Under the pieces are notes generated by a model. That model saw nothing but the letters and a program-made list of their open reading frames with translations, ran no database searches and was not told where the DNA came from. Positions 1 through 64,000 of a stretch of 64,000 nt of DNA are shown one piece after another (within the stretch, counting starts at the first letter, position 1; the number at the start of each line of letters is the position of its first letter). The DNA is from Longimicrobiales bacterium (GTDB taxonomy: Bacteria; Gemmatimonadota; Gemmatimonadetes; Longimicrobiales; Gaopeijiaceae). The stretch is taken from the NCBI GenBank assembly GCA_965248195.1, contig CBDFIQ010000001.1:64001-128000 (forward strand), written 5' to 3'. The position numbers were made by a program, and so were the translations under genes.

Positions 1-41
1 GAACAGGAGCGTATTTTGGAACGATTCTTCAAAGGAAGCGA

Positions 42-371
42 ATGAGTAGCCATAACGATTACGACCTCTATCAATCGATCGCCGAAAAGGTCCGCGACGG
101 CCGCACCATAGCCCTGGCGACCATCGTATCGGTGAAAGGCTCCGTCCCGAGGGGGGTGGGCGCCAAGATGCTCGTCGACCCCGGAGAGGAGCTGGTGGGC
201 ACCGTGGGAGGCGGGTGCGGTGAGGGTGAGGTGATCGAGGCCGCGCAGGAGGTAATCCGAACCGGAGAGCCCCAGATAGTCCGGGTCGACCTGACTGAGG
301 ATTTGCTCTCCCTGAGCCCGGCGGTGTGCGGGGGCACGATGGAGGTTTTCGTGGAAGCCATCGGCGAGTGA
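42..371 (+). CDS. XdhC/CoxI family protein (N-terminal domain only)
   Basis: ALATIVSVKGSVPRGVGAKMLV, GTVGGGCGE and CGGTMEVFVE motifs. Confidence 0.85.
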   Translation: MSSHNDYDLYQSIAEKVRDGRTIALATIVSVKGSVPRGVGAKMLVDPGEELVGTVGGGCGEGEVIEAAQEVIRTGEPQIVRVDLTEDLLSLSPAVCGGTMEVFVEAIGE

Positions 372-378
372 CGGGCGA

Positions 379-918
379 GTGAGAAAAGAGCGCCCACTGC
401 TCGTCCACATTCACTACCTCCGGCCACCCGCTCGGGAGCAAATCTACACGCAGTATCTGATCTCCGAAGAAGGGGGCGTGAAGGTCACGTACGCCCACGA
501 CTTGAAGTTCAAATCACCGATCCGGATCGCAGGGGCCGTCGTACTGGAGACCGGCTCGGAGGTGATCTGGTTCACCTTCCCCGGGGCCTGGCACGATATA
601 GGAATCTTCCATCGTGCCGACGGCTCGGTGACAGGCACATACGCGAACATCCTGACTCCGTGCGTCTTCGAAGACGGAGGGATCTGGCGGACCACCGATC
701 TGTTCCTGGACCTCTGGATCGATCCCAGCGGGCACCTCCTGAAGCTCGACGAGGACGAGCTGGAGGAGGCGGAGGGGAAGGGTTGGGTCGATCCGGACAC
801 CGCCCGGCGCGCCCGGGAAGAGGTCAGGAGGTTATCCGCCCAGGCAGCAGCCGGGCTTTGGCCCCCGGAAATCGTCGGAGAATGGACCCTCGCTCGGGCC
901 CGGGGGTTGACCGCCTAG
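379..918 (+). CDS. DUF402 family protein
   Basis: YANILTP...TDLFLDLWI...LDEDEL pattern. Confidence 0.75.
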   Translation: MRKERPLLVHIHYLRPPAREQIYTQYLISEEGGVKVTYAHDLKFKSPIRIAGAVVLETGSEVIWFTFPGAWHDIGIFHRADGSVTGTYANILTPCVFEDGGIWRTTDLFLDLWIDPSGHLLKLDEDELEEAEGKGWVDPDTARRAREEVRRLSAQAAAGLWPPEIVGEWTLARARGLTA

Positions 919-1109
919 CCGGCCAACTCGGCCGTGCAGACCCGCGAGACGTCTACGTGAAGGCGCTTGAGCACTGCGGGGTCTTCCATGAGGCAGTCGA
1001 TCAACCGGTCATAGTCCGCCATCACCTCGGCCGGTATTTGGACCTCCTCGTGGTGAAACGATCCCTCATCTACCAAAAGCAGCCGGACCGTGGCCAGCTT
1101 TCCGCTCAA
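915..1109 (-). CDS. small hypothetical protein
   Basis: 64-aa ORF coupled (4-bp overlap) to the upstream DsbA-like gene. Confidence 0.6.
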   Translation of the reverse strand: MSGKLATVRLLLVDEGSFHHEEVQIPAEVMADYDRLIDCLMEDPAVLKRLHVDVSRVCTAELAG

Positions 1110-1858
1110 ATCCCGTCTCCGGAGTCCTCCTCCAGCAGGCGCTCGATAACCGTCTGGAACCCCTCGAATTCACTCCACCGAGTCACGCGAATACCCATGC
1201 CCCCGCCCCTGCTCACGAAGACCGTCGGGGTACCGCTCACGCCCAACTCAATGCCCAAGCGCATGTTGGCGCTGACGACGTCGGCGAATCGGTCACTGTC
1301 GAGACAGTTGGCGAAGTCACTCATGTCGAGACCGATCGTAGCCGCATAGTCCTCGAAGGCGTTCGTCGGCGGGCCCTGGCTGAACGACCACGTCGACTGG
1401 TGCGAGAAGAGCTGATCGTGGAAGGGCCAGAAATACTGCTCGCCCTGATCGAGCGCGCAACGCGCTCCCCGAGCCGCGAGGAAGGCATGTGGGTGTCCCG
1501 ACACGAGGGGGTAGTCGTGGAAGACGAATCGGGCGATTCCAGCGTCGACGTACGCCAAGTCGAGCTGGGGCTTTACGAACGTGGCGAACTGTTGGCAGGC
1601 CGGACACTGAAAATCGCCGAACTCCAGAATCGTGATCGGCGCGTTGGGATCCCCCCGCTCGACGCCGGTGGCCATCCCGACCAGCGTCTCGAGATCCTCC
1701 AGCTCCCCCTCCACGATGCTCACGATCGGCTGCGTCGCGGCAGATCTCAGTCCGCCCCCCAGAGCCGACCATCCGAGGGCTACGACCGCGATCACAGCCG
1801 TCGCACCCAAGACCACATAAAAAGCCTTGAGATCTCCGCTTTTCGAATCAGCCACCAT
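1106..1858 (-). CDS. DsbA/thioredoxin-fold protein, membrane anchored
   Basis: N-terminal TM helix; GDPNAPITILEFGDFQCPAC; GTPT cis-Pro loop. Confidence 0.9.
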   Translation of the reverse strand: MVADSKSGDLKAFYVVLGATAVIAVVALGWSALGGGLRSAATQPIVSIVEGELEDLETLVGMATGVERGDPNAPITILEFGDFQCPACQQFATFVKPQLDLAYVDAGIARFVFHDYPLVSGHPHAFLAARGARCALDQGEQYFWPFHDQLFSHQSTWSFSQGPPTNAFEDYAATIGLDMSDFANCLDSDRFADVVSANMRLGIELGVSGTPTVFVSRGGGMGIRVTRWSEFEGFQTVIERLLEEDSGDGI

Positions 1859-1868
1859 TCACTCCATT

Positions 1869-1923
1869 GCTCGATGTACGGCCCAGGGCTCGATGTACGG
1901 CCCATTGCCCAATGTAGGGCCAA
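1869..1923. repeat. 19-bp-period tandem repeat
   Basis: GCTCGATGTACGGCCCA at 1869 and 1888, degenerate third copy at 1907. Confidence 0.8.
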
Positions 1924-2002
1924 ATTACGGCCCTCGTACCCTTGATGTAACCCGCTACGCAGACTCTGGTAAGATGTTCCCCAAAAGTGGCTCGGTGAAG
2001 AA

Positions 2003-2686
2003 TCAGGGCAGGAGAGCCTGGATCACCGAGGCGACGTCAGAAAAATCGTCGAAAATCGCGTCGGCTCCCGTCGTCTCGAGCCGCTCTCGCGGAATCCGAC
2101 CGGTCGCCACAGCGACCGTCCTCGTACCCTCGTGCTTTCCGCATTCTACGTCTCGGGGTGTGTCACCCACGATGACGGTCGACGCCGCGGGAAAGCGTAC
2201 GCCCCAAGTCTCGAACGCCCGCTCCAGCGCGATGGCCGGCAGATGTTTACGGATCTCGTGGTCGGAGCCGTACCCGCCTATCGCAAAGAATCCGGCGAGT
2301 CCGACGGATCCGAGCTTCACCCGGGCCCCTCGGATGATGTTGCCCGTGACGAGCCCCAACGCCACGTCGGGTTCGGCGTCGAGAGCCTCGATGAGGTCCG
2401 CCACGCCTGGGAGCAGCCTCATGGGATTGTCTCTGATGCGAGCCTCGAGCTCGCCGATGTAGCGGTCCCAAAGCCCGGCCAGCCCGGCATCGACGGCAGC
2501 GTCCTCCAGCCCAGCGTCCGTCAGAAGCTCCCGGACGATCTGCGGATCAGTCTTTCCCGAGAAGTCGTGAGATTCGATCGCACCCGCGGTACCGAATGTC
2601 TCCAACATCGCCGTGTGGAAAGCGACTTTGGCCGGCCCTCCCCTAGTGAGGGTGCCGTCGATGTCGAAGAGAATGAGCGTGTGCAT
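2003..2686 (-). CDS. HAD-superfamily hydrolase
   Basis: LFDIDGTL motif I; VTGN; VGDTPRD motif. Confidence 0.9.
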   Translation of the reverse strand: MHTLILFDIDGTLTRGGPAKVAFHTAMLETFGTAGAIESHDFSGKTDPQIVRELLTDAGLEDAAVDAGLAGLWDRYIGELEARIRDNPMRLLPGVADLIEALDAEPDVALGLVTGNIIRGARVKLGSVGLAGFFAIGGYGSDHEIRKHLPAIALERAFETWGVRFPAASTVIVGDTPRDVECGKHEGTRTVAVATGRIPRERLETTGADAIFDDFSDVASVIQALLP

Positions 2687-2689
2687 CGA

Positions 2690-3646
2690 TCAAAGATCCA
2701 CGAGGGAGGCCGGGTCCACGTTCCCGCCGCTTATGACCGCTACCACACCTCGTCCCTCCGTCTGGACAGCGCCGGTCATGAGCGCGGCCACGGTGGTGGC
2801 TCCGGAAAACTCCACCACCAATCTCTGCTGTCTGAACAGCAGCGAGGCGGCGCCGCGAATCGCGTCGTCATCCACGAGCACGACGTCATCCACGAACTCA
2901 CGGACGTGCTCGAACGTCAAGGTCCCGGCCCGCAGGGGCAGAAGGCCGTCCGCGATGGATTCACTCTGATCGAGCGTAACCGGCTCGCCGGCCTCGAGCG
3001 CCGCCTTCATGGCCGCACCGCCCGTCGGCTCCACCCCGAAGATCCGCACATCGGGCCGTAGCCGGCGCAGGGCCGCTGCGGTTCCGCTGCACAGCCCCCC
3101 ACCGCCGATGGGCACCAATACCGAATCGAACGCATCCCAATCCTCGGCGATCTCGAGCCCCACCGTTCCCTGACCCGCGATGATCCTCGGATCATCAAAG
3201 GGCGGGACCATCACGAGTTCCCGATCCTCGGCGATCGACTCTGCTTTAGCCTTTCGTTCAAGAGAGGTCGTCCCTTCCAGCACGACTTCGGCCTCCAACC
3301 GCTCCGCCCCATCCCGCTTTACCTGTGGTGACGAGCTCGGCATCACCACGACTGCCCGGGTGTCGTGCAGTCGAGCCGCCAACGCCACGGCCTGGGCATG
3401 ATTTCCGGACGAGTAGGTGATGACGCCCCTCGAGCGGACGTCGTCGGGGAGCTGCGCAACGAAGTTGTAAGCCCCGCGAAACTTGAAGGACCCCGTGCGC
3501 TGAAGAGATTCGAGCTTGAGTCGGACGTCGCCACCCAGCTCTCGGCTCAAAACGTCTGACGGATAGAGCGGCGTCCGTACAGCGACCGGACGCAGCCTCC
3601 CGTGGGCTCCCCGGATCGCCTCGAGTTCGACTAGCCCGTCACTCAC
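2690..3646 (-). CDS. threonine/serine dehydratase (PLP fold type II)
   Basis: [35 protein letters not shown]; probable GTG start at 3646 overlapping the gyrA end. Confidence 0.9.
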
Positions 3647-6212
3647 CTTCGGTGTCTGGGTCCATCCCGACCGCATCGCCGCTACCCGAATCGACCGAGG
3701 CCCTGGCATCCTCCGCGCCGTCCGCTCCTTCACCATCGGGAGCTCCGTTGGCGTTAGCATCCGCCGGATCCTCCGGAATCACGCGAGCCACGTCCATGAC
3801 GCTATCGTTCTCGTCGAGGTTCACGAGGCGAACGCCCTGTGTCGCTCGCCCGATCACGCGGGTCTCGTCAATGCGTTGACGATTGATGATGCCGTTGCGG
3901 GTGATCACCATGAGTTGGTCCCCAGGCACCACCGACTTGATAGCGACGACCTTCCCCGTCCGCTCGGTGGTTTTCAGGTTGATCACGCCCTTCCCGCCAC
4001 GCGCCTGGAGCCGGTATGCGTCGATCTCGGAGCGCTTCCCCATCCCCGATTCGGACACCACGAGTAACGTAGCCTCGTCGCGCGCGACCACCACCATGCC
4101 GACCACACGGTCGCCCTCTGCGAGACGGATACCCCGCACCCCCTCCGCGACCCGACCCATCACACGAGCGTCCGACTCTCGAAAGCGGATCGCAAGGCCG
4201 TTCCGTGTCGCGAGGATCACCTCGTCGTCACCGCCGGTGACCTGAACATCGATGAGTTCGTCCCCCTCACGCACGTTGATCCCGATCAAGCCCACCGAGC
4301 GCACGTTTCCGTAAGCGGACAGCGCCGTTTTCTTGATCTTTCCGCCCCGGGTGCAAAAGAGGAGGTAGCGGTCGTCCGAGAACTCGCGAACCGGAACCAC
4401 CGAAGCGATCTCGTCGGAGGGATCGATGTTCAGGAGGTTCACGATCGGTTTTCCACGGGAATGCCGCCCGGACGGCGGGACCTGCCATACCTTCAACCAA
4501 TGGCACTGACCCGACCGGGTGAAGATCATCAGGTATTCGTGGGCGGACGCCACGAAGAGGTGCTCCACCCAGTCCTCGTCCTTGGTGCCCATCCCCTGGA
4601 GTCCGCGTCCTCCACGCCTCTGGGCGCGGTAGGTGTCGACCTCGGTGCGTTTCACGTACCCCTCGCGTGAGACCGTGATGACCATCTCTTCGTCCGCGAT
4701 CAGATCCTCGACCTCCAGCGAAGAGGCGTCCCCGACGATCTCGCTTCGCCGATCGTCCCCGTACTTCTTGTCGATCGCCTCGAACTCCTCGGTGATGATC
4801 TCCATCCTGCGATCTCGGCTCTCCAGGATCCCCCTGAGCTCCTCGATGGTGGCACGCAAAGCGGTGAGCTCTTCGTCGAGCTTCTCCATTTCGAGCCCGG
4901 TAAGCCGGGCCAGGCGCATGTCCAGGATCGCCTTGGCTTGTCGCTCCGACAGCTCGAAGGAATCCTGCAGACGCTCCGACGCGATCTCGGCGTCCCGCGA
5001 GCCCCGGATGAGCTTGATCACCTCGTCGATATTGTCGACGGCGATCTTGAGACCCTCGAGGATGTGTGCCCGCTCGTCGGCCTTCTTGAGATCGAAGGTC
5101 GTCCGGCGCACGACCACCACATGACGATGTTCGATGAAGTGCTCGAGCATCTGCCGGAGCGTAAGTACGCGAGGCACGCCGTCGACGAGCGCCAGCAGAA
5201 TCGTGCCGAAGGTCGACTGCATCTGCGTGTGCTTGTACAGCCGGTTCAAGACGATTTGCGGAATGGCGTCCCTCTTGAGCTCGATGACGACGCGGAGCCC
5301 GTCCCGGTCGGATTCGTCTCGCATGTCACGGATTTCAGTCAGCTTCTTGTCCCGCACGAGCTGCGCGATCTGCTCGATCATGCGGGACTTGTTGACCATG
5401 AACGGGATCTCCGTCACGACGATGCGCTCGGAGTACTCATCCAGCTCCTCGATCGTCGCACGCGCGCGCATGACGATCCGGCCTCGGCCGGTTCGGTAGG
5501 CATCCTCGATGCCCGACCGGCCACAGACGAACCCACCCGTCGGGAAGTCGGGACCCGTCACCAACTGTTCCAGCCGCTCCTGCGGAAGCTCAGGATCGGA
5601 GATCAGCGCCGTCGCGGCCGCCAGAACCTCCCGAAGGTTGTGGGGCGGAATGTTGGTGGCCATTCCCACGGCGATCCCCGAACTGCCGTTGACCAGCAGG
5701 TTCGGTACCTTCCCCGGCAGGACCGTCGGCTCCTCCAGGCGCCCATCGAAGTTGGGCGTGAAAGCAACCGTCTCCTTGTCGATGTCCTCGAGAAGCTCCA
5801 TCGCCAGGGCGGTCAGGCGGGCCTCGGTGTATCGGTATGCCGCCGCCGAATCACCGTCGATGGACCCGAAATTCCCCTGGCCGTCGACGAGGGGATAGCG
5901 CAGCGAGAACTCCTGGACCATCCGCACCATGGAATCGTACACGGCGGAGTCGCCATGGGGGTGGTACTTACCCAGTACGTCGCCGACCACCGTGGCGGAC
6001 TTCTTGTACCCCCGGCCCGAGCTCAGCCCAAGCTCGCTCATTGCGTACAGGATGCGCCGGTGAACCGGCTTCAGGCCATCGCGTACGTCGGGGAGTGCTC
6101 TTTGCACGATAACGCTCATCGAGTAGTCGATGAACGACTCGCGCATCTCGTCCTCGAGAAGGCGTTCGAGAACCTTCTCTCCGCCTAATATGAGTTCGTC
6201 GTCTGCCATCAA
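3639..6212 (-). CDS. gyrA: DNA gyrase subunit A
   Basis: [38 protein letters not shown] and GyrA-box QRRGGRG. Confidence 0.97.
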
Positions 6213-6424
6213 TCAGCCTTGAAAGGAAGCCGCTGCGTCAGGTGGGTGACGGTGACGCGGAAGGTGCCGGCAGTGGGAGCGTTCCCGGACGTGACGAAAC
6301 CGGTGTTCCAGAGCTCGGGGGAGCGCCTCAAAGAGACTCCGCAAAGGGGTGTCGTAACGGGGCTAAGTCGTTGAAAACTAACGAAAAAGAAGCCCTCGTA
6401 CAATCGCCGGAGAGACCGCTCGTT

Positions 6425-8404
6425 CTAGCGACGCATCCGCCTGCGGGGGGGCGCATTCGTGATTCCTCTCACGAGGGAAGCAAAGCGCGGATCGGGCCTG
6501 ATGACATCCCAAACTGCGTCCGTTCTCAAGGACACTAAACGTCGGTCGCGGTCGCGAACCGCATCCTCCAGAGACGCCAGTGCCTGGTCGGTGTCTCCTA
6601 CCGCGGCCTGCGCCGCCGCTAAATACACCGGAGAGACAAACTCTCCCTCAGACGCCCGCTCCTGCAGAACGGCCAACCGCCACTCCCAGTATCCCTCGGC
6701 GCCGTTTCGGCGTAACCGCTCGTCGAGCTGGTCCACGGATTCGGCGTCACCCCCGCCGTGGTCCACCCACATCCTTCGCATGTCGAGAAGCTCCTCGTAC
6801 TCGCCTCGGGACGAGTAAAGTAGCTCGAGGGCCTCCCACGCCTCCTCGTGCTCCGGCGACCGCACGCAGACCGCGTTGAGGACCTCCAGCGCCTCTTCGG
6901 TCCGCCCGGCGGCGTTGAGCCGCTGGGCCGCCGAGACCAGGCGGGCCGACTCCACCGAGGCCATCCGCTCGCTCCGGGTCGCCCAACCGGCCCACGCGGC
7001 CCGGAGTTGCCGGCCCACCTGCGTATAGCTCTCGAAGATCCGGGTGGAGTCGCGCCTAAATTCGCCGGATCTCGATACGAGGTTCGGATCCACCGAGATG
7101 ATGGTGAGGGTGTCTCCGGCAGCCGCTCCGACGCCCACACCGGCGCTCTCGGTCGGCGACCTATGGATGATGCGAACCTCGCTCATGGGCTCAGCCGTAT
7201 CGATTCCGGTGCGTTGACCGAACAGCTCCTCGTTGAGTTGCTCATCGATGAGCGCCAGAATGTCGTGGACTTCGGGAAGCTCCTGATCCATTTCGAACGC
7301 CTTCAGCGCCATCACCCGCGCCCGCACCAGGGACTCGGTCGGATCCGAAGGCTGAGCAAGGCCCAGCATCAACTCGGTACTGGCCAGGCCGACATATGCG
7401 CCCGCGAAGGTCGGGTCCACCTCCAGCGCCCGCCCGTAGTGATCCAGGGCGGCCCGGAGTCCCTCCGGCGTCTCCTGGAATTGCTCGAAACGGGCCCTCA
7501 TGAACGCATCGTTGGCCTCGGGCACCTCACTCACCGGGGCAAAGGAGAGCATGGGCGTATCCCCATCCGTGGACAGCTCTCTCTTGAGCTCCTCGGCGAT
7601 GGCGCCGGCCACCTCACTCTGGAGGGCCAGGACATCCGAGAAGCTGCGTTCGTAGCTCCGTGCCCAGACCTGGGTGTCGCTCGCTCCATGGATCAACTGC
7701 ACCGTGATCCGGACCTCGTCGCCCGCACGAAATACCGAGCCCTCCACGACTCCCTCGACGCCCAACTCTCGGGCGATTTCGGGGACGGTGTTGTTAGTGG
7801 CCGCGTACCGTCTCACGGACGTCCGGGAGACAACCCGAATCTCTGGAAGCTGGCTCAGGCGCTCGATCAGCGCCTCGTGCATGCCTGCAGCGAAGTAGTC
7901 TTGTTCCGAGTTCTCCGAAAAGTTCTGGAGCGGGAGGACGGCGAGGGAACGGATCGTTTCGGCCGGGTCGTAGGCCACGGGAATGACCGATGGCCCCAGA
8001 GCGGTGGTGACCCCATCGGTGCCCGGGACGGTGTTCAGGACCCACCACGAGCCGACCCCGACCACCGCGAGCAACGTCACGGTCAGTATTGCCAGACGAG
8101 GAAGAACGCCGGTCGAGGGCGCATCGATCAACGCATCGCCATCGTACTCCAGGGCGGCTGTCACCCTGATACCGTCGGATGTGATATCGAAAACCCAAGC
8201 GAGCACCATGACGGCGGGGAACCCCAGAACCACGAACACCACCACGAGCTGAAGAGCCCACTCGGCGGAGAAGGCGGGGAGGACGATCTCACTGAGCTGT
8301 AACACCACGAAGGCGACGGCCGCGTAGCCCACCGCCACCCGGAAGACCCGGCGACGCCGCAGCTCCGCCATGAAGTACGTCAGCTTGGAAGGCTGTTCAC
8401 TCAT
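6425..8404 (-). CDS. membrane protein with TolB-like (SLAVLPL) domain and TPR repeats
   Basis: ELRRRRVFRVAVGY N-terminus with TM helices; SLAVLPLQNFS...DYFAAGMHEALI...VEGSV; TPR-like C-terminus; start taken at MSEQPS. Confidence 0.8.
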   Translation of the reverse strand: MSEQPSKLTYFMAELRRRRVFRVAVGYAAVAFVVLQLSEIVLPAFSAEWALQLVVVFVVLGFPAVMVLAWVFDITSDGIRVTAALEYDGDALIDAPSTGVLPRLAILTVTLLAVVGVGSWWVLNTVPGTDGVTTALGPSVIPVAYDPAETIRSLAVLPLQNFSENSEQDYFAAGMHEALIERLSQLPEIRVVSRTSVRRYAATNNTVPEIARELGVEGVVEGSVFRAGDEVRITVQLIHGASDTQVWARSYERSFSDVLALQSEVAGAIAEELKRELSTDGDTPMLSFAPVSEVPEANDAFMRARFEQFQETPEGLRAALDHYGRALEVDPTFAGAYVGLASTELMLGLAQPSDPTESLVRARVMALKAFEMDQELPEVHDILALIDEQLNEELFGQRTGIDTAEPMSEVRIIHRSPTESAGVGVGAAAGDTLTIISVDPNLVSRSGEFRRDSTRIFESYTQVGRQLRAAWAGWATRSERMASVESARLVSAAQRLNAAGRTEEALEVLNAVCVRSPEHEEAWEALELLYSSRGEYEELLDMRRMWVDHGGGDAESVDQLDERLRRNGAEGYWEWRLAVLQERASEGEFVSPVYLAAAQAAVGDTDQALASLEDAVRDRDRRLVSLRTDAVWDVIRPDPRFASLVRGITNAPPRRRMRR

Positions 8405-8574
8405 GGTCTTCAGCCGTTTAATCCAATGTATCGAGGAGACCCAACCCATCTTGAACATCGCTCTGCCCTCACGCTCCTTCAAGACCACCGAATGGGTCCC
8501 CCGAACGCCGGGATCCACCTAACACGTAAGAGGCTGATCTGGATCCATTCGTTAAAGAGGGGCGGGCGTCTGAA

Positions 8575-8627
8575 AAGCCTTCAAGCCACGGCAGGGGGAG
8601 GCGTCCGTAAGCCTTCAAGCCACGGCA
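8575..8627. repeat. direct repeat duplicating the 3' end of the GT2 gene
   Basis: AAGCCTTCAAGCCACGGCA at 8575-8593 and 8609-8627 (34-bp period). Confidence 0.85.
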
Positions 8628-9622
8628 ATGAAGTCGGTCCCCTCTTTCCAACTCGCCGACTCGAGTTCAGCCCGAATCCGGCTCCGAGCGCCCTCCTGGC
8701 CGACCGCCGCCACGGCGAAGCTGGCCCGGTATCGATCGACTCCGGAAGGTGATATGACCGGGGCCCCGTGAACGCACTGACCGATCTTCCGCGGATCGAG
8801 ATCGACGAAAGCCCGTACGGTCCCGCCTTGCTGCTGAACTTCCCGTGCAAACGCTTTCCCGATCGGCCCGGCCCCCCAAACCACCAATCCATCACGATCC
8901 CGGGCCAGCGTGTCGAGCAGGTAGTGGACTTTGCAGCGCCGAAAGGCCTCGGGTGTGTACGACTCGTGCCGAATCGAAGTCCGGTCGCCCCGAATCCGCC
9001 ACTGCAGCAGCATCTGATCGACCGCCGCCAGCCGACCGCCAGACCGCCAGACTCGGAGCAGCAGATCGTAATCCTCCGGCCACCCCCGCTCCACGTACCC
9101 GCCCACCCCCGCCACCACGTCCGCCCTCAAGAAGAAGGTGGGGTGCGCCAGCGGGCATTCGATGAACAGGTTTCGTTCCACGTCATCCGGGGTGCGAATG
9201 GCGTTGATCCAATCCTCGTAACGTCGCCCCCCGCCCCGCACCCCGGTCCTGGGGAAGTACCGGACACCCGCCCCGCACCCGGCCAGGTCGGGCCGCCCCT
9301 CCAGCAGCGCGAGTTGCCCGGTGAAACGCATGGGCTCAGCGATGTCATCCGCATCCATGCGCGCCAGATAACGGCCCCGGGCGCTGTTCCGACCCACCTC
9401 GAGCGCACGTACGATACCCCTGGGCGCCTGGCGAACCAGGGTGACCCGGGAGTCTTCAGCGGCCCACGCTGAAAGGAGTTGCGGGCTTTCGTCCGTCGAG
9501 CCGTCGTCCACGGCGAGCACCTCGAAGTCCTCGAACGTCTGGGCACGAAGCGATGCGATGCACTCGGGCAGATACGGCGCGGCGTCGCGCACCGGGAGAA
9601 GGACCGAGATCGTTACCGACAC
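8615..9622 (-). CDS. glycosyltransferase family 2
   Basis: ISVLLPVRD, VDDGSTD, ARMDADD, EDYDL; C-terminal WGAG Rossmann-like segment; GTG start directly after the uvrA stop. Confidence 0.9.
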   Translation of the reverse strand: MSVTISVLLPVRDAAPYLPECIASLRAQTFEDFEVLAVDDGSTDESPQLLSAWAAEDSRVTLVRQAPRGIVRALEVGRNSARGRYLARMDADDIAEPMRFTGQLALLEGRPDLAGCGAGVRYFPRTGVRGGGRRYEDWINAIRTPDDVERNLFIECPLAHPTFFLRADVVAGVGGYVERGWPEDYDLLLRVWRSGGRLAAVDQMLLQWRIRGDRTSIRHESYTPEAFRRCKVHYLLDTLARDRDGLVVWGAGPIGKAFAREVQQQGGTVRAFVDLDPRKIGQCVHGAPVISPSGVDRYRASFAVAAVGQEGARSRIRAELESASWKEGTDFIAVA

Positions 9623-9623
9623 T

Positions 9624-12587
9624 TCAGCCCGCTGCCCCGTCCGTGGCCCGGACCGCGGCAAAGCCCGGCACCGCGCCCGCCACCCCACCCGCCGCCTCGT
9701 CCAGCACCTCGGCGAGATACCGTCCGGTCGCACTTTCGGGAACGGAGACCACAGCCTCGGGACGCCCCATTGCCACCACCTGTCCCCCCTGGGCGCCCGC
9801 CCCCGGCCCCAGGTCGATGACCCAATCGGCGGCCTTGACCACTTCCAGGTTGTGCTCGATCACCAGCACTGAGTTTCCGGCATCCACCAAGCGGTTCAAG
9901 ACCTGGAGGAGCTTCCTCACATCGTCCCCCGAGAGGCCGGTCGTGGGTTCGTCCAGGATATAGAGCTTACGCCCCTTCTTTCCGGAGGCCCGCACCAACT
10001 CCCGAGCAATCTTGAGGCGCTGAGCCTCACCACCGGACAGGGTCGGGGCCGGCTGTCCGAGCTTGAGGTATCCGAGACCGACCTGCTGGAGCTGCCAGAG
10101 GATCCGCCCCAGCCGGTCCTGGCGTATGAAAAAGCGGATCGCCTCGTCGACCGTGATGTCCAGAACCTGCGCCACATTCCGCCCCTTGAAACGCACGTCC
10201 AGCATTTCTGACCGATAGCGCGTGCCCCTGCAGGCGTCGCACTCGACGTAGACGTCCGCCATGAAGATCATCTCGATCTCGAGGGACCCAGCCCCCTTAC
10301 ACGCCTCGCACCGGCCACCCTTTACGTTGAATGAGAACGCGCCGGCGCTATACCGCCGTTCCCGGGCGAGCGGCTGGGATGCAAACAACTTCCGGACCTC
10401 ATCCCACGCCTTGATGTAGGTCACCGGGTTGGATCGCGGTGTTCGCCCGATCGGGGACTGGTCCACCAGAACAACCTCGTCGAGCATGCCGGCCCCTTCC
10501 AGGGATCCGACGTCGCCAATCACCTCCCCGAGGTGCTCCCTGGCACTCGTTTCGCCGCCCTTCAGCTCCCGCTCCAAGGCACGGTAAAGGATGTCGTGAA
10601 CCAGCGTCGACTTACCGGACCCCGACACCCCGGTCACGACCGTCATCGCTACGAGCGGAATTTCGACATCGACACCCTCGAGGTTGTGGAGGCGCCCACC
10701 GGTGAGGCTCAGCTTGTCTCCATCCACCCGCCTCCGCTTCTCGGGAACCGGAATCTCGGACCGCCCCGAGATGTAGCGCCCCGTGGCGCTGTCGGCTCGG
10801 GCAAGTTCGTCGGGTGCCCCCTGAAAGACGATACTCCCACCCTTGTCCCCCGAGGCGGGGCCCAGCTCGAGAACGTAGTCGGCTTCGCGGATGGCGAGGG
10901 GATCATGCTCGACCACCACCACGGAGTTCCCCGCATCGCGCAACTGTCCCAAAAGCGTCAGGAGGGCCGACGTGTCTTTGGGGTGCAAACCCACGGTCGG
11001 CTCATCGAGGACGTACAGCGTATCCACCAGCCGAGCGCCCAGCGAGTTGGCGAGATTGATACGCTGGGCCTCGCCCCCTGAAAGGGTTCGCATCTGGCGG
11101 TCCAGAGAGACGTATCCGAGGCCAACGTCGACAAGGAAGGCCAGGCGGGCGTGTAGCTCCCGGAGAATCGTCTCTGCGATCTGCCCCTCCATCTCACTCA
11201 ACCCTAGGCCGGCGACCCATACCTGGACGTCCTCGATCGGGAGCCCGCTTACCTCGGCGATCGAGCGTTGGCCGATCTTGATGTTGAGCGCCCCCGGCCG
11301 GATCCGTGCTCCACCGCAGTCGCGGCATTTCTGGGGACTCTGGTACTGGCGGAGAAACACACGGATGTATTGTTTGTAGCGCTTCCGCTCCCGCCCAACC
11401 AGGAAGGGGATCACCCCCTTGAAGCCCTCCGCTCCAAAGAGGATCCCCTCCCGGAAATCCTCGGGAAGCTCAGACCATGGGCTATAGAGCGATGCGCCCT
11501 GGTCCACCGTGAAGGTGCGCAGCTTGGCCCGCTCGCGGCGATAGCGGGGCTTGGACCAAGGATCGACGGCACCCTCGTCGATGGAGCGGGCGGGGTTCGG
11601 AATGATGAGATCGACGTCGTAGTCCAACGTGGCGCCGAAACCCGTACACAACGGGCACGATCCGTACGGATTGTTGAAGGAAAACAGCTGGGGCGTCGGC
11701 TCGAAAAACTCGATCTCCGGGTGACTCGGGCAACGGAAGTGCTCGGTGAACACCAAACGTTTCGTGTCCTCGGAGCGGGGGGTGGACTCCGAGCGGGCGG
11801 TGTCCCCCGAGCGGGGGGTGGCCTCCCGAGAACGGGAGGCGCCACCCGATCCGTGGATCAGGACGATAGCCTCGCCCTCCCCCTCTACGAAGCAGGTGCT
11901 CAGCGAGTCGGCCAGGCGATCGCGGTCCTCAGTAGAAACCGTCAGACGATCCACGACGACGAGCGCCTCCGCCACGTCTGTGAGGTCGAAGCCGACATGC
12001 TCCACCCTCTCCGCTCCGTCCTCGCCCAGATCGACCAGCACCCCGCCCGCGAGGATCCGGACGAACCCCATCGCCCGAAGATTCTCGACCACGAGCGCGT
12101 GCTTCACCCGGCCCGAAAGCTTCAAAGGGAAGGTCACCTGGATCGGCGTGCCCTCGGGCAAGGTGAGCACGCGGCCGACGGCGCTCGTCACGGAGTCGGG
12201 ACGCACCTCGTCCCCGCCCTCCGGGCAGTACGTACGGCCCACCCGCGCCCAAAGCAGCCGGAGGTAGTCGTAGACCTCGGTCGCGGTTCCTACCGTGGAC
12301 CGACTGGACTTGGTGGGATTCTTCTGCTCGATGGCCACGGCGGGGGAGATCCCCTCGACCGAGTCGACGTCGGGCTTCTCGATGCGCTCGAGAAACTGCT
12401 TCGCGTAGGTCGAGAGCGACTCGACGTACCGGCGCTGCCCCTCCGCGAACAGGGTGTCCAGGGCCAGTGAAGACTTACCGGAGCCCGAGGGCCCGGTGAT
12501 CACCGTGAGGGCTCGCCTGGGCAGGTCGATGTCCAGATTCTTGAGGTTGTGCTGGCGCGCGCCTCGAACGCGAATCCAATCGTCCAT
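9624..12587 (-). CDS. uvrA: excinuclease ABC subunit A
   Basis: IRVRGARQHNLKN start; two Walker A motifs (GPSGSGKS, GVSGSGKS); two LSGGE signatures; Zn-finger cysteines. Confidence 0.95.
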   Translation of the reverse strand: MDDWIRVRGARQHNLKNLDIDLPRRALTVITGPSGSGKSSLALDTLFAEGQRRYVESLSTYAKQFLERIEKPDVDSVEGISPAVAIEQKNPTKSSRSTVGTATEVYDYLRLLWARVGRTYCPEGGDEVRPDSVTSAVGRVLTLPEGTPIQVTFPLKLSGRVKHALVVENLRAMGFVRILAGGVLVDLGEDGAERVEHVGFDLTDVAEALVVVDRLTVSTEDRDRLADSLSTCFVEGEGEAIVLIHGSGGASRSREATPRSGDTARSESTPRSEDTKRLVFTEHFRCPSHPEIEFFEPTPQLFSFNNPYGSCPLCTGFGATLDYDVDLIIPNPARSIDEGAVDPWSKPRYRRERAKLRTFTVDQGASLYSPWSELPEDFREGILFGAEGFKGVIPFLVGRERKRYKQYIRVFLRQYQSPQKCRDCGGARIRPGALNIKIGQRSIAEVSGLPIEDVQVWVAGLGLSEMEGQIAETILRELHARLAFLVDVGLGYVSLDRQMRTLSGGEAQRINLANSLGARLVDTLYVLDEPTVGLHPKDTSALLTLLGQLRDAGNSVVVVEHDPLAIREADYVLELGPASGDKGGSIVFQGAPDELARADSATGRYISGRSEIPVPEKRRRVDGDKLSLTGGRLHNLEGVDVEIPLVAMTVVTGVSGSGKSTLVHDILYRALERELKGGETSAREHLGEVIGDVGSLEGAGMLDEVVLVDQSPIGRTPRSNPVTYIKAWDEVRKLFASQPLARERRYSAGAFSFNVKGGRCEACKGAGSLEIEMIFMADVYVECDACRGTRYRSEMLDVRFKGRNVAQVLDITVDEAIRFFIRQDRLGRILWQLQQVGLGYLKLGQPAPTLSGGEAQRLKIARELVRASGKKGRKLYILDEPTTGLSGDDVRKLLQVLNRLVDAGNSVLVIEHNLEVVKAADWVIDLGPGAGAQGGQVVAMGRPEAVVSVPESATGRYLAEVLDEAAGGVAGAVPGFAAVRATDGAAG

Positions 12588-12754
12588 GTTCGGAATAGCA
12601 CAACAAGTCGGGGACGGCGCAACGGGGGTCCCGGCCCGGAACACGTCCCCAGGCAACGGGTAGCCCGACGCCCACGCCGACGCGCACGCCAACGTCGTAA
12701 GACGCCGTCGTCGGTCGCCGCCGTCAGCCGCCGCAGTCATCCACCCACTGAGGA

Positions 12755-14695
12755 GTGCGCGAAGTGCCTCCACCGCAGGGCGACTTCCACGAAGAAGAGG
12801 CGCTCGGCAAGGGGTACGATGCCCGCCTGATGAAGCGGCTGCTCCAGTATCTGCAGCCCTATAAACGGCACGTCGCTGTTGCGATCGTGATCCTCGTGGC
12901 CGCCTCGCTTCTCCAGGTCGTCGGGCCCTGGTTGACCCAGATCGCCATCGACGACGTGATCCCGAACCGCAACCCACCCTTGCTCGCAACACTCGCCGCC
13001 GCATACCTCGCGTCGGTCGTGGCTGGTTTCGTCCTGCTGTATGCCCAGACCGTCCTCACCACCTGGCTGGGCCAGCGGGTCATGTACGACCTACGCACGG
13101 AAATCTTTCGCAAACTCCAGCGCCTCGACCTGGGCTTCTACGACAGGAATCCCGTGGGTCGCCTCATGACCCGCATCACGAGCGACGTCGAGACGCTCAA
13201 CGAGCTCTTCAGTTCAGGCGTCGTCGCGATTTTCGGCGACCTGTTCACACTCGCCTTCATCCTGAGCGCCATGCTCTACATGGACTGGAGGCTCGCGCTG
13301 ATCACCTTCAGCGTTCTGCCGTTCGTCGTGCTCACGGCCTTCCTCTTTCGGGCGAAGCTCCGCACCGCCTACCGCGACATCCGCGTACGGCTGGCGCGCA
13401 TCAACGCATACCTCCACGAACGCATCACCGGAATCGTGGTGGTCAAACTCTTCAACCAGGAGAAGTACGACGAGCGGCGTCACGCAGAAATCAACCAGGA
13501 CTACCTGGAGGCCCACCTCCGGTCGATCACCTATTACGCGCTCTTTTTCCCGGTCATCGAGCTCTTCACCGCCATCGCGCTGGCGTTGATCATCTGGAGG
13601 GGGGGCGCCACCCTGCTCGAGGGCGCGGTAACCGTGGGTGTCCTGGCAGCCTTCATCCAGTACGCGCGCCGCTTTTTTCGCCCCATCCAGGATCTCTCGG
13701 AGAAGTACAACCTACTTCAGTCGGCCATGGCTTCGTCCGAGAGGATCTTCCAGCTGATCGACCGCGAGAGTGAGATCGTGGACCCACAGGATCCGATGTC
13801 TCTGGAGCGGCCGGTACGCGGCGAGATCGAGTTCCAGGGCGTCTGGTTCGCGTACGGCAAACGTGTTGAGGACGGCACGGTGGACGATGGCACCGACGAC
13901 CACGGCACGGACGACCAGGGCGCCGCCGACCAGGGCGCCGCCGACCACGGCACGGACGACCACGGCGCGGGCGACCATAGCGCGGACAACCACGGCGATT
14001 GGGACTGGGTTCTCAAGGATGTCAGCTTCCGCGCCGCGCCGGGCGAGCGACTGGCGATCGTGGGGCACACCGGAGCTGGAAAGACCACGATCATCCACTT
14101 GCTCATGCGCTTTTATCAGCCACAGCGCGGCCGCATCCTGCTGGACGGCCAGCCGATCGATCGGCTACGACTGGACGAGCTCCGCGAGCACATCGGCCTC
14201 GTGCTCCAAGACGTCTTCCTCTTCAGTCAGGACGTCGCCCACAACATCCGGCTGGGGGCGCAGGACATCGCGCAGGATCGGGTGCGCGAGGCCGCCGAGC
14301 GGATCGGAGCGGCCCCCTTCATCGAGCGCCTGCCGGGCGGGTACAACCAGGAACTCGGCGAACGCGGCGCAACCCTGTCGGTCGGGGAACGCCAGCTCGT
14401 GTCCTTCGCGCGGGCGCTTGCGTTCGACCCCCAGGTCCTCGTGCTCGACGAAGCCACGAGCTCGGTCGATTCGGAGATCGAGGCCAAGATCGAGGAGGCC
14501 ACCAACGAGCTCATGGCCGGCAGGACCTCAATGGTGATCGCCCACCGGCTGTCGACGATCCTAGGAGCTGACCACATCGTCGTTCTGCACCACGGGGCGC
14601 TGTGCGAGGAGGGTACACACGAGGAACTGCTGGAGCTCGGTGGGCTTTACGCCCAGTTGCACGAGCTACAGTTCGCGAGGACGCCGGTGGGGTGA
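12755..14695 (+). CDS. ABC exporter, fused TMD plus ATPase (MsbA-like)
   Basis: TM domain; GHTGAGKT; LSVGERQ; LDEATS; AHRLST; exact start uncertain. Confidence 0.92.
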   Translation: MREVPPPQGDFHEEEALGKGYDARLMKRLLQYLQPYKRHVAVAIVILVAASLLQVVGPWLTQIAIDDVIPNRNPPLLATLAAAYLASVVAGFVLLYAQTVLTTWLGQRVMYDLRTEIFRKLQRLDLGFYDRNPVGRLMTRITSDVETLNELFSSGVVAIFGDLFTLAFILSAMLYMDWRLALITFSVLPFVVLTAFLFRAKLRTAYRDIRVRLARINAYLHERITGIVVVKLFNQEKYDERRHAEINQDYLEAHLRSITYYALFFPVIELFTAIALALIIWRGGATLLEGAVTVGVLAAFIQYARRFFRPIQDLSEKYNLLQSAMASSERIFQLIDRESEIVDPQDPMSLERPVRGEIEFQGVWFAYGKRVEDGTVDDGTDDHGTDDQGAADQGAADHGTDDHGAGDHSADNHGDWDWVLKDVSFRAAPGERLAIVGHTGAGKTTIIHLLMRFYQPQRGRILLDGQPIDRLRLDELREHIGLVLQDVFLFSQDVAHNIRLGAQDIAQDRVREAAERIGAAPFIERLPGGYNQELGERGATLSVGERQLVSFARALAFDPQVLVLDEATSSVDSEIEAKIEEATNELMAGRTSMVIAHRLSTILGADHIVVLHHGALCEEGTHEELLELGGLYAQLHELQFARTPVG

Positions 14696-14730
14696 GGGCG
14701 GGCTTCAGCCCAGCTGCCGGTGCCGCTTGA

Positions 14731-16699
14731 TCAGCGCCGGACTCCGGCCACAACCTCCGGACCATCCGCAGCGACGCCCATGTTATCCGCAACCGGAGCA
14801 CTGCCCTCAATAGTGCCCCCGGCGGCCGCCAAGCTGTCGGCCACCGCGGCCGCAGCGATGCTATCCGCGACCATCCGAGCCAACGCCCGTTCCTCGGCTT
14901 CCAGCTCCATGGCCACGTACCGTTCGGACACGGGCACGATCCTGCCTCCGACGCGCATCTCGGGTTCCACACCCGGTGGATAGCCGTCCACAGGCTCCAA
15001 AGCACTCTCCGTATAGCGGCTCGACGCATTCCAGAGCAACCATTCGTCGATGCCCGCATCGTACGTCGCCTGAATCTGCGCCCGGACCTCCGGCGCTTCG
15101 TATCGGGGCGCTCCCAAGGTGAAGTCCTGAAGCCACGGCCGCGTAACTCCCGCCCCCTCTACCGCCTCAGAGCGCTGCACTGCAGATAGGAGCGCCGCCC
15201 GCACGATCTCATAGGGGTGGCCGTTCGGGTCCTGGAAGCCAAAGCTCCCAACCCAATAGTGGGACGGATAGACCATGGGGAGCGCCACGTCGACGGAACC
15301 GATGAAGCGTTCCCAGTACTGGCCGATCCCGACGTCGCTCTGGGCGGACGTGGTGGCCCCGAAGACATCCATCGTCATGGCGACCCCGGAATCCTCCAGC
15401 TCGGCCCGGGCGTACTCCAGAAAGGCCTCGACCGCGTCTCTGCGACGGCGCCCCTCGGCACCGGGGAAGACTGCCCTGGCGAGATCCTCCTGCGGGGCGT
15501 CCGGCGAAACGCACGTAGTCCCACTGGATCTCAGGGAAGCCGACCGCGGCGGCCTCCTTCGCCAAATCGACGTGGTAATCCCACACGCGCTGATCGTGGA
15601 GGTTGGCCCAGATAAGACCATTGCTGTCCACCCAGACACCGCCCGCCGTGTCCTGCACTGCCCACTCCGGCCGTACACGAATCAGAAGCGGATCCTTGAC
15701 TATCACTATGCGAGCGATCGGATAGATGCCGGCCTCCTGGAGCCGCTCGAGGAGCCCCATCAGGTCCCGAATGCGGATCTCCTGATCCGCGCCCGCCTCA
15801 CGGGCCGTCATCACTTCGGTCGCATAGCTCACGTAGCCCGAGGCGTCCTTGAGGTCGATCACGAATGTGTTTACTTCGGTCCGTGTCGCTAGATCGATGA
15901 GGGCTTGGGACCGCGCAGTGGACCCCGCCGCCCATGCGTTCACATAAATGCCCTTCACCGCATCGGGTCTGATGAACTCGAGGGGCTCCTCCGGCAGGAC
16001 AATCCGAGCCACCGAGCCGCCCCCACTGGCGCGGGCGGTCGGGGCCGGAAGGTTTTCACCGACCAATTCCTCGGCGAGCCAAGCCAACGTCTTCTCTCGT
16101 GCGCTCACTTGCGGCTCGTCATCCTCCACGACGTCGCTGTCGTCGTCATCCTCGGTATGGGCGTCGCTGTCGTCGTCAATCCTCGTGTCGTCGTCAGTCC
16201 TCGTGTCGTCGTCAGTCCCGGTGTCGGTGTGGGCGCCGCCCTGCGTATCGTCGGTGTCCGCAGCGGCGGTAGCGGCCGATCCCCGTTGAGATTCGGTTGA
16301 GCTCGCGTCCGGGTCGGCATCGGTGCCTCGCTGAGACGGCGAATCCCCTACGACCTGGGGCGAGGAGGTCGTCCGCCTCTCGAGCGTGGGCCTCCCGCTC
16401 GAGGCATTGGAAGTGGGGGCCTGAGTCGTCATGCCTGCACCCTGATTCGCAGCGACCGCGCCCGAATTCGTGCCGGCATCCGACGCAAGCACCGCCGATG
16501 TCACGGCCTCCGCACCCTCCGACGCCTGGGCGCGCCGGGCCGTTTCCCCGCCGCACGCGGCCAGCAGGACGAGACAAGTCACCGTCGAAAGCGGCGAATA
16601 TCGGGAAAGCTGCGATCGCAAAGTCAGGTCTCCCCTTCGGAGAGGGTCCCCGGTCCAGCCTGTGAGGGGAAAAACTGGGTGATCAAATCGGCGGTCCAC
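14731..16699 (-). pseudogene. putative glycoside hydrolase (DUF4015-like) lipoprotein with a +1 frameshift
   Basis: VKGIYVNAW...EIQWDYVRF in one frame continues as PDAPQ...PMVYPSHY...RPWLQDF in another; removing the base at 15505 restores DYVRFPD. Confidence 0.8.
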
Positions 16700-18078
16700 C
16701 CGGCCGATCCTCGATGATCCTCAATATACTCCATGGCACGCTGAGCGTGTTCCTGATTTTTTTGCGGAGCCTCGAGCCATTCCCGTAGAGCGTGGGCGAG
16801 GGCCTCCACATCCGCAACCGCACGGGCACCCCCAGCCTCCAAAAGCCGAGTCGCGTGAACCGAGCTCTGGTACCGCGGGCCGATGAGCACCGGCACCCCG
16901 GCCGCGGCCGGTTCGAGCACAGAGTGCAGGCCGCCCCTGTGGAATCCGCCCGCGTGGAATCCCCCGCCGACGTAGGCGACCGACGCCAGGGTGTATAGCT
17001 CGGCAAGCACGCCGACGCGGTCCACGAGAATCGCGTCCGCGCCATCGACCGTCCCGACCTCGGGGGCCTCCCAGGTGCCTTCGGCCTCCCCGAGGAGTGC
17101 GGGCGTCCATCCGTCCGCCGCCAACCTCCGGCCGAGCCCGGCGAAGTCGTAGCCGTCAGGCTCGTGAGGCGCCAAGACGATCCGCAGGCCGGGGACCGAT
17201 TCGCGCACCCGGGCCACTGCCGGGAGGAGCACTTCCTCATCCGCCGGCCAGGTCGAGCCGGCCACCAGGATCGGCCCAGGCCCGTCGACCGGCCCACGCC
17301 CGTCGACTGGCCCTCGCCCGTAACTGAAGATGTGCATATGGGGCGCTTCACGGTCGATCCCCGCCACACGCGCCCGGGCCGCGTCGATCCCCGGGTCACC
17401 GGTCACCGTCACGCGATCGCCCCTCACACCGAGGAGAGCGAATCGCTCGCCGTCCTCTTTGGAGACGGCGGCGACCGCCCGAAGGCTCCGAAACGCGGGG
17501 CCCAGCAGGATCCTGCCTGGCCCACTGGTCCTCCCGGCCCGCTCCGACATCGTACCTGCGATGAGGACGGTCGGCACGCCTCGAGTCGCGGCCTCGTCGG
17601 CCAGGGTGGGCCAGACCTCGCGCTGCGTGAAAACGATCATGGACGGTTGAACAGCGTCCAGAACCGGTCCCATCACCTCGGGAAGGTCCCACGGCAGGTA
17701 GGTACATACGTCAGCGGGAAAGTCCCCGCACATCCCCTCGGCGGAGGGCGAGAAGAACGTAAAGACGACCTGGAGCCCGTTCATTCGCTCGCGAAGCACA
17801 TCGATGACGGCTCGAGCCTGGATGGATTCGCCCACCGACGACGCGTGCACCCAGACAACAGGCCGATCGGCAAGAGCCGCGGCGGCGGCCCCGCCATTGC
17901 CCTCTGGGCAGCCGTCTCCATCTCCATGAGTCCTACGGCCCCATGCAGCCAACCGCTCGTGGGCATCACGCCTGCCGCGAAGCCCGCGTGCAAGCTTGGA
18001 CCCCCCTGTCATCATCGCCGGAGATAGCGTGCGAAGGGCGCGCAACCCGGTTCGGTACAACGCCTGGGGAAGTGCCAT
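16624..18078 (-). CDS. waaA: 3-deoxy-D-manno-octulosonic acid (Kdo) transferase
   Basis: VWVHASSVGE, TFFSPS, YLPWD, AGSTW, APHEP, YVGGGF, HSVLEPAA. Confidence 0.85.
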   Translation of the reverse strand: MALPQALYRTGLRALRTLSPAMMTGGSKLARGLRGRRDAHERLAAWGRRTHGDGDGCPEGNGGAAAAALADRPVVWVHASSVGESIQARAVIDVLRERMNGLQVVFTFFSPSAEGMCGDFPADVCTYLPWDLPEVMGPVLDAVQPSMIVFTQREVWPTLADEAATRGVPTVLIAGTMSERAGRTSGPGRILLGPAFRSLRAVAAVSKEDGERFALLGVRGDRVTVTGDPGIDAARARVAGIDREAPHMHIFSYGRGPVDGRGPVDGPGPILVAGSTWPADEEVLLPAVARVRESVPGLRIVLAPHEPDGYDFAGLGRRLAADGWTPALLGEAEGTWEAPEVGTVDGADAILVDRVGVLAELYTLASVAYVGGGFHAGGFHRGGLHSVLEPAAAGVPVLIGPRYQSSVHATRLLEAGGARAVADVEALAHALREWLEAPQKNQEHAQRAMEYIEDHRGSAGWTADLITQFFPSQAGPGTLSEGET

Positions 18079-18296
18079 GGCGGACGATGTCCCTCCGACG
18101 GGCCATTCCACAAGGCTGCCCACGGCCGACCCTGTGGGTAGATTACAGGCGGACCCGGATCGATCTGAGTAAAGAAGCGTCGTTCGACGTCCGTATTCCG
18201 TAGTGGAGTTGGAGAGCAGAGTATCTTACTTCGTGGGGAACCGAAGCTCCCGGTCAGGGAGTCGAGGCTCCTCACCATCAAAATAAGGAGGTCGTC

Positions 18297-19193
18297 ATGG
18301 GATCCATGTTGCTGGCCATGTTGGTCATCGTTGCTGGCTCGGCCGTCTGGGTGATCGGTCCAGCCGTTGCAGGCGCAGCAAACCGAGGGCGGGCCAAACT
18401 CCTCGGTTTCGGCCTGATGCTCGGAGGTGTCGGGGTCGCCGGCATCAACACGGTGGTCATCGTCGACGTGGGTGAGGTGGGCGTGAAGCACTTTCTGGGC
18501 CGCGTCGACCCCGTGCCATTGGGCCAGGGCATACACGTCATCAACCCGCTCGCCTCGGTCGAGATCATGTCGATCCGCGAGCAGAGCTTTCCGCCGAGTG
18601 GCAGCATCGAGCAGATCGAGGCACAGACCAGTGAGCAGATGAACGTCGCGCTGGAGGTGTCCCTGCTCTACCGGATCGATCCGGCACGGGCGCCCGACCT
18701 CTTCGACCGCATCGGCTCCGAAGACCTGATCGAGCAGAGTATCGTCTTGAACGCCGTCCGAAACGGCGTCCGGGACGCTGTCGCCACAAAGTCGATCAAC
18801 GACATCTTTTCGCCCGACCGGGCCCGGGTCGCCGCCGATATGAGGGAGGCGATTCAGGTGAAGGCCGGGGACCGCATCGACGTCGTGGAGGTTTTCCTTC
18901 GCGACGTCCAGGCGCCCGCCACCGTCCGCGAGGCGATCGACGAGAAACTCCAGCGGGAGCAACAGGTGGCGGCCGAGAAATTCCAGACCGAGATCATCGA
19001 GGAGCAGGCGCTCCAGGAGATCGCGGCGGCCAGGGGAATCGCCGAAGCCCAGCGTATCATCTCGGTGGGCCTCACGCCCGAGTACCTGATGTTCCACTAC
19101 ATCGAGCAACTCGGCGACCTCCCAGGCGGATCGGTGGTCTACGTGCCGACCGAAGGCAGCATCCCGCTCATGCGCAACGTCGGAACCAACTGA
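18297..19193 (+). CDS. SPFH/prohibitin family membrane protein
   Basis: TM helices; GEVGVKHFLG; band-7 domain; coiled-coil AARGIAEAQRII; AGGAG RBS. Confidence 0.88.
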   Translation: MGSMLLAMLVIVAGSAVWVIGPAVAGAANRGRAKLLGFGLMLGGVGVAGINTVVIVDVGEVGVKHFLGRVDPVPLGQGIHVINPLASVEIMSIREQSFPPSGSIEQIEAQTSEQMNVALEVSLLYRIDPARAPDLFDRIGSEDLIEQSIVLNAVRNGVRDAVATKSINDIFSPDRARVAADMREAIQVKAGDRIDVVEVFLRDVQAPATVREAIDEKLQREQQVAAEKFQTEIIEEQALQEIAAARGIAEAQRIISVGLTPEYLMFHYIEQLGDLPGGSVVYVPTEGSIPLMRNVGTN

Positions 19194-19218
19194 CCCATGC
19201 GACCACGGCATCGAGCGT

Positions 19219-20304
19219 GTGAGGGTCACTGACTCGATGAGCCGACGGGTCTGGATGCGCCTCTCGCTGGCGGCGGGCGCCGTTGTCCTGGTCACCTCCC
19301 TCGCTTCGGCGTGCTCGCCCATGTATGTGATCCGGGCGGGCATCGCCGAGGCGAAGATCCTCCGTGCCCGTCGCCCCATCCCCGAGGTGATTCTCGATCC
19401 CACGACGGATGATCGCACGAAGACCAAGCTCACCTTCGTGATAGAGGCGCGGAATTACGCGAAGGACGTGTTCGAGCTCGACGTGGGGCGTTCCTACACG
19501 TCCTTTTCACAACTGGAGTCCGACACGCTCGCCCTGGTGCTTTCCGCCGCGCACCGGGACCAACTCACGCCGAAGACGTGGTGGTTTCCCATCGTCGGGA
19601 CCGTCCCTTACAAGGGGTACTTCGACGAAGACAACGCGATCGAGGAGCAGGACAAGCTCGAAGAAGACGGCTTCGACACTTTTCTGCGGCCCACCGCGGC
19701 GTTCAGTACGCTTGGGTGGTTCGCGGATCCCCTCCTCTCCACCCTCTTACGGCTCGATGAGGTCGATCTGGTCGAAACCGTGCTTCACGAGCTGTCCCAC
19801 AACCACCTCTTCGTGAAGGGACAGGTCCGCTTCAACGAGAGCTTCGCCACGTTCGTGGGGAGAGCGGGCGCCATCGAGTTCTTCTGCAACCGTCAGGGGG
19901 GCGGCGCCGATACGGTGAAGTGCCTCCGGGCCCAAGCCCGCTGGCGCGACCACCAACGGTTCGAAGGGTTCATCGAGGGTCTCGTCGAGGAGCTGCAGTC
20001 GGTATACCAGGACACCACGCTCGCATTCGACACCAAGCTGGCCGAGCGGGAGCGGATTTTTGGCGCGAGCATTGCGACCTTCGCCAGCGAGGTGCAGCCC
20101 ACCTTCGAAGCGAGCACGTATCAGAGCTTTCTGGTCATTCCCCTCAACAACGCCACATTGTTGGCGCGCATCCGTTACCACCATCGCCTGCGGGACTTCC
20201 AGGCCCTCATGGAGCGGGAGGGCGACCTGCGCCGGGCCGTCCAGTACCTCAAGGACGGCGTGGACGGTGTGGACGATCCTTTCGACCTGCTCCCCGTCGG
20301 TTGA
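19219..20304 (+). CDS. putative zinc aminopeptidase lipoprotein
   Basis: lipobox ASAC; WWFPIVGTVPYKGYF; AFSTLGWFADP; HELSH...FNESFA. Confidence 0.85.
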   Translation: MRVTDSMSRRVWMRLSLAAGAVVLVTSLASACSPMYVIRAGIAEAKILRARRPIPEVILDPTTDDRTKTKLTFVIEARNYAKDVFELDVGRSYTSFSQLESDTLALVLSAAHRDQLTPKTWWFPIVGTVPYKGYFDEDNAIEEQDKLEEDGFDTFLRPTAAFSTLGWFADPLLSTLLRLDEVDLVETVLHELSHNHLFVKGQVRFNESFATFVGRAGAIEFFCNRQGGGADTVKCLRAQARWRDHQRFEGFIEGLVEELQSVYQDTTLAFDTKLAERERIFGASIATFASEVQPTFEASTYQSFLVIPLNNATLLARIRYHHRLRDFQALMEREGDLRRAVQYLKDGVDGVDDPFDLLPVG

Positions 20305-22259
20305 CCGACGCTGACACCAACCCCCTGACTGACCCCCTCGAGGCTTACGCGCACCGCGAGGCGGAGGCGTCGAGGTCGGCCGACCTCTGGCAGGCCCGCT
20401 TCAACAGCCTGGCCAACCAAAGGATGGGCGTGACCCTGGCCTTGGCCGCGGTGGTCGTCGGGTACCTAACGGTCCCGGGCGCTCGGACGCCCCTCATCGC
20501 GGCCACCCTGATTCTCTCCGTGATCTTCATGGTGTTGGTCGTCAAGCACGCCCGCGTCCGGCACCAGGAGATCTGGCACCGCGAGTTGGCCCAGGTGGCG
20601 CTGGAGGCGGGTCACCGGCGGCTGCGCCGATGGGAGGAGTTTTCGGAGCCTACCCCCGAGCCACCGCCGAACCATCCCTACGCGGACGACCTCGACGTTT
20701 TCGGTCACGCGTCCCTGCACGTACTCCTGGGCACGACGTGCACGCGCCCCGGAGCCGACCTGCTCACCGAGTGGCTCCTGGCCCCCGCTCCTCTCCAGAC
20801 TGTACGGCAGCGCCAGAACGCCGTTCGGGAGTTGGCGCCGGCCATCGAGTTCCGAGATGAGCTTCAGGCTATGGGCCGCCTCGCGGGACCCGTCGAGCCC
20901 AATCAGCTTCGACTTCTTCTGGAATGGGCCGAGAGCCCCGCGTGGCTGTTGCCCAAGCGGGGCCTCAAATGGCTGGCCATCGCGCTGCCCATTCTCGTGA
21001 TCGTGACGGCGGGCCTCCACAGCTTCGCCGTCGTACCGTATCTGTGGATCCTCCCGGTCGCCGTGGCCATAGTCGTGACCAGGCGCTACACCCCACGCAT
21101 CCACGACGACTTCACCCGAACCTCCAGCGGGGAGTCGGGCCTCCGGCGGTATCACACCCTCGTGGCACGCATCGCGGACGCACGGTTTGAAGATCCCCTC
21201 CTGGCCGAGCTTCGTATTAGTCTCATGGGGAGTGGTGAAACCCCGACTGAGTCCGAAGCCCCATCCGACTCTGAGACCCCGGCCGAGTTAGAGGCCCCGG
21301 CTGAGTCTGAGGCCCCGGCCAAATCTGAAGCCCCGGCTAGGGCTCTGGAGCGTCTCTTTCGGCTCGTGGAGTTGTCGGACGTGCGATACAGCCACCTGAT
21401 CCACCCCTCCTGGAACCTTCTGACGCTATGGGATATCCACGTGCTGGTGCGGCTGGAGCGTTGGAAGGAAAAGCACGGCGCGGCGCTTCGCGGGTGGATG
21501 ATGGCCCTGGGCCGGACCGATGCGCTCTCGGCCCTCGCCGGACTGGCGCACGCCCACCCCGACTGGGCCTTTCCTGAGATCGCGGATGGGCAATCCGGCA
21601 GACCACCTCGTCTGGAAGCCACGGGGCTCGGGCATCCCCTTCTGGCGCCGGAGAGCACCGTACAGAATGACGTCAGCCTCGGACCGCCGGGCAGCCTACT
21701 GCTCGTCACCGGCTCGAATATGTCTGGCAAAAGCACGCTGCTTCGGGCCATCGGCGCGAACGTCATCCTGGCCGGCGCGGGTGGGCCCGTCTGCGCCGAA
21801 GCGATGGCCCTCCCGGTCGCGGATCTCCGTACGAGCATGCGTATCCGGGATTCGCTCGAGGAGGGGATCTCGTATTTCATGGCCGAGCTCCGGCGCCTCA
21901 AGGCGGTGTGCGATGCGGCGAGTGCGGCCAGCGACAGGCCCGTCCTCTACCTCCTCGACGAGATTCTGCAGGGCACGAACACCGCCGAGCGGCAGATCGC
22001 GGCCCGCCGCATCCTACATCACCTCCTGGATCAACACGCCATTGGGGCGGTGACGACGCATGACCTCACCCTGGCGGACGCGGAGGATCTCAAAGACCGC
22101 GCCGTGCTGGTCCACTTCCGTGAGTCGCTCGAGGCGAGCGAAGGTGGCCCGCCCATCGCGTTCGACTATCAACTCCGCCCTGGACTCGCGACCTCGACGA
22201 ACGCACTTCGGCTCATGGAGATCATGGGACTCGCGCTGCCGGGGGGTGGGGCGAGCTAG
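20301..22259 (+). CDS. membrane-associated MutS domain-V ATPase
   Basis: TM segments; DLDVFG; TGSNMSGKSTLLR; SYFMAEL; LDEILQGTN; TTHDL; probable TTG start at 20301. Confidence 0.85.
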   Translation: MTDADTNPLTDPLEAYAHREAEASRSADLWQARFNSLANQRMGVTLALAAVVVGYLTVPGARTPLIAATLILSVIFMVLVVKHARVRHQEIWHRELAQVALEAGHRRLRRWEEFSEPTPEPPPNHPYADDLDVFGHASLHVLLGTTCTRPGADLLTEWLLAPAPLQTVRQRQNAVRELAPAIEFRDELQAMGRLAGPVEPNQLRLLLEWAESPAWLLPKRGLKWLAIALPILVIVTAGLHSFAVVPYLWILPVAVAIVVTRRYTPRIHDDFTRTSSGESGLRRYHTLVARIADARFEDPLLAELRISLMGSGETPTESEAPSDSETPAELEAPAESEAPAKSEAPARALERLFRLVELSDVRYSHLIHPSWNLLTLWDIHVLVRLERWKEKHGAALRGWMMALGRTDALSALAGLAHAHPDWAFPEIADGQSGRPPRLEATGLGHPLLAPESTVQNDVSLGPPGSLLLVTGSNMSGKSTLLRAIGANVILAGAGGPVCAEAMALPVADLRTSMRIRDSLEEGISYFMAELRRLKAVCDAASAASDRPVLYLLDEILQGTNTAERQIAARRILHHLLDQHAIGAVTTHDLTLADAEDLKDRAVLVHFRESLEASEGGPPIAFDYQLRPGLATSTNALRLMEIMGLALPGGGAS

Positions 22260-22262
22260 TCG

Positions 22263-22302
22263 CTTTGTCGCTTCGCCCGTAACTTTGTCGCTTCGCCCGT
22301 AA
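22263..22302. repeat. perfect 20-bp tandem duplication
   Basis: CTTTGTCGCTTCGCCCGTAA twice. Confidence 0.9.
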
Positions 22303-22457
22303 GTAGTGGCGTGACAAAGCGCGTCCCCGGCCATACTTTCTGACCCTGCGCGGGTTCGGTTGGTCGGTTGAACCGCCTTCCCCTGTTCCCGGGTAGGCAC
22401 CGCGTTGACGGGGAACGCAGCAGCCATTGGATTCACGTGATTTCACCGGAGCAGGCT

Positions 22458-23609
22458 ATGGAACGCATTACAAGACTAACTTTGGCTCTCTCGATGGTTG
22501 CGGCTCTCGCGAGCCCCGCCCTTGTCCAGGCCCAGGCGATGTCCTCAGCCGAGCCATTTAAGGTCGGGACTTTCGAAATCGACGGCGCGGCGACGGTAGG
22601 GGTCGTCCTCAGGGACGCTCTGGTCATTGACCTTGCCGCGGCGAACACTGCTCTCGAGATCGATCCGATGTACGCGCACGTCAACGCGCCCGCCGATATG
22701 CTCGAGTTGATCGGGCAGTATGAGTACGGTCTGAAGTACCGGATCTACGACGTCGTCAACAACGTGGTGGGCAACAACCTGACTGGAGCGGACTACGTTC
22801 ACCGTGTCGACGACGTGGGCATCCTTCCTCCGATCATGTATCCCAGCAAGATCATGAACGCCGCAGTCAACTTCTACACGCACGCGTGTGAAGGCTGCAC
22901 CCCGGAGGAGCTGCAGGCGAACACCCGGGAGCGGCAGGAGAATCGGGGAGTGCCTTACCTGTTCCTCAAGCCGACACGCGGCGCGGTTATCGGCAGCGGC
23001 GAGGACATCATAATGCCTTGGGGCCGTGACCGGATCGAGTGGGAAGTCGAGTTGGCTATCGTAATAGGCCGCGCGGGCAAGTACATCTCTTCGGGCCGTG
23101 CGTACAACCACGTGTTCGGCTACACGGTCGCCATGGACGTATCCGACCGTGGCGGGCGTCCGCCGGGTGGGTACGGCTCCGGTTCTGACTGGTTCGTCGG
23201 TAAGGGTCATGACACCTTCGCGCCCCAAGGGCCGTGGATTGTTCCAAAAGAATTCTACGGGGATCCCATGGAGCGTCTGCACCAGAGTCTGGTCATCGAC
23301 GGCGTGACCGTTCAAGAGGCCAGAGCGGGGGACATGATCCACAATATTCCTGAGCTGATCGAGTACGCATCGTCGTTAATCACCCTGTTCCCCGGTGACA
23401 TTCTGCAAAGCGGGACGTCGGGCGGAACGGGCGCCGGTCGCGTCGAGCGCGCGACAGGCTCCGGGTACCTGCAGGATGGTGAGACCATCCAAGCCACCAT
23501 CGAGGGTATCGGGACGCTAAGGCACACCGTCGTCGCTGAGGACGGCATTCCGGACGATCTGTCCGGCGCACAGCTGCCTCCAACTAGGGACTACCGTCCG
23601 GGCAGATGA
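22458..23609 (+). CDS. fumarylacetoacetate hydrolase family protein with signal peptide
   Basis: PYLFLKP, EWEVELAIVIG, DVSDR, GKGHDTFAPQGP, TLFPGDIL; N-terminal AQA signal peptide. Confidence 0.88.
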   Translation: MERITRLTLALSMVAALASPALVQAQAMSSAEPFKVGTFEIDGAATVGVVLRDALVIDLAAANTALEIDPMYAHVNAPADMLELIGQYEYGLKYRIYDVVNNVVGNNLTGADYVHRVDDVGILPPIMYPSKIMNAAVNFYTHACEGCTPEELQANTRERQENRGVPYLFLKPTRGAVIGSGEDIIMPWGRDRIEWEVELAIVIGRAGKYISSGRAYNHVFGYTVAMDVSDRGGRPPGGYGSGSDWFVGKGHDTFAPQGPWIVPKEFYGDPMERLHQSLVIDGVTVQEARAGDMIHNIPELIEYASSLITLFPGDILQSGTSGGTGAGRVERATGSGYLQDGETIQATIEGIGTLRHTVVAEDGIPDDLSGAQLPPTRDYRPGR

Positions 23610-23641
23610 GGGCATAGGCCCAGCGAAGGCCATCAGGACAA

Positions 23642-23672
23642 AGCGCCGGCCGGGGTATCCCCGGCCGGCGCT
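23642..23672. terminator. GC-rich hairpin, probable terminator
   Basis: AGCGCCGGCCGGGG-TAT-CCCCGGCCGGCGCT 14-bp perfect stem just after the FAH gene. Confidence 0.7.
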
Positions 23673-23837
23673 CTTCATTGTCGAATGGCGCTCGAGGGGT
23701 TGTGGGAGCCGCGTAGAGCTGACGCGGGCTCCCGGCCTTCTTGTTGCTCTGGCGTCATCCCGCCATACGCCCGATGATATCCCGCCTTCCGGGACGAGCC
23801 CGGGAGACATCAGCACGCGAAGCTCGAGGAAACGCGC

Positions 23838-24809
23838 ATGGAGCAGGCCACGGTGACCGCAGGATCCACACTGCTGGAGAAGGTCAACGACGCGGTGCAC
23901 GACCGGGTCGTGGGCCAGAACGAGGCGGTGGAGGGGCTGCTCGTCGCGCTCCTGACCGGAGGGCACATCCTCCTCGAGGGTCTGCCGGGGCTCGCCAAGA
24001 CACTGATGGTTCGCACGCTCGCGCAGTCGATTCACACGGGCTTCCGCAGGATCCAGTTCACGCCTGACTTGCTCCCCACCGACATCATCGGGACGCCGGT
24101 CTTCGACCAGTCGAGCGGTCAGTTCCGGGTCCAGAAGGGGCCCATCTTCTCGAACATCATCCTCGCCGACGAGATCAACCGCGCGCCGCCCAAGGTGCAG
24201 GCAGCACTCCTCGAGGCGATGGAGGAGAGCCAGGTCACGATCGCCGGGGACACGTATCCGCTCGACGCGCCCTTCATGGTGCTGGCCACGCAGAACCCGG
24301 TCGAGCTGCACGGGACGTATCCGCTCGCCGAGGCGCAGCTCGATCGCTTCGCGCTGAAGCTCGAGATCGGGTATCCGACGAAGGACGAAGAGAAGACGAT
24401 CGTGCGCCGCGTCGCAGCCGCGGGCCAGGAGCCGATCGAGGCGGTCGCCACGGTGGAGGAGCTGGCCAGCGCGCGTGAGGCCGTGGCGAGCGTCCATCTG
24501 GAGGAGAAGGTGCTCGACTACATCGTCGAGCTGACCTTCGCGACGCGTGAGCCCGGCGGGGTCGGCCTGGCAGACCTCGAGGACCTGATCGAGTTCGGTA
24601 CGTCGCCGCGCGCGACGATCTTCCTGACCCGCGTCTCCCGTGCGAGGGCGTACCTGCAGGGCCGCGACTACGTCATGCCCGACGACGCGAAGGCGATGGC
24701 GCCGGCGGTATTCCGCCACCGGCTGCGCACGACGTACGAGGCCGACGCCCGCGGGATCGACTCGGACGAGATCGTGCGGCGGATCCTGGACGCGGTGCCG
24801 GCCCCGTAG
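23838..24809 (+). CDS. moxR: MoxR family AAA+ ATPase
   Basis: GHILLEGLPGLAKT, RIQFTPDLLP, DEINRAPPKVQAALLE, ATQNP. Confidence 0.93.
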   Translation: MEQATVTAGSTLLEKVNDAVHDRVVGQNEAVEGLLVALLTGGHILLEGLPGLAKTLMVRTLAQSIHTGFRRIQFTPDLLPTDIIGTPVFDQSSGQFRVQKGPIFSNIILADEINRAPPKVQAALLEAMEESQVTIAGDTYPLDAPFMVLATQNPVELHGTYPLAEAQLDRFALKLEIGYPTKDEEKTIVRRVAAAGQEPIEAVATVEELASAREAVASVHLEEKVLDYIVELTFATREPGGVGLADLEDLIEFGTSPRATIFLTRVSRARAYLQGRDYVMPDDAKAMAPAVFRHRLRTTYEADARGIDSDEIVRRILDAVPAP

Positions 24810-24818
24810 GTCTGACCG

Positions 24819-25760
24819 ATGAAGCAGAAGCTGCCGATCGGCGGACAGGGCCGCGAGGCGACACACGTCTTCTCGAAGGAGATCGCCGCCCAGGTGCGCC
24901 GCATCGAGCTGCGTACGAAGGGCCTGGTGGAGTCGCTCTTCAGCGGCGAGTACCACTCGGTCTTCAAGGGCCGCGGCCTCGAGTTCTCGGACGTACGGGA
25001 GTACCAACCGGGCGACGACGTGCGCGCGATCGACTGGAACGTGACGGCACGCCGCGGTCACCTCTTCCTGAAGGAGTACGTCGAGGAGCGCGAGCTCACC
25101 GCTCTGCTGATCGTCGACCTCTCCGCATCCAAGGAGTTCGGCACCGGAGAGAAGTCGAACGCAACAATCGCGGCGGAGATCGCGGCGATCCTCGCCTTCG
25201 CAGCGGCGGGGAACAACGACCGCGTTGGTCTCCTGTTGGTCACCGACCACGTGGAGCTGTTCGTGCCGCCCGACTCGGGTCGTCGCCACGTGATGCGACT
25301 CGTCCTGGAGCTGCTCTCCTTCCGCCCGAGCGGTCGCGGCACCCGCCTATCGACCGCGCTGGAGTACGCTTCCCGAGTGCTGCACCGGCGCTCGGCGATC
25401 TTCCTCGTGAGCGACTTTCTGCTCGATGACGACACCGACCCCGAGTTCGCGCGCGCGGCCGGTCTCGTGAAGCGCGATCACGACCTGGTGCCCATCCGAC
25501 TCACCGACCCGGGGGGCGCGGTGCTTCCGAACGTGGGGCTCCTGGCGCTCGTCGATCCGGAGACGGGCGAGCGGCTCATCGTCGATACCGGATCGGCCGC
25601 CAAGCGGCGGGGTTACGCCGAGGGAAAGGCGGCACAGCGGGACCGGATGACCGCGCTCTTCCGCGAGCTCCGGACGAATACCGTCGAAGTGAACACCACC
25701 GAGGACTACGTGCCCGCCCTCATCCACTTTTTCCGTCAGCGGGAGCGGGTGTCGCGGTGA
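24819..25760 (+). CDS. DUF58 domain protein
   Basis: SVFKGRGLEFSDVREYQPGDDVRAIDWNVTAR. Confidence 0.92.
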   Translation: MKQKLPIGGQGREATHVFSKEIAAQVRRIELRTKGLVESLFSGEYHSVFKGRGLEFSDVREYQPGDDVRAIDWNVTARRGHLFLKEYVEERELTALLIVDLSASKEFGTGEKSNATIAAEIAAILAFAAAGNNDRVGLLLVTDHVELFVPPDSGRRHVMRLVLELLSFRPSGRGTRLSTALEYASRVLHRRSAIFLVSDFLLDDDTDPEFARAAGLVKRDHDLVPIRLTDPGGAVLPNVGLLALVDPETGERLIVDTGSAAKRRGYAEGKAAQRDRMTALFRELRTNTVEVNTTEDYVPALIHFFRQRERVSR

Positions 25761-26764
25761 AGCCCCTGGTGAGGCCCATCGGGTGCGTCGCGCTGGTGTG
25801 GGCGCTCCAACCGCTCTCGACAGCGGCGCAGAGCCCAGAACCGGTCGCAGTTCTCTCCGCCGACTCGGTGGAGATGGCCGAGGTCTTCGAGTTGCGCGTG
25901 GAGGTACCGGTCCCAGGTGGAAGCATGGTCTATTTCCCAGCCACGGTGCCCTCCACGGGTGACGTCGAGAGCTTTACCCCGGTCGCCTGGCGAGCCCGTC
26001 GCGGACCGAACGGCGGCGCGACGCTCGAGCTCAGGTACGCGCTGATTCCGTTCGGCATGGGGAACACCGCCCTTCCCCCGGTCGACGTGATCACGATGCC
26101 GCTGGAGGACGAAGCCGAAGGGCAGGACATCCCGGGAGGGTCGATCGTAGGCGTGTGGGAAGAGCGCCAGCAGACCGTCCGGTATACGCGCAGCATCACG
26201 TCTCCGACGATCTGGGTGGAGCCGGTCTACTCGACGGACGACGTCGTTGCGGGTATGTCGCCGAGGGGGCCCGAGGACGTGGTCGGCTTCAGTTGGAGCT
26301 GGCCCTCCATGGCGCTCGTTCTCCTCTTCTCGACGGTCGTCGGCGGAGGCGTCGTCACCACGACGCGGGAGTGGCTCGCCGACCGCGCCGGGCCGGGACC
26401 GGTACCGCCGCCCGGCCCCACCTCCCTGGACGAGACCCGGAAGCAGGCGCTCACCGAGCTCGATCGGCTGTTGGCGGCCGGCCCGTACCCGGCCGAGCGC
26501 GCCCACGAGCTGTACGAGGAGAGCAGCGGCATCGCTCGTGGATACGTCGAGCGGCTCGATCCCGAGTGGGGCCCCGAGCTCACCAGCACAGAGCTGATGG
26601 ACAGGCTGAAGGGCCGCTCGCCCGAGGGCGCAGTGCTCGCAAACGAGATGCGGACCGCCGAAGCCGTGAAGTTCGGGCGGCTACGGCCCCACGCCGAGCC
26701 CACGGCCGAACACCTTAGGGTGCTCCGGGCTTGGCTGGCCGGCAGACCGGAGGTCCGTTCGTGA
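25757..26764 (+). CDS. Bat-operon associated exported membrane-anchored protein
   Basis: signal peptide, one TM, ELTSTEL...VKFG C-terminal pattern; located between DUF58 and the vWA genes. Confidence 0.7.
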   Translation: MKPLVRPIGCVALVWALQPLSTAAQSPEPVAVLSADSVEMAEVFELRVEVPVPGGSMVYFPATVPSTGDVESFTPVAWRARRGPNGGATLELRYALIPFGMGNTALPPVDVITMPLEDEAEGQDIPGGSIVGVWEERQQTVRYTRSITSPTIWVEPVYSTDDVVAGMSPRGPEDVVGFSWSWPSMALVLLFSTVVGGGVVTTTREWLADRAGPGPVPPPGPTSLDETRKQALTELDRLLAAGPYPAERAHELYEESSGIARGYVERLDPEWGPELTSTELMDRLKGRSPEGAVLANEMRTAEAVKFGRLRPHAEPTAEHLRVLRAWLAGRPEVRS

Positions 26765-27711
26765 GCTTCGCGTTCGCCCAGCTCGGTTGGCTGATCCTCC
26801 TTGCGGCCGTCCCGGTCTGGGTGTGGTGGGTCACCCCGAAAGGGAGTGGGGCCATGCTCGTCGCGCGCGGGACCGAGGCGAGACGTGTCTCGCTGCGGGC
26901 GTGGATCGGGCGAGGCCTCGAGCTCGCGCCGCGTTTCCTGCGAGGGCTCGGCGTCACGGCCGTCATTCTCGGGCTCGCGCAGCCACGGCTCATCGAGACG
27001 TTCGAAGAACCGGTGGCCGAGGGCGTAGCCATCGCCATCGCGATCGACCTGTCCACCTCGATGGGCGCGCGTGACATGTCTCGGCGCGGATCGAGGATGC
27101 AGGCCGCCAAGCAGACCATCCTCGAGTTCCTCGAGGGCCGCACCGACGACATCGGCGTCGTCTCCTTCGGCGGCGAGGCGCTGACCCGCGTGCCCCTGAC
27201 GCACGACCACTACGTCGTGCGCGCCGCGATCGAAGACCTGGATTCCCGGCTCCTTCTCGACGGAACCGATATCGCGGGTGCCATCGCGGCCGGGGCGGGG
27301 CTCCTCCGCGACGCGCCCCACAGCTCGAAGATACTGATCCTCCTGACCGACGGCGCCCACAACGGCGAGGGTCTCGAGCCGTCGCGTGCTGCGCGGGCCG
27401 CGGCGGCGTTCGGCGTCCGTATTTACGCGATCGCGATGGGCACCGATTACATGCTGAGGGACCGGCTCGCCGAGATGGAGACGGTCCTCACACAGGCCGC
27501 TTCCATTACAGACGGCCGCTACTTCCGCGCGACCGACCTCGAAGCCCTGGAGGAGGTCTACGAGGAGATCGACCGCCTGGCCGCCCCCTCGGAGGAGATC
27601 GTCGAGCGGACGGAGGCCACCCCGATCGGGCTCTGGTTCCTGCTGGCGTCGATGCCCATACTCCTGCTTGGGGCGGCGGTGCGCGGCTCGCGCTGGGGGG
27701 TGCTCCCATGA
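26761..27711 (+). CDS. BatA-like vWA domain protein
   Basis: DLSTSM MIDAS; PLTHD; GTDIAGAI; LLTDG; GRYFRA; GTG start overlapping the upstream stop. Confidence 0.85.
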   Translation: MSFAFAQLGWLILLAAVPVWVWWVTPKGSGAMLVARGTEARRVSLRAWIGRGLELAPRFLRGLGVTAVILGLAQPRLIETFEEPVAEGVAIAIAIDLSTSMGARDMSRRGSRMQAAKQTILEFLEGRTDDIGVVSFGGEALTRVPLTHDHYVVRAAIEDLDSRLLLDGTDIAGAIAAGAGLLRDAPHSSKILILLTDGAHNGEGLEPSRAARAAAAFGVRIYAIAMGTDYMLRDRLAEMETVLTQAASITDGRYFRATDLEALEEVYEEIDRLAAPSEEIVERTEATPIGLWFLLASMPILLLGAAVRGSRWGVLP

Positions 27712-28793
27712 TCTTCGAGCGCCCCGAGCTCCTCGCGCTGGCTCCCCTGGCGGCGATCCTCTTCGCGTTCACGGTCGGGGCATACTGGCGTCGCCTCAGG
27801 AGGTTGGCGACGGCCTACGAGCTGACCGCCCTTCGCCGCTTGTTGCCGACCAGCCCCGGACGCTTCCCCACACGGCGGTTCCTATGTCTCGTCGGCGCGG
27901 GGGCCCTCCTCGGCCTCGCCGCCGCCGGCCCGGTACTTTGGGACCCGGAGCCCCCTGAGGCGGTGCCTCCGCTGGACGTCGCCATCGCGGTCGACCTGTC
28001 GCTGTCGATGAACGCCGCGGCTGAAACGGGAAACGCGGGTCAAACGCGAAGTCGGATCGAGCGTGCGCGGGAGGCGATAGACCGCCTCGCGGAGGAGCTG
28101 CCCTCCGTCCGCTTCACCCTCGTCGTCTTCGCCGGGTGGCCGTACATGCTCGTGCCTCCCACCGACGATCCGGACGTGATTCGCTACTTCGTCGACTCTC
28201 TCCAGCCCGAGGTGGTCCAGGAGGGGGACCGGGGCAACTCGCTTGGGAGCACCCTGGAGCTCGCGGGCCGCGCCCTGGAGACCCGGCCGTCCGAGGATGG
28301 GCGTCAAGCCATCCTGGTCATCTCCGATGGCGACGTGTACGAAGACGAAGACGTGCTCGTGCGTGCGGCCGCAGACGCAGCCGCGCGTGGCGTCGAGGTC
28401 TGGATCGCCGGGCTGGGCTCCGAGGCGGGATCACCGATCTCGATCGCAGGGGAGCCCGTTCTCGACCCAGTCGGCAGGCCCGTGAGCACGAGCCAGAACG
28501 CGGACCTCCTGAGCGCGATGGCCGAGGCCGGGCAGGGTCGCTACCAGGACATCACGGAGGACGAGGGACTCGACTCCCTGGTCGACGACCTGCGCGACCT
28601 GAGTGGCGACTCACGGGAGGGTCCGGCCGAGCCGTTCGACACGACCGCGCTCTTCGCGCTCTTGGCGATCCCGCTCCTGCTGTGGGAGGGCGTCGTCGAC
28701 GCCCGTCGGGCAGTCATCGGAGGCGGCGCCAGCCAAAGGCCCGAGGGGCCGGAAGCCATCCGCGACCACGACGAAAAGGCCCGGGCCGCATGA
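27708..28793 (+). CDS. BatB-like vWA domain protein
   Basis: DLSLSM; PPTDD; ISDG; terminal TM helices. Confidence 0.8.
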   Translation: MIFERPELLALAPLAAILFAFTVGAYWRRLRRLATAYELTALRRLLPTSPGRFPTRRFLCLVGAGALLGLAAAGPVLWDPEPPEAVPPLDVAIAVDLSLSMNAAAETGNAGQTRSRIERAREAIDRLAEELPSVRFTLVVFAGWPYMLVPPTDDPDVIRYFVDSLQPEVVQEGDRGNSLGSTLELAGRALETRPSEDGRQAILVISDGDVYEDEDVLVRAAADAAARGVEVWIAGLGSEAGSPISIAGEPVLDPVGRPVSTSQNADLLSAMAEAGQGRYQDITEDEGLDSLVDDLRDLSGDSREGPAEPFDTTALFALLAIPLLLWEGVVDARRAVIGGGASQRPEGPEAIRDHDEKARAA

Positions 28794-29569
28794 CCGACTC
28801 GATCTTCGGAGGCGGGTGGCGTGCGTTGCTCCTGGTCGGCCTCTCCGTCGTCGGCATCGCGCTCACGGTCAGGGCGGAGCGTGAGAGCGAGTCACGCGCC
28901 AATCGACTCCACCGTGCCGACCGGCTCGAGGAGGCCGCCGAGATCTACGTCGATAGGGCCGCGGAGGAGTCGACCGCCGAGCGGCTCCACTACAACCTCG
29001 GGACCACGCTGCTGCGACTGGGGAGTGCCGAGGCGGCCCTGGAGCTTACCACCGCAGTGGAGTCGGACGACGAGCGGGTGCGCGTCGGCGCCCACTACAA
29101 CCTAGGGCTGTGGCGCCTCATCCAGGCGCTCTTGTCACAGAGCAGCGACTCGATCGTCTACCACGCGACCCAAGCGGTCGAAGAGAACAAGGCCGCGCTG
29201 CGCCTGGATCCGAGTCACCCCGATGCGGGCTGGAATCTCGCGTTCGCCCGGATTCTCATCGTGGAGGCTTCGCCCGATTTCGACCTCGGCAACATAGACC
29301 AGCCGAACGGCGCACCCGACCTCGGCGAGATCCAGATCATCGAGGGCCCCTCACCCTTCGGGCAGGACGAGGGGTTCGGCGATCAGCCTTCCGAAGCCGA
29401 GGACGAGTCGATCGCGACCGAGGACCTCCTGCCGCTCACGCTGGCCGAAGCGAGCGACATCCTCGGGACGGGGCACCGCAACCCGTCCACCATGACGGGC
29501 AAGCTGCTACTGAGGGAGGGGCGCGCTCGACGCCGTCGGCAGATCTTCGTCGCGGGTCCGCCCTGGTAG
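28790..29569 (+). CDS. BatC-like TPR protein
   Basis: HYNLG repeats; ALRLDPSHPDAGWNL; ends in PW; ATG at 28790. Confidence 0.75.
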   Translation: MTDSIFGGGWRALLLVGLSVVGIALTVRAERESESRANRLHRADRLEEAAEIYVDRAAEESTAERLHYNLGTTLLRLGSAEAALELTTAVESDDERVRVGAHYNLGLWRLIQALLSQSSDSIVYHATQAVEENKAALRLDPSHPDAGWNLAFARILIVEASPDFDLGNIDQPNGAPDLGEIQIIEGPSPFGQDEGFGDQPSEAEDESIATEDLLPLTLAEASDILGTGHRNPSTMTGKLLLREGRARRRRQIFVAGPPW

Positions 29570-29624
29570 CGGTCAGGGGCAGGCGACGCGGCTGAGGGCC
29601 AGGCTGCATGCGCGGTCGCGGATC

Positions 29625-29849
29625 CTAGTGGTGGGCCAAGTTTCGGACGTGAAGAATCTCACTGGGCTGGATGGCACGGATATCGGCGTCAGACAAGGTG
29701 AGCACCGCGACGGTGCCGCCCTCTCCGGAAATGAACTCCACTTCATAGGAGGCGTCGCTGTGGCAATGGACTATCGCCCCCACGTCGCCCGCCTCGAGGC
29801 CCGCGTCAGGGAGCGCCCGGCGGAGAACCACGGTATCTAATTCCTTCAT
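29625..29849 (-). CDS. DUF4926 family protein
   Basis: MKELDTVVL...GLEAGDVGAIVH...YEVEF. Confidence 0.85.
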   Translation of the reverse strand: MKELDTVVLRRALPDAGLEAGDVGAIVHCHSDASYEVEFISGEGGTVAVLTLSDADIRAIQPSEILHVRNLAHH

Positions 29850-29962
29850 CTTCCCCCCCGCGCCGGGTAAGCCGTCACGAATGTCGGAACGTCATCATCC
29901 TCACCGACGATCCATACGGTGTCGAGTGTCATCGGGCTCCCATCAGGAGCGTCGATCGCCTG
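29846..29962 (-). pseudogene. C-terminal remnant of a DUF6883-like gene
   Basis: 38 codons QAIDAPDGSPMTLDTVWIVGEDDDVPTFVTAYPARGGR with ATGA overlap into DUF4926; 5' part missing. Confidence 0.65.
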
Positions 29963-30913
29963 TTAGATGGACCCGTCCACATTGGTACTCCGGGACGCCT
30001 CCTCCCTCCAAGCCGCCCACCGCCTTTCGTTCCTTCGCCTGACGAGCACAGCCCCGACGGTCACCAGACCCACGCCGAGCAGGATCGCCCACCACCAGTG
30101 CTGGAGAGACTCGACCACGCAACCGGGGACCCTCACCCCTTTGTCCCTGAGCCCCCTCACTTCCGAGCAAACGTTCGAGCCATAGACGATGACGACATCG
30201 CCCCTTCCAAGCCCAGTGTTCTCCACCAAGGGCTGAATGGTCGCCAGGTCGGGCAAGTCGTGGACATAGAGCTCAGTCAACTCCGTCATGCCACGCATGG
30301 CGCCGATATCCGTGAGCGGGTTGAAGTAGACGCGGAGGGTCGTGAGTCGCGTCAGCCCACTCAATGCGCTGATGTCGCTGATGTCGTTGTAGCTGATGTC
30401 GAGATTGGTCAGCTGCGTGAGGCCGCTCAGAGCGCCGATGTCACCGATCTCGTTCTCGCGGATCTGCAGAAAGGTGAGATTCGTGAGTCCGGCCAGCGCA
30501 CTGACGTCCGCCACCGAGTTCGCCCCGAGGACGAGCCTGTTCAGGCTCGACAGTCCAGCCAGCTGGCTGATGTCGGTAATCGCGTTGTCCCAGAGATTGA
30601 GCTCTTCGAGGCCCGTGAGATTCTGGATCCCGTCCAGGTTCTCGATTTCGGCTTCCGCGGCGACCAGGTTGGTCAGCTCCGATACGAGGCCGCAGGTGAG
30701 ATCATCGCTCTCGCCAACCGAGAGGGTAGATCGTACAGCCGACTCCAGGTGCTCATCCTCGAACACTGCAATCGCTGAGCTGCTTTGGTCGCTGCAGGGC
30801 TCACTGGACTGGGCATCCGGTGCTCCGGTCCGATCAATCGCGTCGACTTGCGGGGCAGAGCTAGACCAGAAGAGGAGCGTACTCAGGACGATGGGCATGG
30901 ACATGAGATTCAC
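29963..30913 (-). CDS. internalin-like leucine-rich repeat protein, exported and C-terminally anchored
   Basis: 22-aa LRRs (ISALSGLTxLTxLxL..N.I.D); signal peptide; C-terminal TM. Confidence 0.88.
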   Translation of the reverse strand: MNLMSMPIVLSTLLFWSSSAPQVDAIDRTGAPDAQSSEPCSDQSSSAIAVFEDEHLESAVRSTLSVGESDDLTCGLVSELTNLVAAEAEIENLDGIQNLTGLEELNLWDNAITDISQLAGLSSLNRLVLGANSVADVSALAGLTNLTFLQIRENEIGDIGALSGLTQLTNLDISYNDISDISALSGLTRLTTLRVYFNPLTDIGAMRGMTELTELYVHDLPDLATIQPLVENTGLGRGDVVIVYGSNVCSEVRGLRDKGVRVPGCVVESLQHWWWAILLGVGLVTVGAVLVRRRNERRWAAWREEASRSTNVDGSI

Positions 30914-31042
30914 CCGGATACCACCATCTTACCGATGGACTCGACTGTGGTCCTCATACAATCTCCGTACCAGCGCCTGAGGCGCACCCCAGGCCACCCA
31001 ACTTTGGTCTCTACCGACTCTACAGCCTTCTCTCGCGCTGGC

Positions 31043-31188
31043 GCATAACGGTCCAGGCGCTCCCGACGCGGAGGTGAGCGTAGCTCACCGGAGTGTCCCG
31101 AAGGGCCGGGCCCGCGTCCATGGATAAGCCACACGCGTACGGCGCGAAAGCGCTCCATGAGGGCCCGAGCGGGAGCGCAGCGTTATGT
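31043..31188 (-). other. attC-like recombination site 1
   Basis: plus strand GCATAAC...GTTATGT cores with inner stem GCGCTCCCG/CGGGAGCGC. Confidence 0.8.
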
Positions 31189-31218
31189 GACGTGTAGCTG
31201 GCGGTCGAGCCGCACCGT

Positions 31219-32016
31219 TCAACCCATGCCGCTTGTGAAGCCGCCCATCAGGTCCACAGCTCCGTGCGTCACTCGGCCTCGGTTGAACACCCAGTCGATG
31301 AGAAGGAGGAAGATGCCGCTGACCCATGCGGCGTAACCGTAGCCGATGTAGCTGCCGGTCAGAAATGAGTAGAACCAGTCCTGAACGAAGAGGTAGCCGA
31401 TAATCGAGACGCCGGTGGCCGCGAGGAGAAGCCAGAGTGCCAGTCGAGCGGCTTCCGGCGCGGCACGCCCGGCGAACGAGGCGACGAAGACCATCAAGAA
31501 GAGGGCCGCGTTGATCCCGCTGAAGATCCGAAGATCGCGGACGAGGTCGGTGACGGCCTCGGAGTACCGACCCCGCGCCCAGGACAGGGCGGTTTCGGAA
31601 CCTCGCTCCAACAACGAGACCTGAAACGCTCCCAACTCGTTGATCATCGCCGCCAACGTGTCTGTTGACATGCAGTTGTAGTGACAGAGGCTCGCCAAGG
31701 CGTCTGCGAGTCGCGTGCTGAGTCCCGCGCTCAGAGCACTTCGCAATGTGTCCGCGCGATCGGAGAAGACCTCGGCCAAGGCACCGAGTCGACCCGAACT
31801 CATTACTGAATCCAGTTGGCTGAACCTCACATCTACTTCGGCCGTGACGCGTTCCACGACATAGTCATGAGCGCGCGTCTCGAGGCTCCCCGGGAAGAGC
31901 CATGCTAGCGCGAAGCAGGCGGAGAACAGGAGCGAGCCAGCCCCGGCTATTGCACGAAGGCCCGGGTCGGCGGCAGCAAGGCCCCGACCGCGCGAGCCCT
32001 CCGACTGATCAGCCAT
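31219..32016 (-). CDS. cassette: hypothetical multi-TM membrane protein
   Basis: ORF fills the interval between att sites; cassette ends complementary at 14/17 nt. Confidence 0.75.
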   Translation of the reverse strand: MADQSEGSRGRGLAAADPGLRAIAGAGSLLFSACFALAWLFPGSLETRAHDYVVERVTAEVDVRFSQLDSVMSSGRLGALAEVFSDRADTLRSALSAGLSTRLADALASLCHYNCMSTDTLAAMINELGAFQVSLLERGSETALSWARGRYSEAVTDLVRDLRIFSGINAALFLMVFVASFAGRAAPEAARLALWLLLAATGVSIIGYLFVQDWFYSFLTGSYIGYGYAAWVSGIFLLLIDWVFNRGRVTHGAVDLMGGFTSGMG

Positions 32017-32105
32017 GGCGATCTCTGAAGCTGGATGGGCGGACAGATGCTATATGTCAATATTACATGTCACTGTTACATGTCATATGGGGGATGCTAC
32101 GTGTC

Positions 32106-32198
32106 ACTTAACGTTCAGAGGTTGCCGGCGCGGCGCCTCCGGCGCCGTGCTCTCCGGAGCGAACATAGTGAGCGTAGGCGGCAACCTACTTGTTATGA
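32106..32198 (-). other. attC-like site 2
   Basis: ACTTAAC...GTTATGA; stem AGGTTGCCG/CGGCAACCT; near-identical to site 3. Confidence 0.85.
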
Positions 32199-32220
32199 GT
32201 CGTGCGACCGATTGCACAAC

Positions 32221-32607
32221 TCAATCGTCGATGCCAAGCAAGATATCGGCGGGGATCCCAAGGAGGCGCCTCAGTCCCTCAACCTGAGCCTTGGAAAGTT
32301 CTCGTTTGCCATTCAGGAAGTCCGATACGCGGCTCTTTCCACCCATCACCTGATCGAGATCCGAGCGGTCCAGTTCCTTCTGCTCCAGCATGAACGTCAC
32401 GGCCTGCTGGGGCGTCACCGAACCCATGGGGTAACGCTCGTCCTCGTAGTGCTCCACCAATACCGAGAGGAATTCCAGCCGGTCGTAGCCCTCACTCCCA
32501 GGCTCGACGTCCTCGTCTACCAGTTGTTCGACCTCCGCAATCGCGGCCTCATACTCCGCGTCGCTCCTCAAGACATGTGGCTTCGAGAAGTCCAGTACCG
32601 TTGTCAT
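32221..32607 (-). CDS. higA: cassette: HigA-type antitoxin (HTH)
   Basis: LEFLSVLVEHYE...KSRVSDFLNGKRELSK; downstream of the toxin. Confidence 0.85.
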   Translation of the reverse strand: MTTVLDFSKPHVLRSDAEYEAAIAEVEQLVDEDVEPGSEGYDRLEFLSVLVEHYEDERYPMGSVTPQQAVTFMLEQKELDRSDLDQVMGGKSRVSDFLNGKRELSKAQVEGLRRLLGIPADILLGIDD

Positions 32608-32626
32608 AATGCGTCTCCTCCCGCGC

Positions 32627-32929
32627 TCACAGCGCTCCTTCAATCGACTTCCGGTCGTACTCCTCATGCGTCAGCACGTGACGGACGTACACTCGTCTGA
32701 GATCGTATCGCATATCGACGACCAATCGATACTTGTTCCCACCAATGTTGAAGATCGTCCGACGCGCACCTAGAAAGCTCGCCGTCGGAAAGTCCGCCCG
32801 TAGCTCGTGGGGCGATCGATAGTCTTGCGACTTGATGATCCGGTACCACGCATCCAGTGGAGCCTCAGCGTCAGCGTGTTTCTCGGCGAACTGGCGTAAA
32901 GGCCTCCGCGAGATGATCCGCACCGCCAC
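32627..32929 (-). CDS. higB: cassette: HigB family toxin
   Basis: RIISRRPLRQF...LDAWY...FNIGGNKYRLV...LTHEEYD. Confidence 0.9.
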   Translation of the reverse strand: MAVRIISRRPLRQFAEKHADAEAPLDAWYRIIKSQDYRSPHELRADFPTASFLGARRTIFNIGGNKYRLVVDMRYDLRRVYVRHVLTHEEYDRKSIEGAL

Positions 32930-33022
32930 TCCCCACCAAACAAGTTCCTGGATCGGAAATATACATTACCAACATGGGAACATCGTCACCTGAGGTCAAC
33001 TCCAGTCCGTAGGGAGCATGAC

Positions 33023-33115
33023 GCATAACGTTCAGAGGTTGCCGGCGCGGCGCCTCTGGCGCCGTGTCCTCCGGAGCGAACGTAGTGAGCGCAGGCGGCA
33101 ACCGCACTGTTATCG
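33023..33115 (-). other. attC-like site 3
   Basis: GCATAAC...GTTATCG; stem GGTTGCCG/CGGCAACC. Confidence 0.85.
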
Positions 33116-33148
33116 GACGGCGCTACCTTATCGCCAATCGCACCGGTC

Positions 33149-33229
33149 TTTAAACGAACTCGGCTGCTCTCCGCGGGCGCAGCACGCGACCCTCACGTTA
33201 TACGCGACAGTAGCAATCGCTTGTTATGC
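33149..33229 (-). other. degenerate attC-like site 4
   Basis: TTTAAAC...GTTATGC; its inner end GTTATGCGGCG is the exact complement of CGCCGCATAAC at 34152-34162. Confidence 0.6.
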
Positions 33230-33233
33230 GGCG

Positions 33234-33306
33234 ATCCACCTGGATTAGCTCTTCGTGACGGGCGCGAGGCCGTGGAGCCCGCTTCCACGAGAGCTAGTCA
33301 TTATCC
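33234..33306 (-). other. decayed att-like hairpin with both cores mutated
   Basis: AGCTCTTCGTG...CACGAGAGCT stem with the same 6/4-nt spacing to ATCCACC and ATTATCC. Confidence 0.45.
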
Positions 33307-33314
33307 GACCACGG

Positions 33315-34028
33315 TCACGTGCAGGCACCGGACCTGAGAAGGAGCAAATGCTCGCGTCCGGGGACATCGATAAGGTGCTCTGAATTACTGAGACTGAAAC
33401 CCGGTACAGGAGTTAGCAGGCGATTACCGGGCTCGCAGTTCGTAAGGTTGGTCGTTCGGACTTGGCCAACGATCGGGATCTCCAGACACCGCCCGTTCTG
33501 ACTAACCAGGAGAGTACCGGCATCATCGTAAGCTAGACTTAGGAACTTGACGCCAACCAGAGTGAAATCAAAAGCGGGAGTGACCCCGGCGGGCATACGA
33601 ACGGAGCCGTCTCGCCTCGCGAGCTCCGCACAACTCGGACACCCCACCACCAAGGCGTCCCCTTCTAGAACCAACGTGCCCGTTGATGTCAACACGATCG
33701 GTTCGCGCTCGTTCGAGAAGCCTGCCACGGCGACAGAAGCCTGACCAAGGGATGTGCAATACATGCCGCCGGTGTAGCCCGACACAACTACCTCCAACGA
33801 GTCTGGTGAAGACCCGTCAGGCACGCGCACGCGAAATTCCGAGTAACCCCTTGCGTCCTCAGGCCCACGGCTGATGAGAATCGAGGCGAGATCTCGCACG
33901 CTAATCTCCATCTCCACGCAGCCCAGTTCATCACCAGGGCACTCTGAAAGCAGGCTGACTTCTTGGGATGAGCTCGGATGTGCGACGCAAGCAAGCGTAC
34001 TGACCAGAAGTATCGAAGACGAACGCAT
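33315..34028 (-). CDS. cassette: hypothetical Cys-containing secreted protein
   Basis: ORF within complementary cassette ends; signal-like MRSSSILLVSTLAC; start uncertain. Confidence 0.6.
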   Translation of the reverse strand: MRSSSILLVSTLACVAHPSSSQEVSLLSECPGDELGCVEMEISVRDLASILISRGPEDARGYSEFRVRVPDGSSPDSLEVVVSGYTGGMYCTSLGQASVAVAGFSNEREPIVLTSTGTLVLEGDALVVGCPSCAELARRDGSVRMPAGVTPAFDFTLVGVKFLSLAYDDAGTLLVSQNGRCLEIPIVGQVRTTNLTNCEPGNRLLTPVPGFSLSNSEHLIDVPGREHLLLLRSGACT

Positions 34029-34192
34029 GCGCTTTCTCCAATCGCGGGCCCAGGGCGAGTCCATTCTTAACGGTATGGAGCCCTTCTGTGAGGAACAAGC
34101 GTGATTACCGAAGAACCAACGACAATCTGCCGAAGATGCACACCTGCCGACCGCCGCATAACTACTGATTCTACCACACCCCACTCGTTCTC

Positions 34193-35568
34193 GGTCAAGT
34201 CCCGATTTGTGTGTAAAAGCGGAGGAAGCTCCTCGCCTTCGGCTAGGCTGCTTGGGCGACCTCCTGTTTCTGGAGGAGTGAGAGGTCGAGGTAACGCCGG
34301 TCGCCCCAGACGTGTGTGGTCCTGAGTGCGACGGCCGTGATGAGCCTGAGGGCGCTGGCCCGGTCCGGGAAGGCGCCGGCGGCCTTGATCCTGCGTTTGA
34401 TCTCGCCGTGCAGCCGCTCGAGGCTGTTGGTGGTACGCAGCCGGGGCCAGTGCGCCTCGGGGAACGCGTAGAACTGCGTCGCTGCCCCGAAGCCCCGCTC
34501 CAGGACCTCCACGGCCTCGGGCAGCTCCTTCTTCCAGCGTGCGCCGAACTCGCCCAGGAGCTTCTTCGCCTCGGCGAGTCCGGATGTCTGGAAGATCACC
34601 GAGACCTCACGCGCCACGCGCTTGCGTAGGCGGTGGGGGACCCTCGCCCCCACATTACGCTGCAGATGGACCGTACACCTCTGACGGCGTGCCTCGGGCA
34701 GGAAGCGGCGGACCGCAGCTGCCAGGCCTGCGTGCTCATCGGCGATCACGAGCTCGACACCGCCGAGGCCGCGGTCCTGGAGTTGCTCGAGGAGCTCCGA
34801 CCAGCTCTGCTGCGACTCCTCAGCGCCCAGCGTGACGGCCAGGAGCCGTCGGTGACCCTCAGGGCCCACTGCATACGCCACGAGCGCACTCACGTTCTCG
34901 ACTTTGCGGGCCCAGCGGGCGTCCAAGAACGTGGCGTCCAGGTACAGATAGGGGTGAGGCCCCTCGATCGGCGCACGGCGCAGCCCTTCCACGGCCTCGT
35001 CGAGCCGTTTTGCCACACGACTCACCGTCGAGCGCCCAACACGCTCGCCCATCAGCGCCTCGGTGACGTCGCCCATCTTGCGCTGTGACACGCCGCTCAC
35101 ATACGCCTCGACCATCATCTCGTCGAGCTCGGGGCTCCTGCGCTGGTAGCGGCCGATCACGTCGGCCGGCGAACCGTTGTCCCGGCTCCGGGGCATGGCG
35201 ACCTCGATCTGCCCCAGGCTCGTCAGCAGCCGCCTCAGGTATGTGCCGTTCCTATGGTCCTTCCGGCTTCCCACCCGCTCGAAGCGGCGTGCACCTACCA
35301 TGGCCTTCAGCTCCTCTTCCAGCACCATCTCGAGCGTCAGCCGGATCGCGCCTTGAAACAGCTCGCGCAAATCATCGCGTAGCTCGTCTTGCGTGGCCCG
35401 ACCGATCTCCACAATCTCTTGCATCGGAAGCTCCTCTCCGGTTCCGAGCCTGCTCTGCAGACCCGGACTCCCGGGTTCATGTGACAGTGAACAACAACAG
35501 AGGAGCTTCCGTTTTTCTTTCCCTCCTGTCCAGCTTATCCGCTTTTACACAAATCTAGGGACACTACC
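34193..35568 (-). mobile_element. IS256-family insertion sequence, copy 1 (1376 bp)
   Basis: imperfect ~31-bp terminal IRs (GGTCAAGTCCCGATTTGTGTGTAAAAGCGGA / GGTAGTGTCCCTAGATTTGTGTAAAAGCGGA); 9-bp TSD CTCGTTCTC at 34184-34192 and 35569-35577. Confidence 0.95.
34243..35424 (-). CDS. IS256 family DDE transposase
   Basis: RNGTYLRRL, GVSQRK, YLYLDA, IADEH.GL, QRCTVH, TTNSLER. Confidence 0.95.
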   Translation of the reverse strand: MQEIVEIGRATQDELRDDLRELFQGAIRLTLEMVLEEELKAMVGARRFERVGSRKDHRNGTYLRRLLTSLGQIEVAMPRSRDNGSPADVIGRYQRRSPELDEMMVEAYVSGVSQRKMGDVTEALMGERVGRSTVSRVAKRLDEAVEGLRRAPIEGPHPYLYLDATFLDARWARKVENVSALVAYAVGPEGHRRLLAVTLGAEESQQSWSELLEQLQDRGLGGVELVIADEHAGLAAAVRRFLPEARRQRCTVHLQRNVGARVPHRLRKRVAREVSVIFQTSGLAEAKKLLGEFGARWKKELPEAVEVLERGFGAATQFYAFPEAHWPRLRTTNSLERLHGEIKRRIKAAGAFPDRASALRLITAVALRTTHVWGDRRYLDLSLLQKQEVAQAA

Positions 35569-35585
35569 CTCGTTCTCGCGCTGTC

Positions 35586-35739
35586 GTCTAACGTTCTAGA
35601 GTTCCGAACCGGCGCGTCCGCATGCGCACCGGTTCAGCTCTCTTCACTGACTTCCTGCACTGCTTCCTGGCTCACCACCGTTCGCGCCGGTTTCTCCGGA
35701 GCGGCCACAGGCCGCGTAGGCGGAACTCGTTTGTTAGGC
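35586..35739 (-). other. attC-like site 5
   Basis: GTCTAAC...GTTAGGC; stem GAGTTCCG/CGGAACTC. Confidence 0.85.
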
Positions 35740-35773
35740 GCTGCGCGCTCCAGGTCACCAGACCAAGCCTCAT

Positions 35774-36265
35774 TCACGACCCTTTTGGATCAAGGACCCG
35801 ATAGGGCACCCCAATCCACGCGCCGGTTGAATCGGTCCGGAGAAAGAACCGAACCTCGCATTCCCGCTCGAAGAGTCTGAAGAGGGGGATCCCTTCGAAT
35901 TCCCAACTGACCCTTACGACATCCGACTGCCCAGCGTCTAGCACGAAGGGCCCATAGGCCTCGGCCCCGGTCGAGAAGGTCCTCGCAGTGAAGACCTCAG
36001 TCCCCGCCGCGAGAGCGATTGAGTCAATCGCCACTGGGACGAGCGTTGGGTTTTCGAACCGGATCCGAACAGAGGCCCATTCGTTGCCGACTAGTCCACC
36101 AATTCGTCCGGTTTCCGCGACGATTAGACCAACCCTCCCAACCCATGTGGCAGAATCAGTTTGGGTCCATTCGGCTGGTGCGATGTCGATCCCTGGATCA
36201 CAGGCAAGGAGAGCGAGGATCATCCCGCTACACCCGATTCGACAGACTCGCCACCACCGCATCAT
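35774..36265 (-). CDS. cassette: hypothetical lipoprotein
   Basis: LALLAC lipobox-like; ends GTTAGGCGCT/AGCGCCTAAC perfectly complementary. Confidence 0.7.
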   Translation of the reverse strand: MMRWWRVCRIGCSGMILALLACDPGIDIAPAEWTQTDSATWVGRVGLIVAETGRIGGLVGNEWASVRIRFENPTLVPVAIDSIALAAGTEVFTARTFSTGAEAYGPFVLDAGQSDVVRVSWEFEGIPLFRLFERECEVRFFLRTDSTGAWIGVPYRVLDPKGS

Positions 36266-36296
36266 CCCCTGAAATTCTCCTTAGGTATTGAGTAGC

Positions 36297-36455
36297 GCCT
36301 AACGTTTCAGGACTCCGAACTGGCCCCGTCCAAAACGATTCCAGCCTCAGCTCTCTGCGAAGCAACACCTTCGTTCCCCGACCCCATTCTGCCCATGGGC
36401 CAGTTGGGTCGAAGGCCGCCGTCAGGCGGCCGAAGCCGGAGTCCGATTGTTATAT
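36297..36455 (-). other. attC-like site 6
   Basis: GCCTAAC...GTTATAT; stem GGACTCCG/CGGAGTCC. Confidence 0.85.
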
Positions 36456-36528
36456 GCCGTCGCTTCCAAGGGAGGTAGTCAGGCCAACCTACACGACCTT
36501 GCGAGTATGCGTCTCAGTCTTTGGGCTG

Positions 36529-37104
36529 CTACCACACCTTCCACCAAGGCCGTGACCTCCTCGGAGCAAGGTCGGCGAAGACCCTCGGGGCGGCCTTCAA
36601 GGGGCCCACTGGATCCTCGTCGTGCTTGAAGCCAGTGATCTCCTTCGCCGCGAGCAACGGCAAGTCGAACACGAAATCGACCTCGGCTCGACCTGCGTCC
36701 TCCTTCTTCTGCTCCTCGAATATGCCTTGGCGCAGTTCGTCAAAGCCCTCCGGCAGCTCCCCTCTCAGCTCGAGCTCGTACTTCCCCTTCTGGGCGTCAT
36801 GCGCCAGCCGCCAAACTTCGCTCCCGCCTTTCCAGTACGCGGCCGAGCTATACATGACGTGCTCCTCCACTGCGCAGGCGACACAGCTATACCGCTGAGA
36901 AAGGGACCTGAGGAACTCCGGGTCGACCAGACGATGGTCGCATCGCTGACCAACGAGCACGAACCATCCCCCTTCCAGGGCACAGCCTGAGATGGAGGCT
37001 TCGAAGTAGGGATCGGGCTCTGCACTCGGCTCGATACGTGCCTCTTGGAACAGCGCGGACGGATCCTCTGTCTCCACTGCAAGCCATGCGATGGCGTAGC
37101 CCAC
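36529..37104 (-). CDS. cassette: hypothetical protein ending in PWWKVW
   Basis: ORF between att sites with GGAGG RBS. Confidence 0.8.
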   Translation of the reverse strand: MGYAIAWLAVETEDPSALFQEARIEPSAEPDPYFEASISGCALEGGWFVLVGQRCDHRLVDPEFLRSLSQRYSCVACAVEEHVMYSSAAYWKGGSEVWRLAHDAQKGKYELELRGELPEGFDELRQGIFEEQKKEDAGRAEVDFVFDLPLLAAKEITGFKHDEDPVGPLKAAPRVFADLAPRRSRPWWKVW

Positions 37105-37175
37105 TATTCGGCCTCCCTGTTCAACTGCACGGGTCTAGTCATGGATCGCGTAGCCAAGCGCAGCCTGGCGATGGC

Positions 37176-37269
37176 GCATAACGTTCAAAGTTGCCGTCGC
37201 GGCTCGCGAACGCGAGCCGTGATCGTCGTAGTGAGCGCAGCGAACGAAGCCGGCAACTGTTTGTTAGCC
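37176..37269 (-). other. attC-like site 7
   Basis: GCATAAC...GTTAGCC; stem AGTTGCCG/CGGCAACT. Confidence 0.88.
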
Positions 37270-38563
37270 GGCGTCCGTAGCATCAAGACGACTCAGCAGT
37301 GCCACAACCTCCTCGGCAGTCGGCATCGGAGCGGATAGGACCTCGTCGATGACCACGCTTAGGTCCTGCCTGATCTCTTGCAGTAGTTCGTCGGCAAGGA
37401 GCACAGCAGTGGCTGAGAAGGACCGCCCGGCGTCCTCGAATTCGAGCCAGACGGGGTCCGTCACAAACGACCGTTGTTGAGGGATCTTGGTGAATCTGAC
37501 GTCTACGATCCAAGCACATCCGCGACGCAACGACGGGCGACACGGCTTCCCCCGCGATCCGCGTTCCGTAGGGCAGAATCCGCCGGAGCGACCCGTGCAA
37601 CGCCGTTCCCCTCGCCCGCAGTGGGTCGCCTGGAGGAGCAGGGGGCTTCGGTGGCCCATTCACGGTGGCCAGCGTGTGTACCTGCACACCAACCGGAAAG
37701 CTCACTCGAAGTGACACGTCACTAGCCGGCGCCGTCCCGTCGTTCCGCACCCTGAACCGCAGCGGTTGCAGGTGCACCGTGCTCTGGAGGTATTGATTCA
37801 GCGAATTCAGCCACGTGCCGACCGCTGCGAGATAGGTCGAGATTCTACGCTCCTCATCTCGCGCCTCCGGTGGAATGAGCGCAGGATCGAAGTTTTTGAA
37901 GCGCTTTGAGGGGTCGGGGTACTTGGCCTCTATAGAAGTCGCCACACCACGAATCAGAGAATCAGGGAAGCGGAGCGCCTGTCGCGGCCACTCGATTTCG
38001 AGTATCGGGCCCTCACCGAAATCCACGTGCAGGTCAGGGCGACGTGCCCTCTCCTTTTCAAGTTCGGCCTTTAGGCGCCTGATCTCATGGACCTGGGGGT
38101 CCTGCGATGCCGGTAGTGAGTAGCGAGACGGCATGTCCCACGCACGGATACCGACAAGCCCTGCGGCTATCCTGGGCGTAACATCATGAGTTACCAACCC
38201 CACCGCATGAGCTGACTCCTGCAGACGCAACCCGATCGCCACGAGGCGATGATCCGGGTTGGAGCGACTCAGGTTAAGCGCCTCGAAGTCCGCCTGAGGC
38301 TGCAGCGAGCAGAATTCTAGGAGCGTCCCATCGGACAGCTTGATCGGCGACCCTGACGACTGGATCTTCTCGATCAGCCCCAGGATCCGCCGAGCCCGGT
38401 CGCGGCGTCGCGCGTTCGGGTGGGCATCCTTGAGCTCGTCCAGCTCCTCGAGGTTGACCCAGGTCATCCTCACCGCTTCCACCTGACAACCTGCGACCTC
38501 CGCCCAGTCTGCGCCCTCGAAGTCGAAGTGCAGCAGGACGTTGGTATCGACGATGATATTCAT
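37264..38563 (-). pseudogene. cassette: PIN-domain protein with probable frameshift near the 3' end
   Basis: IIVDTNVLLH...EELDELK...NPDHRL...LVTHD PIN motifs; a plausible C-terminus in another frame stops at the TAA within the att core (37264). Confidence 0.7.
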
Positions 38564-38616
38564 ACCAACTCTCACTCCTCAATCACCCGTCTCCACCTCC
38601 TCACAGTGCGGATGCC

Positions 38617-38709
38617 GGCTAACGTTCCAGGGTGCCGACGCGGCTCGCAACGCGAGCCGTGTTCTCCGGAGCGAACGCAGTGAGCGCAGGCGGCACCCGT
38701 GTGTTAACT
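38617..38709 (-). other. attC-like site 8
   Basis: GGCTAAC...GTTAACT; stem GGGTGCCG/CGGCACCC. Confidence 0.88.
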
Positions 38710-38719
38710 GACGTGCGGC

Positions 38720-39541
38720 CTATCCCCCTGCGCCTATTCTGGACACCGTGTCGGCGGAGTCCGCCATGGCTCTCAACTTGGCCGGGAAGCCAGTTCCGCA
38801 GATCTGCTCCAGAGGATAAGGGGACTCCTGGGGTTTCTGAAACAAGGAGTCCATTTCTGCCGCCTTGCGTCGGTACACGTCGGCTCGAACTCTGTATCTT
38901 CCAGGGGGTGCCACTTCACTCAAGGACTCGCCAACTACCCGGAAGTACCTGGGCCAGTACGCTTCTTCGCCACAAATCGATGGAACGGCGCCTCCGCACT
39001 CGATCAGTGGGTATGCTCCGCCCTCGAATGTCTCGATGACATACTGACCGTCCTCTCGACGTAGGTTCCCGGCAATGCATTCGTCGAACGGGATTAAGAG
39101 CAACTCGGGCCCTTCATTGGTGGAGAGCACCGCCGCGGTGGCATTGGTCTCTTCGTAGCCCAACGACCAAAAGAGGTCTGTTCGACCATCCCCATTCAGG
39201 TCGGCGAGAGCGACCTCCGGCCTCCCTCCGTAGAGGTCTCCCGACCGCCAATATTCGTCGGTTCCAATAGCCCAAAGCACTTGGTGGTCATACACACCGA
39301 TCGGATCGAGGAACACGCTGTCCACACCCGTTGCGGAAATGAGCACTCGTTCGCGGCCCTGTTGAACGGACTGGGTAACGGGCGAATCTGCAACCAGATC
39401 TGCCGATCCCGCCTCAGTGGATCTTGCGGCTGAAGAGTTCTCCCCCCTTTGCGACTCCGGTCCGCACGCAACGAAACCCAACCCCGTCGCGGCTATCAGA
39501 AATGGCGTCAGCTTCAAAGACCTAATCCTCGTCGAAAGCAT
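38720..39541 (-). CDS. cassette: hypothetical lipoprotein with an FG-GAP-like DLNGDGRTDL motif
   Basis: FVAC lipobox; ends GTTAACTGAC/GTCAGTTAAC perfectly complementary. Confidence 0.75.
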   Translation of the reverse strand: MLSTRIRSLKLTPFLIAATGLGFVACGPESQRGENSSAARSTEAGSADLVADSPVTQSVQQGRERVLISATGVDSVFLDPIGVYDHQVLWAIGTDEYWRSGDLYGGRPEVALADLNGDGRTDLFWSLGYEETNATAAVLSTNEGPELLLIPFDECIAGNLRREDGQYVIETFEGGAYPLIECGGAVPSICGEEAYWPRYFRVVGESLSEVAPPGRYRVRADVYRRKAAEMDSLFQKPQESPYPLEQICGTGFPAKLRAMADSADTVSRIGAGG

Positions 39542-39544
39542 GTC

Positions 39545-39631
39545 AGTTAACGAATAAGGATTGTTTCCGAACTCTACGGAAGAGCGGGCAGGAAGGCGAG
39601 GTAGTGCGAGTGCGGAAAGGATCCGTTGAAC
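39545..39631 (-). other. att-like site at the 3' end of the recombinase/transposase module
   Basis: AGTTAAC...GTTGAAC; GGATTGTTTCCGAACTC pairs with GAGTGCGGAAAGGATCC (14/17). Confidence 0.7.
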
Positions 39632-39648
39632 GAAGCCGCTACGTGGTG

Positions 39649-41024
39649 GGTAGTGTCCCTAGATTTGTGTAAAAGCGGATAAGCTGGACAGGAGGGAAAG
39701 AAAAACGGAAGCTCCTCTGTTGTTGTTCACTGTCACATGAACCCGGGAGTCCGGGTCTGCAGAGCAGGCTCGGAACCGGAGAGGAGCTTCCGATGCAAGA
39801 GATTGTGGAGATCGGTCGGGCCACGCAAGACGAGCTACGCGATGATTTGCGCGAGCTGTTTCAAGGCGCGATCCGGCTGACGCTCGAGATGGTGCTGGAA
39901 GAGGAGCTGAAGGCCATGGTAGGTGCACGCCGCTTCGAGCGGGTGGGAAGCCGGAAGGACCATAGGAACGGCACATACCTGAGGCGGCTGCTGACGAGCC
40001 TGGGGCAGATCGAGGTCGCCATGCCCCGGAGCCGGGACAACGGTTCGCCGGCCGACGTGATCGGCCGCTACCAGCGCAGGAGCCCCGAGCTCGACGAGAT
40101 GATGGTCGAGGCGTATGTGAGCGGCGTGTCACAGCGCAAGATGGGCGACGTCACCGAGGCGCTGATGGGCGAGCGTGTTGGGCGCTCGACGGTGAGTCGT
40201 GTGGCAAAACGGCTCGACGAGGCCGTGGAAGGGCTGCGCCGTGCGCCGATCGAGGGGCCTCACCCCTATCTGTACCTGGACGCCACGTTCTTGGACGCCC
40301 GCTGGGCCCGCAAAGTCGAGAACGTGAGTGCGCTCGTGGCGTATGCAGTGGGCCCTGAGGGTCACCGACGGCTCCTGGCCGTCACGCTGGGCGCTGAGGA
40401 GTCGCAGCAGAGCTGGTCGGAGCTCCTCGAGCAACTCCAGGACCGCGGCCTCGGCGGTGTCGAGCTCGTGATCGCCGATGAGCACGCAGGCCTGGCAGCT
40501 GCGGTCCGCCGCTTCCTGCCCGAGGCACGCCGTCAGAGGTGTACGGTCCATCTGCAGCGTAATGTGGGGGCGAGGGTCCCCCACCGCCTACGCAAGCGCG
40601 TGGCGCGTGAGGTCTCGGTGATCTTCCAGACATCCGGACTCGCCGAGGCGAAGAAGCTCCTGGGCGAGTTCGGCGCACGCTGGAAGAAGGAGCTGCCCGA
40701 GGCCGTGGAGGTCCTGGAGCGGGGCTTCGGGGCAGCGACGCAGTTCTACGCGTTCCCCGAGGCGCACTGGCCCCGGCTGCGTACCACCAACAGCCTCGAG
40801 CGGCTGCACGGCGAGATCAAACGCAGGATCAAGGCCGCCGGCGCCTTCCCGGACCGGGCCAGCGCCCTCAGGCTCATCACGGCCGTCGCACTCAGGACCA
40901 CACACGTCTGGGGCGACCGGCGTTACCTCGACCTCTCACTCCTCCAGAAACAGGAGGTCGCCCAAGCAGCCTAGCCGAAGGCGAGGAGCTTCCTCCGCTT
41001 TTACACACAAATCGGGACTTGACC
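39649..41024 (+). mobile_element. IS256-family insertion sequence, copy 2 (1376 bp)
   Basis: same ends and identical transposase protein as copy 1, in opposite orientation; flanks ACGTGGTG/ACGTGGGG (7/8 TSD). Confidence 0.95.
39793..40974 (+). CDS. IS256 family DDE transposase
   Basis: protein identical to 34243-35424. Confidence 0.95.
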   Translation: MQEIVEIGRATQDELRDDLRELFQGAIRLTLEMVLEEELKAMVGARRFERVGSRKDHRNGTYLRRLLTSLGQIEVAMPRSRDNGSPADVIGRYQRRSPELDEMMVEAYVSGVSQRKMGDVTEALMGERVGRSTVSRVAKRLDEAVEGLRRAPIEGPHPYLYLDATFLDARWARKVENVSALVAYAVGPEGHRRLLAVTLGAEESQQSWSELLEQLQDRGLGGVELVIADEHAGLAAAVRRFLPEARRQRCTVHLQRNVGARVPHRLRKRVAREVSVIFQTSGLAEAKKLLGEFGARWKKELPEAVEVLERGFGAATQFYAFPEAHWPRLRTTNSLERLHGEIKRRIKAAGAFPDRASALRLITAVALRTTHVWGDRRYLDLSLLQKQEVAQAA

Positions 41025-41214
41025 ACGTGGGGCTATGGAGATTGGAAGGCCGTCGAACTGGCTCCGGATGGCCTGAGGCACGCGAGATGGTGGACGGAGC
41101 CACCGAAGAGAGTGGGGATCGGGCTCCGACACGACCATGTGGGAAGTGATGAAGGGGCTGTGGCCGACGTAGGCACAGTCGGGTCCATCGCCGCCGTTGA
41201 GGAACAGCCACGTA

Positions 41215-42423
41215 TCAGGATGCGACACGGTGGACCCATGGGTTCGGAGGAGGAGGTCGCCCGAGGACCTGCACACACTGTAGCACGCCCTTTCTACAGC
41301 TGGGACAGACGTGCAGATCACGAGGCCGTAGATCGAGGAGGATCTCATCGCCATCGAGGGACTCTGGTTGCGGATCGAGGGAGACTGCTGGCTGCCCGAG
41401 TGCCTCGCGAGAGCATGCGAGCAGTCGAGCGCGGCTGGCGTTGGCGAAGATCCCGTAGTAGCGGATACGCACGAAGCCCTTCGGTAAGACGTGTAGCAGG
41501 AAGCGACGGGCGAACTCGTGGAGGGGAAGCATGAGAGTCCGGGCCCTGCGACCTCGGTAGTCCTTGTAGCGGAAGCACACAGACTGGTCGTCTACGTGGA
41601 GCAGACGATGGTTCGAGATCGCGACTCGGTGGGTATAGCGAGCCAGGTACTCGAGAACGGGCTTCGGACCGTCGAAGGGGGGTTTGGCATAGACGACCCA
41701 CTCAGTCTGGCGAGCCGCGTTGAGGTGGCGCGCGAACGCCGCGCGTGAGCGGTAGCGGGCGAGGGCACCGTGCAACTCGAGGCTCCCGTCCCGAAACGCA
41801 TCCCAGAGTCCTGCGGTGAACTTTCCCCGGAACAAACGACTGAGCACGCGCACCGGCAGGAAGAAGCCCGGCCGACAAGGACGCCATGTACGGTCACCTT
41901 CCGCCAGGCCGCCCGCTGGGACAACGCAGTGTACGTGCGGATGATGGACCAGCGTCTGGCCCCAAGTATGCAGGACGGCGAAGAACCCGATCCGTGCGCC
42001 GAGATGCTTCGGGTTCAGGGCGACATCCTGCAGCGTCCGCCCCACGGTACGAAGCAGGAGACCGTAGAAAACGCGTGGGTTCTGCAGCGCCAACGGTGCC
42101 AGGCTCTGCGGCACAGTGAAGACGACGTGCGCGTAGGGCACAGGTAACACCTCGGCCTGGCGTGCCTCGAGCCAGTCCGCTTGGGCACTACCCTGGCACT
42201 TTGGACAGTGACGGTTGCGGCACGAGTTGTACGAGATCCTCCGGTGACCGCAGGCGTCGCAGGCGTCGATGTGACCACCCAGCCGTGCGGTTCGGCAGGC
42301 GGTGATCGCCTCGACGACCGCACGTTGCTCCCAACTCCATCTCGCCCCGGATCCCAGCGAGCGCGGCGCTTCGCGGTACTCTTGGAAGACCTCGGCAAGC
42401 TCGTGCCGGGGTCGCTTGGTCAC
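41215..42423 (-). CDS. IS91 family (HUH/Y2) transposase
   Basis: Zn-binding CxxC...SCRNRHCPKCQ; HVVFTVP; LHTWG..HPHVH (HUH); YLARY (Y2); IRYYG. Confidence 0.93.
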   Translation of the reverse strand: MTKRPRHELAEVFQEYREAPRSLGSGARWSWEQRAVVEAITACRTARLGGHIDACDACGHRRISYNSCRNRHCPKCQGSAQADWLEARQAEVLPVPYAHVVFTVPQSLAPLALQNPRVFYGLLLRTVGRTLQDVALNPKHLGARIGFFAVLHTWGQTLVHHPHVHCVVPAGGLAEGDRTWRPCRPGFFLPVRVLSRLFRGKFTAGLWDAFRDGSLELHGALARYRSRAAFARHLNAARQTEWVVYAKPPFDGPKPVLEYLARYTHRVAISNHRLLHVDDQSVCFRYKDYRGRRARTLMLPLHEFARRFLLHVLPKGFVRIRYYGIFANASRARLLACSREALGQPAVSLDPQPESLDGDEILLDLRPRDLHVCPSCRKGVLQCVQVLGRPPPPNPWVHRVAS

Positions 42424-43278
42424 CTACTCCGTTGGCTCGAACTCCGAGCTCAAGGCATCCAGAGGACTCTTAATCGAACGGAGCCGTGCCGTGGCCACGT
42501 GCGTGTAGATCGCCGTGGTCTGGAGCGCCCGGTGACCGAGCAGCGTTTGGATCATCCGCAGATCCGTGCCCGACTCCAGCAGGTGCGTCGCGTAGCTGTG
42601 ACGGAGCGTACGGGGTGTCACCCGCTTCGTGATCCCCGCTCGCGCACCGGCCGCCCCGATCACTCGTTGTACCGTCCGGCTCGTGAGCGGCTGGTCCGGA
42701 GCGCGTCCGTAGAACAGCAAGCTCCTTGGCCTGTACATACGCCAATATGCCCGCAGCGTCGCCAGCAACACGCCCGACAGGACCACCTGCCGGTCCTTGT
42801 CCCCCTTGCCGTGGCGCACGGTGATCACCATCCGGTCACTATCGATGTCGCGCACTTGCAGCCCCAGCACCTCGCTGGTCCTCAGCCCGCCACCGTACAG
42901 CGTCATTGCCATCGCCCGGTGCTTCAGGTTCCCTACCCCCTTGAGCAGACGTCCGACCTCCTCCGGGCTTAGCACCACCGGGTTGCGTCTCTTCTGTCGC
43001 GGGTAGGGGAGGTGGGGCAACAGCTCCGGCCGGTCCAGCGTCACACGGTACAGGAACCGCATTGCCCCCACCGCCTGCTTGAACGCCGAACGCGATACGT
43101 CCCGCTCCTCCTTCAGGTACCGCAGGTATCCGCGTATCTCTTCGCGGCCCAGCGTGTCCGGAGATCGCCCGAAGTGCTGCGCCATCTCGGCGACACGTCT
43201 GATGTAGATCGCCTGCGTGCGCTCTGCGTAGTTCCGGACCCTCAGATCCGTCAGCATCTTCTGCCGTAGCTCGCTCAT
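42424..43278 (-). CDS. tyrosine recombinase (IntI-like N-terminal SAM domain, no IntI-specific insertion)
   Basis: LYGGGLR, GKGDKDR, RTLRHSYATHLLE, LLGH, TAIYTHV; GAGGAG RBS before ATG 43278. Confidence 0.92.
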   Translation of the reverse strand: MSELRQKMLTDLRVRNYAERTQAIYIRRVAEMAQHFGRSPDTLGREEIRGYLRYLKEERDVSRSAFKQAVGAMRFLYRVTLDRPELLPHLPYPRQKRRNPVVLSPEEVGRLLKGVGNLKHRAMAMTLYGGGLRTSEVLGLQVRDIDSDRMVITVRHGKGDKDRQVVLSGVLLATLRAYWRMYRPRSLLFYGRAPDQPLTSRTVQRVIGAAGARAGITKRVTPRTLRHSYATHLLESGTDLRMIQTLLGHRALQTTAIYTHVATARLRSIKSPLDALSSEFEPTE

Positions 43279-43407
43279 CGGTCCCTCCTCGACTGGGTTG
43301 CGTTGGGGCACGCAACCTACTCGCCCAGTCCTCGGAACCTCGGCCCTACTCAGACACCGGAATCACCACCCACCGCGAGCCCTCACCACCCACCGCGTAG
43401 CGGTTTA

Positions 43408-43527
43408 GTTCAACGATTTCTTCCCGAACCATATCAGATTACCCGCCGACTCGCGATGCCATCACGACGGATGTCGCCTATGCTCGGCCAAGCCGGAACG
43501 TGTCGCCCTCCGGCCCAAACGTTATGG
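43408..43527 (-). other. poorly paired or hybrid att-like interval
   Basis: GTTCAAC and GTTATGG cores present but no long-range stem; GTTATGGGCCATCAC matches the far end of the HigBA cassette at 13/15. Confidence 0.5.
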
Positions 43528-43543
43528 GCCATCACGCCTCAAA

Positions 43544-43870
43544 CTAGGCCGGGGACTTCGCACCGCGTCCGCCAGGGTACCGTGGGATCTTCTTGAGGAC
43601 CTCGGCTTCTGACTTCCGCGCGTGGTAGAGGTCCCAAGCGAGTTGGAGATTGAGCCAGAAATCAGAGGAAGTTCCGAAATACTGAGATAGGCGAAGCGCA
43701 GTACTTGGGGTAACTCCGCGACGTCCATTAACGATCTCGTTCACACGCTGGTAGGGAACGGCGATCGCATCTGCCAGCTGCCTCTGGGTGATCCCCATCG
43801 GTGCTAGGAACTCCTCCAGGAGCATCACTCCGGGATGCGTCGGGAGGCGATGAGTGGGCACACGAACCAT
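43544..43870 (-). CDS. higA: cassette: HigA/VapI family antitoxin
   Basis: PTHPGVMLLEEFL..GITQRQLA..VNEIVNGRRGVT..ALRL..FWLNLQ. Confidence 0.92.
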   Translation of the reverse strand: MVRVPTHRLPTHPGVMLLEEFLAPMGITQRQLADAIAVPYQRVNEIVNGRRGVTPSTALRLSQYFGTSSDFWLNLQLAWDLYHARKSEAEVLKKIPRYPGGRGAKSPA

Positions 43871-43878
43871 AAGAAGCC

Positions 43879-44172
43879 TCAGTGGTAATCGACGACCTGT
43901 ACGTCCTCTGGGCCGTTCGGCGTCCATCGGAAACAGATCCGGTATTGATCGTTGATTCGAATGCTATGCTCCCCTTTGCGGTCACCCTTCAGGGCCTCGA
44001 GTCGGTTTCCTGGAGGGATCCGGAGATCCTCAAGAATAGCGGCGGCAGCAAGCGCATCTAGCTTTTTCCCACCCTGCCTCCAGAGGGACTGAGGAAGCGT
44101 CCTTCGGGCCAGTTTCGTGGGGCGCCCATAGAAGAGATCCTCTGTCGCTTCGTCCTTGAAGCTTCGAATCAT
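43879..44172 (-). CDS. higB: cassette: HigB (RelE/ParE superfamily) toxin
   Basis: MIRSFKD...DLRIPPGNRLEALKGDRKGEHSIRINDQYRICF..DYH. Confidence 0.92.
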   Translation of the reverse strand: MIRSFKDEATEDLFYGRPTKLARRTLPQSLWRQGGKKLDALAAAAILEDLRIPPGNRLEALKGDRKGEHSIRINDQYRICFRWTPNGPEDVQVVDYH

Positions 44173-44173
44173 A

Positions 44174-44200
44174 TAGCATGATAGCCGGGATATCGTGCTA
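44174..44200. promoter_or_regulatory. putative HigA operator palindrome
   Basis: TAGCATGATA-N7-TATCGTGCTA (9/10) immediately upstream of the toxin ATG. Confidence 0.6.
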
Positions 44201-44235
44201 ACACAAGAAGAACCAATTACCTGTTCGGTGATGTC

Positions 44236-44290
44236 CGATAACGGTCCAGGCGCTCCCGACGTGGAGCGAAGCGTAGGTCCGCGGAGCGGC
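44236..44290 (-). other. truncated attC-like half-site marking the array end
   Basis: ATAACGGTCCAGGCGCTCCCGACG (44238-44261) is identical to 31045-31068 of site 1; partner arm not found. Confidence 0.65.
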
Positions 44291-44482
44291 CAGGCCCTCG
44301 TTGGGGTCAACGGCGGCGCGAAGTGAGCCGTCCTTGGCGCGGCAACCAACGACCGCGACAAAGTCACGGACCCTAAACCCATAACGGCTCCAGCCACGGC
44401 GGACCGAAGCGTTGGGACCAGTCTTCAGGTTCTCCAGCCGTTCGCACGTGATCCAAGTCGCGCACGGGTGGCGACTCTGACA

Positions 44483-45355
44483 CTAGCGGGCCGGTCGGCC
44501 CTCCGCTTCCCGGAGCATCGCTTCGAAGCTGGCCTCGACACCCGCCACGAGACTCCTCCACCCTTCCGCGTCAAAGCAGGTCACACACCTCGGGTCGACA
44601 GGAAGAGCCGGGTCCAACTCGCGGGGCGGATCCTGCGGGTGATTGTGGAGGAAGAGGTCGGGAGGTTCGAGCTCCTTCAGCCTTTGAAGCGTCCTCTCCG
44701 TGTCGGCGACAACCGTCGGGTGCCGGGGATTGTTGAAGAGCTGAGCCCCCGCGTTCGGAATTTCGCCGCCGCGGAAGGCGACGGAGTAGGTGTCCCCACC
44801 CTCCTGGACGGTTGTCATCCACATCGTTGCTCCTTGCGTGTGGCCCCCCGTCCAGAGGGCGTGCAACGTCACCCCACCCAGCGTGACCGTGTCACCGTCC
44901 TCGACCACGCGATCCACCGTGACAGGCTCCCAGTCTCGGGCCCCGATAGCCGAGTTGTCCTGGCCTGATTGGAGCGCCACGGCGTCGCCGCCGAGCGCAA
45001 CAACCTGCGCACCGGTCACTCGCTTCATAGCCGCGTGTCCCTCGACGTGGTCCCAATGCGCATGGCTCGAAATCATGATCCGGATGTCGCGGACGTTGAA
45101 CCCGAGTTTCTCGACGTTCGAGACGATGAGCGCGTGCATATCGGCGCTGCCCGTGTCGTGGAGAATGTGGCCCTCCGGCGTGGTGATGAGGTAGGAGCCA
45201 TATTGGCCGCCGACATAGTAGATATCGCCTATGACGCGGAACGGTTCTATGGCTTCGCTCGCCTCCTGAATGCGCTCCCCTCGTTCCGCTGCACCACACG
45301 CCGACATAGATACCATCGCTGCACTCAGCACCACCAAGGCATATATCAGACGCAT
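44483..45355 (-). CDS. subclass B3 metallo-beta-lactamase-like lipoprotein
   Basis: PFRVIGDIYYVG, SYLITTPEGHIL.D.G, SHAHWDH, GHTQG, C-terminal HNH. Confidence 0.8.
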   Translation of the reverse strand: MRLIYALVVLSAAMVSMSACGAAERGERIQEASEAIEPFRVIGDIYYVGGQYGSYLITTPEGHILHDTGSADMHALIVSNVEKLGFNVRDIRIMISSHAHWDHVEGHAAMKRVTGAQVVALGGDAVALQSGQDNSAIGARDWEPVTVDRVVEDGDTVTLGGVTLHALWTGGHTQGATMWMTTVQEGGDTYSVAFRGGEIPNAGAQLFNNPRHPTVVADTERTLQRLKELEPPDLFLHNHPQDPPRELDPALPVDPRCVTCFDAEGWRSLVAGVEASFEAMLREAEGRPAR

Positions 45356-45617
45356 ACGGCCTCCTTACAAAACGTGTGTGTCGCCCGTCCGCTTCGGCAA
45401 GCGGTATCAATTAAGATCTTCCTCAGCCGGGGAAATCAGCTTACCGAGGAGTGTGCCGATCTCGTAGTGGCCGAGTTTGGAGCCGGATTCTATGGGATGA
45501 ATAAGACTACAGGTGGGATCTCAGGTCAACGAAACTGTCACATGTCCGTGTTGGGATGCTGTGCCTCCGGCGCATGCTCCTCGAGCATGCTCGCAAATCC
45601 CGCAATACGCGAACGGC

Positions 45618-46112
45618 CTAACCCCCAACTAGGAGGATGTGGACGTTCTCGAGCCCGGGGCTCGACCATTGCGGATACTTGGCCACGAAGCTCGCGTGAA
45701 CCGCCTCATGCTTCTCGGCGTCGGTCACGTGGCTTACGGTCTGATCGAAGATTCGATCACCGATCTTCAGGCGCACCCTCGGGTCGCGCATCACATTGCG
45801 GTTCCAGCCGCGCTCGTCTGGAAACACCCCGCCCTGGTAGTAGGCGGAGAACAAGTAGAGGTCGCCCTCATGGACCGTGCAGTACGTGGTCACGGAATGG
45901 GGAATCAGGTAGGGCGTGCGGGTTTGAACGAAGATCTCCTGATGGTTTCCCGTGAACGCCCAATCGGTAACCGGCTCGGTAACCCGGTCCCCAGCCAACC
46001 ACAACCCAGGGCGCTGATCGCTGGGCTCGTAGCCAAGAAGGCGCAGTGAGACGAGCCCGCCGCCCACCAACAGCAGCAGGGCGAATCCAGCCGTCATAAG
46101 GGTTTTCTTCAT
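45618..46112 (-). CDS. split-barrel (PNPOx/deazaflavin-nitroreductase-like) protein
   Basis: PGLWLAG...PHSVTT...WNRNVMRDPRVRLKIG; N-terminal TM. Confidence 0.6.
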   Translation of the reverse strand: MKKTLMTAGFALLLLVGGGLVSLRLLGYEPSDQRPGLWLAGDRVTEPVTDWAFTGNHQEIFVQTRTPYLIPHSVTTYCTVHEGDLYLFSAYYQGGVFPDERGWNRNVMRDPRVRLKIGDRIFDQTVSHVTDAEKHEAVHASFVAKYPQWSSPGLENVHILLVGG

Positions 46113-46134
46113 CTTTGACTCGCTTCGCCGACCA

Positions 46135-47010
46135 CTAGCGACTCCGCGGCTGGTAGCCATCCATGGACGGCCCGCCGTAGAAGAACCGCCAGTCGGCCGC
46201 ATCAGGACGGCCGTTGGGCCCCGTCGACGCATAGCCGGCACTGGTGGATCCCACGAACTTGCCAGCCCTCAGCGCCGCGTCCTTGACCTTGTCGAACATC
46301 GCGTGCCATTCCGGCGAGGTCGGCGACAGTCCGGTGAAGCTTCCCAGATCTCCGTTCGACGCCCAGAGCACGTCGATCCCCGCCACCCGTGCGATGTGGT
46401 AAGCGTTTTCCACCGCGATGGGCGTCTCGATCTGAGCGACCACCAGCATGTTGTCGTTGATGGTCTGCCGGTAGTTGATGCCTGATCCACCCCAAATCCG
46501 CGCCGCCTGATTGCGACCTGCGCTCCGGCGACCGTCGGGCGGGAATCTCGCAAAGTTGGCCAGCGCCGTCGCTTGCTCCACCGTGTTGACGGTCGGCCCG
46601 ATCACCCCGAGCGCGCCGATATCCGTCGCCTTCTGAATTGATCCTTCCAGCACATCCGGCAGCCGGACCATCGGAATGCCGACTCCGGGACACGCTGCGA
46701 TCATCGCCTCGACGTCGGCCCAGCTCATTGTGCTGTGCTGCATCTCGAAGAAAATGAAGTCGTAGTGTGGCGCCACCTCACAATAGAATTCCGGATCCCG
46801 GCTGGCGATGGTATACGTGAAGACCTGCTCGCCGTCGAGCAGCTTCTGCTTCGCCGTGTTGTACAAGGGGACGCCCGGACTCGTGAGGCTTTCTCTCACG
46901 GCCCAGCCCTGTTCGCGTGTGAAGCTTTGACGCGCCGCAGCCGGCCAGGCGACCACCAGACCGACGGCAGTGGCAATGGCGCCGGCCAGAATGACTCTTC
47001 GTCCTCGCAT
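46135..47010 (-). CDS. HpcH/HpaI aldolase family protein with signal peptide
   Basis: FFEMQHS, PMVR, DIGALGVIGPTV, RFPPDGRRSAG, QIETP, DL. Confidence 0.85.
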   Translation of the reverse strand: MRGRRVILAGAIATAVGLVVAWPAAARQSFTREQGWAVRESLTSPGVPLYNTAKQKLLDGEQVFTYTIASRDPEFYCEVAPHYDFIFFEMQHSTMSWADVEAMIAACPGVGIPMVRLPDVLEGSIQKATDIGALGVIGPTVNTVEQATALANFARFPPDGRRSAGRNQAARIWGGSGINYRQTINDNMLVVAQIETPIAVENAYHIARVAGIDVLWASNGDLGSFTGLSPTSPEWHAMFDKVKDAALRAGKFVGSTSAGYASTGPNGRPDAADWRFFYGGPSMDGYQPRSR

Positions 47011-47099
47011 TCGTTCCTCCTTTGTGGACTGCCCCATTCGATCTAGTCGGGAGCTTGACTCCTCGCCAGTGGAGCTTCGCTATTGTCATGGCCATATGG

Positions 47100-47276
47100 T
47101 TGCACATGACCGAACTGACGCGGCCCATTCTGGTCGAGAGCTGCCGGCTACCGGGCGACTTTCACGGCGATCTAGCGGACCAGATGATCGTGGCGACGGC
47201 TCGACACCACGGGGCCGTCCTGGTCACGACGGACCGCGCGATCCGCGACTACGAGCACGTTCGCTCCGTCTGGTAA
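47100..47276 (+). pseudogene. C-terminal fragment of a VapC/PIN toxin
   Basis: LPGDFHGDLADQMIVATAR...LVTTDRAIRDYEHVRSVW; N-terminal LLDT motif absent; left boundary approximate. Confidence 0.7.
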
Positions 47277-47372
47277 CCCGGCGCGGTGTAGACGGATCGC
47301 TGACGGGCCCGGCAAGCGCGACACGGGTAGCGCCCTCGCGCGCGTTACGCGGCCGCTCCATCTTCTCCAGTC

Positions 47373-48023
47373 ATGACCGCAACACGCACGACGGTGCATC
47401 TCGACGTCTTCAGCGACTACACCTGCCCTTGGTGCTACGTGGGCTGGGCCCGTCTCGAGTCGGCGCTCCTCCGTATTCCGGAAGGGGTGGATGTGGACGT
47501 CCGATGGAGACCGTACGAAATCCACGCCGAGGTCCCGCCGGAGGGGATGCCGGTCGAAGACCTGCCGTACACCCCGGAGCAGTGGGCCCGAATGCAGGAA
47601 GCGCTGCGCCTAAGCGCCGCTGAGGAAGGGCTCGACGTCGGGAAGCGACCCAGGGTCTCGAACACGCACCGAGCCCTCATGGCCGGTGAATACGTGCGAG
47701 TGGAGGAACCCGAGCGCTTTCCCGCGTTTCATGCGGCGCTGTTCAAGGAATACTTCGCCGAGGGTCGCGACTTGGGCGACCCGACTGTGGTCGAAGACGT
47801 CGCGCGTTCATCCGGACTCGACGTCGGCCGGATGACGAAGGCGCTCGACGACGGGGAGTACGAGGGGGCGATCACCACGACCACCGACGCGGCGAGGGAG
47901 CTTGGCATCACCGGCACACCCACCTTCGTCTTCGACAAGCGCTTCGCGGTGGTCGGGGCGCAGCCGATCGAGGCCCTGCTCCAAGCAATTGAGGCGGCGC
48001 TGAAGCACAGCGAGGAGGAATGA
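47373..48023 (+). CDS. DsbA/FrnE family oxidoreductase
   Basis: DVFSDYTCPWCYVG; GITGTPTFVF; GAQP. Confidence 0.9.
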   Translation: MTATRTTVHLDVFSDYTCPWCYVGWARLESALLRIPEGVDVDVRWRPYEIHAEVPPEGMPVEDLPYTPEQWARMQEALRLSAAEEGLDVGKRPRVSNTHRALMAGEYVRVEEPERFPAFHAALFKEYFAEGRDLGDPTVVEDVARSSGLDVGRMTKALDDGEYEGAITTTTDAARELGITGTPTFVFDKRFAVVGAQPIEALLQAIEAALKHSEEE

Positions 48024-48121
48024 GATAATGAACTGGACGGCACGCGGGTCCTCCCCTTAGACTGCGATCAAGCAGTTATTCCGGACGTCAATCCAACCCC
48101 TCGAGGCGGCGATACGGTTCG

Positions 48122-50491
48122 ATGCTCAGGTCAACGCACTCTGCGGCCGCCGTCGTGGCGGCCCTGGCGGCTGGCTGGCTGGCCAGCGACGTCGCGGCGC
48201 AGAGCGCGACGGGGTATCGCGCCTTGCTCGACGAGTACTGCGTCACCTGTCACAACCAGCGCACGGTCGACGACCGGAGTGAGCAGATCACCCCCCTGAG
48301 GTCACAGCTCCGCGCGGTCGGTCTGGCGCTCGACGCGCTGGAGCTGTCCGCGGTGGCTACCGACGCCGCCCACTGGGAGCCGGTCGTGCGCAAGCTGCGG
48401 GCCGGGCTGATGCCGCCCGCCGGGCGGCGGCGTCCCGACCAGGCGACGCTCGACGAGTTCCGCGCTTGGCTCGAGACCGAGCTCGATGAGGCAGCCGCGG
48501 CCCGTCCGGACCCGGGACGGACAGCCACGTTCCACCGGCTGAACCGGGCCGAGTACAGCAACGCCATCCGCGACTTGCTGGCGCTGGAGATCGACGTCGA
48601 CGACTTCCTTCCGGCAGACGACGCCGGCTTCGGGTTCGACAACATCGGCGGCGTGCTGCGCATGTCGCAGTCGTTGCTGGAGCGTTATCTGGACGCATCA
48701 CGCACCATCAGCCGGCTCGCGGTCGGTAGCCCACCGCCGGCGCCGTTCTCCCAGACGTTCCGGACCGCTCAGGACGAGCAGCAGCATGAGCGGGCCGGCG
48801 AGCTGCCGTTCGGCACGCGTGGCGGGATGCTCGTGTCCTACCAGTTTCCGCTCGATGCCGACTACGACCTGAGTATCCAGCTGAGCGGCACCCGCGGGTT
48901 GCGGGAGGAGCACCGGCTCGAGGTGACGGTCGATGGCGAGCCGGTCGAGCTGCCCACCCTGGAGCCCGGTTCCACCATCGAGCTGCGGGTGCCGGTGGCG
49001 GCCGGACGGCGCGACATCGGGGTGGCGTTCTATCGCAATCCACCGGTGCTCGTCGAGCAGGTCCGGGAACGCTTTCAGAATCCGCGCACATCAGGGAACA
49101 GCGGCGGGCCGGGCGGCTCGATGCCGTTCGTCACTAGCCTCACCATCGCTGGTCCGTACGACGCTCGCGGTCCAGGCAGTACGCCGAGCCGTGACCGGAT
49201 CTTCGTCTGCCGACCGGCGACGGTCTCCGAGGAGACGGGATGCGCCCGCACGATCCTGTCCGGTCTGGCCCGGCAGGCCTATCGTCGGCCGGTCACCGAT
49301 GCCGACATCGAGGTTCTGCTCGAGTTCTACGAGATGGGCCGAGCCAATGGCGCGCACTTCGAGAGCGGCGTCGAGCTGGCGCTCAGGCGGTTGCTCGTCA
49401 GCCCAGAGTTCCTGGTCCGCATCGAGGCGGACCCATCAGGCGTTGCGCCCGACACTCCCTACAAGGTGACTGACATCGAGCTGGCCTCCCGCTTGTCGTT
49501 CTTCCTTTGGAGCAGCATCCCGGACGCCGAGCTGCTTGATGTGGCCGAGCGAGGAGCGCTCAGCCAGCCGGCGGAGCTCGAGCGGCAAGTGCGTCGCATG
49601 ATCGCCGATCCTCGCTCGAAGGCGCTGACCACCAACTTTGCCGGCCAGTGGTTGCAGCTCAGGAACCTCGCGACCGTGATTCGGCCGGGTGATCCCTACT
49701 CGCTCGCGTTCGATGAGACGCTACGTCAGGCGATGATCACCGAGACGGAGCTGTTCTTCGACCACGTGGTACGACAGGACCGCGGGGTCCTCGAGCTGCT
49801 GACCGCCGACTACACGTATCTGAACGGACGCCTGGCCGGGCACTACGACATCCCCAACGTCCAAGGCGCACACTTCCGGCGGGTCGTGTTCCTGGCTAAT
49901 AGCCCCCGCGGGGGGCTGCTGGCACACGGCAGCATCCTGACCCTGACCTCGCACGCGATCCGGACGTCGCCGGTGCTGCGTGGCAAGTGGATCCTGAACA
50001 CCATCCTCGGCACACCGCCGCCCGATCCGCCGCCGAACGTCCCGGCGCTCGTCGACCAGAAGACCCAGGCCAAGTTGGGAACGATGCGTGAGCGGATGGA
50101 TGCCCACCGGTCCAACCCGGTGTGTGCGGCGTGCCACGCGATGATCGACCCGGCCGGGTTCGCTCTCGAGGGCTTCGACGCCATCGGCCGGTCCCGGGTG
50201 GTCGACGAGTCGTTCAACGACCTCGACACCTCCGGGACGCTCCCCGACGGTACCGCGTTCGACGGCGCAGCGGAGCTCCGGGCCGCATTGGTCGCGCACC
50301 CGGAGCGGTTCGTCGGCACCGTCACCGAGAAGCTGATGACCTACGCGCTGGGTCGGGGCCTCGACTACTACGATATGCCGGCGGTCCGCCGTATCGTTCG
50401 AGAAGCGGAGACCGAGGGCTACGGCATGCAGTCGATCATCGTCGGCATCGTAAACAGCTATCCGTTCCTGCACAGGAGATCCGAGTCATGA
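48122..50491 (+). CDS. DUF1592/DUF1588-type cytochrome c domain protein
   Basis: CVTCH and CAACH; RLNRAEY; ELASRLSFFLWSSIPD; TSPVLRGKW. Confidence 0.9.
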   Translation: MLRSTHSAAAVVAALAAGWLASDVAAQSATGYRALLDEYCVTCHNQRTVDDRSEQITPLRSQLRAVGLALDALELSAVATDAAHWEPVVRKLRAGLMPPAGRRRPDQATLDEFRAWLETELDEAAAARPDPGRTATFHRLNRAEYSNAIRDLLALEIDVDDFLPADDAGFGFDNIGGVLRMSQSLLERYLDASRTISRLAVGSPPPAPFSQTFRTAQDEQQHERAGELPFGTRGGMLVSYQFPLDADYDLSIQLSGTRGLREEHRLEVTVDGEPVELPTLEPGSTIELRVPVAAGRRDIGVAFYRNPPVLVEQVRERFQNPRTSGNSGGPGGSMPFVTSLTIAGPYDARGPGSTPSRDRIFVCRPATVSEETGCARTILSGLARQAYRRPVTDADIEVLLEFYEMGRANGAHFESGVELALRRLLVSPEFLVRIEADPSGVAPDTPYKVTDIELASRLSFFLWSSIPDAELLDVAERGALSQPAELERQVRRMIADPRSKALTTNFAGQWLQLRNLATVIRPGDPYSLAFDETLRQAMITETELFFDHVVRQDRGVLELLTADYTYLNGRLAGHYDIPNVQGAHFRRVVFLANSPRGGLLAHGSILTLTSHAIRTSPVLRGKWILNTILGTPPPDPPPNVPALVDQKTQAKLGTMRERMDAHRSNPVCAACHAMIDPAGFALEGFDAIGRSRVVDESFNDLDTSGTLPDGTAFDGAAELRAALVAHPERFVGTVTEKLMTYALGRGLDYYDMPAVRRIVREAETEGYGMQSIIVGIVNSYPFLHRRSES

Positions 50492-51837
50492 GGATCATCA
50501 CCAGGAAGGCGTTGTCGCGTCGCACGGCGCTCAAGGGCATGGGGGCCATGGTGGCCCTGCCGTTCCTCGACTCGATGGTGCCCGCGCTGACGCCCCTCGC
50601 CCGGACGGCGGCCGCGCCCGCCATCCCGCGGCTGGGGTTCGTCTATGCACCGAACGGGATGTTCCTGCCGAACTTCCATCCCGCCGGCGAGGGCGGACGC
50701 AACTATGCCATGACCCGAATCCTGCGGCCGCTGGAGGCCTACCGCGAGCAGATGGTGGTGGTCACCGGGCTGAGCAACAGAGGGATCGTAAGTCCCAACG
50801 AGGGCGGCGGCGTGCACACCCGCGCCCACGGTGGCTGGCTGAGCGGGGTGCTGCCGAAGCGCACCGAGGGTGCCGACATCCAGGCCGGCAAGACGGTCGA
50901 CCAGTATGCCGCCGACGTGCTCGGTGCCGATACCTCGCTGCGGTCGCTTGAGCTGACCACCGAGTCGAACTTCACCGTCGGCAACTGTGAGAACGGATAC
51001 AGCTGCACATACCAGAACTCCACCTCCTGGCGCTCCCCGACCACGCCCCTGCCCCACGAGCGCGACCCGCGCGTGGTGTTCCAGCGGCTCTTCGGCGACG
51101 GCGGAAGCGTGGACACGCGGTTGGCCCAGATGCAGACCGACCGCAGCATCCTCGACTCGGTCACCGAGAGCATCAACCAGCTCGAGCGCCAACTGGGCCA
51201 AAGCGACCGCGCCGCGGTGGAGGAGTATCTGAACGCCGTGCGGGAGATCGAACGCCGGATCCAACTCGCCGAGGAGAACAACGCCTCGACGCCGCTTCCG
51301 GCCCTGGACCAGCCGGCCGGTGTGCCCGACGAGTACGACGAGCACGTGGAGATGCTGTTCGACATGCTGGCGCTGGCCTATCAGGCCGACGTCACCCGGG
51401 TGAGCTGCTTCCAGATGGCCCGCGAGCTGAGCGGCCGCACCTACCCGAACATCGGGGTGCCGGAGGCGCACCACAGCATATCGCATCACCAGCTCCAGCC
51501 ACACAACATCGAGCAGTACACCAAGATCAACACCCACCACGTCTCGCTGTTCAGCAAGCTGATCGAGCGCATGCACAACATCCCGGACGGCGACGGCACA
51601 CTGCTGGACCACACGATCATGCTGTATGGCACCGGCATGGGGGATGGTGATCACCACACCCCCTACAACCTCCCGGTGATCCTGGTCGGTGGCGGCGGCG
51701 GGACGCTCGAAGGCGGTCGCCACATGAAGTACGAGATGGACACGCCGTTCATGAACCTCGGACTGACGCTGCTCGACAAGGTCGGCGTCGAGCTCGACCG
51801 GATCTCGGACAGCACGGGGCGGTTGACGGATCTCTGA
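50488..51837 (+). CDS. DUF1552 family protein
   Basis: SRRTALKG Tat-like motif; YAPNG; CENGYSC; DGDGTLLD; ATG at 50488. Confidence 0.9.
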   Translation: MRIITRKALSRRTALKGMGAMVALPFLDSMVPALTPLARTAAAPAIPRLGFVYAPNGMFLPNFHPAGEGGRNYAMTRILRPLEAYREQMVVVTGLSNRGIVSPNEGGGVHTRAHGGWLSGVLPKRTEGADIQAGKTVDQYAADVLGADTSLRSLELTTESNFTVGNCENGYSCTYQNSTSWRSPTTPLPHERDPRVVFQRLFGDGGSVDTRLAQMQTDRSILDSVTESINQLERQLGQSDRAAVEEYLNAVREIERRIQLAEENNASTPLPALDQPAGVPDEYDEHVEMLFDMLALAYQADVTRVSCFQMARELSGRTYPNIGVPEAHHSISHHQLQPHNIEQYTKINTHHVSLFSKLIERMHNIPDGDGTLLDHTIMLYGTGMGDGDHHTPYNLPVILVGGGGGTLEGGRHMKYEMDTPFMNLGLTLLDKVGVELDRISDSTGRLTDL

Positions 51838-51898
51838 TGCTGCACTCGAGGAAGGCAGGGATCAGAAGCCGAAAGGCAGAAGGCCGAAGGTCGGGGCC

Positions 51899-53674
51899 GT
51901 GAAGACCGCCGGGGCGATGAGCACGGTCTGGGTGGCTGTGGCGGCGTTGCTGTTCAGCGGCGCCACGCTGGCGGGGCCGGAGGTGCCGCTGGTGGACGTG
52001 CCACTGCCGGGCATCCCTCTCCTAGACCTGCCCCCTGTGGACGTCCCGCCGCCGGACGTCCCGCTAATCGACGCGGTGCGGCGTGGTGACACCGACGCAG
52101 CACGCGCCCTGCTTGACGGCGGTGCCGACGTCGATGCGACAGCGCCGGACGGCGCCACGGCTCTGCTGTGGGCCGTGCACACCGACCAGCCCGAACTGGT
52201 GGGGCTGCTGCTCGAGGCCGGGGCCGATGTCGAGATCACCAACCGCTACGGGGTCGGCCCGGCGTCGCTGGCGGCCGAGAACGGCAACGCGGAGATTCTC
52301 GAGCGTCTCCTCCAGGCCGGTGTCTACGCCAATCACGCGCTGCCGGGCGGTGAGACGCTGCTGATGACCGCCGCTCGTACGGGCGAGCCGGAGACGGTGC
52401 GGACCCTGCTGGCGCACGGGGCCGATCCGAACCACCGGGAGATTACCCGGGGCCAGACGGCGCTGATGTGGGCCGCCGCCAACAACAACGCCGCTGCAAT
52501 CGGAGTGCTTGCTGAGCAGGGTGCGGACATCCACGCGAAGACCGATTACCCGTCGGGGAGCACCGACCGCACGTTCGCCTATGCGCCCCCCACCGGCTTC
52601 TCACCGTTGATGTTCGCGGTCCGCGCTGGGCACATCGAGGCCACCCGGGTACTGCTCAATGCCGGGGCGGACGTTAACGACGCCGTGTCGGACGGACAAA
52701 GCGCCTTAGTCGTGGCGACGGCCAACGCCAACTGGGAGCTGGCGGCTTATCTTCTCGACCGCGGCGCCGATGCCACCCGCGCCGAGGCCGGCTGGAACGC
52801 CCTGCACCAGACCGTGCGAACTCGCAGGATGAACCTCGGGTTCGGCACACCGGGCCCGTTCTCGTCCGGGACGCTCGACAGCATCGACCTGATCCGGAGG
52901 CTCCTGGACGCCGGAGTCGACGTGAACGCCCGGATGACCCGCAACGGGATGCGTGACGGACAGCGCAACCGGTTCAACCGGCTCGGGGCCACCGCGTTCA
53001 TGCTGGCGGCCAAAGTGACCGACGTCGAGGCGATGCGGCTGCTACTTGGGGCGGGCGCCAACCCGACGATTCCGACCGCCGACGGCACCACCCCGTTGAT
53101 GGTCGCCGCCGGTCTGGCCATCTGGAACCCGGGCGAGGATGGCGGCTCGTTTACCGGGCAGGAAGCGGAGGTCCTCGAGGCGGTCCGGATCACTCTCGAG
53201 GGCGACAACGACGTCAACGCTCGCAACTACCGTGGCGAGACCGCCCTCCATGGGGTCGGCTTCCGGGGCGTGAACATCGTGCTCGACTATCTCGTGGAGC
53301 AGGGTGCCGACCTGACTGCGCTGACCGTCGACGGCTGGTCGGCCCTCGCGATCGCCCGGGGGCTCAGCTACACGGACTTCTATAAGGCCCAGGTGCACAC
53401 CGCGGCCCGGCTCGAGGAGCTGATGGAGGCCCGCGGGCTCGACACCGAGGGCGGGGCGCACCGGGTGCCGGGGTCCGTCTGCTACGACTGCCTGCAGACC
53501 CGGCGCGACCAGATCCGCACGGTAGCGGAGCGCGACGAGTGGATGGAAGCCAACTTCGACCCCGCCAGCCACGCCATCCAGATGATGCCCGAGTGGAGCT
53601 CGCTACCGTTTCCGCCCTCCGCCGAGCACGTAGACACGGCCACACTGGGCCGCAGGCCTGCAGGACCCTTTTGA
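51899..53674 (+). CDS. exported ankyrin repeat protein
   Basis: multiple GxTALxxAA ankyrin repeats; signal peptide. Confidence 0.9.
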   Translation: MKTAGAMSTVWVAVAALLFSGATLAGPEVPLVDVPLPGIPLLDLPPVDVPPPDVPLIDAVRRGDTDAARALLDGGADVDATAPDGATALLWAVHTDQPELVGLLLEAGADVEITNRYGVGPASLAAENGNAEILERLLQAGVYANHALPGGETLLMTAARTGEPETVRTLLAHGADPNHREITRGQTALMWAAANNNAAAIGVLAEQGADIHAKTDYPSGSTDRTFAYAPPTGFSPLMFAVRAGHIEATRVLLNAGADVNDAVSDGQSALVVATANANWELAAYLLDRGADATRAEAGWNALHQTVRTRRMNLGFGTPGPFSSGTLDSIDLIRRLLDAGVDVNARMTRNGMRDGQRNRFNRLGATAFMLAAKVTDVEAMRLLLGAGANPTIPTADGTTPLMVAAGLAIWNPGEDGGSFTGQEAEVLEAVRITLEGDNDVNARNYRGETALHGVGFRGVNIVLDYLVEQGADLTALTVDGWSALAIARGLSYTDFYKAQVHTAARLEELMEARGLDTEGGAHRVPGSVCYDCLQTRRDQIRTVAERDEWMEANFDPASHAIQMMPEWSSLPFPPSAEHVDTATLGRRPAGPF

Positions 53675-53692
53675 TAAGGGCCTATTCAGCGG

Positions 53693-54238
53693 CTACACGC
53701 TGAGGAACACCGACGCCAACTCCGTTTCGGCACACGGTTGTAGGATCTTCCGCGCGTCCTTAACGAGCTGCCACAACACATCGTGTTCCGCCGTCCTATC
53801 TTCACACACGACCGGCTCAACGAAGCACTCCCACCAGCTGTCGGCCTCCCGGTACCCTACCGTGACCTGAAGGCAAACCGCAGTTCGGGGAATCTCCATA
53901 CAACCCGCGTATTCCTTAGCCTCCCGGAGGGCGGAAACCCGCGCCAAGCAGTCCGACCGCTCCAGATAGCTCGGCTCGTCCAAGTGTAGCTGCGACCGCT
54001 CCGACACCATGATGAATCCGGTCCCCAGCGGAGCGATCGAACCATCCCCGGGCGACACCGCGGCCTCCGGGCTCCCGGAAGCAGCCGCCTCTGAAGACTC
54101 GCCGCCGCCACATGCGGAGACACAGATCACCGCGCCCATGAAAAGCGTGGCGCTCGAGCCACCTCGTTTGAAGATGTTCCGTCCTACGGTTGGCGGGTTC
54201 ATCCAACTTTTCGGTTCCAAATGAGAAAGTTCATCCAA
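53693..54238 (-). CDS. hypothetical Cys-rich lipoprotein
   Basis: VSACGGG lipobox-like motif; start uncertain. Confidence 0.5.
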   Translation of the reverse strand: MDELSHLEPKSWMNPPTVGRNIFKRGGSSATLFMGAVICVSACGGGESSEAAASGSPEAAVSPGDGSIAPLGTGFIMVSERSQLHLDEPSYLERSDCLARVSALREAKEYAGCMEIPRTAVCLQVTVGYREADSWWECFVEPVVCEDRTAEHDVLWQLVKDARKILQPCAETELASVFLSV

Positions 54239-54340
54239 ATGATAAGGCGGTGGATCACCGACGTCGATCCTCTGGAGCGCATTGCATCAGAACCACTGAC
54301 GATCGCGTTGATGGCCGCCTTCCGGTATGATGGGCACGCC

Positions 54341-55672
54341 ATGCGACCGATGCCCGTTGCTCTTGCTGCTGTGTTCATCGCCGCTCTCCCCGGAGCGGTG
54401 TTGTTGCCGCTGTTCGCTCAAGAGGCGGCCTCGGTCAATCGCGTCATCGAGCAACTACGGCAGGGGCGGCCGGCCATTGGCACCTTCACACGCACAGCCC
54501 GCCCCGACCTCGACTTCGCGGTCATCGACGAACAGTACGGCGATTTCGATATCGACGGGGTTCGCGAGGCTGTGGTCGCGGTAGGGGCGGGCGACGATGC
54601 GCCCACCGTCACGCCGGTCGTGCGTATTCCGCTCGCGGCGAGAGACGCGCCCGAGGCGGTGGTCAAGCAGGTGCTCGACGCGGGTGCGTTGAGTGTGATG
54701 TTCCCCGACATCGAGACGAAGGAACAGGCCATGACGGCGATCAGTTCGATGCGATTCGCGCAGGCCGAAGACGACTACCGCGCACGTGCCGATGTCTGGC
54801 CGCTCGATCCTTCCGGGAAGCTGGTTGCCATGCTTCAGATCGAATCGCTGGCCGGGATCGAGCATCTCGATGAGATTCTCGACGTGCCGGGGATCGGCGT
54901 GATCTTCCTGGGGCCCACCGACCTCGCCACGTCGGCCGGCGAGGAGGGTCCCAACGCCCCGAGGGTCGAGGCGCTCGTGCAAGAGGTCCTCGAGGCGTGC
55001 CTCGCGAGGAACGTCTCTTGTGGGTATCCGATCGTGGCACCCACGCGCGCGCTCGAAGTTATCTCGGGCAAGTACTCCGGTCACGAATCCATGGGGAAGA
55101 TCATCCTTCGACGGCTGGACGTCTCTGGGCTCGACCCCGAGTTTCAGGCCTCCGAGATCGCAGAGCTCTCGGAGGTGAAGCGGGACGGTCGGTTCCCGAT
55201 AGGCGCGATTCGTCGACACTTCGCTCGCATCGCCGATGGCCAGCACCTCGTGCAGGTCGACTTGGCCACAGACTCCTTCCAGGCCGCACACCTCCCGTTT
55301 GTCTTAGGATCACTCTACCTCGGGCCCGTCACCGTTGCGTGCCGAGCGAATCGTCCCGAAGAGAACGTCGGCTTCATCGACTACCAGGAGATGCTCGGAG
55401 ACGCCGTGCAAACGGTGGAAGCCCAGGCAGCTTGCGTCATAGTAGCGAAGCATGCGCTCCGAGAGATGCGCCGCATCGTCGGACCCTCGGGACGCATCGT
55501 TGCCAACGTCTGGGCCCGTCCCCAATCCGAGGCCCCGGGGCGCGTCCGCATGAGCGACACACCAGTGACACCAAAGGCGTTCGATGAGTTACTGTCGGGC
55601 TCTTTACGCCTGTTCTCGGGAAACCCCCAGCCAAGCCTCCCGATGGCTCTGGGACACGTGTTCCAATGGTGA
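54341..55672 (+). CDS. HpcH/HpaI aldolase-like N-terminus fused to an unrelated C-terminal region (possible chimera or pseudogene)
   Basis: PVVRIP, QVLDAG, FPDIET, ADVWPLDP, QIES, FLGPTDL up to about 55040, then unrelated sequence. Confidence 0.6.
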   Translation: MRPMPVALAAVFIAALPGAVLLPLFAQEAASVNRVIEQLRQGRPAIGTFTRTARPDLDFAVIDEQYGDFDIDGVREAVVAVGAGDDAPTVTPVVRIPLAARDAPEAVVKQVLDAGALSVMFPDIETKEQAMTAISSMRFAQAEDDYRARADVWPLDPSGKLVAMLQIESLAGIEHLDEILDVPGIGVIFLGPTDLATSAGEEGPNAPRVEALVQEVLEACLARNVSCGYPIVAPTRALEVISGKYSGHESMGKIILRRLDVSGLDPEFQASEIAELSEVKRDGRFPIGAIRRHFARIADGQHLVQVDLATDSFQAAHLPFVLGSLYLGPVTVACRANRPEENVGFIDYQEMLGDAVQTVEAQAACVIVAKHALREMRRIVGPSGRIVANVWARPQSEAPGRVRMSDTPVTPKAFDELLSGSLRLFSGNPQPSLPMALGHVFQW

Positions 55673-55785
55673 CCTTGCGATGACGGCGTCGGAAGACGCC
55701 TTTGGCTGATGGCAGGCTGGGCAAGGTATTTCGCCTCGCCTCGCCCGCTATCGCAATGGCTAGTGAGTTGCTGGTTATGGGCGCC

Positions 55786-56520
55786 CTAGGGAGTGAAGTA
55801 CGGCCGCTGCTCCTCGTGGCCTAGTTCCTCTAGTTCCTGAGCAAGCGCAAAGGCGGCGTCGGCTTCCTCGTTACGCTCAAGATCTATTAGCACCATGCCC
55901 CGGTTACCGTGAACCACGGCGATTTCCGGATCCAACCTCACGGCTTCGTCGTACGCCGCCAACGCATCCTCATGACGCCCAAGATTTCTTAGCACGTTGC
56001 CCCGGTTATCGTGAACCACGGCGATTTCCGGATCCAACCTCACGGCTTCGTCGTACGCCGCCAGCGCGTCCTCGTAACGCCCAAGATCTCTTAGCACCAT
56101 GCCTCGGCTATTGGGAACGGCCGCCTCTCGTGGATCCAACTCCGCAGCCTTGTCGAAATAAGTCAGCGCTTCCTCGAACTCACCCCTAGCCTGGTGATAA
56201 TTTCCCCACCGACGGTGGACCTTCGACACTTCTGGATACAGCAACAGGGCTCGCCTGAGGAGGCGGCGCGCCTCTTCAAGCTGCTGCGGATTCCTGTTGT
56301 ACTCCGAAATCATCTCTGTGAACGCTGCACCCCCCAGCAAGTCCCACACTTCGTTCAAGATAGCATCTGCTTCTGCCCGCTCGATCCGCGCTTGAGCCAG
56401 CTCGCTCTGCGCCCGATCACGCTGCGCTTGAACGAAATTGAAGACGCCGAAGAGCATCGCAACGCTTGCGAACCCGAAAGACACCCAGGCTCGAATCTTG
56501 ACTGCCTTCTCACCCTCCAT
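55786..56520 (-). CDS. TPR repeat protein with N-terminal TM
   Basis: NRG.VLR.LGR.EDALAAYDEAVRLDP repeats. Confidence 0.85.
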   Translation of the reverse strand: MEGEKAVKIRAWVSFGFASVAMLFGVFNFVQAQRDRAQSELAQARIERAEADAILNEVWDLLGGAAFTEMISEYNRNPQQLEEARRLLRRALLLYPEVSKVHRRWGNYHQARGEFEEALTYFDKAAELDPREAAVPNSRGMVLRDLGRYEDALAAYDEAVRLDPEIAVVHDNRGNVLRNLGRHEDALAAYDEAVRLDPEIAVVHGNRGMVLIDLERNEEADAAFALAQELEELGHEEQRPYFTP

Positions 56521-57042
56521 GCGTCTTTCCTCCCGTGAATCCAGCGCCGTAGCCGATGTCGAGGAATGATCGTCCTTTGGTATCGAGCAGTACCCCGTCG
56601 ACGAAGATGATGATAGCCGCTACGATTATACACACGCCAGTGAAGGTCACCATCTCGGGGTTTATGCCCCCTGAACCCCATTCGCCCTTAGAAGTAGGCG
56701 AATCACGGCAAGAAACCACATAAACCCTTGGCAGGGCACATGATCTGCTAATCTTCCTGCCAACCGATGCTCACATCTGCCGCTTTGAATCGACACATAA
56801 ACCGGCCCAAATCAGCCCTCCGAGCCGAGCGTCACTGAGTCCTCGAAGATCCGAATGTTTTCCCCGAGACGAGCGAGGATCTCCGAAAGCGACCGCAGCT
56901 CAGTTCGGCCGTCCCGACTAGGCGGCGCAAAGGCCGCCGTCATCGCTGGCGCTCCAGTGGAGCAGGTAGCTATACTCAGGGTGGCTTTGATCTTGTCTGT
57001 GGTCGCATCATGTCACAATGGCTTGATAAACGGAGGGCACTC

Positions 57043-58509
57043 ATGACCAAGGAGAGGAGATCACACTTCTGGGTGGAGCGATGCGTCTCGGTAACCATCG
57101 CGATGTTCGCCCTCGCTGCGCTCCTGTGGTTTCCCGGCGGGACGTCAGCGCAAACCCACGACGACGTCACGTTTACGCGGGACGTGGCGCCGATCCTTCA
57201 GCAGAAATGTGAGGTTTGCCATCGCCCCGGCTCGATCGCGCCGATGCCCCTCCGCACCTATGACGAGGTGAGGCCGTTTGCGCCGCTGATCAGGGAGAAG
57301 GTGGTGAGCCGAGTGATGCCTCCCTGGCCCATCGATGTGACCGTGGGAATCCAGAAATTCAAGAACGACCGTTCTCTCTCGGATGAGGAGATTCAGACCA
57401 TCGCCCTCTGGGTCGATTCGGGCACACAGATGGGTGACGCAGCGGATATGCCGCCCGGCCTCGAGTGGCCGGACTGGTCAACGGCGTGGCGGTTCGAAGA
57501 AGATCTAGGCCGACCGCCGGATGTCGTGGTATCCACGCCGTCCTACAGGGTACTCGCGAACAGTGGGGACGACTGGCCTTGGTTGGAGTCAGAGATAACG
57601 GGACTCACAGAGACCCGCTGGATCAAGGCGGCCGAGTTTAGGCCCGCGACCGCGGAAACGTGGAATGTCTTCCATCACGCCAACCCCGGCATTATCAAGC
57701 TGGACGGGACCCAGGATGGCTCGCTGAGGCAGGTCCGGGGAAACGAGGGGACGATCTACGCGGAAGATTCCGGCCAGCCGGTCGATCCGGGGGATATTGT
57801 CCGATGGAATATGCACATGTATGCGAACGACATGGACGTGGATGCCGTCCTGCAGCTCGGCTTATGGCTTTATCCGAAGGACGAGCCCCCGAAGTACAGG
57901 GCCGCAGGTGCGGACGGATTCAGCTGTAGCCAGTACACGGGACATGGCTTCGAGTCTAGCCCGCTCCCGGGACGTTTTGGCCCGAATCTGAGGGGAGGGA
58001 GCCGGGGACTGAGTAGCGATCCTCAAATCGTACGCCAGGGCGATCTCCTCCTACCACCCAATACCTGGTCGACCTACCGCGGGGTCTACGTAATGGACCG
58101 GCCGGCCCGGCTCGAGCTCGCCCGAGCGCATATGCACCTCCGGGGTCGGTATCAAATCCTGGAGGCGATCTATCCGGACGGCCGGTGGGAGGTCATCAAC
58201 AAGTTCGACTTCGACCACAACTGGCAGACGGCGTTCCTTTACGAGGACGACGTGATGCCCTTGTTCCCGAAGGGGACGGTGCTGATCGTGACCGGCGTCT
58301 TCGACAACACGGCGGGCAACCCCCACAACCCCGATCCCAACCAGTGGGTTGTGAGGGGCGACCGGACCAGCGACTCGATGTGCCACTTCCGGATGGGTCT
58401 GACCTATTTTGATGACCAAGCGGAGTTCGAGAGGGTGGTGCAGGAGAGGGAAGAGTTCTTGGCGAGGCAGCTCGCGGCGGAAGAGGAGGGCGGTAGCGGA
58501 GGCGGGTGA
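57043..58509 (+). CDS. exported cytochrome c + copper type II monooxygenase-like protein
   Basis: TFTRDVAPILQQKCEVCH; MPPW; FHHAN; AHMHLRG; FDHNWQ; DSMC. Confidence 0.8.
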   Translation: MTKERRSHFWVERCVSVTIAMFALAALLWFPGGTSAQTHDDVTFTRDVAPILQQKCEVCHRPGSIAPMPLRTYDEVRPFAPLIREKVVSRVMPPWPIDVTVGIQKFKNDRSLSDEEIQTIALWVDSGTQMGDAADMPPGLEWPDWSTAWRFEEDLGRPPDVVVSTPSYRVLANSGDDWPWLESEITGLTETRWIKAAEFRPATAETWNVFHHANPGIIKLDGTQDGSLRQVRGNEGTIYAEDSGQPVDPGDIVRWNMHMYANDMDVDAVLQLGLWLYPKDEPPKYRAAGADGFSCSQYTGHGFESSPLPGRFGPNLRGGSRGLSSDPQIVRQGDLLLPPNTWSTYRGVYVMDRPARLELARAHMHLRGRYQILEAIYPDGRWEVINKFDFDHNWQTAFLYEDDVMPLFPKGTVLIVTGVFDNTAGNPHNPDPNQWVVRGDRTSDSMCHFRMGLTYFDDQAEFERVVQEREEFLARQLAAEEEGGSGGG

Positions 58510-58548
58510 GAAGCGGCGCAGGGCGAGAAGCGGCGTAGGTAGGAGAGA

Positions 58549-59442
58549 ATGATGAAGCTGGGGTATTTGCTCGCGGTGGGAGTTCTCGCGGTCGCGGTTC
58601 TCGCGGAGGGCACAATACCTCTCCGGGCGCAGACCAACATACCGGGCGCTGCCGGACCGGAGATGGTTCGAAATCTTCGTCCGTCCGGTCGGCCGGTGAT
58701 CCCGCTTTTTGACGGTTGGCACCCTAATCCCGACGGTTCCCACGGGCTGTGCTTCGGATACTTCAATCTGAACCTGGAGGAGGTGCTGGACATCCCATTG
58801 GGGCCGGACAATTTCATCGAGCCGACCCGTTTTGACGGGGGTCAGCCGACCCACTTCAGGCCGGTACCAACTCGCCTCGAGGGCTACGACCGGCGCTATT
58901 ACTGCGTCTTCAGCGTGAACTTGCCGCCAGGCTCCGAGAGTGAACGAGTGGTCTGGACGCTCCGGATCGACGGCGAGAGCTACTCGGTCCCTGGTCACAT
59001 TCAAGCGCCCTCCTACAAGATCGAAGAGCCGGACCAGCCTGGGAGAAACAGTGTGGCACCGTTGGTCCGGTTCCTCGATCCGGCGGGGCCGGAGGGAACA
59101 GGCCGGAGCCGGAGTGGCGACTTGATGGCCGGGCCCGTTACAACGAGGGTCGGCGATCCGCTGTCGCTCAGGATCTCCGTGAGCGCGCCGATGACGGGCA
59201 ATCCACATTCTGGATTTGAGCGGGTGAGGGCCCTTTGGGTGAAGCATCGCGGGCCTGGCAACGTGACTTTTCGCCCGACCGATCAAATGTCGATCCCCGA
59301 CGGAATGGAGGTACTGACGACCGGGACATTTAGTGAGCCCGGTGATTACGTGCTGCGCGTCCAGGCCTACGAGGGTAGAAGTCCGTGGGGCGCCCAATGC
59401 TGCTGGACCAACGCATACATCGAGGTTACCGTCACGCCCTAA
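58549..59442 (+). CDS. exported hypothetical protein with a C-terminal Ig/PKD-like domain
   Basis: signal peptide; GWHPNPDGS..FGYFN; TFSEPGDYVLR; QCCWTN. Confidence 0.75.
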   Translation: MMKLGYLLAVGVLAVAVLAEGTIPLRAQTNIPGAAGPEMVRNLRPSGRPVIPLFDGWHPNPDGSHGLCFGYFNLNLEEVLDIPLGPDNFIEPTRFDGGQPTHFRPVPTRLEGYDRRYYCVFSVNLPPGSESERVVWTLRIDGESYSVPGHIQAPSYKIEEPDQPGRNSVAPLVRFLDPAGPEGTGRSRSGDLMAGPVTTRVGDPLSLRISVSAPMTGNPHSGFERVRALWVKHRGPGNVTFRPTDQMSIPDGMEVLTTGTFSEPGDYVLRVQAYEGRSPWGAQCCWTNAYIEVTVTP

Positions 59443-59510
59443 GTTCCAGGTCAGGTGCAGGACTCCGGCCTTGATTCCCCCGAAGGAGGTGCAGGACTCT
59501 GGTCTCGCCG

Positions 59511-60503
59511 TTGATAGGCAGGCTGGCGCTCGCGGTTCTGATCTCGAGCGTGTCCGCGTCCTGTGTCGACAGGGCGGGGGACCTTCCGTCCGGCACGGAG
59601 CAGAGCGCTGGCCCCATGGGACCGAGCGGGGGCTACAATCAGCGAGATCTCGACGTGGCGCGCCCGTTCGGCGGGCGGGCGCAGGCGGCGGTGGCGCGTG
59701 CGCTCGAAGGATCGGTCGACATCCACATGCACACGCACCCGGACATCGCCGAGCGCCCGGTTGACGCCTTCGAGGCAGCCGACCTCGCCAGTTTCTACGG
59801 ACTCCGTGCAGTCGTGCTCAAGAATCACTACGAGTCGACGGCCGCTCAGGCGTCTCTGGTGCGCAAGGTGGTATCGGGGGTCGAGATTTTCGGCGGGATC
59901 ACCATGGAGTTGACCAATGGCGGCGTCAATGCCGCGGCCGTGGAGCACATGGCCAACCTCGAGGGAGGGTTCGGACGCCTCGTCTGGATGCCGACCTACG
60001 ACGCTGAAGCCGTGGTTCGTAGGAGACAGAGTGATCAACCGTTCGCGCCGGTGTCGCGGAGCGGTGAGCTGCTGCCGGAAACGAAGGCCGTAATCTCGGT
60101 GATTGCCGAGTATGGGCTGGTGCTCGCCACGGGCCACGTGTCCCCCGAGGAGGGTCTCATGCTGGTCCGCGAGGGCCGTCGCCAAGGTGTCGAGCACGTG
60201 GTGGTCACCCACGCGATGGATACGGGTTGGACCGTGCCGGAGATGCGAGAGGCCGCCAACATGGGCGCCTTCATCGAGTGGGCGAAGCCGCTTGGAGGGA
60301 TCAGCATCGACGAGTACGCAGAGGGGATCCGGTTGCTCGGACCGGAGTTCACTATCCTCTCGCAGGTGGGCGTGTCACACCTGCCGCCGGAGCTCGTGGG
60401 TGCGTTCGTCGTTGCCCTTCTCGAGCGCGGCTTCACGGATCGGGAGCTCGATCGCATGATGAAGGAGAACCCGGCACGTCTGCTGGGGCTTTCGGTGCCG
60501 TAA
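59511..60503 (+). CDS. amidohydrolase-fold (DUF6282-like) lipoprotein
   Basis: DIHMHTHPD; VLKNHY; VWMPT; LATGH; VVTHA; ENPARLLG. Confidence 0.8.
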   Translation: MIGRLALAVLISSVSASCVDRAGDLPSGTEQSAGPMGPSGGYNQRDLDVARPFGGRAQAAVARALEGSVDIHMHTHPDIAERPVDAFEAADLASFYGLRAVVLKNHYESTAAQASLVRKVVSGVEIFGGITMELTNGGVNAAAVEHMANLEGGFGRLVWMPTYDAEAVVRRRQSDQPFAPVSRSGELLPETKAVISVIAEYGLVLATGHVSPEEGLMLVREGRRQGVEHVVVTHAMDTGWTVPEMREAANMGAFIEWAKPLGGISIDEYAEGIRLLGPEFTILSQVGVSHLPPELVGAFVVALLERGFTDRELDRMMKENPARLLGLSVP

Positions 60504-60571
60504 GGCATAGCCAGCACAAACGCCTTAGACAGGTCGCGGCAAAGATCTCGGCCGCCCGGGGAACACGGCTA

Positions 60572-61732
60572 CTAGTACCGGCTGACCGTCAGGCTGAACC
60601 CACCCGGTTGTGGCCTGTCGGAGGCGTTCGCGAAGTATGCGGTCGCACGGAGGAGCGACCCGCGCGGGACCACGACCGGGTCGCGGAAGATATAGGGTGT
60701 CGGCCAATCCAGCCGGATGTCCTTGGCAAACAAGAGGATCTCGGTGCCGCCATCGGGCCGGCGAAGGGACACTTCGAGCGACTGGATGCCCGGATCGAGC
60801 CGAGGCAGGAGGGACAAGAGTCGGGTCCCGTCGTCGATGGGCGTCTCGGACCGAAAACGCTGCATGGTCGCGCCTGCCGGAACCTCGCCCCTCACCTCGA
60901 GAACCAGGTCGGAGGGTATACTCGGTCCCGTTGCCGGCTCATCGGAGAAGAACAATGCGAGCCTTCCCTCGTCAACCACGCGTTCATCGGAAGTCGCGTA
61001 GTAGACGTCGGCGAGGACCCTCGCTCCGGCGGCCAGGCTGTAGGTTACGCCTCCAGGCAGGGCCGCGGATGTGTGCCAGGGTGTCCAGCTTCCCAGCCAT
61101 TGGCCGGTCCCGTCCACGAAGAACGTCGCTCCACGTACGACGCGGCGATCGCCCGGCTTGAACTCGATCCCACGAACCCGGCGCTCGGAAGTCAGTCCGA
61201 GATCGAGGATGATCCGCTCGACGCGCTCTTCTTGCTCCGGCTCGACGACCCTCGCTTCGAGGGTGCGGATCAGGCTGGGCTCGCCAAGCTCCCATGGGTC
61301 GAGGTCGGCACTCGAATTCGGGGCCTCGGGCGCCGCATCGGGATCTCTGACATTGAGGAATACCTCCCCCGCGTTTCGTGGACCGAGCCCCTCCACCCAT
61401 GAGACGACGAACTGCGTCTCCCGCAGCGTGAGGCCGTTGTCGTTGGCGAACTCTCCATAACCCGGGACGGCTGCCCACGGGGGCATGTGCCGGGACAGGG
61501 TGGCGGCACGAATTGCATCCCGACTCAGCCATGTCTCCTCGAACGTCACGAGCGGCGATGCCAGCCCCCCGCCGACGTGACATGCCACGCAGTGAGCGTC
61601 GAGGATCCGGACGATCTCGCGCTCGAAGAGGACCGTGTTGGTCGTCGTCACGTGGGTCAGCCCCTGCGGCGGCCAGAACACCCAGCTCCCCACAACGAAC
61701 AGAGCAACGATCACGGGGACAGCCTTCTTCAT
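60572..61732 (-). CDS. cytochrome c + degenerate monooxygenase-fold protein
   Basis: CVACH; MPPW; fold-like similarity to 57043-58509 but no HH or HxH motifs. Confidence 0.7.
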   Translation of the reverse strand: MKKAVPVIVALFVVGSWVFWPPQGLTHVTTTNTVLFEREIVRILDAHCVACHVGGGLASPLVTFEETWLSRDAIRAATLSRHMPPWAAVPGYGEFANDNGLTLRETQFVVSWVEGLGPRNAGEVFLNVRDPDAAPEAPNSSADLDPWELGEPSLIRTLEARVVEPEQEERVERIILDLGLTSERRVRGIEFKPGDRRVVRGATFFVDGTGQWLGSWTPWHTSAALPGGVTYSLAAGARVLADVYYATSDERVVDEGRLALFFSDEPATGPSIPSDLVLEVRGEVPAGATMQRFRSETPIDDGTRLLSLLPRLDPGIQSLEVSLRRPDGGTEILLFAKDIRLDWPTPYIFRDPVVVPRGSLLRATAYFANASDRPQPGGFSLTVSRY

Positions 61733-61738
61733 GGTCCG

Positions 61739-62782
61739 CTACTCCGAGGCCGTGACCGTAAAGGTATAGGCGAAGGTGTAGACCTCATCGCGACGCTGGA
61801 ACTGTGCCCACGCACGGTACAGCCCCGGCCTCGGCATCAGCCCCTCGAAAGTGATCTCCGGCCCACCGCGCAACCTCGAAGCATCGACTCCCATCGGGAG
61901 CATCAAAGCCAACGGCCCCGTCTCGTCGTCGGAGTTCTCCATGTCGAGGGGGTGGGAGTGGACGTAGTGGACCAGGTCGTCACTCATGATCAGCATATGA
62001 CCGAACGAGCCGAGGTACGGCCGGAGATCCGTCACCGGGCGCCCGGTTTCCGTCTCGGTCAGCTCGAGCTTCAGGTGACCGTACAGTCCCGCAACGAACG
62101 TCTCGGGATCATAGGAGGCCGTGGCGGTGAGATCGTCGACCGACTTGGTGGGGCCGCTATCGGCGACCACACGCGCCGCGTCGGCCATCAGATCGCCGTC
62201 ATAGTTCGCCGTGACCAATGGCCGGGCGATGAATTGGGACGACCCACCGTTCGGGACGAAGTCGGAAAGCAGCTTGTAATACCCGTCTTCGGGAAACGTC
62301 ACGTCTATGGACCAGGAGCCATCGGGACCCTGCTCCGGGTGAAGGTGCTCGAAGTGCTCCATGTCCTGGCTGATGACGAACAGGTGATAGCGCCTGTCGT
62401 GAACGGTCACGAAGTCCCTCACCAACTGGCCCGTCCCGGGGTGGAAGATCCGGAACCTCAAGCTCGCAGCCTCACCGGCGCGGATCACCGCGGGTTCGGT
62501 CTCGAGCTCCAGCTCGTAGTCACGAACGTCATACGGGTTCGCCTCGACCAGCATCATGCCGTCGCGGGGACAGGTGCCGCCGATCTCAGACGTATAGTCC
62601 GGATGGATCGGGCACACATACGCGACTTCTTCATCGGGATCCAGAATGGGAGGGCCCATCTGAATCTCCGTGACCGGCGGGGCGCTTCGTCGTACGATCG
62701 CGAACGTTGCCGCCGCCGCCACGAGCAGGACCAGAACGATCCTGGGTGTCAGTCTGGACCCGGCTGTCAGTCTGGACTTCAT
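61739..62782 (-). CDS. heavy-metal-binding domain protein
   Basis: YVCPIHP...GTCPRDGM; VHDRRYHLF; HLHP; YLGSFGH; HSHP. Confidence 0.8.
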   Translation of the reverse strand: MKSRLTAGSRLTPRIVLVLLVAAAATFAIVRRSAPPVTEIQMGPPILDPDEEVAYVCPIHPDYTSEIGGTCPRDGMMLVEANPYDVRDYELELETEPAVIRAGEAASLRFRIFHPGTGQLVRDFVTVHDRRYHLFVISQDMEHFEHLHPEQGPDGSWSIDVTFPEDGYYKLLSDFVPNGGSSQFIARPLVTANYDGDLMADAARVVADSGPTKSVDDLTATASYDPETFVAGLYGHLKLELTETETGRPVTDLRPYLGSFGHMLIMSDDLVHYVHSHPLDMENSDDETGPLALMLPMGVDASRLRGGPEITFEGLMPRPGLYRAWAQFQRRDEVYTFAYTFTVTASE

Positions 62783-62797
62783 TCGAGCCGGAGCCCG

Positions 62798-64000
62798 CTA
62801 CCGGTGCGGGCTTGTCGCATTGCCCTCGTAGGTGCCCGACCCCTGACCCGGCAGCTCGTCGCTGCGGGGCCCCGTGTACCGGGCCACGCGGAGTCCCGTG
62901 TTGCTATCGGTCCAGTAGATGAGTCCATCCTTGAAGACCGGGTAGCTTCGCGTGACGCCGTGGGGAAGGGTAAGCGCGTACCCGACCTCGCGCGGATTGT
63001 AGGGGTTCGAAATGTCGATCGCGCGAAGCCCGTGCCCATACCAGGTTGTAAACACCAGGTTTCTGAAGACGGTAGGGTTGTGATTCTGCTGCGGAACCCT
63101 CCGCCGCGGCTCACCGTCGGGCTCGGTGTTCGCCTGGGTCAGACATTCATCCATCTGGTTGTCCGGGATAGCGAACGCTCCGACCATGACCGGTGTCGTT
63201 TCCGACTCGACGGAAACGATGCGGGCGTGCATCAACGGACATCCACGGTTCTCATCGCTCAGCCATACATATGCGGGCCGGCCGTTCGTGTTGCCCCGTA
63301 CTTGGGCAGGACGTTCGGGCACGAAGACGGCACTGTGAATGCCGGTCGGGAGGGAGGGGAAGGGCGGGTGCACATCGATCCGGGAACGCGTCATCAGCAC
63401 CAGGTATCGTGCGGTCTTCGCGGCGTCCGAGGCTGCGGACCCGAGAAACGCCTCGAGGCCTGGATCGTCGTTCACGACCATGTGCAGGCAATCGCGGGCG
63501 ATCCCGCCCAACCGGGCAGCGTCAAGGACTCCGCGGGCCGACGCCACCGTGGAGCGTGGGTTGCAACCGGCCGTGCCCGTAACCAGGTCCTCGTTTCGGT
63601 TATGGGCAACGCCTGAAGAGTTCAGCACGTAGAAACCTGCGTTGCCTCCCGCGACGTATACACGCTCACCATCATCAGACACGGACAACGAGTGCAACAT
63701 GTTGACTTGCTGCTCCTGGTTGTTGCCCGGCCTGCCGGAGCGGTTGGTCGAAGCGCTGAAGTCGGCGAACCGGCCATCACCAAAAAGCCCGGTCTCATCC
63801 GCGCGCTCGTTGAGCGGGGGGCCACCCACGTCCTGTAAGCTGAAGCCTGCAAGGACCAGCGGATGTTGTAGCAGTTCCCCGCTGTCTTCGTCCGTCACCC
63901 CCAGAACGATCGCGTCGGGGATGCTGAGGGCGGGATTCGCCGGATCGGGCAATCCGCCGCCCGCAAACATCGCCACGTAGACGAGGATGCGGTCGGGGTT
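62798..64000 (-). CDS. LVIVD-repeat protein (5' end outside the window)
   Basis: HSLSVSDDGERVYVA; HNP; WYGHGLRAIDISNPYNPREVG; DSNTGL. Confidence 0.75.
   Translation of the reverse strand, partial: NPDRILVYVAMFAGGGLPDPANPALSIPDAIVLGVTDEDSGELLQHPLVLAGFSLQDVGGPPLNERADETGLFGDGRFADFSASTNRSGRPGNNQEQQVNMLHSLSVSDDGERVYVAGGNAGFYVLNSSGVAHNRNEDLVTGTAGCNPRSTVASARGVLDAARLGGIARDCLHMVVNDDPGLEAFLGSAASDAAKTARYLVLMTRSRIDVHPPFPSLPTGIHSAVFVPERPAQVRGNTNGRPAYVWLSDENRGCPLMHARIVSVESETTPVMVGAFAIPDNQMDECLTQANTEPDGEPRRRVPQQNHNPTVFRNLVFTTWYGHGLRAIDISNPYNPREVGYALTLPHGVTRSYPVFKDGLIYWTDSNTGLRVARYTGPRSDELPGQGSGTYEGNATSPHR

Follow-up and report, generated by a model that had tools for sequence, protein, structure and literature searches.

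Bulge-free attC-type sites in a Longimicrobiales cassette array probably go with their own I2-less recombinase clade

Results

The window, the whole stretch of 64,000 nt that was analysed, contains an array of seven attC-type sites in 7.7 kb, with seven cassettes whose ORFs all lie on the minus strand. Each cassette is followed by one site. As in integrons, the sites are less than 4 kb apart and the cassette ORFs are co-oriented; an I2-bearing integrase (I2 or intI_Cterm) adjoining the array was not found in the window. A pattern scan of the window detected six of the sites, which are all those proposed by a sequence-only reading (starts 32106, 33023, 35586, 36297, 37176 and 38617), and a seventh site, s0, was added to these. 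The starts of that reading are 4 nt lower than ours because it counted from the 7-nt core, whereas our coordinates span AAC to GTT (Table 1). The HigB-type toxin matches PF09907 at E 5.3e-30, and the HTH_3 match of its partner is weak and below the cut-off. The cassette load, consisting of a toxin-antitoxin pair, a PIN protein and orphan ORFs, is typical of integrons.

Table 1. Features of the cassette array and the neighbouring elements in the window.
Feature	Positions	Strand	Remarks
Site s0	31047..31184	-	Final site of the array, beyond the range of the sequence-only reading; 3/7 spacers, perfect 9-bp stem
Cassette ORF, 265 aa	31219..32016	-	No family match
Site s1	32110..32194	-	4/6 spacers, perfect 9-bp stem
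Toxin-antitoxin cassette	32221..32929	-	HigB-type toxin 32627-32929, HTH partner 32221-32667
Site s2	33027..33111	-	5/7 spacers with 8-bp stem, or 4/6 with one mismatch
Cassette ORF, 289 aa	33315..34184	-	No family match; same cassette contains an IS256 copy
IS256-family element in cassette	34193..35569	-	Mutator-type transposase 34243-35424
Site s3, long form	35590..35735	-	146 nt; 4/6 spacers, 8-bp stem
Cassette ORF, 163 aa	35774..36265	-	No family match
Site s4, long form	36301..36451	-	151 nt; 4/6 spacers, 8-bp stem
Cassette ORF, 191 aa	36529..37104	-	No family match
Site s5	37180..37265	-	4/6 spacers, 8-bp stem
Cassette ORF, 430 aa	37283..38575	-	PIN domain at N-terminus
Site s6	38621..38705	-	4/6 spacers, 8-bp stem
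Cassette ORF, 273 aa	38720..39541	-	Weak FG-GAP match; starts directly after GTTA core
IS91-family element	39621..43414	-	Inverted terminal repeats; recombinase 42424-43311 and Y2 transposase 41215-42423; ends approximate (blast boundaries and reading of the repeats)
Second IS256-family copy	39648..41024	+	Transposase 39793-40974

The sites in the window share one layout: TAAC, 3-5 nt, a perfect and covarying stem of 8-9 bp, a branched centre, the returning stem, 6-7 nt and GTTA. The TAAC and GTTA cores, which correspond to the core sites of integrons, are present in all seven. Five sites fit exactly the 4/6-nt spacers and perfect 8-9 bp stem that had been proposed for them (8 or 9 bp), and the 4/6 parse of the site at 33023 requires the single mismatch noted for it, with 5/7 spacers and an 8-bp stem as the alternative. 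Folding and parsing revealed an extrahelical base in the stem of none of the seven sites, in agreement with the claim that the stems are free of bulges. When TAAC and GTTA cores are demanded, the strict pattern occurs only at six sites of the window in the whole 4.86-Mb genome; the remaining genome-wide matches are dispersed singletons lacking these cores. The site family is confined to two places of the genome, the window array and contig 2. An Rfam search of the window, in a database from which the standard attC model is absent, gave no matches.

Covariation was analyzed in a set of 14 sites from nine genomes. The eight stem pairs are paired in 100% of the cells, and five of the eight vary on both sides. 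The covariation score was 0.265 compared to 0.095 in shuffled alignments, none of 500 shuffles reached it, and slid registers scored at most 0.076; the differing stems thus do covary, as had been suggested. The apical hairpin is strong (95.5% paired), and the 6-bp side hairpin is paired in 71%, with its two middle pairs mismatched in 12 of the 14 sites, including those of the window, and perfect in two. Hence, the three-way junction that had been deduced from the side hairpin is real, but in view of this pairing level and these mismatches the side arm itself is weak in the window copies. For the four short sites of the window, folding favours the bottom strand over the top strand by 2.5-4.6 kcal/mol.

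We built a site model from four sites of the window and searched 60 related genomes, of which 16 contained matches. Sites that are almost identical border on different genes in 16 other genomes from three families. The model gave 80 matches in 47 loci, and none of the 80 falls within any of the 15 loci with an I2-bearing IntI. The 77 full-length matches comprise 42 with a perfect stem of at least 8 bp, five with a shorter perfect stem (6-7 bp), 11 whose only defects are mismatches, five with a bulge in the 3' arm beside the spacer, one degenerate site with a bulge in the 5' arm, six other degenerate sites and seven for which the frame was not found. The canonical pattern of two bulges about 6 bp apart in the R''/L'' arm was detected in none of these 77, and the same parser does detect it in IntI-adjacent control sites. 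The longer spacer is on the 3' side in all 42 perfect sites (19 are 4/7 and 15 are 4/6), and all loci together yielded 85 distinct perfect sites, whose 8-nt stems fall into 31 sequences. Members of the family have fixed TAAC/GTTA cores, a fully paired, covarying stem of 8-10 bp without extrahelical bases, and a three-way junction. The unpaired spacer is unequal: on the coding strand, its 5' part measures 3-5 nt and its 3' part 5-8 nt. A further trait is the more stable bottom-strand fold of the four short window sites.

Classical attC sites contain two extrahelical bases 6 bp apart (PMC7439510). IntI genes scoring above the family cut-off are present in 15 of the 60 relatives, including the unpublished genome G037, and in this order, true IntI genes share the orientation of their sites. 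Two-bulge sites adjoin an I2-bearing IntI in three loci (4-bulge-6-bulge-9 in G055, 4-bulge-6-bulge-5 in G054 and 6-bulge-2-mismatch-7 in G026), a number that is low because most IntI contigs stop about 300 nt past the gene. Under identical parsing these canonical sites have 3-4/6 spacers. Of the two hallmarks put forward for the window sites, the missing bulges are therefore the distinguishing mark, but the 4/6 spacer is not.

The sequence-only reading had matched the bulge-free sites with an I2-less recombinase like that encoded at 42424-43278. The lack of I2 was confirmed: the recombinase (42424-43311) scores 215.7 bits against TIGR02249 (cut-off 265), with the match divided in two and profile positions 178-236 left out, and has 24 residues where VchIntIA has 66. 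It is the only IntI-like match within the window. Its assignment as the enzyme of the array did not hold up. The stop of the recombinase ORF abuts the start of an ORF for a Y2 HUH transposase (NF033538, 425.6 bits with a cut-off of 125; also PF04986 and PF14319), which begins one base past it, and both lie in an IS91-family element that is split by the second IS256 copy and has legible inverted terminal repeats at both ends. In a quick tree, the recombinase falls within an IS91-linked clade (22 rows, SH-aLRT 97). In 23 distant loci, many of them in Alphaproteobacteria, a member of this clade is directly followed by an IS91 transposase, and no bulge-free sites were found close to these 23 loci. 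Genome G005 contains seven copies of a close relative and no match to the site family. By this coupling, the clade and the copies in site-free G005, the recombinase is IS cargo. The pair agrees with IS91-family insertion sequences in family score, gene order, copy number, clade and terminal inverted repeats. What sets the element apart is its placement, exactly at an integron attachment site in the window as well as in G004 and G005. The copies in the two latter genomes lie at the attI crossover of IntI integrons. The end of the element opens with a GTTRRRY-like heptamer. A second copy in this genome, broken by IS256, is located at C1:1062757, about 200 nt downstream of a fragment of another recombinase, group B (see below). 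Some IS91 members carry an accessory tyrosine recombinase, as in reviews of the ISfinder type; a literature search found no paper on such members.

The group-B recombinases form an I2-less clade that is kin to IntI and Xer, and about 65 aa at their N-terminus make up an additional domain. In the alignment, about 40 residues are missing in groups B and C, and the six catalytic residues are invariant in group B. The clade obtained SH-aLRT values of 82-92 in a quick tree with this support measure only and an unresolved backbone, and lies outside the IntI clade (SH-aLRT 100%). Relatives in Bacteroidota share 33-38% identity, including the N-terminal domain, and form a neighbouring clade. Pfam HARP matches the N-terminal domain in two of nine members, with a best E of 0.0033 and under the 25-bit cut-off, and one further relative at E 0.0019. 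For a predicted model (pLDDT 91.9), the top Foldseek match was 4o66 (HARP; E 0.064), with XPB N-terminal domains next; VIA-align gave Z 5.6 for XPB (rmsd 2.2 over 55 residues) and Z 4.1 for HARP (rmsd 1.7 over 46 residues), values that folds can also reach by chance.

The idea that bulge-free sites fit some I2-less recombinase gained support from the group-B loci. In eight of 12 loci, the group-B gene is located 0.5-3.2 kb upstream of a bulge-free array and in the same direction, with 18 downstream same-strand sites in G317, 11 in G333, 10 in G058, four each in G060, G050 and G297, and one each in G040 and G006. Altogether, 53 sites around these eight genes are on the same strand, none on the opposite strand and none upstream. 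In the other four loci, no site was found within 2.7-7.3 kb of the gene. Searches for an I2-bearing IntI gave nothing in G058, G050, G060, G317, G333, G297 and G040; six of these are contiguous assemblies with 4-18 sites behind the group-B gene, so that the sites do not co-occur only with I2-bearing IntI. The G297 assembly is a single contig.

The genome of the window contains more than 100 IS256 copies, and its group-B gene is broken. Its N-terminal part is found on contig 2 next to three further sites, from which it faces away, unlike the genes of the eight intact loci, and a probable C-terminal part is at C1:1061968-1062558. Of the true IntI there is a fragment of 186 aa, truncated by IS256, that aligns without gaps to VchIntIA residues 127-308, including the I2 region. 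As both enzymes are disrupted and the neighbouring recombinase belongs to the IS91 element, the window array is probably an inactive remnant.

Discussion

In the current view, gain of the I2 helix, which recognises attC with its extrahelical bases as landmarks and reads the flipped-out bases, let integron integrases recombine folded single strands (PMC7439510, PMC7790495). In a large survey, I2-less recombinases near attC sites were judged not to be integrases (Cury et al. 2016, PMC4889954). We think that the sites described here are probably a genuine attC-type family of a chromosomal cassette array that goes with its own I2-less recombinase clade, group B. The sites would recombine as folded single strands, and the unequal spacer, in place of bulges, may set the choice of strand. 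The N-terminal domain, which weakly resembles HARP/XPB damage-recognition domains, might read the junction or the border between single- and double-stranded DNA, replacing the contacts between I2 and the bulges.

The main alternative, which we consider rather unlikely, is that these are ordinary integron arrays or CALINs served in trans by an I2-bearing IntI, with bulge loss as a tolerated quirk of the lineage and group B as an adjacent gene of different function. IntI enzymes are known to tolerate a wide range of attC sites, IntI is present in a quarter of the relatives searched, and the IntI fragment of this genome retains the I2 region. Moreover, G001, G004 and G007, drafts (87-92% complete) from the window's own genus, have sites and an I2-bearing IntI, and a group-B gene was undetected in them; this pattern, together with the fragments of both enzymes here, implies that true IntI may act on these sites. 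Yet six contiguous assemblies carry their arrays behind group B without such an IntI, none of the matches falls in an IntI locus, the near-complete genomes G005 and G011, which have IntI only, contain no member of the site family, and the place and orientation of the sites with respect to group B do not vary.

It is very improbable that, as first proposed, the recombinase at 42424-43311 is the integrase of the array. It is I2-less and located upstream on the same strand, copies of its element head integrons elsewhere (C1:1062757 and the attI crossover in G004 and G005), and the element's end begins with the GTTRRRY-like heptamer; however, its tight coupling to the Y2 transposase, the element's own terminal repeats, its transposase-linked clade without sites nearby and the seven copies in site-free G005 all speak against such a role. 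We give hardly any credence to the view that the repeats are intergenic hairpins, such as REP-like elements or terminators, instead of recombination sites. They do form stable folds after ORFs, but this view does not account for the fixed AAC/GTT cores with a covarying stem, the single site per cassette with typical cassette content, the near-identical sites beside different genes in other genomes of three families, or the restriction to two places in the genome.

Our preferred reading, a site family paired with group B, resembles several known systems. Like classical integrons, the arrays have AAC/GTT cores, sites that are imperfect palindromes, whose central spacer is unpaired and whose centre varies and may branch, and a single site per promoterless cassette of typical content; as in "inverted integrase" integrons, the recombinase gene is upstream and co-oriented. 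They differ from classical integrons in lacking two-bulge sites and in being headed by an enzyme without I2, with an extra N-terminal domain and outside the IntI clade. By the IntegronFinder definition, the window array resembles CALINs in having no IntI within reach (Cury et al. 2016, PMC4889954), but in contrast to CALINs, one clade heads the arrays of up to 18 sites. Our results suggest that, among the many "orphan" cassette arrays, some are served by an integrase that has gone unrecognised. If so, integron finders keyed to I2 and bulged sites undercount such systems.

More tentatively, and with somewhat less than even confidence, we propose a second integron lineage: a widespread I2-less family with a HARP-like N-terminal domain that would capture cassettes via bulge-free hairpins by reading the unequal spacer and the three-way junction, coexist with classical integrons in the same order, explain part of the "integrase-less" CALIN arrays and include, or be sister to, rAID-1 of Bacteroidales. 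Such a lineage would be a living image of the state of integrons before I2, or an independent route to single-strand site recognition. We found no published link between bulge-free sites and I2-less recombinases in the literature. One bacterial order holds both combinations, bulged sites with an I2-bearing enzyme and bulge-free sites with an I2-less one, and this makes enzyme-site co-evolution directly testable with few clones.

The precedent for the layout is rAID-1, which has a 5' XerD-like recombinase, co-directional downstream genes and intergenic repeats "reminiscent of integrons" (Ross et al.; bioRxiv 10.1101/471110). The first two of these features, with at least two co-directional genes, are found in eight of the 12 loci of the relatives, and repeated intergenic sequences are a likeness as well; in this genome the recombinase is fragmented. 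rAID-1 belongs to another phylum. Judged by the nearest named relatives, the system described here is Gemmatimonadota-like. The published text on rAID-1, in the parts available, gives motifs and not hairpin geometry or a link to I2. For rAID-1 membership, a recombinase has to share 44% identity or more with the rAID-1 enzyme of B. fragilis; the comparison made here, of group B with its Bacteroidales relatives, gave 36-38% identity. Further likenesses to rAID-1 are that the Bacteroidota relatives form the clade next to group B and that the array of G058 contains an immunity-type cassette (Imm50).

The attachment sites of the window array

A hairpin site on the minus strand follows each of the seven cassettes in the window array; besides orphan ORFs, the cassettes carry genes for a PIN-domain protein and for a HigB-type toxin with an HTH partner. 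Between the TAAC and GTTA cores of each site, a perfect 8-9 bp stem encloses a branched centre; 3-5 nt separate TAAC from the stem, and 6-7 nt separate the stem from GTTA. Across the 4.86-Mb genome, the strict pattern with both cores was confined to the window sites, and an Rfam scan of the window gave zero matches. Unconstrained minimum-energy folds of array segments were abandoned because their parsing was too noisy and the short core helix was often unformed; an explicit helix parser was used instead. Folding of the four short sites as single-stranded DNA favoured the plus (bottom) strand, by 2.5-4.6 kcal/mol over the minus strand.

Comparison of 14 sites from nine genomes revealed that all eight stem pairs are paired throughout, that five of the eight vary on both sides, and that the centre forms a three-way junction, in which the apical hairpin is strong and the 6-bp side hairpin weaker. 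The stem pairing, the covariation and this junction show that the sequence-only reading had described the sites correctly as having bulge-free stems and a branched centre; this observation is confirmed by the pattern scan and the parser as well. The 4/6 spacer, which it had considered non-canonical, is present in five of the seven window sites (for site 33027, the spacers are 5/7, or 4/6 if one mismatch is allowed, and for site 31047 they are 3/7) but is not distinctive. Classical sites of this order also have 4/6 spacers, and the missing bulges are therefore the real difference.

Locations of the features in the window and in other loci
Feature	Location	Strand
Seven hairpin sites	window 31047-38705	-
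IS256-family element, copy	window 34193-35569	
IS256-family element, copy	window 39648-41024	
IS91 element	window 39621-43414	
Group C recombinase gene	window 42424-43311	
TAAC-GTT junction-like motif	window 43500-43530	-
Second toxin-antitoxin pair	window 43544-44397	-
Group B probable C-terminal piece, own genome	C1:1061968-1062558	
Chimeric site	L057 14639-14799	
Chimeric site	L058 10178-10303	
148-nt sites in runs	L228 (G317:C1) 7991-15802	
IS3-like ORF pair	L016 6162-7615	
IS3-like ORF pair	L016 14337-15790	
IS3-like ORF pair	L017 1619-3072	

The site family in related genomes

We searched for the family with R1, a covariance model built from four short window sites (MAFFT misplaced the long ones). 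R1 detected three further sites on contig 2 of the own genome, matches in 16 of 60 related genomes, and 80 matches across 47 fetched loci; it relies on conserved sequence, and divergent site families will escape these counts. The 77 full-length matches were classified with a parser that permits bulges on both arms. None of them contained two bulges 6 bp apart, the standard given for classical sites in PMC7439510.

Stem classes of the 77 full-length R1 matches
Stem class	Matches
Perfect stem of at least 8 bp	42/77
Perfect stem of 6-7 bp	5/77
Mismatches only	11/77
3'-arm bulge at spacer edge	5/77
Degenerate, with 5'-arm bulge	1/77
Degenerate	6/77
Unframeable	7/77

The longer spacer is on the 3' side in 42 of the 42 perfect-stem sites. 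Over all loci, 31 different stems occur among the 85 distinct perfect sites counted.

Two sites, in L057 and L058, are chimeric: the left half of the stem belongs to one site type and the right half to another, which leaves at least two stem mismatches. Such sites would not arise from an exchange confined to the GTT core. The sites of L228 follow each other at a spacing of about 343 nt, so that only about 195 nt lie in between; the cassettes here are empty or very short, and they recur many times.

Three groups of recombinases

Recombinases were picked by phmmer, motif-based picking having missed many genes, and an alignment and a quick tree with SH-aLRT support defined three groups in this order, although the backbone of the tree is without resolution. 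Group A, found in 15 of the 60 relatives (the unpublished G037 counted), consists of true IntI proteins that score above the TIGR02249 cut-off and contain the I2 insert. In group B, about 40 residues are missing at the position of I2, and the full set of catalytic residues is retained; its proteins share a conserved N-terminal domain of about 65 aa, for which several signals, a fold match included, agree on a likeness to HARP and the XPB damage-recognition domain, each of them weak. Group C also lacks I2; both in the window and in 23 distant loci, its gene is immediately followed by one for an IS91-family Y2 transposase.

Relatives of group B abound, with at least 6954 proteins reaching E ≤ 1e-30 among the 8000 scored; their source names are XerD or "tyrosine recombinase/integron integrase". 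Among 27 distant loci from other phyla in which the match includes the N-terminal domain, a same-strand hairpin site follows downstream in nine, a lead only, as single matches in AT-rich DNA can arise by chance. Group B relatives of Bacteroidota and Spirochaetota that include this domain (L121, L122, L133, L138, L139, L140, L141, L148 and L179) have, 1-5 kb downstream of the gene and on its strand, AAC...GTT hairpin sites whose cores of 6-7 nt are fully complementary and whose stems are perfect or contain mismatches only.

Bulge-free sites and their likely recombinase

The sequence-only reading had proposed that sites without the bulge fit a recombinase without I2, and had pointed to the I2-less recombinase encoded in the window as one such enzyme. 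Such a split is seen, and this interpretation is partly supported, but the enzyme concerned belongs to group B. Bulge-free sites are located after the gene, on the same strand, in 8 of the 12 group B loci with downstream sequence, and sites are absent within 2.7-7.3 kb in the other four. In the eight loci, the first site lies 0.5-3.2 kb past the stop codon, the numbers of sites are 10, 4, 4, 1, 18, 11, 4 and 1, and none is upstream or on the opposite strand. Searches of G058, G050, G060, G317, G333, G297 (assembled as a single contig) and G040 yielded no I2-bearing IntI. R1 had no matches in G005 and G011, two near-complete genomes with IntI only, and none of its 80 matches fell within the 15 loci holding IntI. 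The sites adjoining true IntI in the three readable loci (G055, G054 and G026) all have bulges in the classical arm, with the exact 4-bulge-6-bulge pattern in two of the three. Within the window's genus, the arrays beside IntI are unreadable, as IS copies fill G005, G006 and G011 and draft contigs end about 300 nt past the gene. The drafts G001, G004 and G007 of that genus contain sites of the bulge-free family together with IntI, and no group B gene was detected in them.

The window gene itself falls in group C, in a clade (SH-aLRT 97 in the quick tree) shared with IS91-linked genes from Alphaproteobacteria and from other phyla. The IS91 element that carries it is bounded by inverted terminal repeats; the own genome contains a second copy, disrupted by IS256, and G005 has seven copies of the group C element, yet zero sites of the bulge-free family. 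These features identify the gene as insertion-sequence cargo, and its assignment as the matching recombinase does not hold.

Our literature search, with preprint supplements outside its scope, found no published tie between bulge-free sites and I2-less enzymes. In Cury et al. (PMC4889954), I2-less recombinases near attC sites are judged to be non-integrases, and Smyshlyaev et al. (PMC8138268) describe the insert as "not fully conserved" within their integron-like subgroup. Ross et al. (10.1101/471110) report Bacteroidales rAID-1 arrays with an XerD-like recombinase at the head and integron-like repeats.

Remnants and insertion sequences in this genome

An IS256-family element of 1376 bp is present in this genome in more than 100 near-identical copies, two of them in the window. 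IS-mediated rearrangements are implied by the breakpoints of several recombinase genes and of the second IS91 copy, which coincide with IS256 ends. The true IntI persists as 186 residues, aligned without gaps to VchIntIA 127-308, that are fused behind an aldo-keto reductase gene and cut by IS256 at the C-terminal end. Of group B, there is a probable C-terminal piece of 197 residues on contig 1 and, on contig 2, the N-terminal ~100 residues; a GTTA junction and the three sites lie ~0.55 kb from this fragment, which is oriented away from them. Because the IntI and group B genes survive only as pieces, the window array is most likely a stranded remnant.

The broken second IS91 copy starts about 200 nt past the group B fragment. 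In G007 (L096, G007:C38), the region past true IntI continues unbroken into a GTTAGGC core, and at the matching spot in G004 (L095, G004:C24) and G005 (L209), the IS91-family element with the I2-less recombinase is inserted, whose end starts with a GTTRRRY-like heptamer. This placement exactly at integron attachment points, seen for the window copy too, suggests that the element targets attI/attC cores, perhaps via its own recombinase.

Upstream of the window IS91 element lies a second toxin-antitoxin pair (HigB-like toxin and HTH protein), with no recognisable site beside it. Just upstream of the same element, the TAAC-GTT junction-like motif is followed by a 6-bp hairpin and lacks a partner core; it may be an attachment-site relic. 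Finally, an IS3-like ORF pair, encoding a 149 aa HTH protein and a 335 aa rve integrase core, is present in three copies, one of which lies within the contig-2 cassette array.

Follow-up and report, generated by a model that had tools for sequence, protein, structure and literature searches.

Two IS256-family insertion sequences at a common distance from attC cores in an apparently degenerate integron cassette array

The cassette array and its insertion sequences

The window, i.e. the whole stretch of 64,000 nucleotides that was analysed, carries between positions 32106 and 39631 a series of seven sites with the build of integron attC sites, the top strand of which is the minus strand in all cases, as it is for the intervening ORFs (Table 1). 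Each site is an imperfect palindrome of the order R''-L''...L'-R' with RYYYAAC and GTTRRRY ends and a length of 55-160 nt, and in 7/7 sites the spacer on the R' side exceeds the one on the R'' side. The best match to an integron integrase (TIGR02249) in the genome, located 1 Mb away, is N-terminally truncated, scores 238.7 bits with respect to a cut-off of 265, covers only model positions 120-307 and is interrupted by a copy of the same IS256-family element as found in the window. The host of the insertions appears to be a chromosomal integron cassette array which is now degenerate.

Strict regular expressions and fold-based attC finders (genome scans by duplex energy, stem and local alignment) were dropped, with real matches not above those in a reversed-genome control (e.g. 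35 vs 31; 156 vs 199), and replaced by profile searches. The covariance model R1 was self-built from 11 class-A sites of two genomes, including a5 and a6, and is distinct from the model of IntegronFinder; site a3, which was left out of its construction, matches with 33.4 bits (E 2e-8). A MAFFT alignment of the seven window sites placed the long sites wrongly and was left out of model building. Sites a7 (E 3.1), a4 (Table 1) and a8 (E 2.2) are without support from R1, and architecture is the sole ground for terming a7 attC-like. The next cassette ORF has its ATG 3 nt after R' of a7, and a7 is kept at 87% in a second genomic copy. Adjacent to copy 2 of the insertion sequence resides a Y2-transposase unit, whose start is the R'-like GTTGAAC (43414-43408) belonging to the preceding site a8 and whose end, beyond copy 2, is a7, with boundaries shared with the second genomic copy; the a7 core doubles as the tip of the terminal repeat of this unit.

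Table 1. Features of the window at and between the two insertion sequences (positions of the window; IRL and IRR, the two terminal inverted repeats)
Feature	Position	Strand	Remarks
Full feature range	34184-41032		outermost duplication to outermost duplication
IS256-family copy 1	34193-35568	minus	1,376 bp; IRR at 34193, IRL at 35568; inverted-repeat pair
Transposase ORF, copy 1	34243-35424	minus	393 aa, Mutator/IS256 type; Pfam PF00872
Target-site duplication copy 1, IRR side	34184-34192		CTCGTTCTC, 9 bp; repeated perfectly at 35569-35577
Spacer, copy 1 IRL to attC core	35569-35585		17 nt, the first 9 of which form the second duplication copy
Core beside copy 1	35586-35592		GTCTAAC, directly after the 17-nt spacer; complement of R' GTTAGAC of a3
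attC site a3	35586-35739	minus	154 nt; R'' GCCTAAC at high end, R' GTTAGAC at 35592-35586; architecture, fold, covariance model
Four-cassette stretch between IS copies	35774-39541	minus	a4, a5 and a6 separate the ORFs
Cassette ORF 1	35774-36265	minus	ORF list
attC site a4	36297-36455	minus	covariance model R1 E 0.67, not significant
Cassette ORF 2	36529-37104	minus	ORF list
attC site a5	37176-37269	minus	R1 E 1e-28 to 1e-30 (range for a5 and a6; both were in the model)
Cassette ORF 3	37283-38575	minus	PIN_4 (Pfam)
attC site a6	38617-38709	minus	R1 E as for a5 (same range; also in the model)
Cassette ORF 4	38720-39541	minus	FG-GAP (Pfam)
attC-like site a7	39545-39631	minus	87 nt; R'' GTTCAAC at 39631-39625, R' GTTAACT at 39551-39545; architecture
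Core beside copy 2	39625-39631		GTTGAAC on plus, GTTCAAC on minus; R'' of a7
Spacer, a7 core to copy 2 IRL	39632-39648		17 nt; last 8 nt (39641-39648, ACGTGGTG) are the left duplication copy
Duplication copy 2, left	39641-39648		ACGTGGTG, 8 bp
IS256-family copy 2	39649-41024	plus	1,376 bp; IRL at 39649
Transposase ORF, copy 2	39793-40974	plus	protein identical to that of copy 1
Duplication copy 2, right	41025-41032		ACGTGGGG; 7/8 match to left copy
Y2 unit	41033-43414	minus	IS91-type Y2 transposase 41215-42423, tyrosine recombinase 42424-43311; Pfam PF04986, PF14319, PF00589

Two insertion sequences, mutually identical in pairwise comparison, interrupt this region. Their terminal inverted repeats are imperfect, with 25-nt arms that are 84% complementary in both copies; at its tip, IRR reads TTGACC, which resembles a -35 hexamer and points outwards. 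The transposase, the sole ORF of the element, matches Pfam PF00872 (E 5.5e-100, 362/379 model positions covered) and not PF01548/PF02371 of the DEDD transposases of the IS110 family, and resembles the ISCth4 TnpA structure PDB 6xg8 (E 1.8e-42 for the protein of copy 2, which is that of copy 1 as well). As judged from sequence, both elements are copies of an IS256-family insertion sequence that has apparently expanded recently and has a predicted Mutator-superfamily DDE transposase.

A common spacing at two attC cores and a third case

As the first-pass annotation had noticed and as direct reading and a pattern search bear out, the same, transposase-proximal end (IRL) of both copies lies outside an attC core, at a distance of exactly 17 nt; the window contains two matches to the 21-nt IRL end, one on the minus strand (35548-35568) and one on the plus strand (39649-39669), with 0 expected. 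The sides of the attC differ, as copy 1 is located downstream of R' and copy 2 upstream of R'', two positions related through the two-fold symmetry of the palindrome. At copy 2, the 17-nt spacer falls within the ~30-bp terminal inverted repeat of the adjoining Y2-transposase unit.

The independence of the two insertions, which had been proposed from the unrelated flanks and duplications, holds up. An empty paralogous target of copy 2 is present, uninterrupted, at G000:C1:215730-216229, and copy 2 is therefore a simple insertion; since each copy in addition possesses its own duplication, two separate transposition events have taken place. A composite transposon built from two inverted copies is ruled out, with a separate duplication at each copy and none shared by the outer flanks. 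Both copies thus appear as ordinary independent cut-and-duplicate insertions, with 8-9-bp duplications, into a cassette array.

A third case stems from another genome. The flanks of related elements from other genomes comprised 67 unique IRL flanks and 13 more, together ~80 independent flanks, and in one of these a class-A attC ends exactly 17 nt from IRL (L132, G201:C3:151959). This site is supported by nhmmer (E 3e-25/2e-25), with IRL 17 nt from its R'', and the integron integrase of genome G201 is intact (368 bits). The insertion sequence, 1,416 bp in length and 76.6% identical to the one in the window, is flanked by its own 8-bp duplication GCCGACCG. This case was sought prospectively, after the geometry had been fixed, and its chance occurrence is roughly estimated at about 0.001-0.02.

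One of the three cases is on the R' side (copy 1) and two are on the R'' side (copy 2 and G201), with IRL proximal in all, a both-sided pattern that fits two-fold symmetry. The joint at IRL is constant at +17, and with duplications of 9, 8 and 8 bp the gap to the near joint is 8, 9 and 9; a floating near joint combined with a constant IRL joint is what is expected if it is one end of the transpososome to which the distance is gauged. The 17-nt spacers agree at 3/17 positions only, and a comparison of the attC regions with the IS ends revealed no consistent similarity over the three sites. An extra stem outside the R box was seen by eye at a3 (5 bp) and at the G201 site (6 bp), and none at a7; folding the empty sites globally, as reconstructed, added no information.

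Distribution of the element and alternative explanations

The genome contains 103 full-length copies of the element with at least 99% identity, of which 25 are flanked by exact 8-bp and 32 by exact 9-bp duplications, one shows only a 4-bp match and 45 show none, several of the latter pairing with the flank of another copy, i.e. being rearranged. Genome-wide mapping found no att core 17 nt from IRL in 101/103 copies, such that the geometry is displayed by about 2% (2/103). For 16 copies there is a mapped attC within 2 kb, in 14 of them at other distances, which range from 35 to 1815 nt, and the 57 sites that have intact duplications yielded no target consensus when their composition was compared position by position. 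In consequence, the element does not target attC in the sense of the IS1111-attC elements or the group IIC-attC introns; it is not attC-specific and inserts almost anywhere. Among ~45 class-B attC matches in the genome none has the IS at +17, with the nearest IRL at 39 nt from an R', which argues against a generic attC-structure cue. The second in-array copy in G201 is located ~540 nt from an attC.

With these numbers, orientation-specific targeting of att sites, as put forward in the first-pass annotation, survives in part. Random placement of the other copies with respect to att-like sites, named there as the observation to speak against it, is largely what is seen, and the IS is no attC-targeting element overall. 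On the other hand, placement at a fixed distance and in one orientation has gained the independent case of G201.

Coincidence, in which an IS that inserts at random and builds up in dispensable DNA, cassette arrays included, happens to lie at 17 nt three times, is a serious rival and quite conceivable, since there are only three cases, one of which in the window concerns an att site recognized by architecture only. It is in line with the abundance of the element (103 copies), with the absence of a target consensus and with the scatter of the ~16 copies in the vicinity of an attC. For the two copies of the window alone, the chance that any two of the ~10-16 in-array copies share distance and facing end is about 0.03-0.1 by rough estimate, which is not compelling by itself, and the pattern was picked post hoc, from reading many windows. 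Enrichments of k-mers of like size occur also at unrelated flank positions. Furthermore, no additional case came from the 13 extra flanks or from wider searches: three full-length relatives examined in a search of 200 genomes of the order are not at attC, the pattern of GTT, 21 nt and IRL matched 6 loci (5 unique) in a metagenome collection, none at attC, and only this genome among 400 genomes of the phylum, and viral contigs gave 0 matches. However, the third case emerged in another genome and with another IS once the geometry was fixed, where only ~3 of the ~80 flanks are near any attC, a scarcity that underlies the low rough chance given above. Coincidence has also to account for the facing end common to all three cases and for a far joint that is constant despite the varying duplication length. 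If the hot spot fails, the finding reduces to a highly active IS that has made two unexceptional insertions in an integron undergoing decay.

A sequence preference might produce the same picture, if the transposase weakly favoured GTT 24-22 nt before the IRL joint and attC cores supplied this trinucleotide, with neither structure nor protein involved. Counted outwards from IRL, positions 21-23 are indeed occupied by AAC in 10/170 flanks vs 2.0 expected, and upon omission of the three attC cases in 7/167 vs 1.98 expected (binomial P 0.004). But the tail is noisy, as comparable 'enrichments' arise at arbitrary positions (GTA at 41, GGC at 27), and the position-wise composition of the 57 intact sites has no signal there. 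Moreover, a ~3-fold trinucleotide bias is insufficient for three matches to attC cores, with GTT occurring every few tens of bases, which makes this explanation improbable.

Still less credit is given to selection in place of targeting, whereby only insertions in the short non-coding gaps beside attC survive, or are favoured through a hybrid promoter or through the IS riding a mobile cassette. All three insertions have left attC and the neighbouring ORFs intact, as selection would have it, and the outward-facing -35-like hexamer of IRR might contribute to a promoter. Selection cannot, however, yield single-nucleotide precision, other in-array copies reside inside cassettes, and it is IRL, not the IRR with the -35-like hexamer, that faces attC. 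A consensus scan, conducted with an E. coli-type consensus that may not fit the host, found no sigma-70-type promoter at 35540-35780 or 39480-39700, and prediction gave none for the two IRL junctions or for the junction formed by IRR of copy 1. A hybrid promoter composed by eye at the latter junction (TTGACC, 19 nt, TAGAAT) was not called by the promoter scan either.

A possible hot spot beside attC sites and its relation to known systems

We lean, by a modest degree, towards a low-frequency, orientation-specific insertion hot spot just outside attC sites, an assessment that takes into account the three cases, the attC-like assignment of a7 by architecture only and the imperfect (7/8) duplication of copy 2. 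At such a hot spot, the strand-transfer joint of IRL would come to lie 17 nt past the outer edge of the 7-bp core and the joint of IRR at +8 or +9, with IRL facing attC. As the geometry occurs on the R' and on the R'' side, the cue is probably a two-fold symmetric feature of attC, which may be a cruciform or hairpin formed when the imperfect palindrome is extruded, or else a protein bound to both inverted cores. The 17-nt spacer itself is probably not what is read, since the spacers are unrelated among the cases. The recurrence would then reflect target choice by the transpososome with DNA structure as the presumable cue, and the asymmetry of the terminal repeats would set the orientation, in analogy to what has been proposed for promoter-targeting relatives. 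More tentatively, an IS256-family transposase might measure off a fixed 17 bp, starting at the base of an attC palindrome that is folded or bound by protein, and insert there in one orientation and on either flank, leaving the site intact and making the IS a passenger of a mobile cassette.

In most respects the element conforms to the IS256 family, with a single 393-aa PF00872 transposase, imperfect inverted repeats, 8-9-bp duplications, mostly random insertion and a size of 1.38 kb (1,376 bp in a family range of about 1.3-1.5 kb). What sets it apart is the recurrent insertion geometry beside attC sites. A literature search, in sources available in part, retrieved no published report of attC targeting by IS256 elements.

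Mobile elements that occupy integron attC sites in a constant orientation are otherwise represented by the IS1111-attC group of the IS110 family and by group IIC-attC introns. These employ a DEDD transposase or, alternatively, a reverse transcriptase together with a ribozyme, and are described as inserting inside attC in a strand-specific manner with essentially every copy. In contrast, the present DDE element is found 17 nt outside attC, on either side, with a normal duplication and with only ~2% of its copies. The same genome also harbours an IS110-family element inserted at one identical position inside class-B attC sites.

With respect to insertion in one orientation and at a set distance to a DNA feature, the closest likeness is to promoter-targeting Mutator-like elements of the same superfamily (TnGBS/ISLre2/ISKra4 group). 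According to the available part of the account, TnGBS and elements of the ISLre2 type keep a fixed distance of 15-17 bp to sigma-A promoters and a single orientation, which is ascribed to the dissymmetry of the two terminal repeats (PMC3942029). A signature motif between domains N1 and N2 is described for the transposases of this group (PMC3942029). As far as described there, the feature recognized by this group is the -35 box, with insertion upstream of it and IRr proximal, and nearly all copies are targeted, whereas here it is the attC core with IRL proximal and a small minority of copies. The transposase of the window is of the IS256 type (p-MULT 1), for which the same partially available source reports random insertion without positional enrichment relative to promoters and no promoter habit (PMC3942029).

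IS256-type elements are regarded as random inserters, and a hot spot would show that this branch of the Mutator superfamily, too, can read a DNA feature at a fixed distance, like its promoter-targeting relatives. If measurement from the attC palindrome holds true, the IS256 family would have its first case of a target choice measured from structure, and mobile elements a third, mechanistically distinct route to integrons, after the IS1111-attC elements and the group IIC-attC introns. The insertion sequence would thereby enter an integron cassette without destroying the recombination site, such that the cassette would retain its mobility and take the IS with it.

Placement of the two insertions within the cassette array

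Both copies of the IS256-type element lie in an array of integron cassettes that reads along the minus strand, in which seven attC-type or attC-like sites (a1 to a7) are separated by ORFs that are without exception on the minus strand and contain few Pfam domains (PIN_4, FG-GAP). On that strand the sites read xxxTAAC, 5-6 nt, a stem of 6-8 bp, a loop, the complementary stem, 7-12 nt and GTTAxxx, the usual R''-L''...L'-R' order, with R'' and R' the 7-nt core boxes at the attC ends. A covariance model of 11 class-A sites (four of the window and seven of G201, another genome with a related IS; a3, a4, a7 and a8 excluded), mostly sequence-driven with an effective number of sequences of 1.37, scores a3 at 33.4 bits (E 2e-8); a4 (E 0.67), a7 (E 3.1) and the further attC-like site a8 (E 2.2) receive no significant score. 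By architecture and context only, a7 is attC-like: it is 87 nt long, has a stem of 4+6 bp and an arm asymmetry as in the neighbouring sites, and 3 nt separate its R' from the start codon (ATG) of the following cassette ORF.

Features of the window and att-inserted elements of its genome (G000)
Feature	Coordinates	Strand and ORF	Evidence
attC-type imperfect palindrome a1	32106-32198	minus as read	
attC-type imperfect palindrome a2 (class A)	33023-33115	minus as read	
IS copy 1 (1,376 bp)	34193-35568	minus; transposase ORF 34243-35424 minus	ORF, ends, duplication
attC-type imperfect palindrome a3	35586-35739	minus as read	
attC-type imperfect palindrome a4	36297-36455	minus as read	
attC-type imperfect palindrome a5	37176-37269	minus as read	
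attC-type imperfect palindrome a6	38617-38709	minus as read	
attC-like palindrome a7	39545-39631	minus as read	
IS copy 2 (1,376 bp)	39649-41024	plus; transposase ORF 39793-40974 plus	ORF, ends, duplication
2.4-kb unit, IS91-type Y2 transposase and tyrosine recombinase	41033-43414 plus 39625-39648		~30-bp inverted repeats at its bounds
IS110-family element in class-B attC	G000:C1:45648-47218, 469810-471381, 494695-496265, 497250-498818, and ~six split sites		

Two further cassettes were observed. A degenerate class-B attC-like site at 33146-33232 (3' half nhmmer E 1e-12) is located ~30 nt from a2, so that one 'cassette' is hardly more than an attC, and at the upstream array end a HigB-like toxin/HTH antitoxin pair (43544-44397, minus strand) followed by a8 (43408-43527) constitutes a toxin-antitoxin cassette.

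The two IS copies are, on direct comparison, identical in sequence and mutually inverted. Their 393-aa transposase belongs to Transposase_mut (PF00872, E 5.5e-100) and matches the structure of the ISCth4 transposase (6xg8, E 1.8e-42), and the ends are imperfect inverted repeats with arms of 25 nt and 84% complementarity, of which the transposase-proximal IRL begins GGTAGTGTCCC and the opposite IRR closes with GGGACTTGACC. A perfect 9-bp duplication, CTCGTTCTC (34184-34192 and 35569-35577), borders copy 1, and copy 2 lies between ACGTGGTG (39641-39648) and ACGTGGGG (41025-41032), identical at 7/8 positions. The distance of 17 nt between the same end of both copies and an att core, noted in the first-pass annotation, is exact. 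The spacer of copy 1 (35569-35585) precedes GTCTAAC, which puts the insertion 17 nt downstream of the a3 R' (GTTAGAC), right at the start of the next cassette, while the spacer of copy 2 (39632-39648) directly follows GTTGAAC, 17 nt upstream of the a7 R'' (GTTCAAC). IRL faces the attC in both, and the insertion positions, on opposite attC flanks, correspond to each other under the palindrome's two-fold symmetry.

At the IRR tip of copy 1 (34150-34200, minus strand) an outward-pointing TTGACC is followed 19 nt beyond by TAGAAT, itself ~10 nt ahead of the probable ATG (within GTTATGCGG) of a 289-aa cassette ORF, a possible IS-borne hybrid promoter. A consensus scan permitting spacers of 16-18 nt made no call at this 19-nt arrangement and predicted no sigma-70-type promoter at the IRL junction of either copy.

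The R'' core of a7 doubles as the tip of a ~30-bp inverted repeat, GTTGAAC-NAANCCGCTACGYGGTGGGTGG, of the Y2 transposase/tyrosine recombinase unit, the repeat tips of which are the attC core sequences GTTGAAC/GTTCAAC. In a second copy of this unit (G000:C1:215730-219397 and 1062757-1062983) the target of IS copy 2 is unbroken (...GTTGAACGAAGCCGCTACGCGGTGGGTGGGGCTATGG...), which proves copy 2 to be a simple insertion into contiguous DNA. Judged by its boundaries the unit looks cassette-like, as it starts with G/TTGAAC at the R' of the preceding a8 and ends with the a7 hairpin, which has an R'' exactly complementary to GTTGAAC; against a cassette nature, the homology of both unit copies extends 13 nt beyond the expected crossover.

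Distribution of the element in its own genome

The genome (two contigs, C1 and C2; 4.86 Mb) harbours 103 full-length copies with at least 99% identity, besides fragments (119 BLAST segments). Exact duplications flank 57 of the 103 (8 bp in 25, 9 bp in 32), a single copy shows a mere 4-bp match and 45 have none; several of the duplication-less copies match the flank of another copy (C1:873008/C1:999462, C1:219398/C1:1062983, C2:2547788/C2:2561367), indicative of recombination between IS copies, i.e. inversions or translocations. Copies nested within copies occur at C1:40936-43258, 483025-485785 and 1464529-1475225. No target consensus emerges among the 57 sites with intact duplications.

RYYYAAC is found 17 nt from IRL in two copies, both in the window, with 0.06 expected per distance bin. 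An att map from two nucleotide profiles (class A, the window type, and class B) plus five hand-placed sites comprises 51 entries, split halves counted separately, with arrays at C1:34-48 kb, 96-108 kb (that of the window), 468-506 kb and 1081-1104 kb and scattered entries on C2. Sixteen IS copies lie <2 kb from an entry, at 17, 17, 35, 75, 82, 101, 250, 551, 696, 843, 1059, 1155, 1355, 1476, 1501 and 1815 nt; on inspection, 39 nt separate IRL from an R' (GTTAGGG) in the 35-nt case, the neighbour in the 82-nt case is a truncated att site and the 101-nt case is an IS within another IS. None is positioned with its IRL joint 17 nt outside the core at the ~45 class-B sites. With 2/103 copies at this distance and the other near-att copies scattered, the proposal that the element seeks out attC is not borne out, and its roughly six-fold enrichment in arrays, a rough estimate, is expected of dispensable DNA. 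The chance that two of 10-16 in-array copies agree in distance and facing end is ~0.03-0.1 by rough estimate; the two window copies alone are unimpressive evidence, all the more as they were picked post hoc.

Recurrence in a second genome

Scanning one genome per species for conserved IRL blocks yielded at least 69 loci with 67 unique flanks. Among the matches listed, L132 (G201:C3:151959) reads ...CAGCAACCGCATT GTTATCT GTCGGCCGTGCCGACCG / GGTAGTGTC..., with a strong class-A attC (nhmmer E 3e-25 / 2e-25) whose R'' (AGATAAC, top strand) lines up with the other sites of alignment A2 (window sites and G201:C3:136000-175999), a spacer of exactly 17 nt and IRL toward the attC. This IS of 1,416 bp has 76.6% identity to the window IS over 1,239 nt, its own 8-bp duplication GCCGACCG and unrelated flanks, and thus represents an independent event by another member of the group. 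It resides in a 37-kb array with >20 class-A sites, where a second IS copy is ~540 nt from the nearest site. The class-A attC family, with a mean column identity of 79% in alignment A2, is common to both genomes, so that both hosts have the same integron type, although the mutual identity of their IS256-type elements is only 77%.

Copy 1, on the R' side of its attC, combines a 9-bp duplication with a gap of 8 nt between core and duplication, and copy 2 and the G201 insertion, both on the R'' side, an 8-bp duplication with a gap of 9 nt, so that the IRL-side joint is constant at 17 nt and the IRR-side joint floats. The three spacers agree at just three positions, and no resemblance to IS ends is common to the three sites. 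AAC at the matching position is somewhat over-represented in the non-att flanks as well (7/167 versus 2.0 expected, P 0.004), but little is made of this, since equally strong 'signals' arise at arbitrary flank positions.

Four high-copy genomes contributed thirteen more flanks, none of them such a case, three full-length relatives from an order-level search do not lie at att sites, and the pattern GTT-21 nt-IRL was found at six metagenome loci (five unique, none at attC), in G000 alone among 400 genomes of the phylum and in zero viral contigs. The geometry thus occurs in 1 of ~80 unbiased foreign flanks, with only ~3 near any att site among the matches listed, one of them (L072) ~95 nt from a class-B site. 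A hot spot beside attC has against it n=3, the post hoc discovery, the imperfect duplication of copy 2, the weak case for a7 as an attC, the lack of additional cases in directed scans and the zero cases at ~45 class-B sites, where a purely structural cue predicts them. That three insertions came to lie 17 nt from a core by coincidence is a rather doubtful but serious explanation; the independent G201 match, with a chance of ~0.001-0.02 by rough estimate, speaks against it. Of the fixed-distance, oriented placement proposed at first pass, general attC targeting is not supported, and a low-frequency hot spot at a measured distance has the support of one independent recurrence.

A candidate hot spot and its relation to known systems

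On balance we lean slightly towards a group of elements that inserts near-randomly yet has a minor hot spot, oriented and adjacent to attC, the distance being measured to the IRL joint. As both flanks are used, the cue would be symmetric about the palindrome, and could be the base of an extruded cruciform or hairpin or a protein on two inverted cores. The integron integrase may guide insertion; it is intact in G201. In G000 its sole recognisable gene (G000:C1:1112711-1113266, minus; TIGR02249, 238.7 bits, model positions 120-307) is a fragment without the N-terminal third, broken at ...THVLN by the IS256-type copy C1:1111335-1112710, with unrelated sequence in frame upstream and then a stop codon. 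The other half of that IS duplication (tcctgaacc) is at the copy C1:1107576-1108951, so that a rearrangement must have taken place at this locus.

IS1111-attC elements and group IIC-attC introns insert inside attC in a strand-specific manner, whereas the proposed hot spot lies outside attC and on both flanks. G000 also carries an IS110-family DEDD element (~1.46 kb; 345-aa transposase, PF01548 E 3e-16, PF02371 E 2.5e-15) that interrupts class-B attC sites at a single constant position, GCGATTCT^GCTGCGCG (four junctions sequence-checked, ~ten inferred from split profile matches), and looks like a high-copy member of the IS1111-attC kind.

Among the papers listed by a full-text literature search none concerns IS256 targeting of attC, co-mentions of the terms being unrelated where checked. 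According to one survey, TnGBS and ISLre2-type elements of the same superfamily insert 15-17 bp from sigma-A promoters in an oriented manner attributed to terminal-repeat dissymmetry, and IS256-type insertions are random (PMC3942029); the former are a precedent in this superfamily for fixed-distance, oriented insertion. The proposed hot spot, if true, would be a variation on known target-site behaviour. If the hot spot is real, the attC is left intact and the IS, as part of the cassette, could travel with it.

Follow-up and report, generated by a model that had tools for sequence, protein, structure and literature searches.

The recombinase-transposase module and its neighbourhood

In the window, a 64,000-nucleotide stretch of a contig from a Longimicrobiales bacterium, two mobility genes lie end to end on the minus strand, which they share with the ORFs of neighbouring cassettes. 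The upstream gene (42424..43311; likely start ATG 43278, giving 284 aa) encodes a Xer/IntI-like tyrosine recombinase with Pfam matches to Phage_integrase (3.4e-37) and Phage_int_SAM_4. The catalytic residues R144, K169, R237, H260 and Y269 are conserved; at His-II, the window protein and L010 both have Arg. A PDB search returned XerA (4a8e, 127.7 bits) and VchIntIA (2a3v, 127.2 bits), the latter with chain residues 179-244 skipped. Against TIGR02249 the protein scored 215.7 bits, below the cut-off of 265, in two stretches (profile positions 4-177 and 237-315); it carries no IntI-specific insert, and so on neither count qualifies as IntI. The second gene (41215..42423), whose GTG start adjoins the recombinase stop codon, encodes an IS91-family Y2 HUH transposase (Pfam Y2_Tnp, 8.4e-67, and Zn_Tnp_IS91; NCBIfam IS91, NF033538, 425.6 bits, cut-off 125), whose HUH motif (H163-V-H165) and Y259/Y263 are invariant across eight relatives. 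Both genes are thus as described in the initial annotation, which had been made from the sequence alone.

The upstream (5') end of the module (43385..43414, minus strand) has GTTGAAC as its core (43414-43408) and TAAACCGCTACGCGGTGGGTGG as its terminal inverted repeat, and flank and module meet at G|TT (43414|43413). Homology between this copy and a second copy in the genome ends exactly at 43414, and a contig assembled from the sequencing run of the source organism covers 41027-43413. Downstream of the transposase gene, the region 41025..41214 (minus strand) carries CCATAG, a motif shared across the family (plus-strand CTATGG, 41033-41038), and a remnant of the downstream terminal inverted repeat (39625..39647, minus strand) ends in the core GTTCAAC (39631-39625). 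Comparison of 39625-39648 with the reverse complement of 43391-43414 gives 21/24 matches, the same count as originally reported; in the second copy, which has no IS256 at the corresponding left-end spot, the inverted ends match at 28/31 positions. Read outward, either end of the window module has GCGG-N4-GTTCAAC and then 12 nt finishing in CCG, again as first described.

The interval 39545..43527 had been treated as one module, and here the initial annotation, accurate for the genes, the ends and the presence of an att-like site, overlooked an unrelated insertion. Positions 39648..41024 (plus strand) are a 1,377-bp IS256-family insertion sequence (transposase 39793-40974; Pfam Transposase_mut, 5.5e-100; NF033543). 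It is a secondary insertion in the left inverted repeat, is bounded by an imperfect 8-bp duplication (ACGTGGTG / ACGTGGGG), and parts the transposase gene from that repeat and from the hairpin described below. The cassette array described below contains an identical copy in inverted orientation (34193-35569, duplication GAGAACGA), and more than 100 near-identical copies are spread across the genome. The left-end spot is free of IS256 in the second copy of the module and in the homologous locus L009 of another genome; in the second copy both genes are interrupted by IS256, and both copies in the source genome are therefore damaged.

The module sits, in cassette orientation, between a HigB/HigA toxin-antitoxin cassette upstream (43544..44160, minus strand; higA 43544-43927; Pfam HTH_3 and HigB-like_toxin) and the next cassette. 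At 31043..38709 (minus strand) is an integrase-less integron cassette array (CALIN), recognised by repeat families D1-D9 and by folds, which is the only clear attC cluster in a home-made genome-wide scan. Its seven minus-strand TAAC...GTTA attC sites (31043-31188, 32106-32198, 33023-33115, 35586-35739, 36297-36455, 37176-37269 and 38617-38709) all obey the end-complementarity rule that had been claimed for the neighbouring cassettes. They are of a sequence type unlike that of the module hairpin, and the spacers differ too (0-2 nt and 4-7 nt in the element, against 5 nt and 7 nt in the local attC sites).

Conserved ends and the terminal hairpin

The att-like site at 39545..39631 (minus strand) consists of GTTCAAC at the inner end, a 5' arm, a loop, a 3' arm, the spacer TTATTC and G|TTAAC at the outer end. 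The TTAAC after the hairpin opens the next cassette, whose ORF begins at 39541. Cores and outer junction are thus as initially annotated, but the fold of the window copy by itself, which contains a stem mismatch, is no better than chance (-7.8 kcal/mol, z -1.15, with 25 of 200 shuffles as good). The case for a hairpin in the window comes only from comparison with relatives. The site moves together with the element, being 86% identical in the second copy and homologous in L009.

An anchored hairpin was present in all 34 loci examined. Across 17 distinct lineages, the pairing energy of arms from the same locus averaged -15.1 kcal/mol, compared with -7.6 kcal/mol for cross-locus pairs and -6.7 kcal/mol for shuffled arms, and only 1.8% of cross-locus pairs reached the own-arm mean. 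The triplet following the hairpin was the first triplet of the element in 33/34 loci (32/33 by observation, since the first triplet was assumed in one agreeing locus); L094 starts with ATT yet has GTT after the hairpin. One locus, L052, is a perfect tandem dimer, in which the natural junction has a folding energy of -45.6 kcal/mol (z -5.4; 0/200 shuffles as good), and similar head-to-tail junctions occur in L110, L078 and L033.

The recombinase-transposase pair was found in 13/22 loci of the genome collection and in 84/95 loci overall, drawn from several phyla and from plasmids. Across many phyla the family starts with [G/A]TTGAAC, kept in relatives within the longer motif [G/A]TTGAAC [G/T]AA.CCGC-N-GCGG, and at the other end GTTCAA[C/T] is followed by a hairpin of conserved structure, a spacer of 4-7 nt and the start's own [G/A]TT triplet; in most relatives CCATAG sits about 20-25 nt ahead of GTTCAA[C/T]. 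Lineages with ATT / GTTCAAT cores exist, in which pair and hairpin are conserved together. Element length is steady at about 2.3-2.6 kb, and captured cassettes were found inside the ends of none of the relatives examined. By these comparisons the window module is one copy of a widespread, site-specific IS91-family element of approximately 2.5 kb (about 2.48 kb). It opens with (G)TTGAAC and closes with GTTCAAC, hairpin, spacer and G, so that joining the ends creates an attC-like site whose cores are RYYYAAC and GTTRRRY. The start and end pattern of the family corresponds to the geometry of an integron cassette; the proposal that the module is built like a cassette and carries an att-like hairpin of its own is supported.

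Target sites and their relation to intI

On chromosomes the element is placed as an integron cassette would be, at the G|TT of att-type core sites. In the window the target-side flank (43415..43487, minus strand) is a conserved unit ending GATATGGTTCGGGAAGAAATC|G, whose G|TT is the insertion point of the element. The unit is possibly what is left of the 3' end of an earlier element. Unoccupied homologues ending in GTTAT or GTTAC are present in three related genomes, sites of this class carry a module in L132 and L133, and in G093 the homologue comes after a truncated recombinase gene. Many upstream flanks of relatives contain no hairpin. As no 3' half of the HigBA cassette's own attC is recognisable, the window copy supports only the G|TT of a conserved unit and not an attC R' box; a homologous HigBA cassette in G086 has a canonical attC.

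Boundaries were clearest in G009, a closed genome of the source's genus, where seven identical 2,493-bp copies all diverge right after GTTAG. GTACA[GA]T...|GTT precedes 5/7 of them, and one lies about 230 nt downstream of the only intI of that genome. Loci L017 and L018 diverge after GTTA. Four relatives carry intI and, some 200-250 nt downstream of it, a GTTAGRY site, which holds a module in two and is empty, as GTTAGAC or GTTAGGT, in the other two; the source genome also has this attI-like site, unoccupied. The sites used in the source's bacterial family include the attI-like site downstream of intI. The fallback suggestion of the initial annotation, a parasite that targets att sites, agrees with these positions at the G|TT of attI-like and att-like sites.

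IntI scoring above the cut-off was present in 7/14 module-bearing genomes and 42/187 others in the family sample, in which related genomes are not independent; it was not found in the remaining seven module-bearing genomes, and many of these genomes are incomplete. Among distant genomes with G-type modules it was present in 4/5, compared with 0/14 control genomes. The description 'IntI-less' holds for the window, but a search for intI elsewhere in the source genome did return one, as a 5'-truncated, IS256-abutted and dead fragment (C1:1112697-1113260), 1 Mb from the array and the only IntI of the genome. This remnant and the separate attI-like site point to a former integron, which accounts for the origin of the array.

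A probable cassette mimic and the alternatives

We consider it probable that the module is a site-specific mobile element that mimics a cassette and targets att sites, belonging to the IS91-family subgroup in which a Y2 HUH rolling-circle transposase is paired with an upstream Xer/IntI-like tyrosine recombinase. The family-wide cassette geometry, the boundaries in G009 and the occupancy of the attI-like site argue for such a mimic rather than for an integron platform. The Y2 enzyme would nick near the conserved subterminal motifs and peel off or replicate one strand, yielding a circular form or head-to-tail multimers. Once joined, the ends would fold into the hairpin site, and the element's recombinase would insert it by strand exchange at G|TT, a step that host IntI, where present, may also perform. 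We infer this allocation of steps between the two enzymes, including the circles and the single-strand substrate, and its closest precedents would be integron attC x attI recombination and single-strand integration of CTX phage. Assembled contigs over the region gave no back-joined (excision) junction among the matches listed; in two sediment runs of one study a contig joins 39574 to 43432, which differs from the predicted G|TT excision product. Other features that we count against the preferred reading are the weak window hairpin, the Arg at His-II of the recombinase, the hairpin-less upstream flanks and the module-bearing genomes that showed no IntI above the cut-off.

Since occupancy of attI is also expected from host IntI, the element's own recombinase need not be its integrase. 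The hairpin might instead be a working attC, with host IntI moving a passive, selfish two-gene cassette by attC x attI or attC x attC recombination and the recombinase serving, for example, to resolve rolling-circle multimers. The fit of the cores to RYYYAAC and GTTRRRY, the G|TT boundaries, the modules beside intI in 2/4 relatives, the IntI of 4/5 distant genomes (0/14 controls) and the modest enrichment within the family (7/14 against 42/187) are all in keeping with this. We nevertheless regard it as rather unlikely, because pair and hairpin are retained in ATT / GTTCAAT lineages, against the triplet rule of IntI, and because ATT-core elements occur on rhizobial and Clostridium plasmids on which no integron was seen (plasmids, not whole genomes, were viewed). 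Half of the module-bearing genomes (7/14) have no IntI above the cut-off, the source genome has two copies at different sites and only a dead intI, and the hairpin spacers (0-2 and 4-7 nt) are unlike those of local attC sites (5 and 7 nt). Mobility could also be due to the transposase alone, the hairpin being a Helitron-like rolling-circle origin or terminator, GTT the transposase's own target choice and the recombinase an accessory. Canonical IS91 inserts at a fixed target tetranucleotide, which fits the CAAG beside the end of the one E. coli IS91 examined; tandem dimers are expected from rolling-circle read-through, and the transposase might act at the CCATAG and CCGC-N-GCGG motifs that are conserved near the ends. 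The use of hairpins is common among HUH enzymes. In Helraiser, the 3' hairpin serves as a terminator (PMC4778049). This explanation we judge improbable: that E. coli IS91 has neither the GTTCAAC-hairpin-GTT end nor the long inverted repeat, and the architecture goes with the subgroup linked to a recombinase. Transposases of that subgroup share 42% identity or more with the one in the window, as opposed to 27-31% for enterobacterial IS91 and IS1294. Moreover, the perfectly complementary 7-nt cores and an exchange after the first base (L094) resemble a tyrosine-recombinase core, and the targets are extended conserved sequences rather than a bare tetranucleotide.

The initial annotation preferred a self-mobile, integron-like platform, in which a non-IntI recombinase captures or shuffles neighbouring cassettes while the Y2 enzyme provides ssDNA or mobilises adjacent ones. 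The recombinase gene of the window copy is intact and IntI-like, within an array that has no working IntI, and the array cores (TAAC...GTTA) share their AAC/GTT triplets with the element's site. That such a platform operates here is nonetheless highly improbable. Homologous pairs share the conserved ends and the terminal hairpin, and the pair with these ends is common where no array was seen, for example on rhizobial and Clostridium plasmids and many metagenome contigs. No cassettes lie within the ends of the relatives examined, whose length is constant; the local attC sites are unlike the element hairpin in sequence and spacing; the former integron explains the array; and the copies are damaged by IS256, which splits the left end in the window. 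The cassette geometry and the att-targeting parasite are thus what we retain of the earlier interpretation.

With canonical IS91 and its relatives (IS91, IS801, IS1294, ISCR) the element shares the Y2 HUH transposase with its N-terminal zinc-binding domain and the expectation of rolling-circle-type mobility, tandem copies being present in one relative. Transposase identity to E. coli IS91 and IS1294 is 27-31% (29% for the one E. coli IS91 examined), and unlike canonical IS91 the element has a recombinase gene, 28-31-bp terminal inverted repeats, complementary 7-nt cores and a terminal hairpin, and inserts at extended att-type sites; that E. coli IS91 shows not one of these features. ISfinder lists IS91-family members with an upstream integrase ORF, for example ISShvi3. 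The gene pair is common to these and the window element, ISShvi3 being compared by description. The initial annotation knew of no characterisation of the coupling, and in the searchable literature we found no description of a conserved hairpin, G|TT boundaries, attI occupancy or a target rule for integrase-bearing IS91 elements, although members are catalogued. The only mention of this element type that we found in print is a passing remark, in PMC9229058, that ISShvi3 beside an attC forms 'a new gene cassette structure'. The same source mentions IS1111-attC insertion sequences and group IIC-attC introns, both of which home to attC. The window element shares with these a lifestyle specialised on integron recombination sites; its enzymes are unrelated, with no DEDD transposase or reverse transcriptase detected by Pfam, and it mimics a cassette instead of interrupting attC.

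Like integron cassettes, the element has G|TT boundaries, an imperfectly palindromic site of its own (cores RYYYAAC and GTTRRRY) and first bases that complement its inner core, and is inserted in cassette orientation at an attI-like site and inside arrays. It differs from them in its two mobility genes, its arm spacing, an extra conserved inverted repeat outside the cores, the existence of an ATT-core lineage and its occurrence where no integron was seen. CTX-type filamentous phages combine an HUH rolling-circle protein with Xer recombinases acting on a folded single-strand hairpin, and form tandem integrated copies; they use host XerCD and target dif. The element resembles them in coupling an HUH protein to a tyrosine recombinase, in its tandem copies and in its presumed single-strand step, whereas its recombinase is element-encoded and its targets are att-type GTT cores.

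Recombinase and transposase genes of the element

The window corresponds to C1:64001–128000 of the source genome (G000). The tyrosine recombinase of the module is encoded on the minus strand at 42424–43311 (Pfam Phage_integrase and Phage_int_SAM_4), and the ATG at 43278 proposed in the initial annotation is the likely start codon, since related proteins begin at the methionine of the same MSELR... sequence. Alignment with these relatives shows the catalytic residues R144, K169, R237, H260 and Y269; at the His-II position the window copy and L010, a relative locus, have Arg, and the other eight aligned sequences have His. All ten of the aligned relatives match the integron integrase (IntI) profile TIGR02249, and XerA scores about equally well. 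The match of the window protein skips profile positions 178–236, where IntI carries an extra domain of its own between patches II and III, and its match to VchIntIA similarly skips chain residues 179–244. Because it scores 215.7 bits, below the 265-bit cut-off, because XerA scores similarly and because the IntI extra domain is skipped, the window recombinase is, as judged from its sequence, not an IntI.

The transposase gene (41215–42423, minus strand; Pfam Y2_Tnp and Zn_Tnp_IS91) has a GTG start directly after the recombinase stop codon. Its product matches PF04986 (8.4e-67) and the NCBIfam IS91 equivalog NF033538 (425.6 bits against a cut-off of 125), and both the HUH motif H163-V-H165 and the tyrosines Y259/Y263 (YxxxY) are invariant across eight aligned relatives; a PDB sequence search with the transposase gave no match. 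Transposases of the subgroup are at least 42% identical to that of the window, and those of enterobacterial IS91 and IS1294 are 27–31% identical to it. Canonical IS91 elements have one transposase gene, distinct origin and terminator ends and no long inverted repeats, and they insert beside GTTC/CTTG. The element described here, in contrast, has two genes, terminal inverted repeats matching at 28/31 positions and a hairpin, and inserts at G|TTAG or G|TTAT sites, while the one E. coli IS91 inspected ends beside CAAG and has none of its end features.

A search with the recombinase found 22 loci in genome collections and 79 in metagenome collections. The recombinase–transposase pair is present in 84 of the 95 loci examined, most of the others being contigs that end early. 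Going by record titles, the hosts include Gemmatimonadota, Chloroflexota, Planctomycetota, Desulfobacterota-type Smithella, Gammaproteobacteria and Aegiribacteria. Plasmid matches include Bradyrhizobium, Sinorhizobium and Clostridium, where the annotation places a tyrosine recombinase (an 'integron integrase' in one record) beside an IS91 family transposase.

Within the interval previously assigned to the module the two genes and the ends are in place, but an IS256-family insertion sequence at 39648–41024 had been overlooked (Pfam Transposase_mut 5.5e-100; strand opposite to the module genes). It lies within the left terminal repeat of the element and separates the transposase gene and a conserved CCATAG motif from the repeat and hairpin. 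An inverted copy at 34193–35569 has the identical sequence, and the 4.86-Mb genome contains more than 100 full-length, near-identical copies, in what looks like a recent burst. The second module copy in this genome (copy 2) is worse damaged, with one IS256 in the transposase gene and another in the recombinase gene, and its right end has been relocated to C1:1062757–1062983, presumably by recombination between IS256 copies. The window copy is damaged, and its value is mainly as a well-preserved example of the element type.

Terminal repeats and the associated hairpin

The inverted ends reported at 21/24 matches were recovered (39625–39648 against the reverse complement of 43391–43414), and in copy 2, with no IS256 at the corresponding spot, the terminal inverted repeat matches at 28/31 positions. 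The core GTTGAAC (43414–43408) pairs with GTTCAAC (39631–39625), and an outer core, GTTAAC, lies at 39550–39545. The module also obeys the end-complementarity rule of its neighbours, as had been claimed: it has G|TT at both junctions and carries an attC-like site of its own, the hairpin at 39545–39631, with an inner core that complements its first bases. These boundaries are confirmed by comparisons between copies (copy 1, the window copy, with copy 2; the relative loci L017 and L018; and the copies in G009, a closed genome of the same genus). The arm sequences and spacing of the hairpin differ from those of the local attC sites.

Folded alone, the window hairpin reaches −7.8 kcal/mol (z −1.15) and is no better than shuffled sequences, and support was therefore taken from relatives. 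The expectation that homologous recombinase–Y2 pairs share conserved ends and a terminal hairpin was borne out when their flanks were aligned. Their upstream end has the consensus [G/A]TTGAAC [G/T]AA.CCGC-N-GCGG, and their downstream end consists of CCATAG, about 20 nt, GCGG.TT. GTTCAA[C/T], the hairpin, a 4–7-nt spacer and GTT or ATT. The hairpin set started from 43 loci that had the gene pair, the upstream motif and a downstream sequence of at least 120 nt. Seven were left out on an inverted repeat aligner score below 20 (L041, L093, L102, L019, L026, L055 and L064), although the end is visible by eye in L019 and L055, and four more were left out as having no end found (L104 and L031), a different end (L080) or a contig that stops 16 nt into the hairpin (L033); addition of the window copy and L017 gave 34 loci. 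The hairpin is anchored within 6 nt of the core in 34/34. Among 17 lineages (5′ arms at most 70% identical), pairing of each 5′ arm with its own partner has a mean of −15.1 kcal/mol, against −7.6 for swapped and −6.7 for shuffled arms. The predicted structure of the hairpin is conserved although its sequence varies. In 33 of the 34 loci the hairpin is followed by the same triplet that begins the element (32/33 observed cases, given that the first triplet of L017 was assumed). The exception, L094, begins with ATT and has GTT after the hairpin, a mismatch consistent with exchange after the first base. A home-made AAC...GTT scan detects the element hairpin in 7/20 loci scanned (L013, L014, L021, L034, L035, L093 and L097).

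We also considered that the hairpin might be part of a target attC, with the element inserted at the R″ box. This was rejected for the window lineage since the hairpin moves along with the element. The two copies in the source genome, whose outer flanks differ, have hairpins 86% identical to each other. The hairpin is homologous in L009 from another genome, is shared without change by L017 and L018 as far as GTTA, and is identical in the seven G009 copies; on this sharing between copies the hairpin is assigned to the element.

Cassette array, integron integrases and insertion sites

The neighbours of the module are genuine cassettes, as the initial annotation had read them: the minus strand carries seven TAAC...GTTA sites between 31043 and 38709, with an ORF of the same strand upstream of each, and every cassette begins with bases complementary to its own inner core. 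The only clear attC cluster in the genome, according to the AAC...GTT scan, is the one in the window; the scan is noisy (658 hits genome-wide) and was used only for this cluster and a glance at flanks. Upstream of the module, the HigBA toxin–antitoxin cassette has an inner core, CCATAAC, at 43521–43527, and no matching 3′ half of its attC was found. A HigBA homologue in G086 (L113), 80% identical, has a complete attC within a four-site array. At 44238–44400 there is a partial attC-like site, with a 3′ half like the site at 31045–31098 (83% over 54 nt) and no clear 5′ half found; farther out lie MBL-fold, F420H2-dependent quinone reductase-like and HpcH-like aldolase ORFs, for which the folds gave no attC.

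A genome-wide check for a canonical intI, raised in the initial annotation, yields one true intI, but only as a C-terminal fragment. This 5′-truncated gene lies outside the window (C1:1112697–1113290), encodes the last ~190 aa including the IntI-specific insert, follows the end of an aldo/keto reductase ORF in frame, and borders on IS256 at its 3′ end. IS256 has interrupted the intI remnant as well as both copies of the module, and a former integron has probably been scattered by it. An IntI scoring over the cut-off is found in 4/5 distant genomes with GTT-type modules compared with 0/14 control genomes. In a family sample (n = 201) IntI is present in 7/14 genomes with a module-type recombinase (at least 55% identity) and 42/187 others, these related genomes being non-independent and many incomplete.

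The G009 genome carries seven 2,493-bp copies, all diverging right after GTTAG. Five of the seven are preceded by related sequence ending GTACA[GA]T..., and one such copy lies ~230 nt downstream of the only intI of that genome, on the same strand. Comparison of four family members downstream of intI shows the module there in G009 and G119, and an unoccupied site followed by an ORF in G145 (...GTTAGA GTTAGAC) and G042 (...CATTA GTTAGGT). From this occupied/empty comparison, in the Gaopeijiaceae-family members examined intI is followed by a putative attI-like site and co-oriented cassettes, with the element taking the first slot. An empty attI-like site can also read ...CAGTACAGTTGAAA GTTAGAT. 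The source genome has an unoccupied attI-like region at C1:~48,420–48,630, ~15.6 kb left of the window with no intI beside it; it is 81% identical over 193 nt to the sequence after intI in G009 and ends ...CAGTACAGTTGAAA GTTAGATGG.

The window copy occupies a site of a second class, GATATGGTTCGGGAAGAAATC|G, an empty form of which is ...GGTTCGGGAAGAAATC GTTAT. This class is unoccupied (GTTAT or GTTAC) in G009, G069 and G093 and occupied by the module in L132 and L133; the window-lineage module is co-oriented with the cassettes, at G|TT. On the target side of the window copy, a conserved ~75-nt unit (GAGCATAGGCGAC...GATATGGTTCGGGAAGAAATC GTT; 43415–43487) recurs in related genomes (L120, L121 and L122). 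Since this unit lies 150 nt after a truncated recombinase gene in G093, and since it resembles the 3′ arm of the element hairpin, it may be the leftover end of an older element. In rhizobial-type elements (L032, L040, L042, L046, L070, L110 and others) both flanks are conserved, as GAATCG-N-GGG | ATTCCC...GATTCA, which suggests that their target is a specific palindromic repeat.

Cassette mimicry as a possible mode of movement

A metagenome contig (L052, 33–5154) is a perfect head-to-tail dimer of an ATT-type element, and its natural junction folds (−45.6 kcal/mol, z −5.4) into a single long stem in which the outer repeat, the cores and the inner hairpin are all included. Two further loci, L110 and L078, start with the end of a preceding copy, and L033 is circularly permuted. 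The elements have the geometry of cassettes, insert site-specifically at G|TT in one orientation, form a conserved foldable site from their joined ends, occur in tandem, and keep their catalytic motifs apart from the Arg at the His-II position of the window recombinase and L010. The HUH enzyme would make a circle or multimer, which could be integrated by the recombinase of the element or, where present, by IntI, whose link with the element consists of co-occurrence and of occupancy of attI.

Integrons are thought to be served by one enzyme family, IntI, acting on folded attC strands, and to our knowledge only two kinds of parasites home to attC sites. The element differs from IS1111-attC and the group IIC-attC intron in having no DEDD (IS110-type) transposase and no reverse-transcriptase ribozyme, its only Pfam matches being Phage_integrase, SAM_4, Y2_Tnp and Zn_Tnp_IS91. 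It is conceivable, though we consider it rather unlikely, that these elements form a third, very widespread integron-associated class of autonomous cassette mimics. The rolling-circle HUH enzyme would yield single-stranded circles, the joined ends of which would fold into an attC-like site, and the IntI-like recombinase lacking the extra domain would insert the circle at the G|TT of attI, attC or look-alikes. Were such a third class real, IntI and folded-strand attC recombination could descend from an ancestor of which this recombinase clade is a living relative, and the elements could seed the first position of integrons or compete for it. The element itself encodes a putatively strand-producing HUH enzyme and an IntI-like recombinase of its own, copies the cassette format and repeatedly takes the attI position. 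If its own recombinase is the integrase, the element would be a natural self-contained system for single-strand site-specific recombination that dispenses with the special domain of IntI; some integrase-less cassette clusters and 'orphan' att-like hairpins would become explicable, and attention would be drawn to a mobile unit with the ability to block the expression-proximal slot of integrons or to reshuffle it.

IS91 members that have an integrase ORF are catalogued in ISfinder. No account of the element architecture and target rule was found in the literature searched, with subscription journals and ISfinder/TnPedia text lying outside the search; the Replitron paper and the ICTE report held nothing on the recombinase–transposase pairing. 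The nearest published remark is one sentence on ISShvi3 (PMC9229058), and two other papers mention IS91 or IS911 only in passing (PMC7923331, PMC11023631).

Finally, contigs assembled from sequencing runs were compared with the region. Those of the source organism break at 41027 (the IS256 boundary) and 43413 (the element boundary). No back-joined junction was listed among the contigs, an outcome that carries no weight in either direction. About 0.3 of the sampled words were found in sediment runs from several studies, three of which were examined further. In two of the sediment runs (X1 and X2, from one study) one contig each joins 39574 to 43432, the two sides measuring 27 and 35 nt; the joint represents a module-free form, with a junction that differs from the predicted one. 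A joint of 39649 to 41027, an IS256-free form, rests on 20-nt sides only. Parts of the module are found at high identity in sediment and marine runs from several studies.
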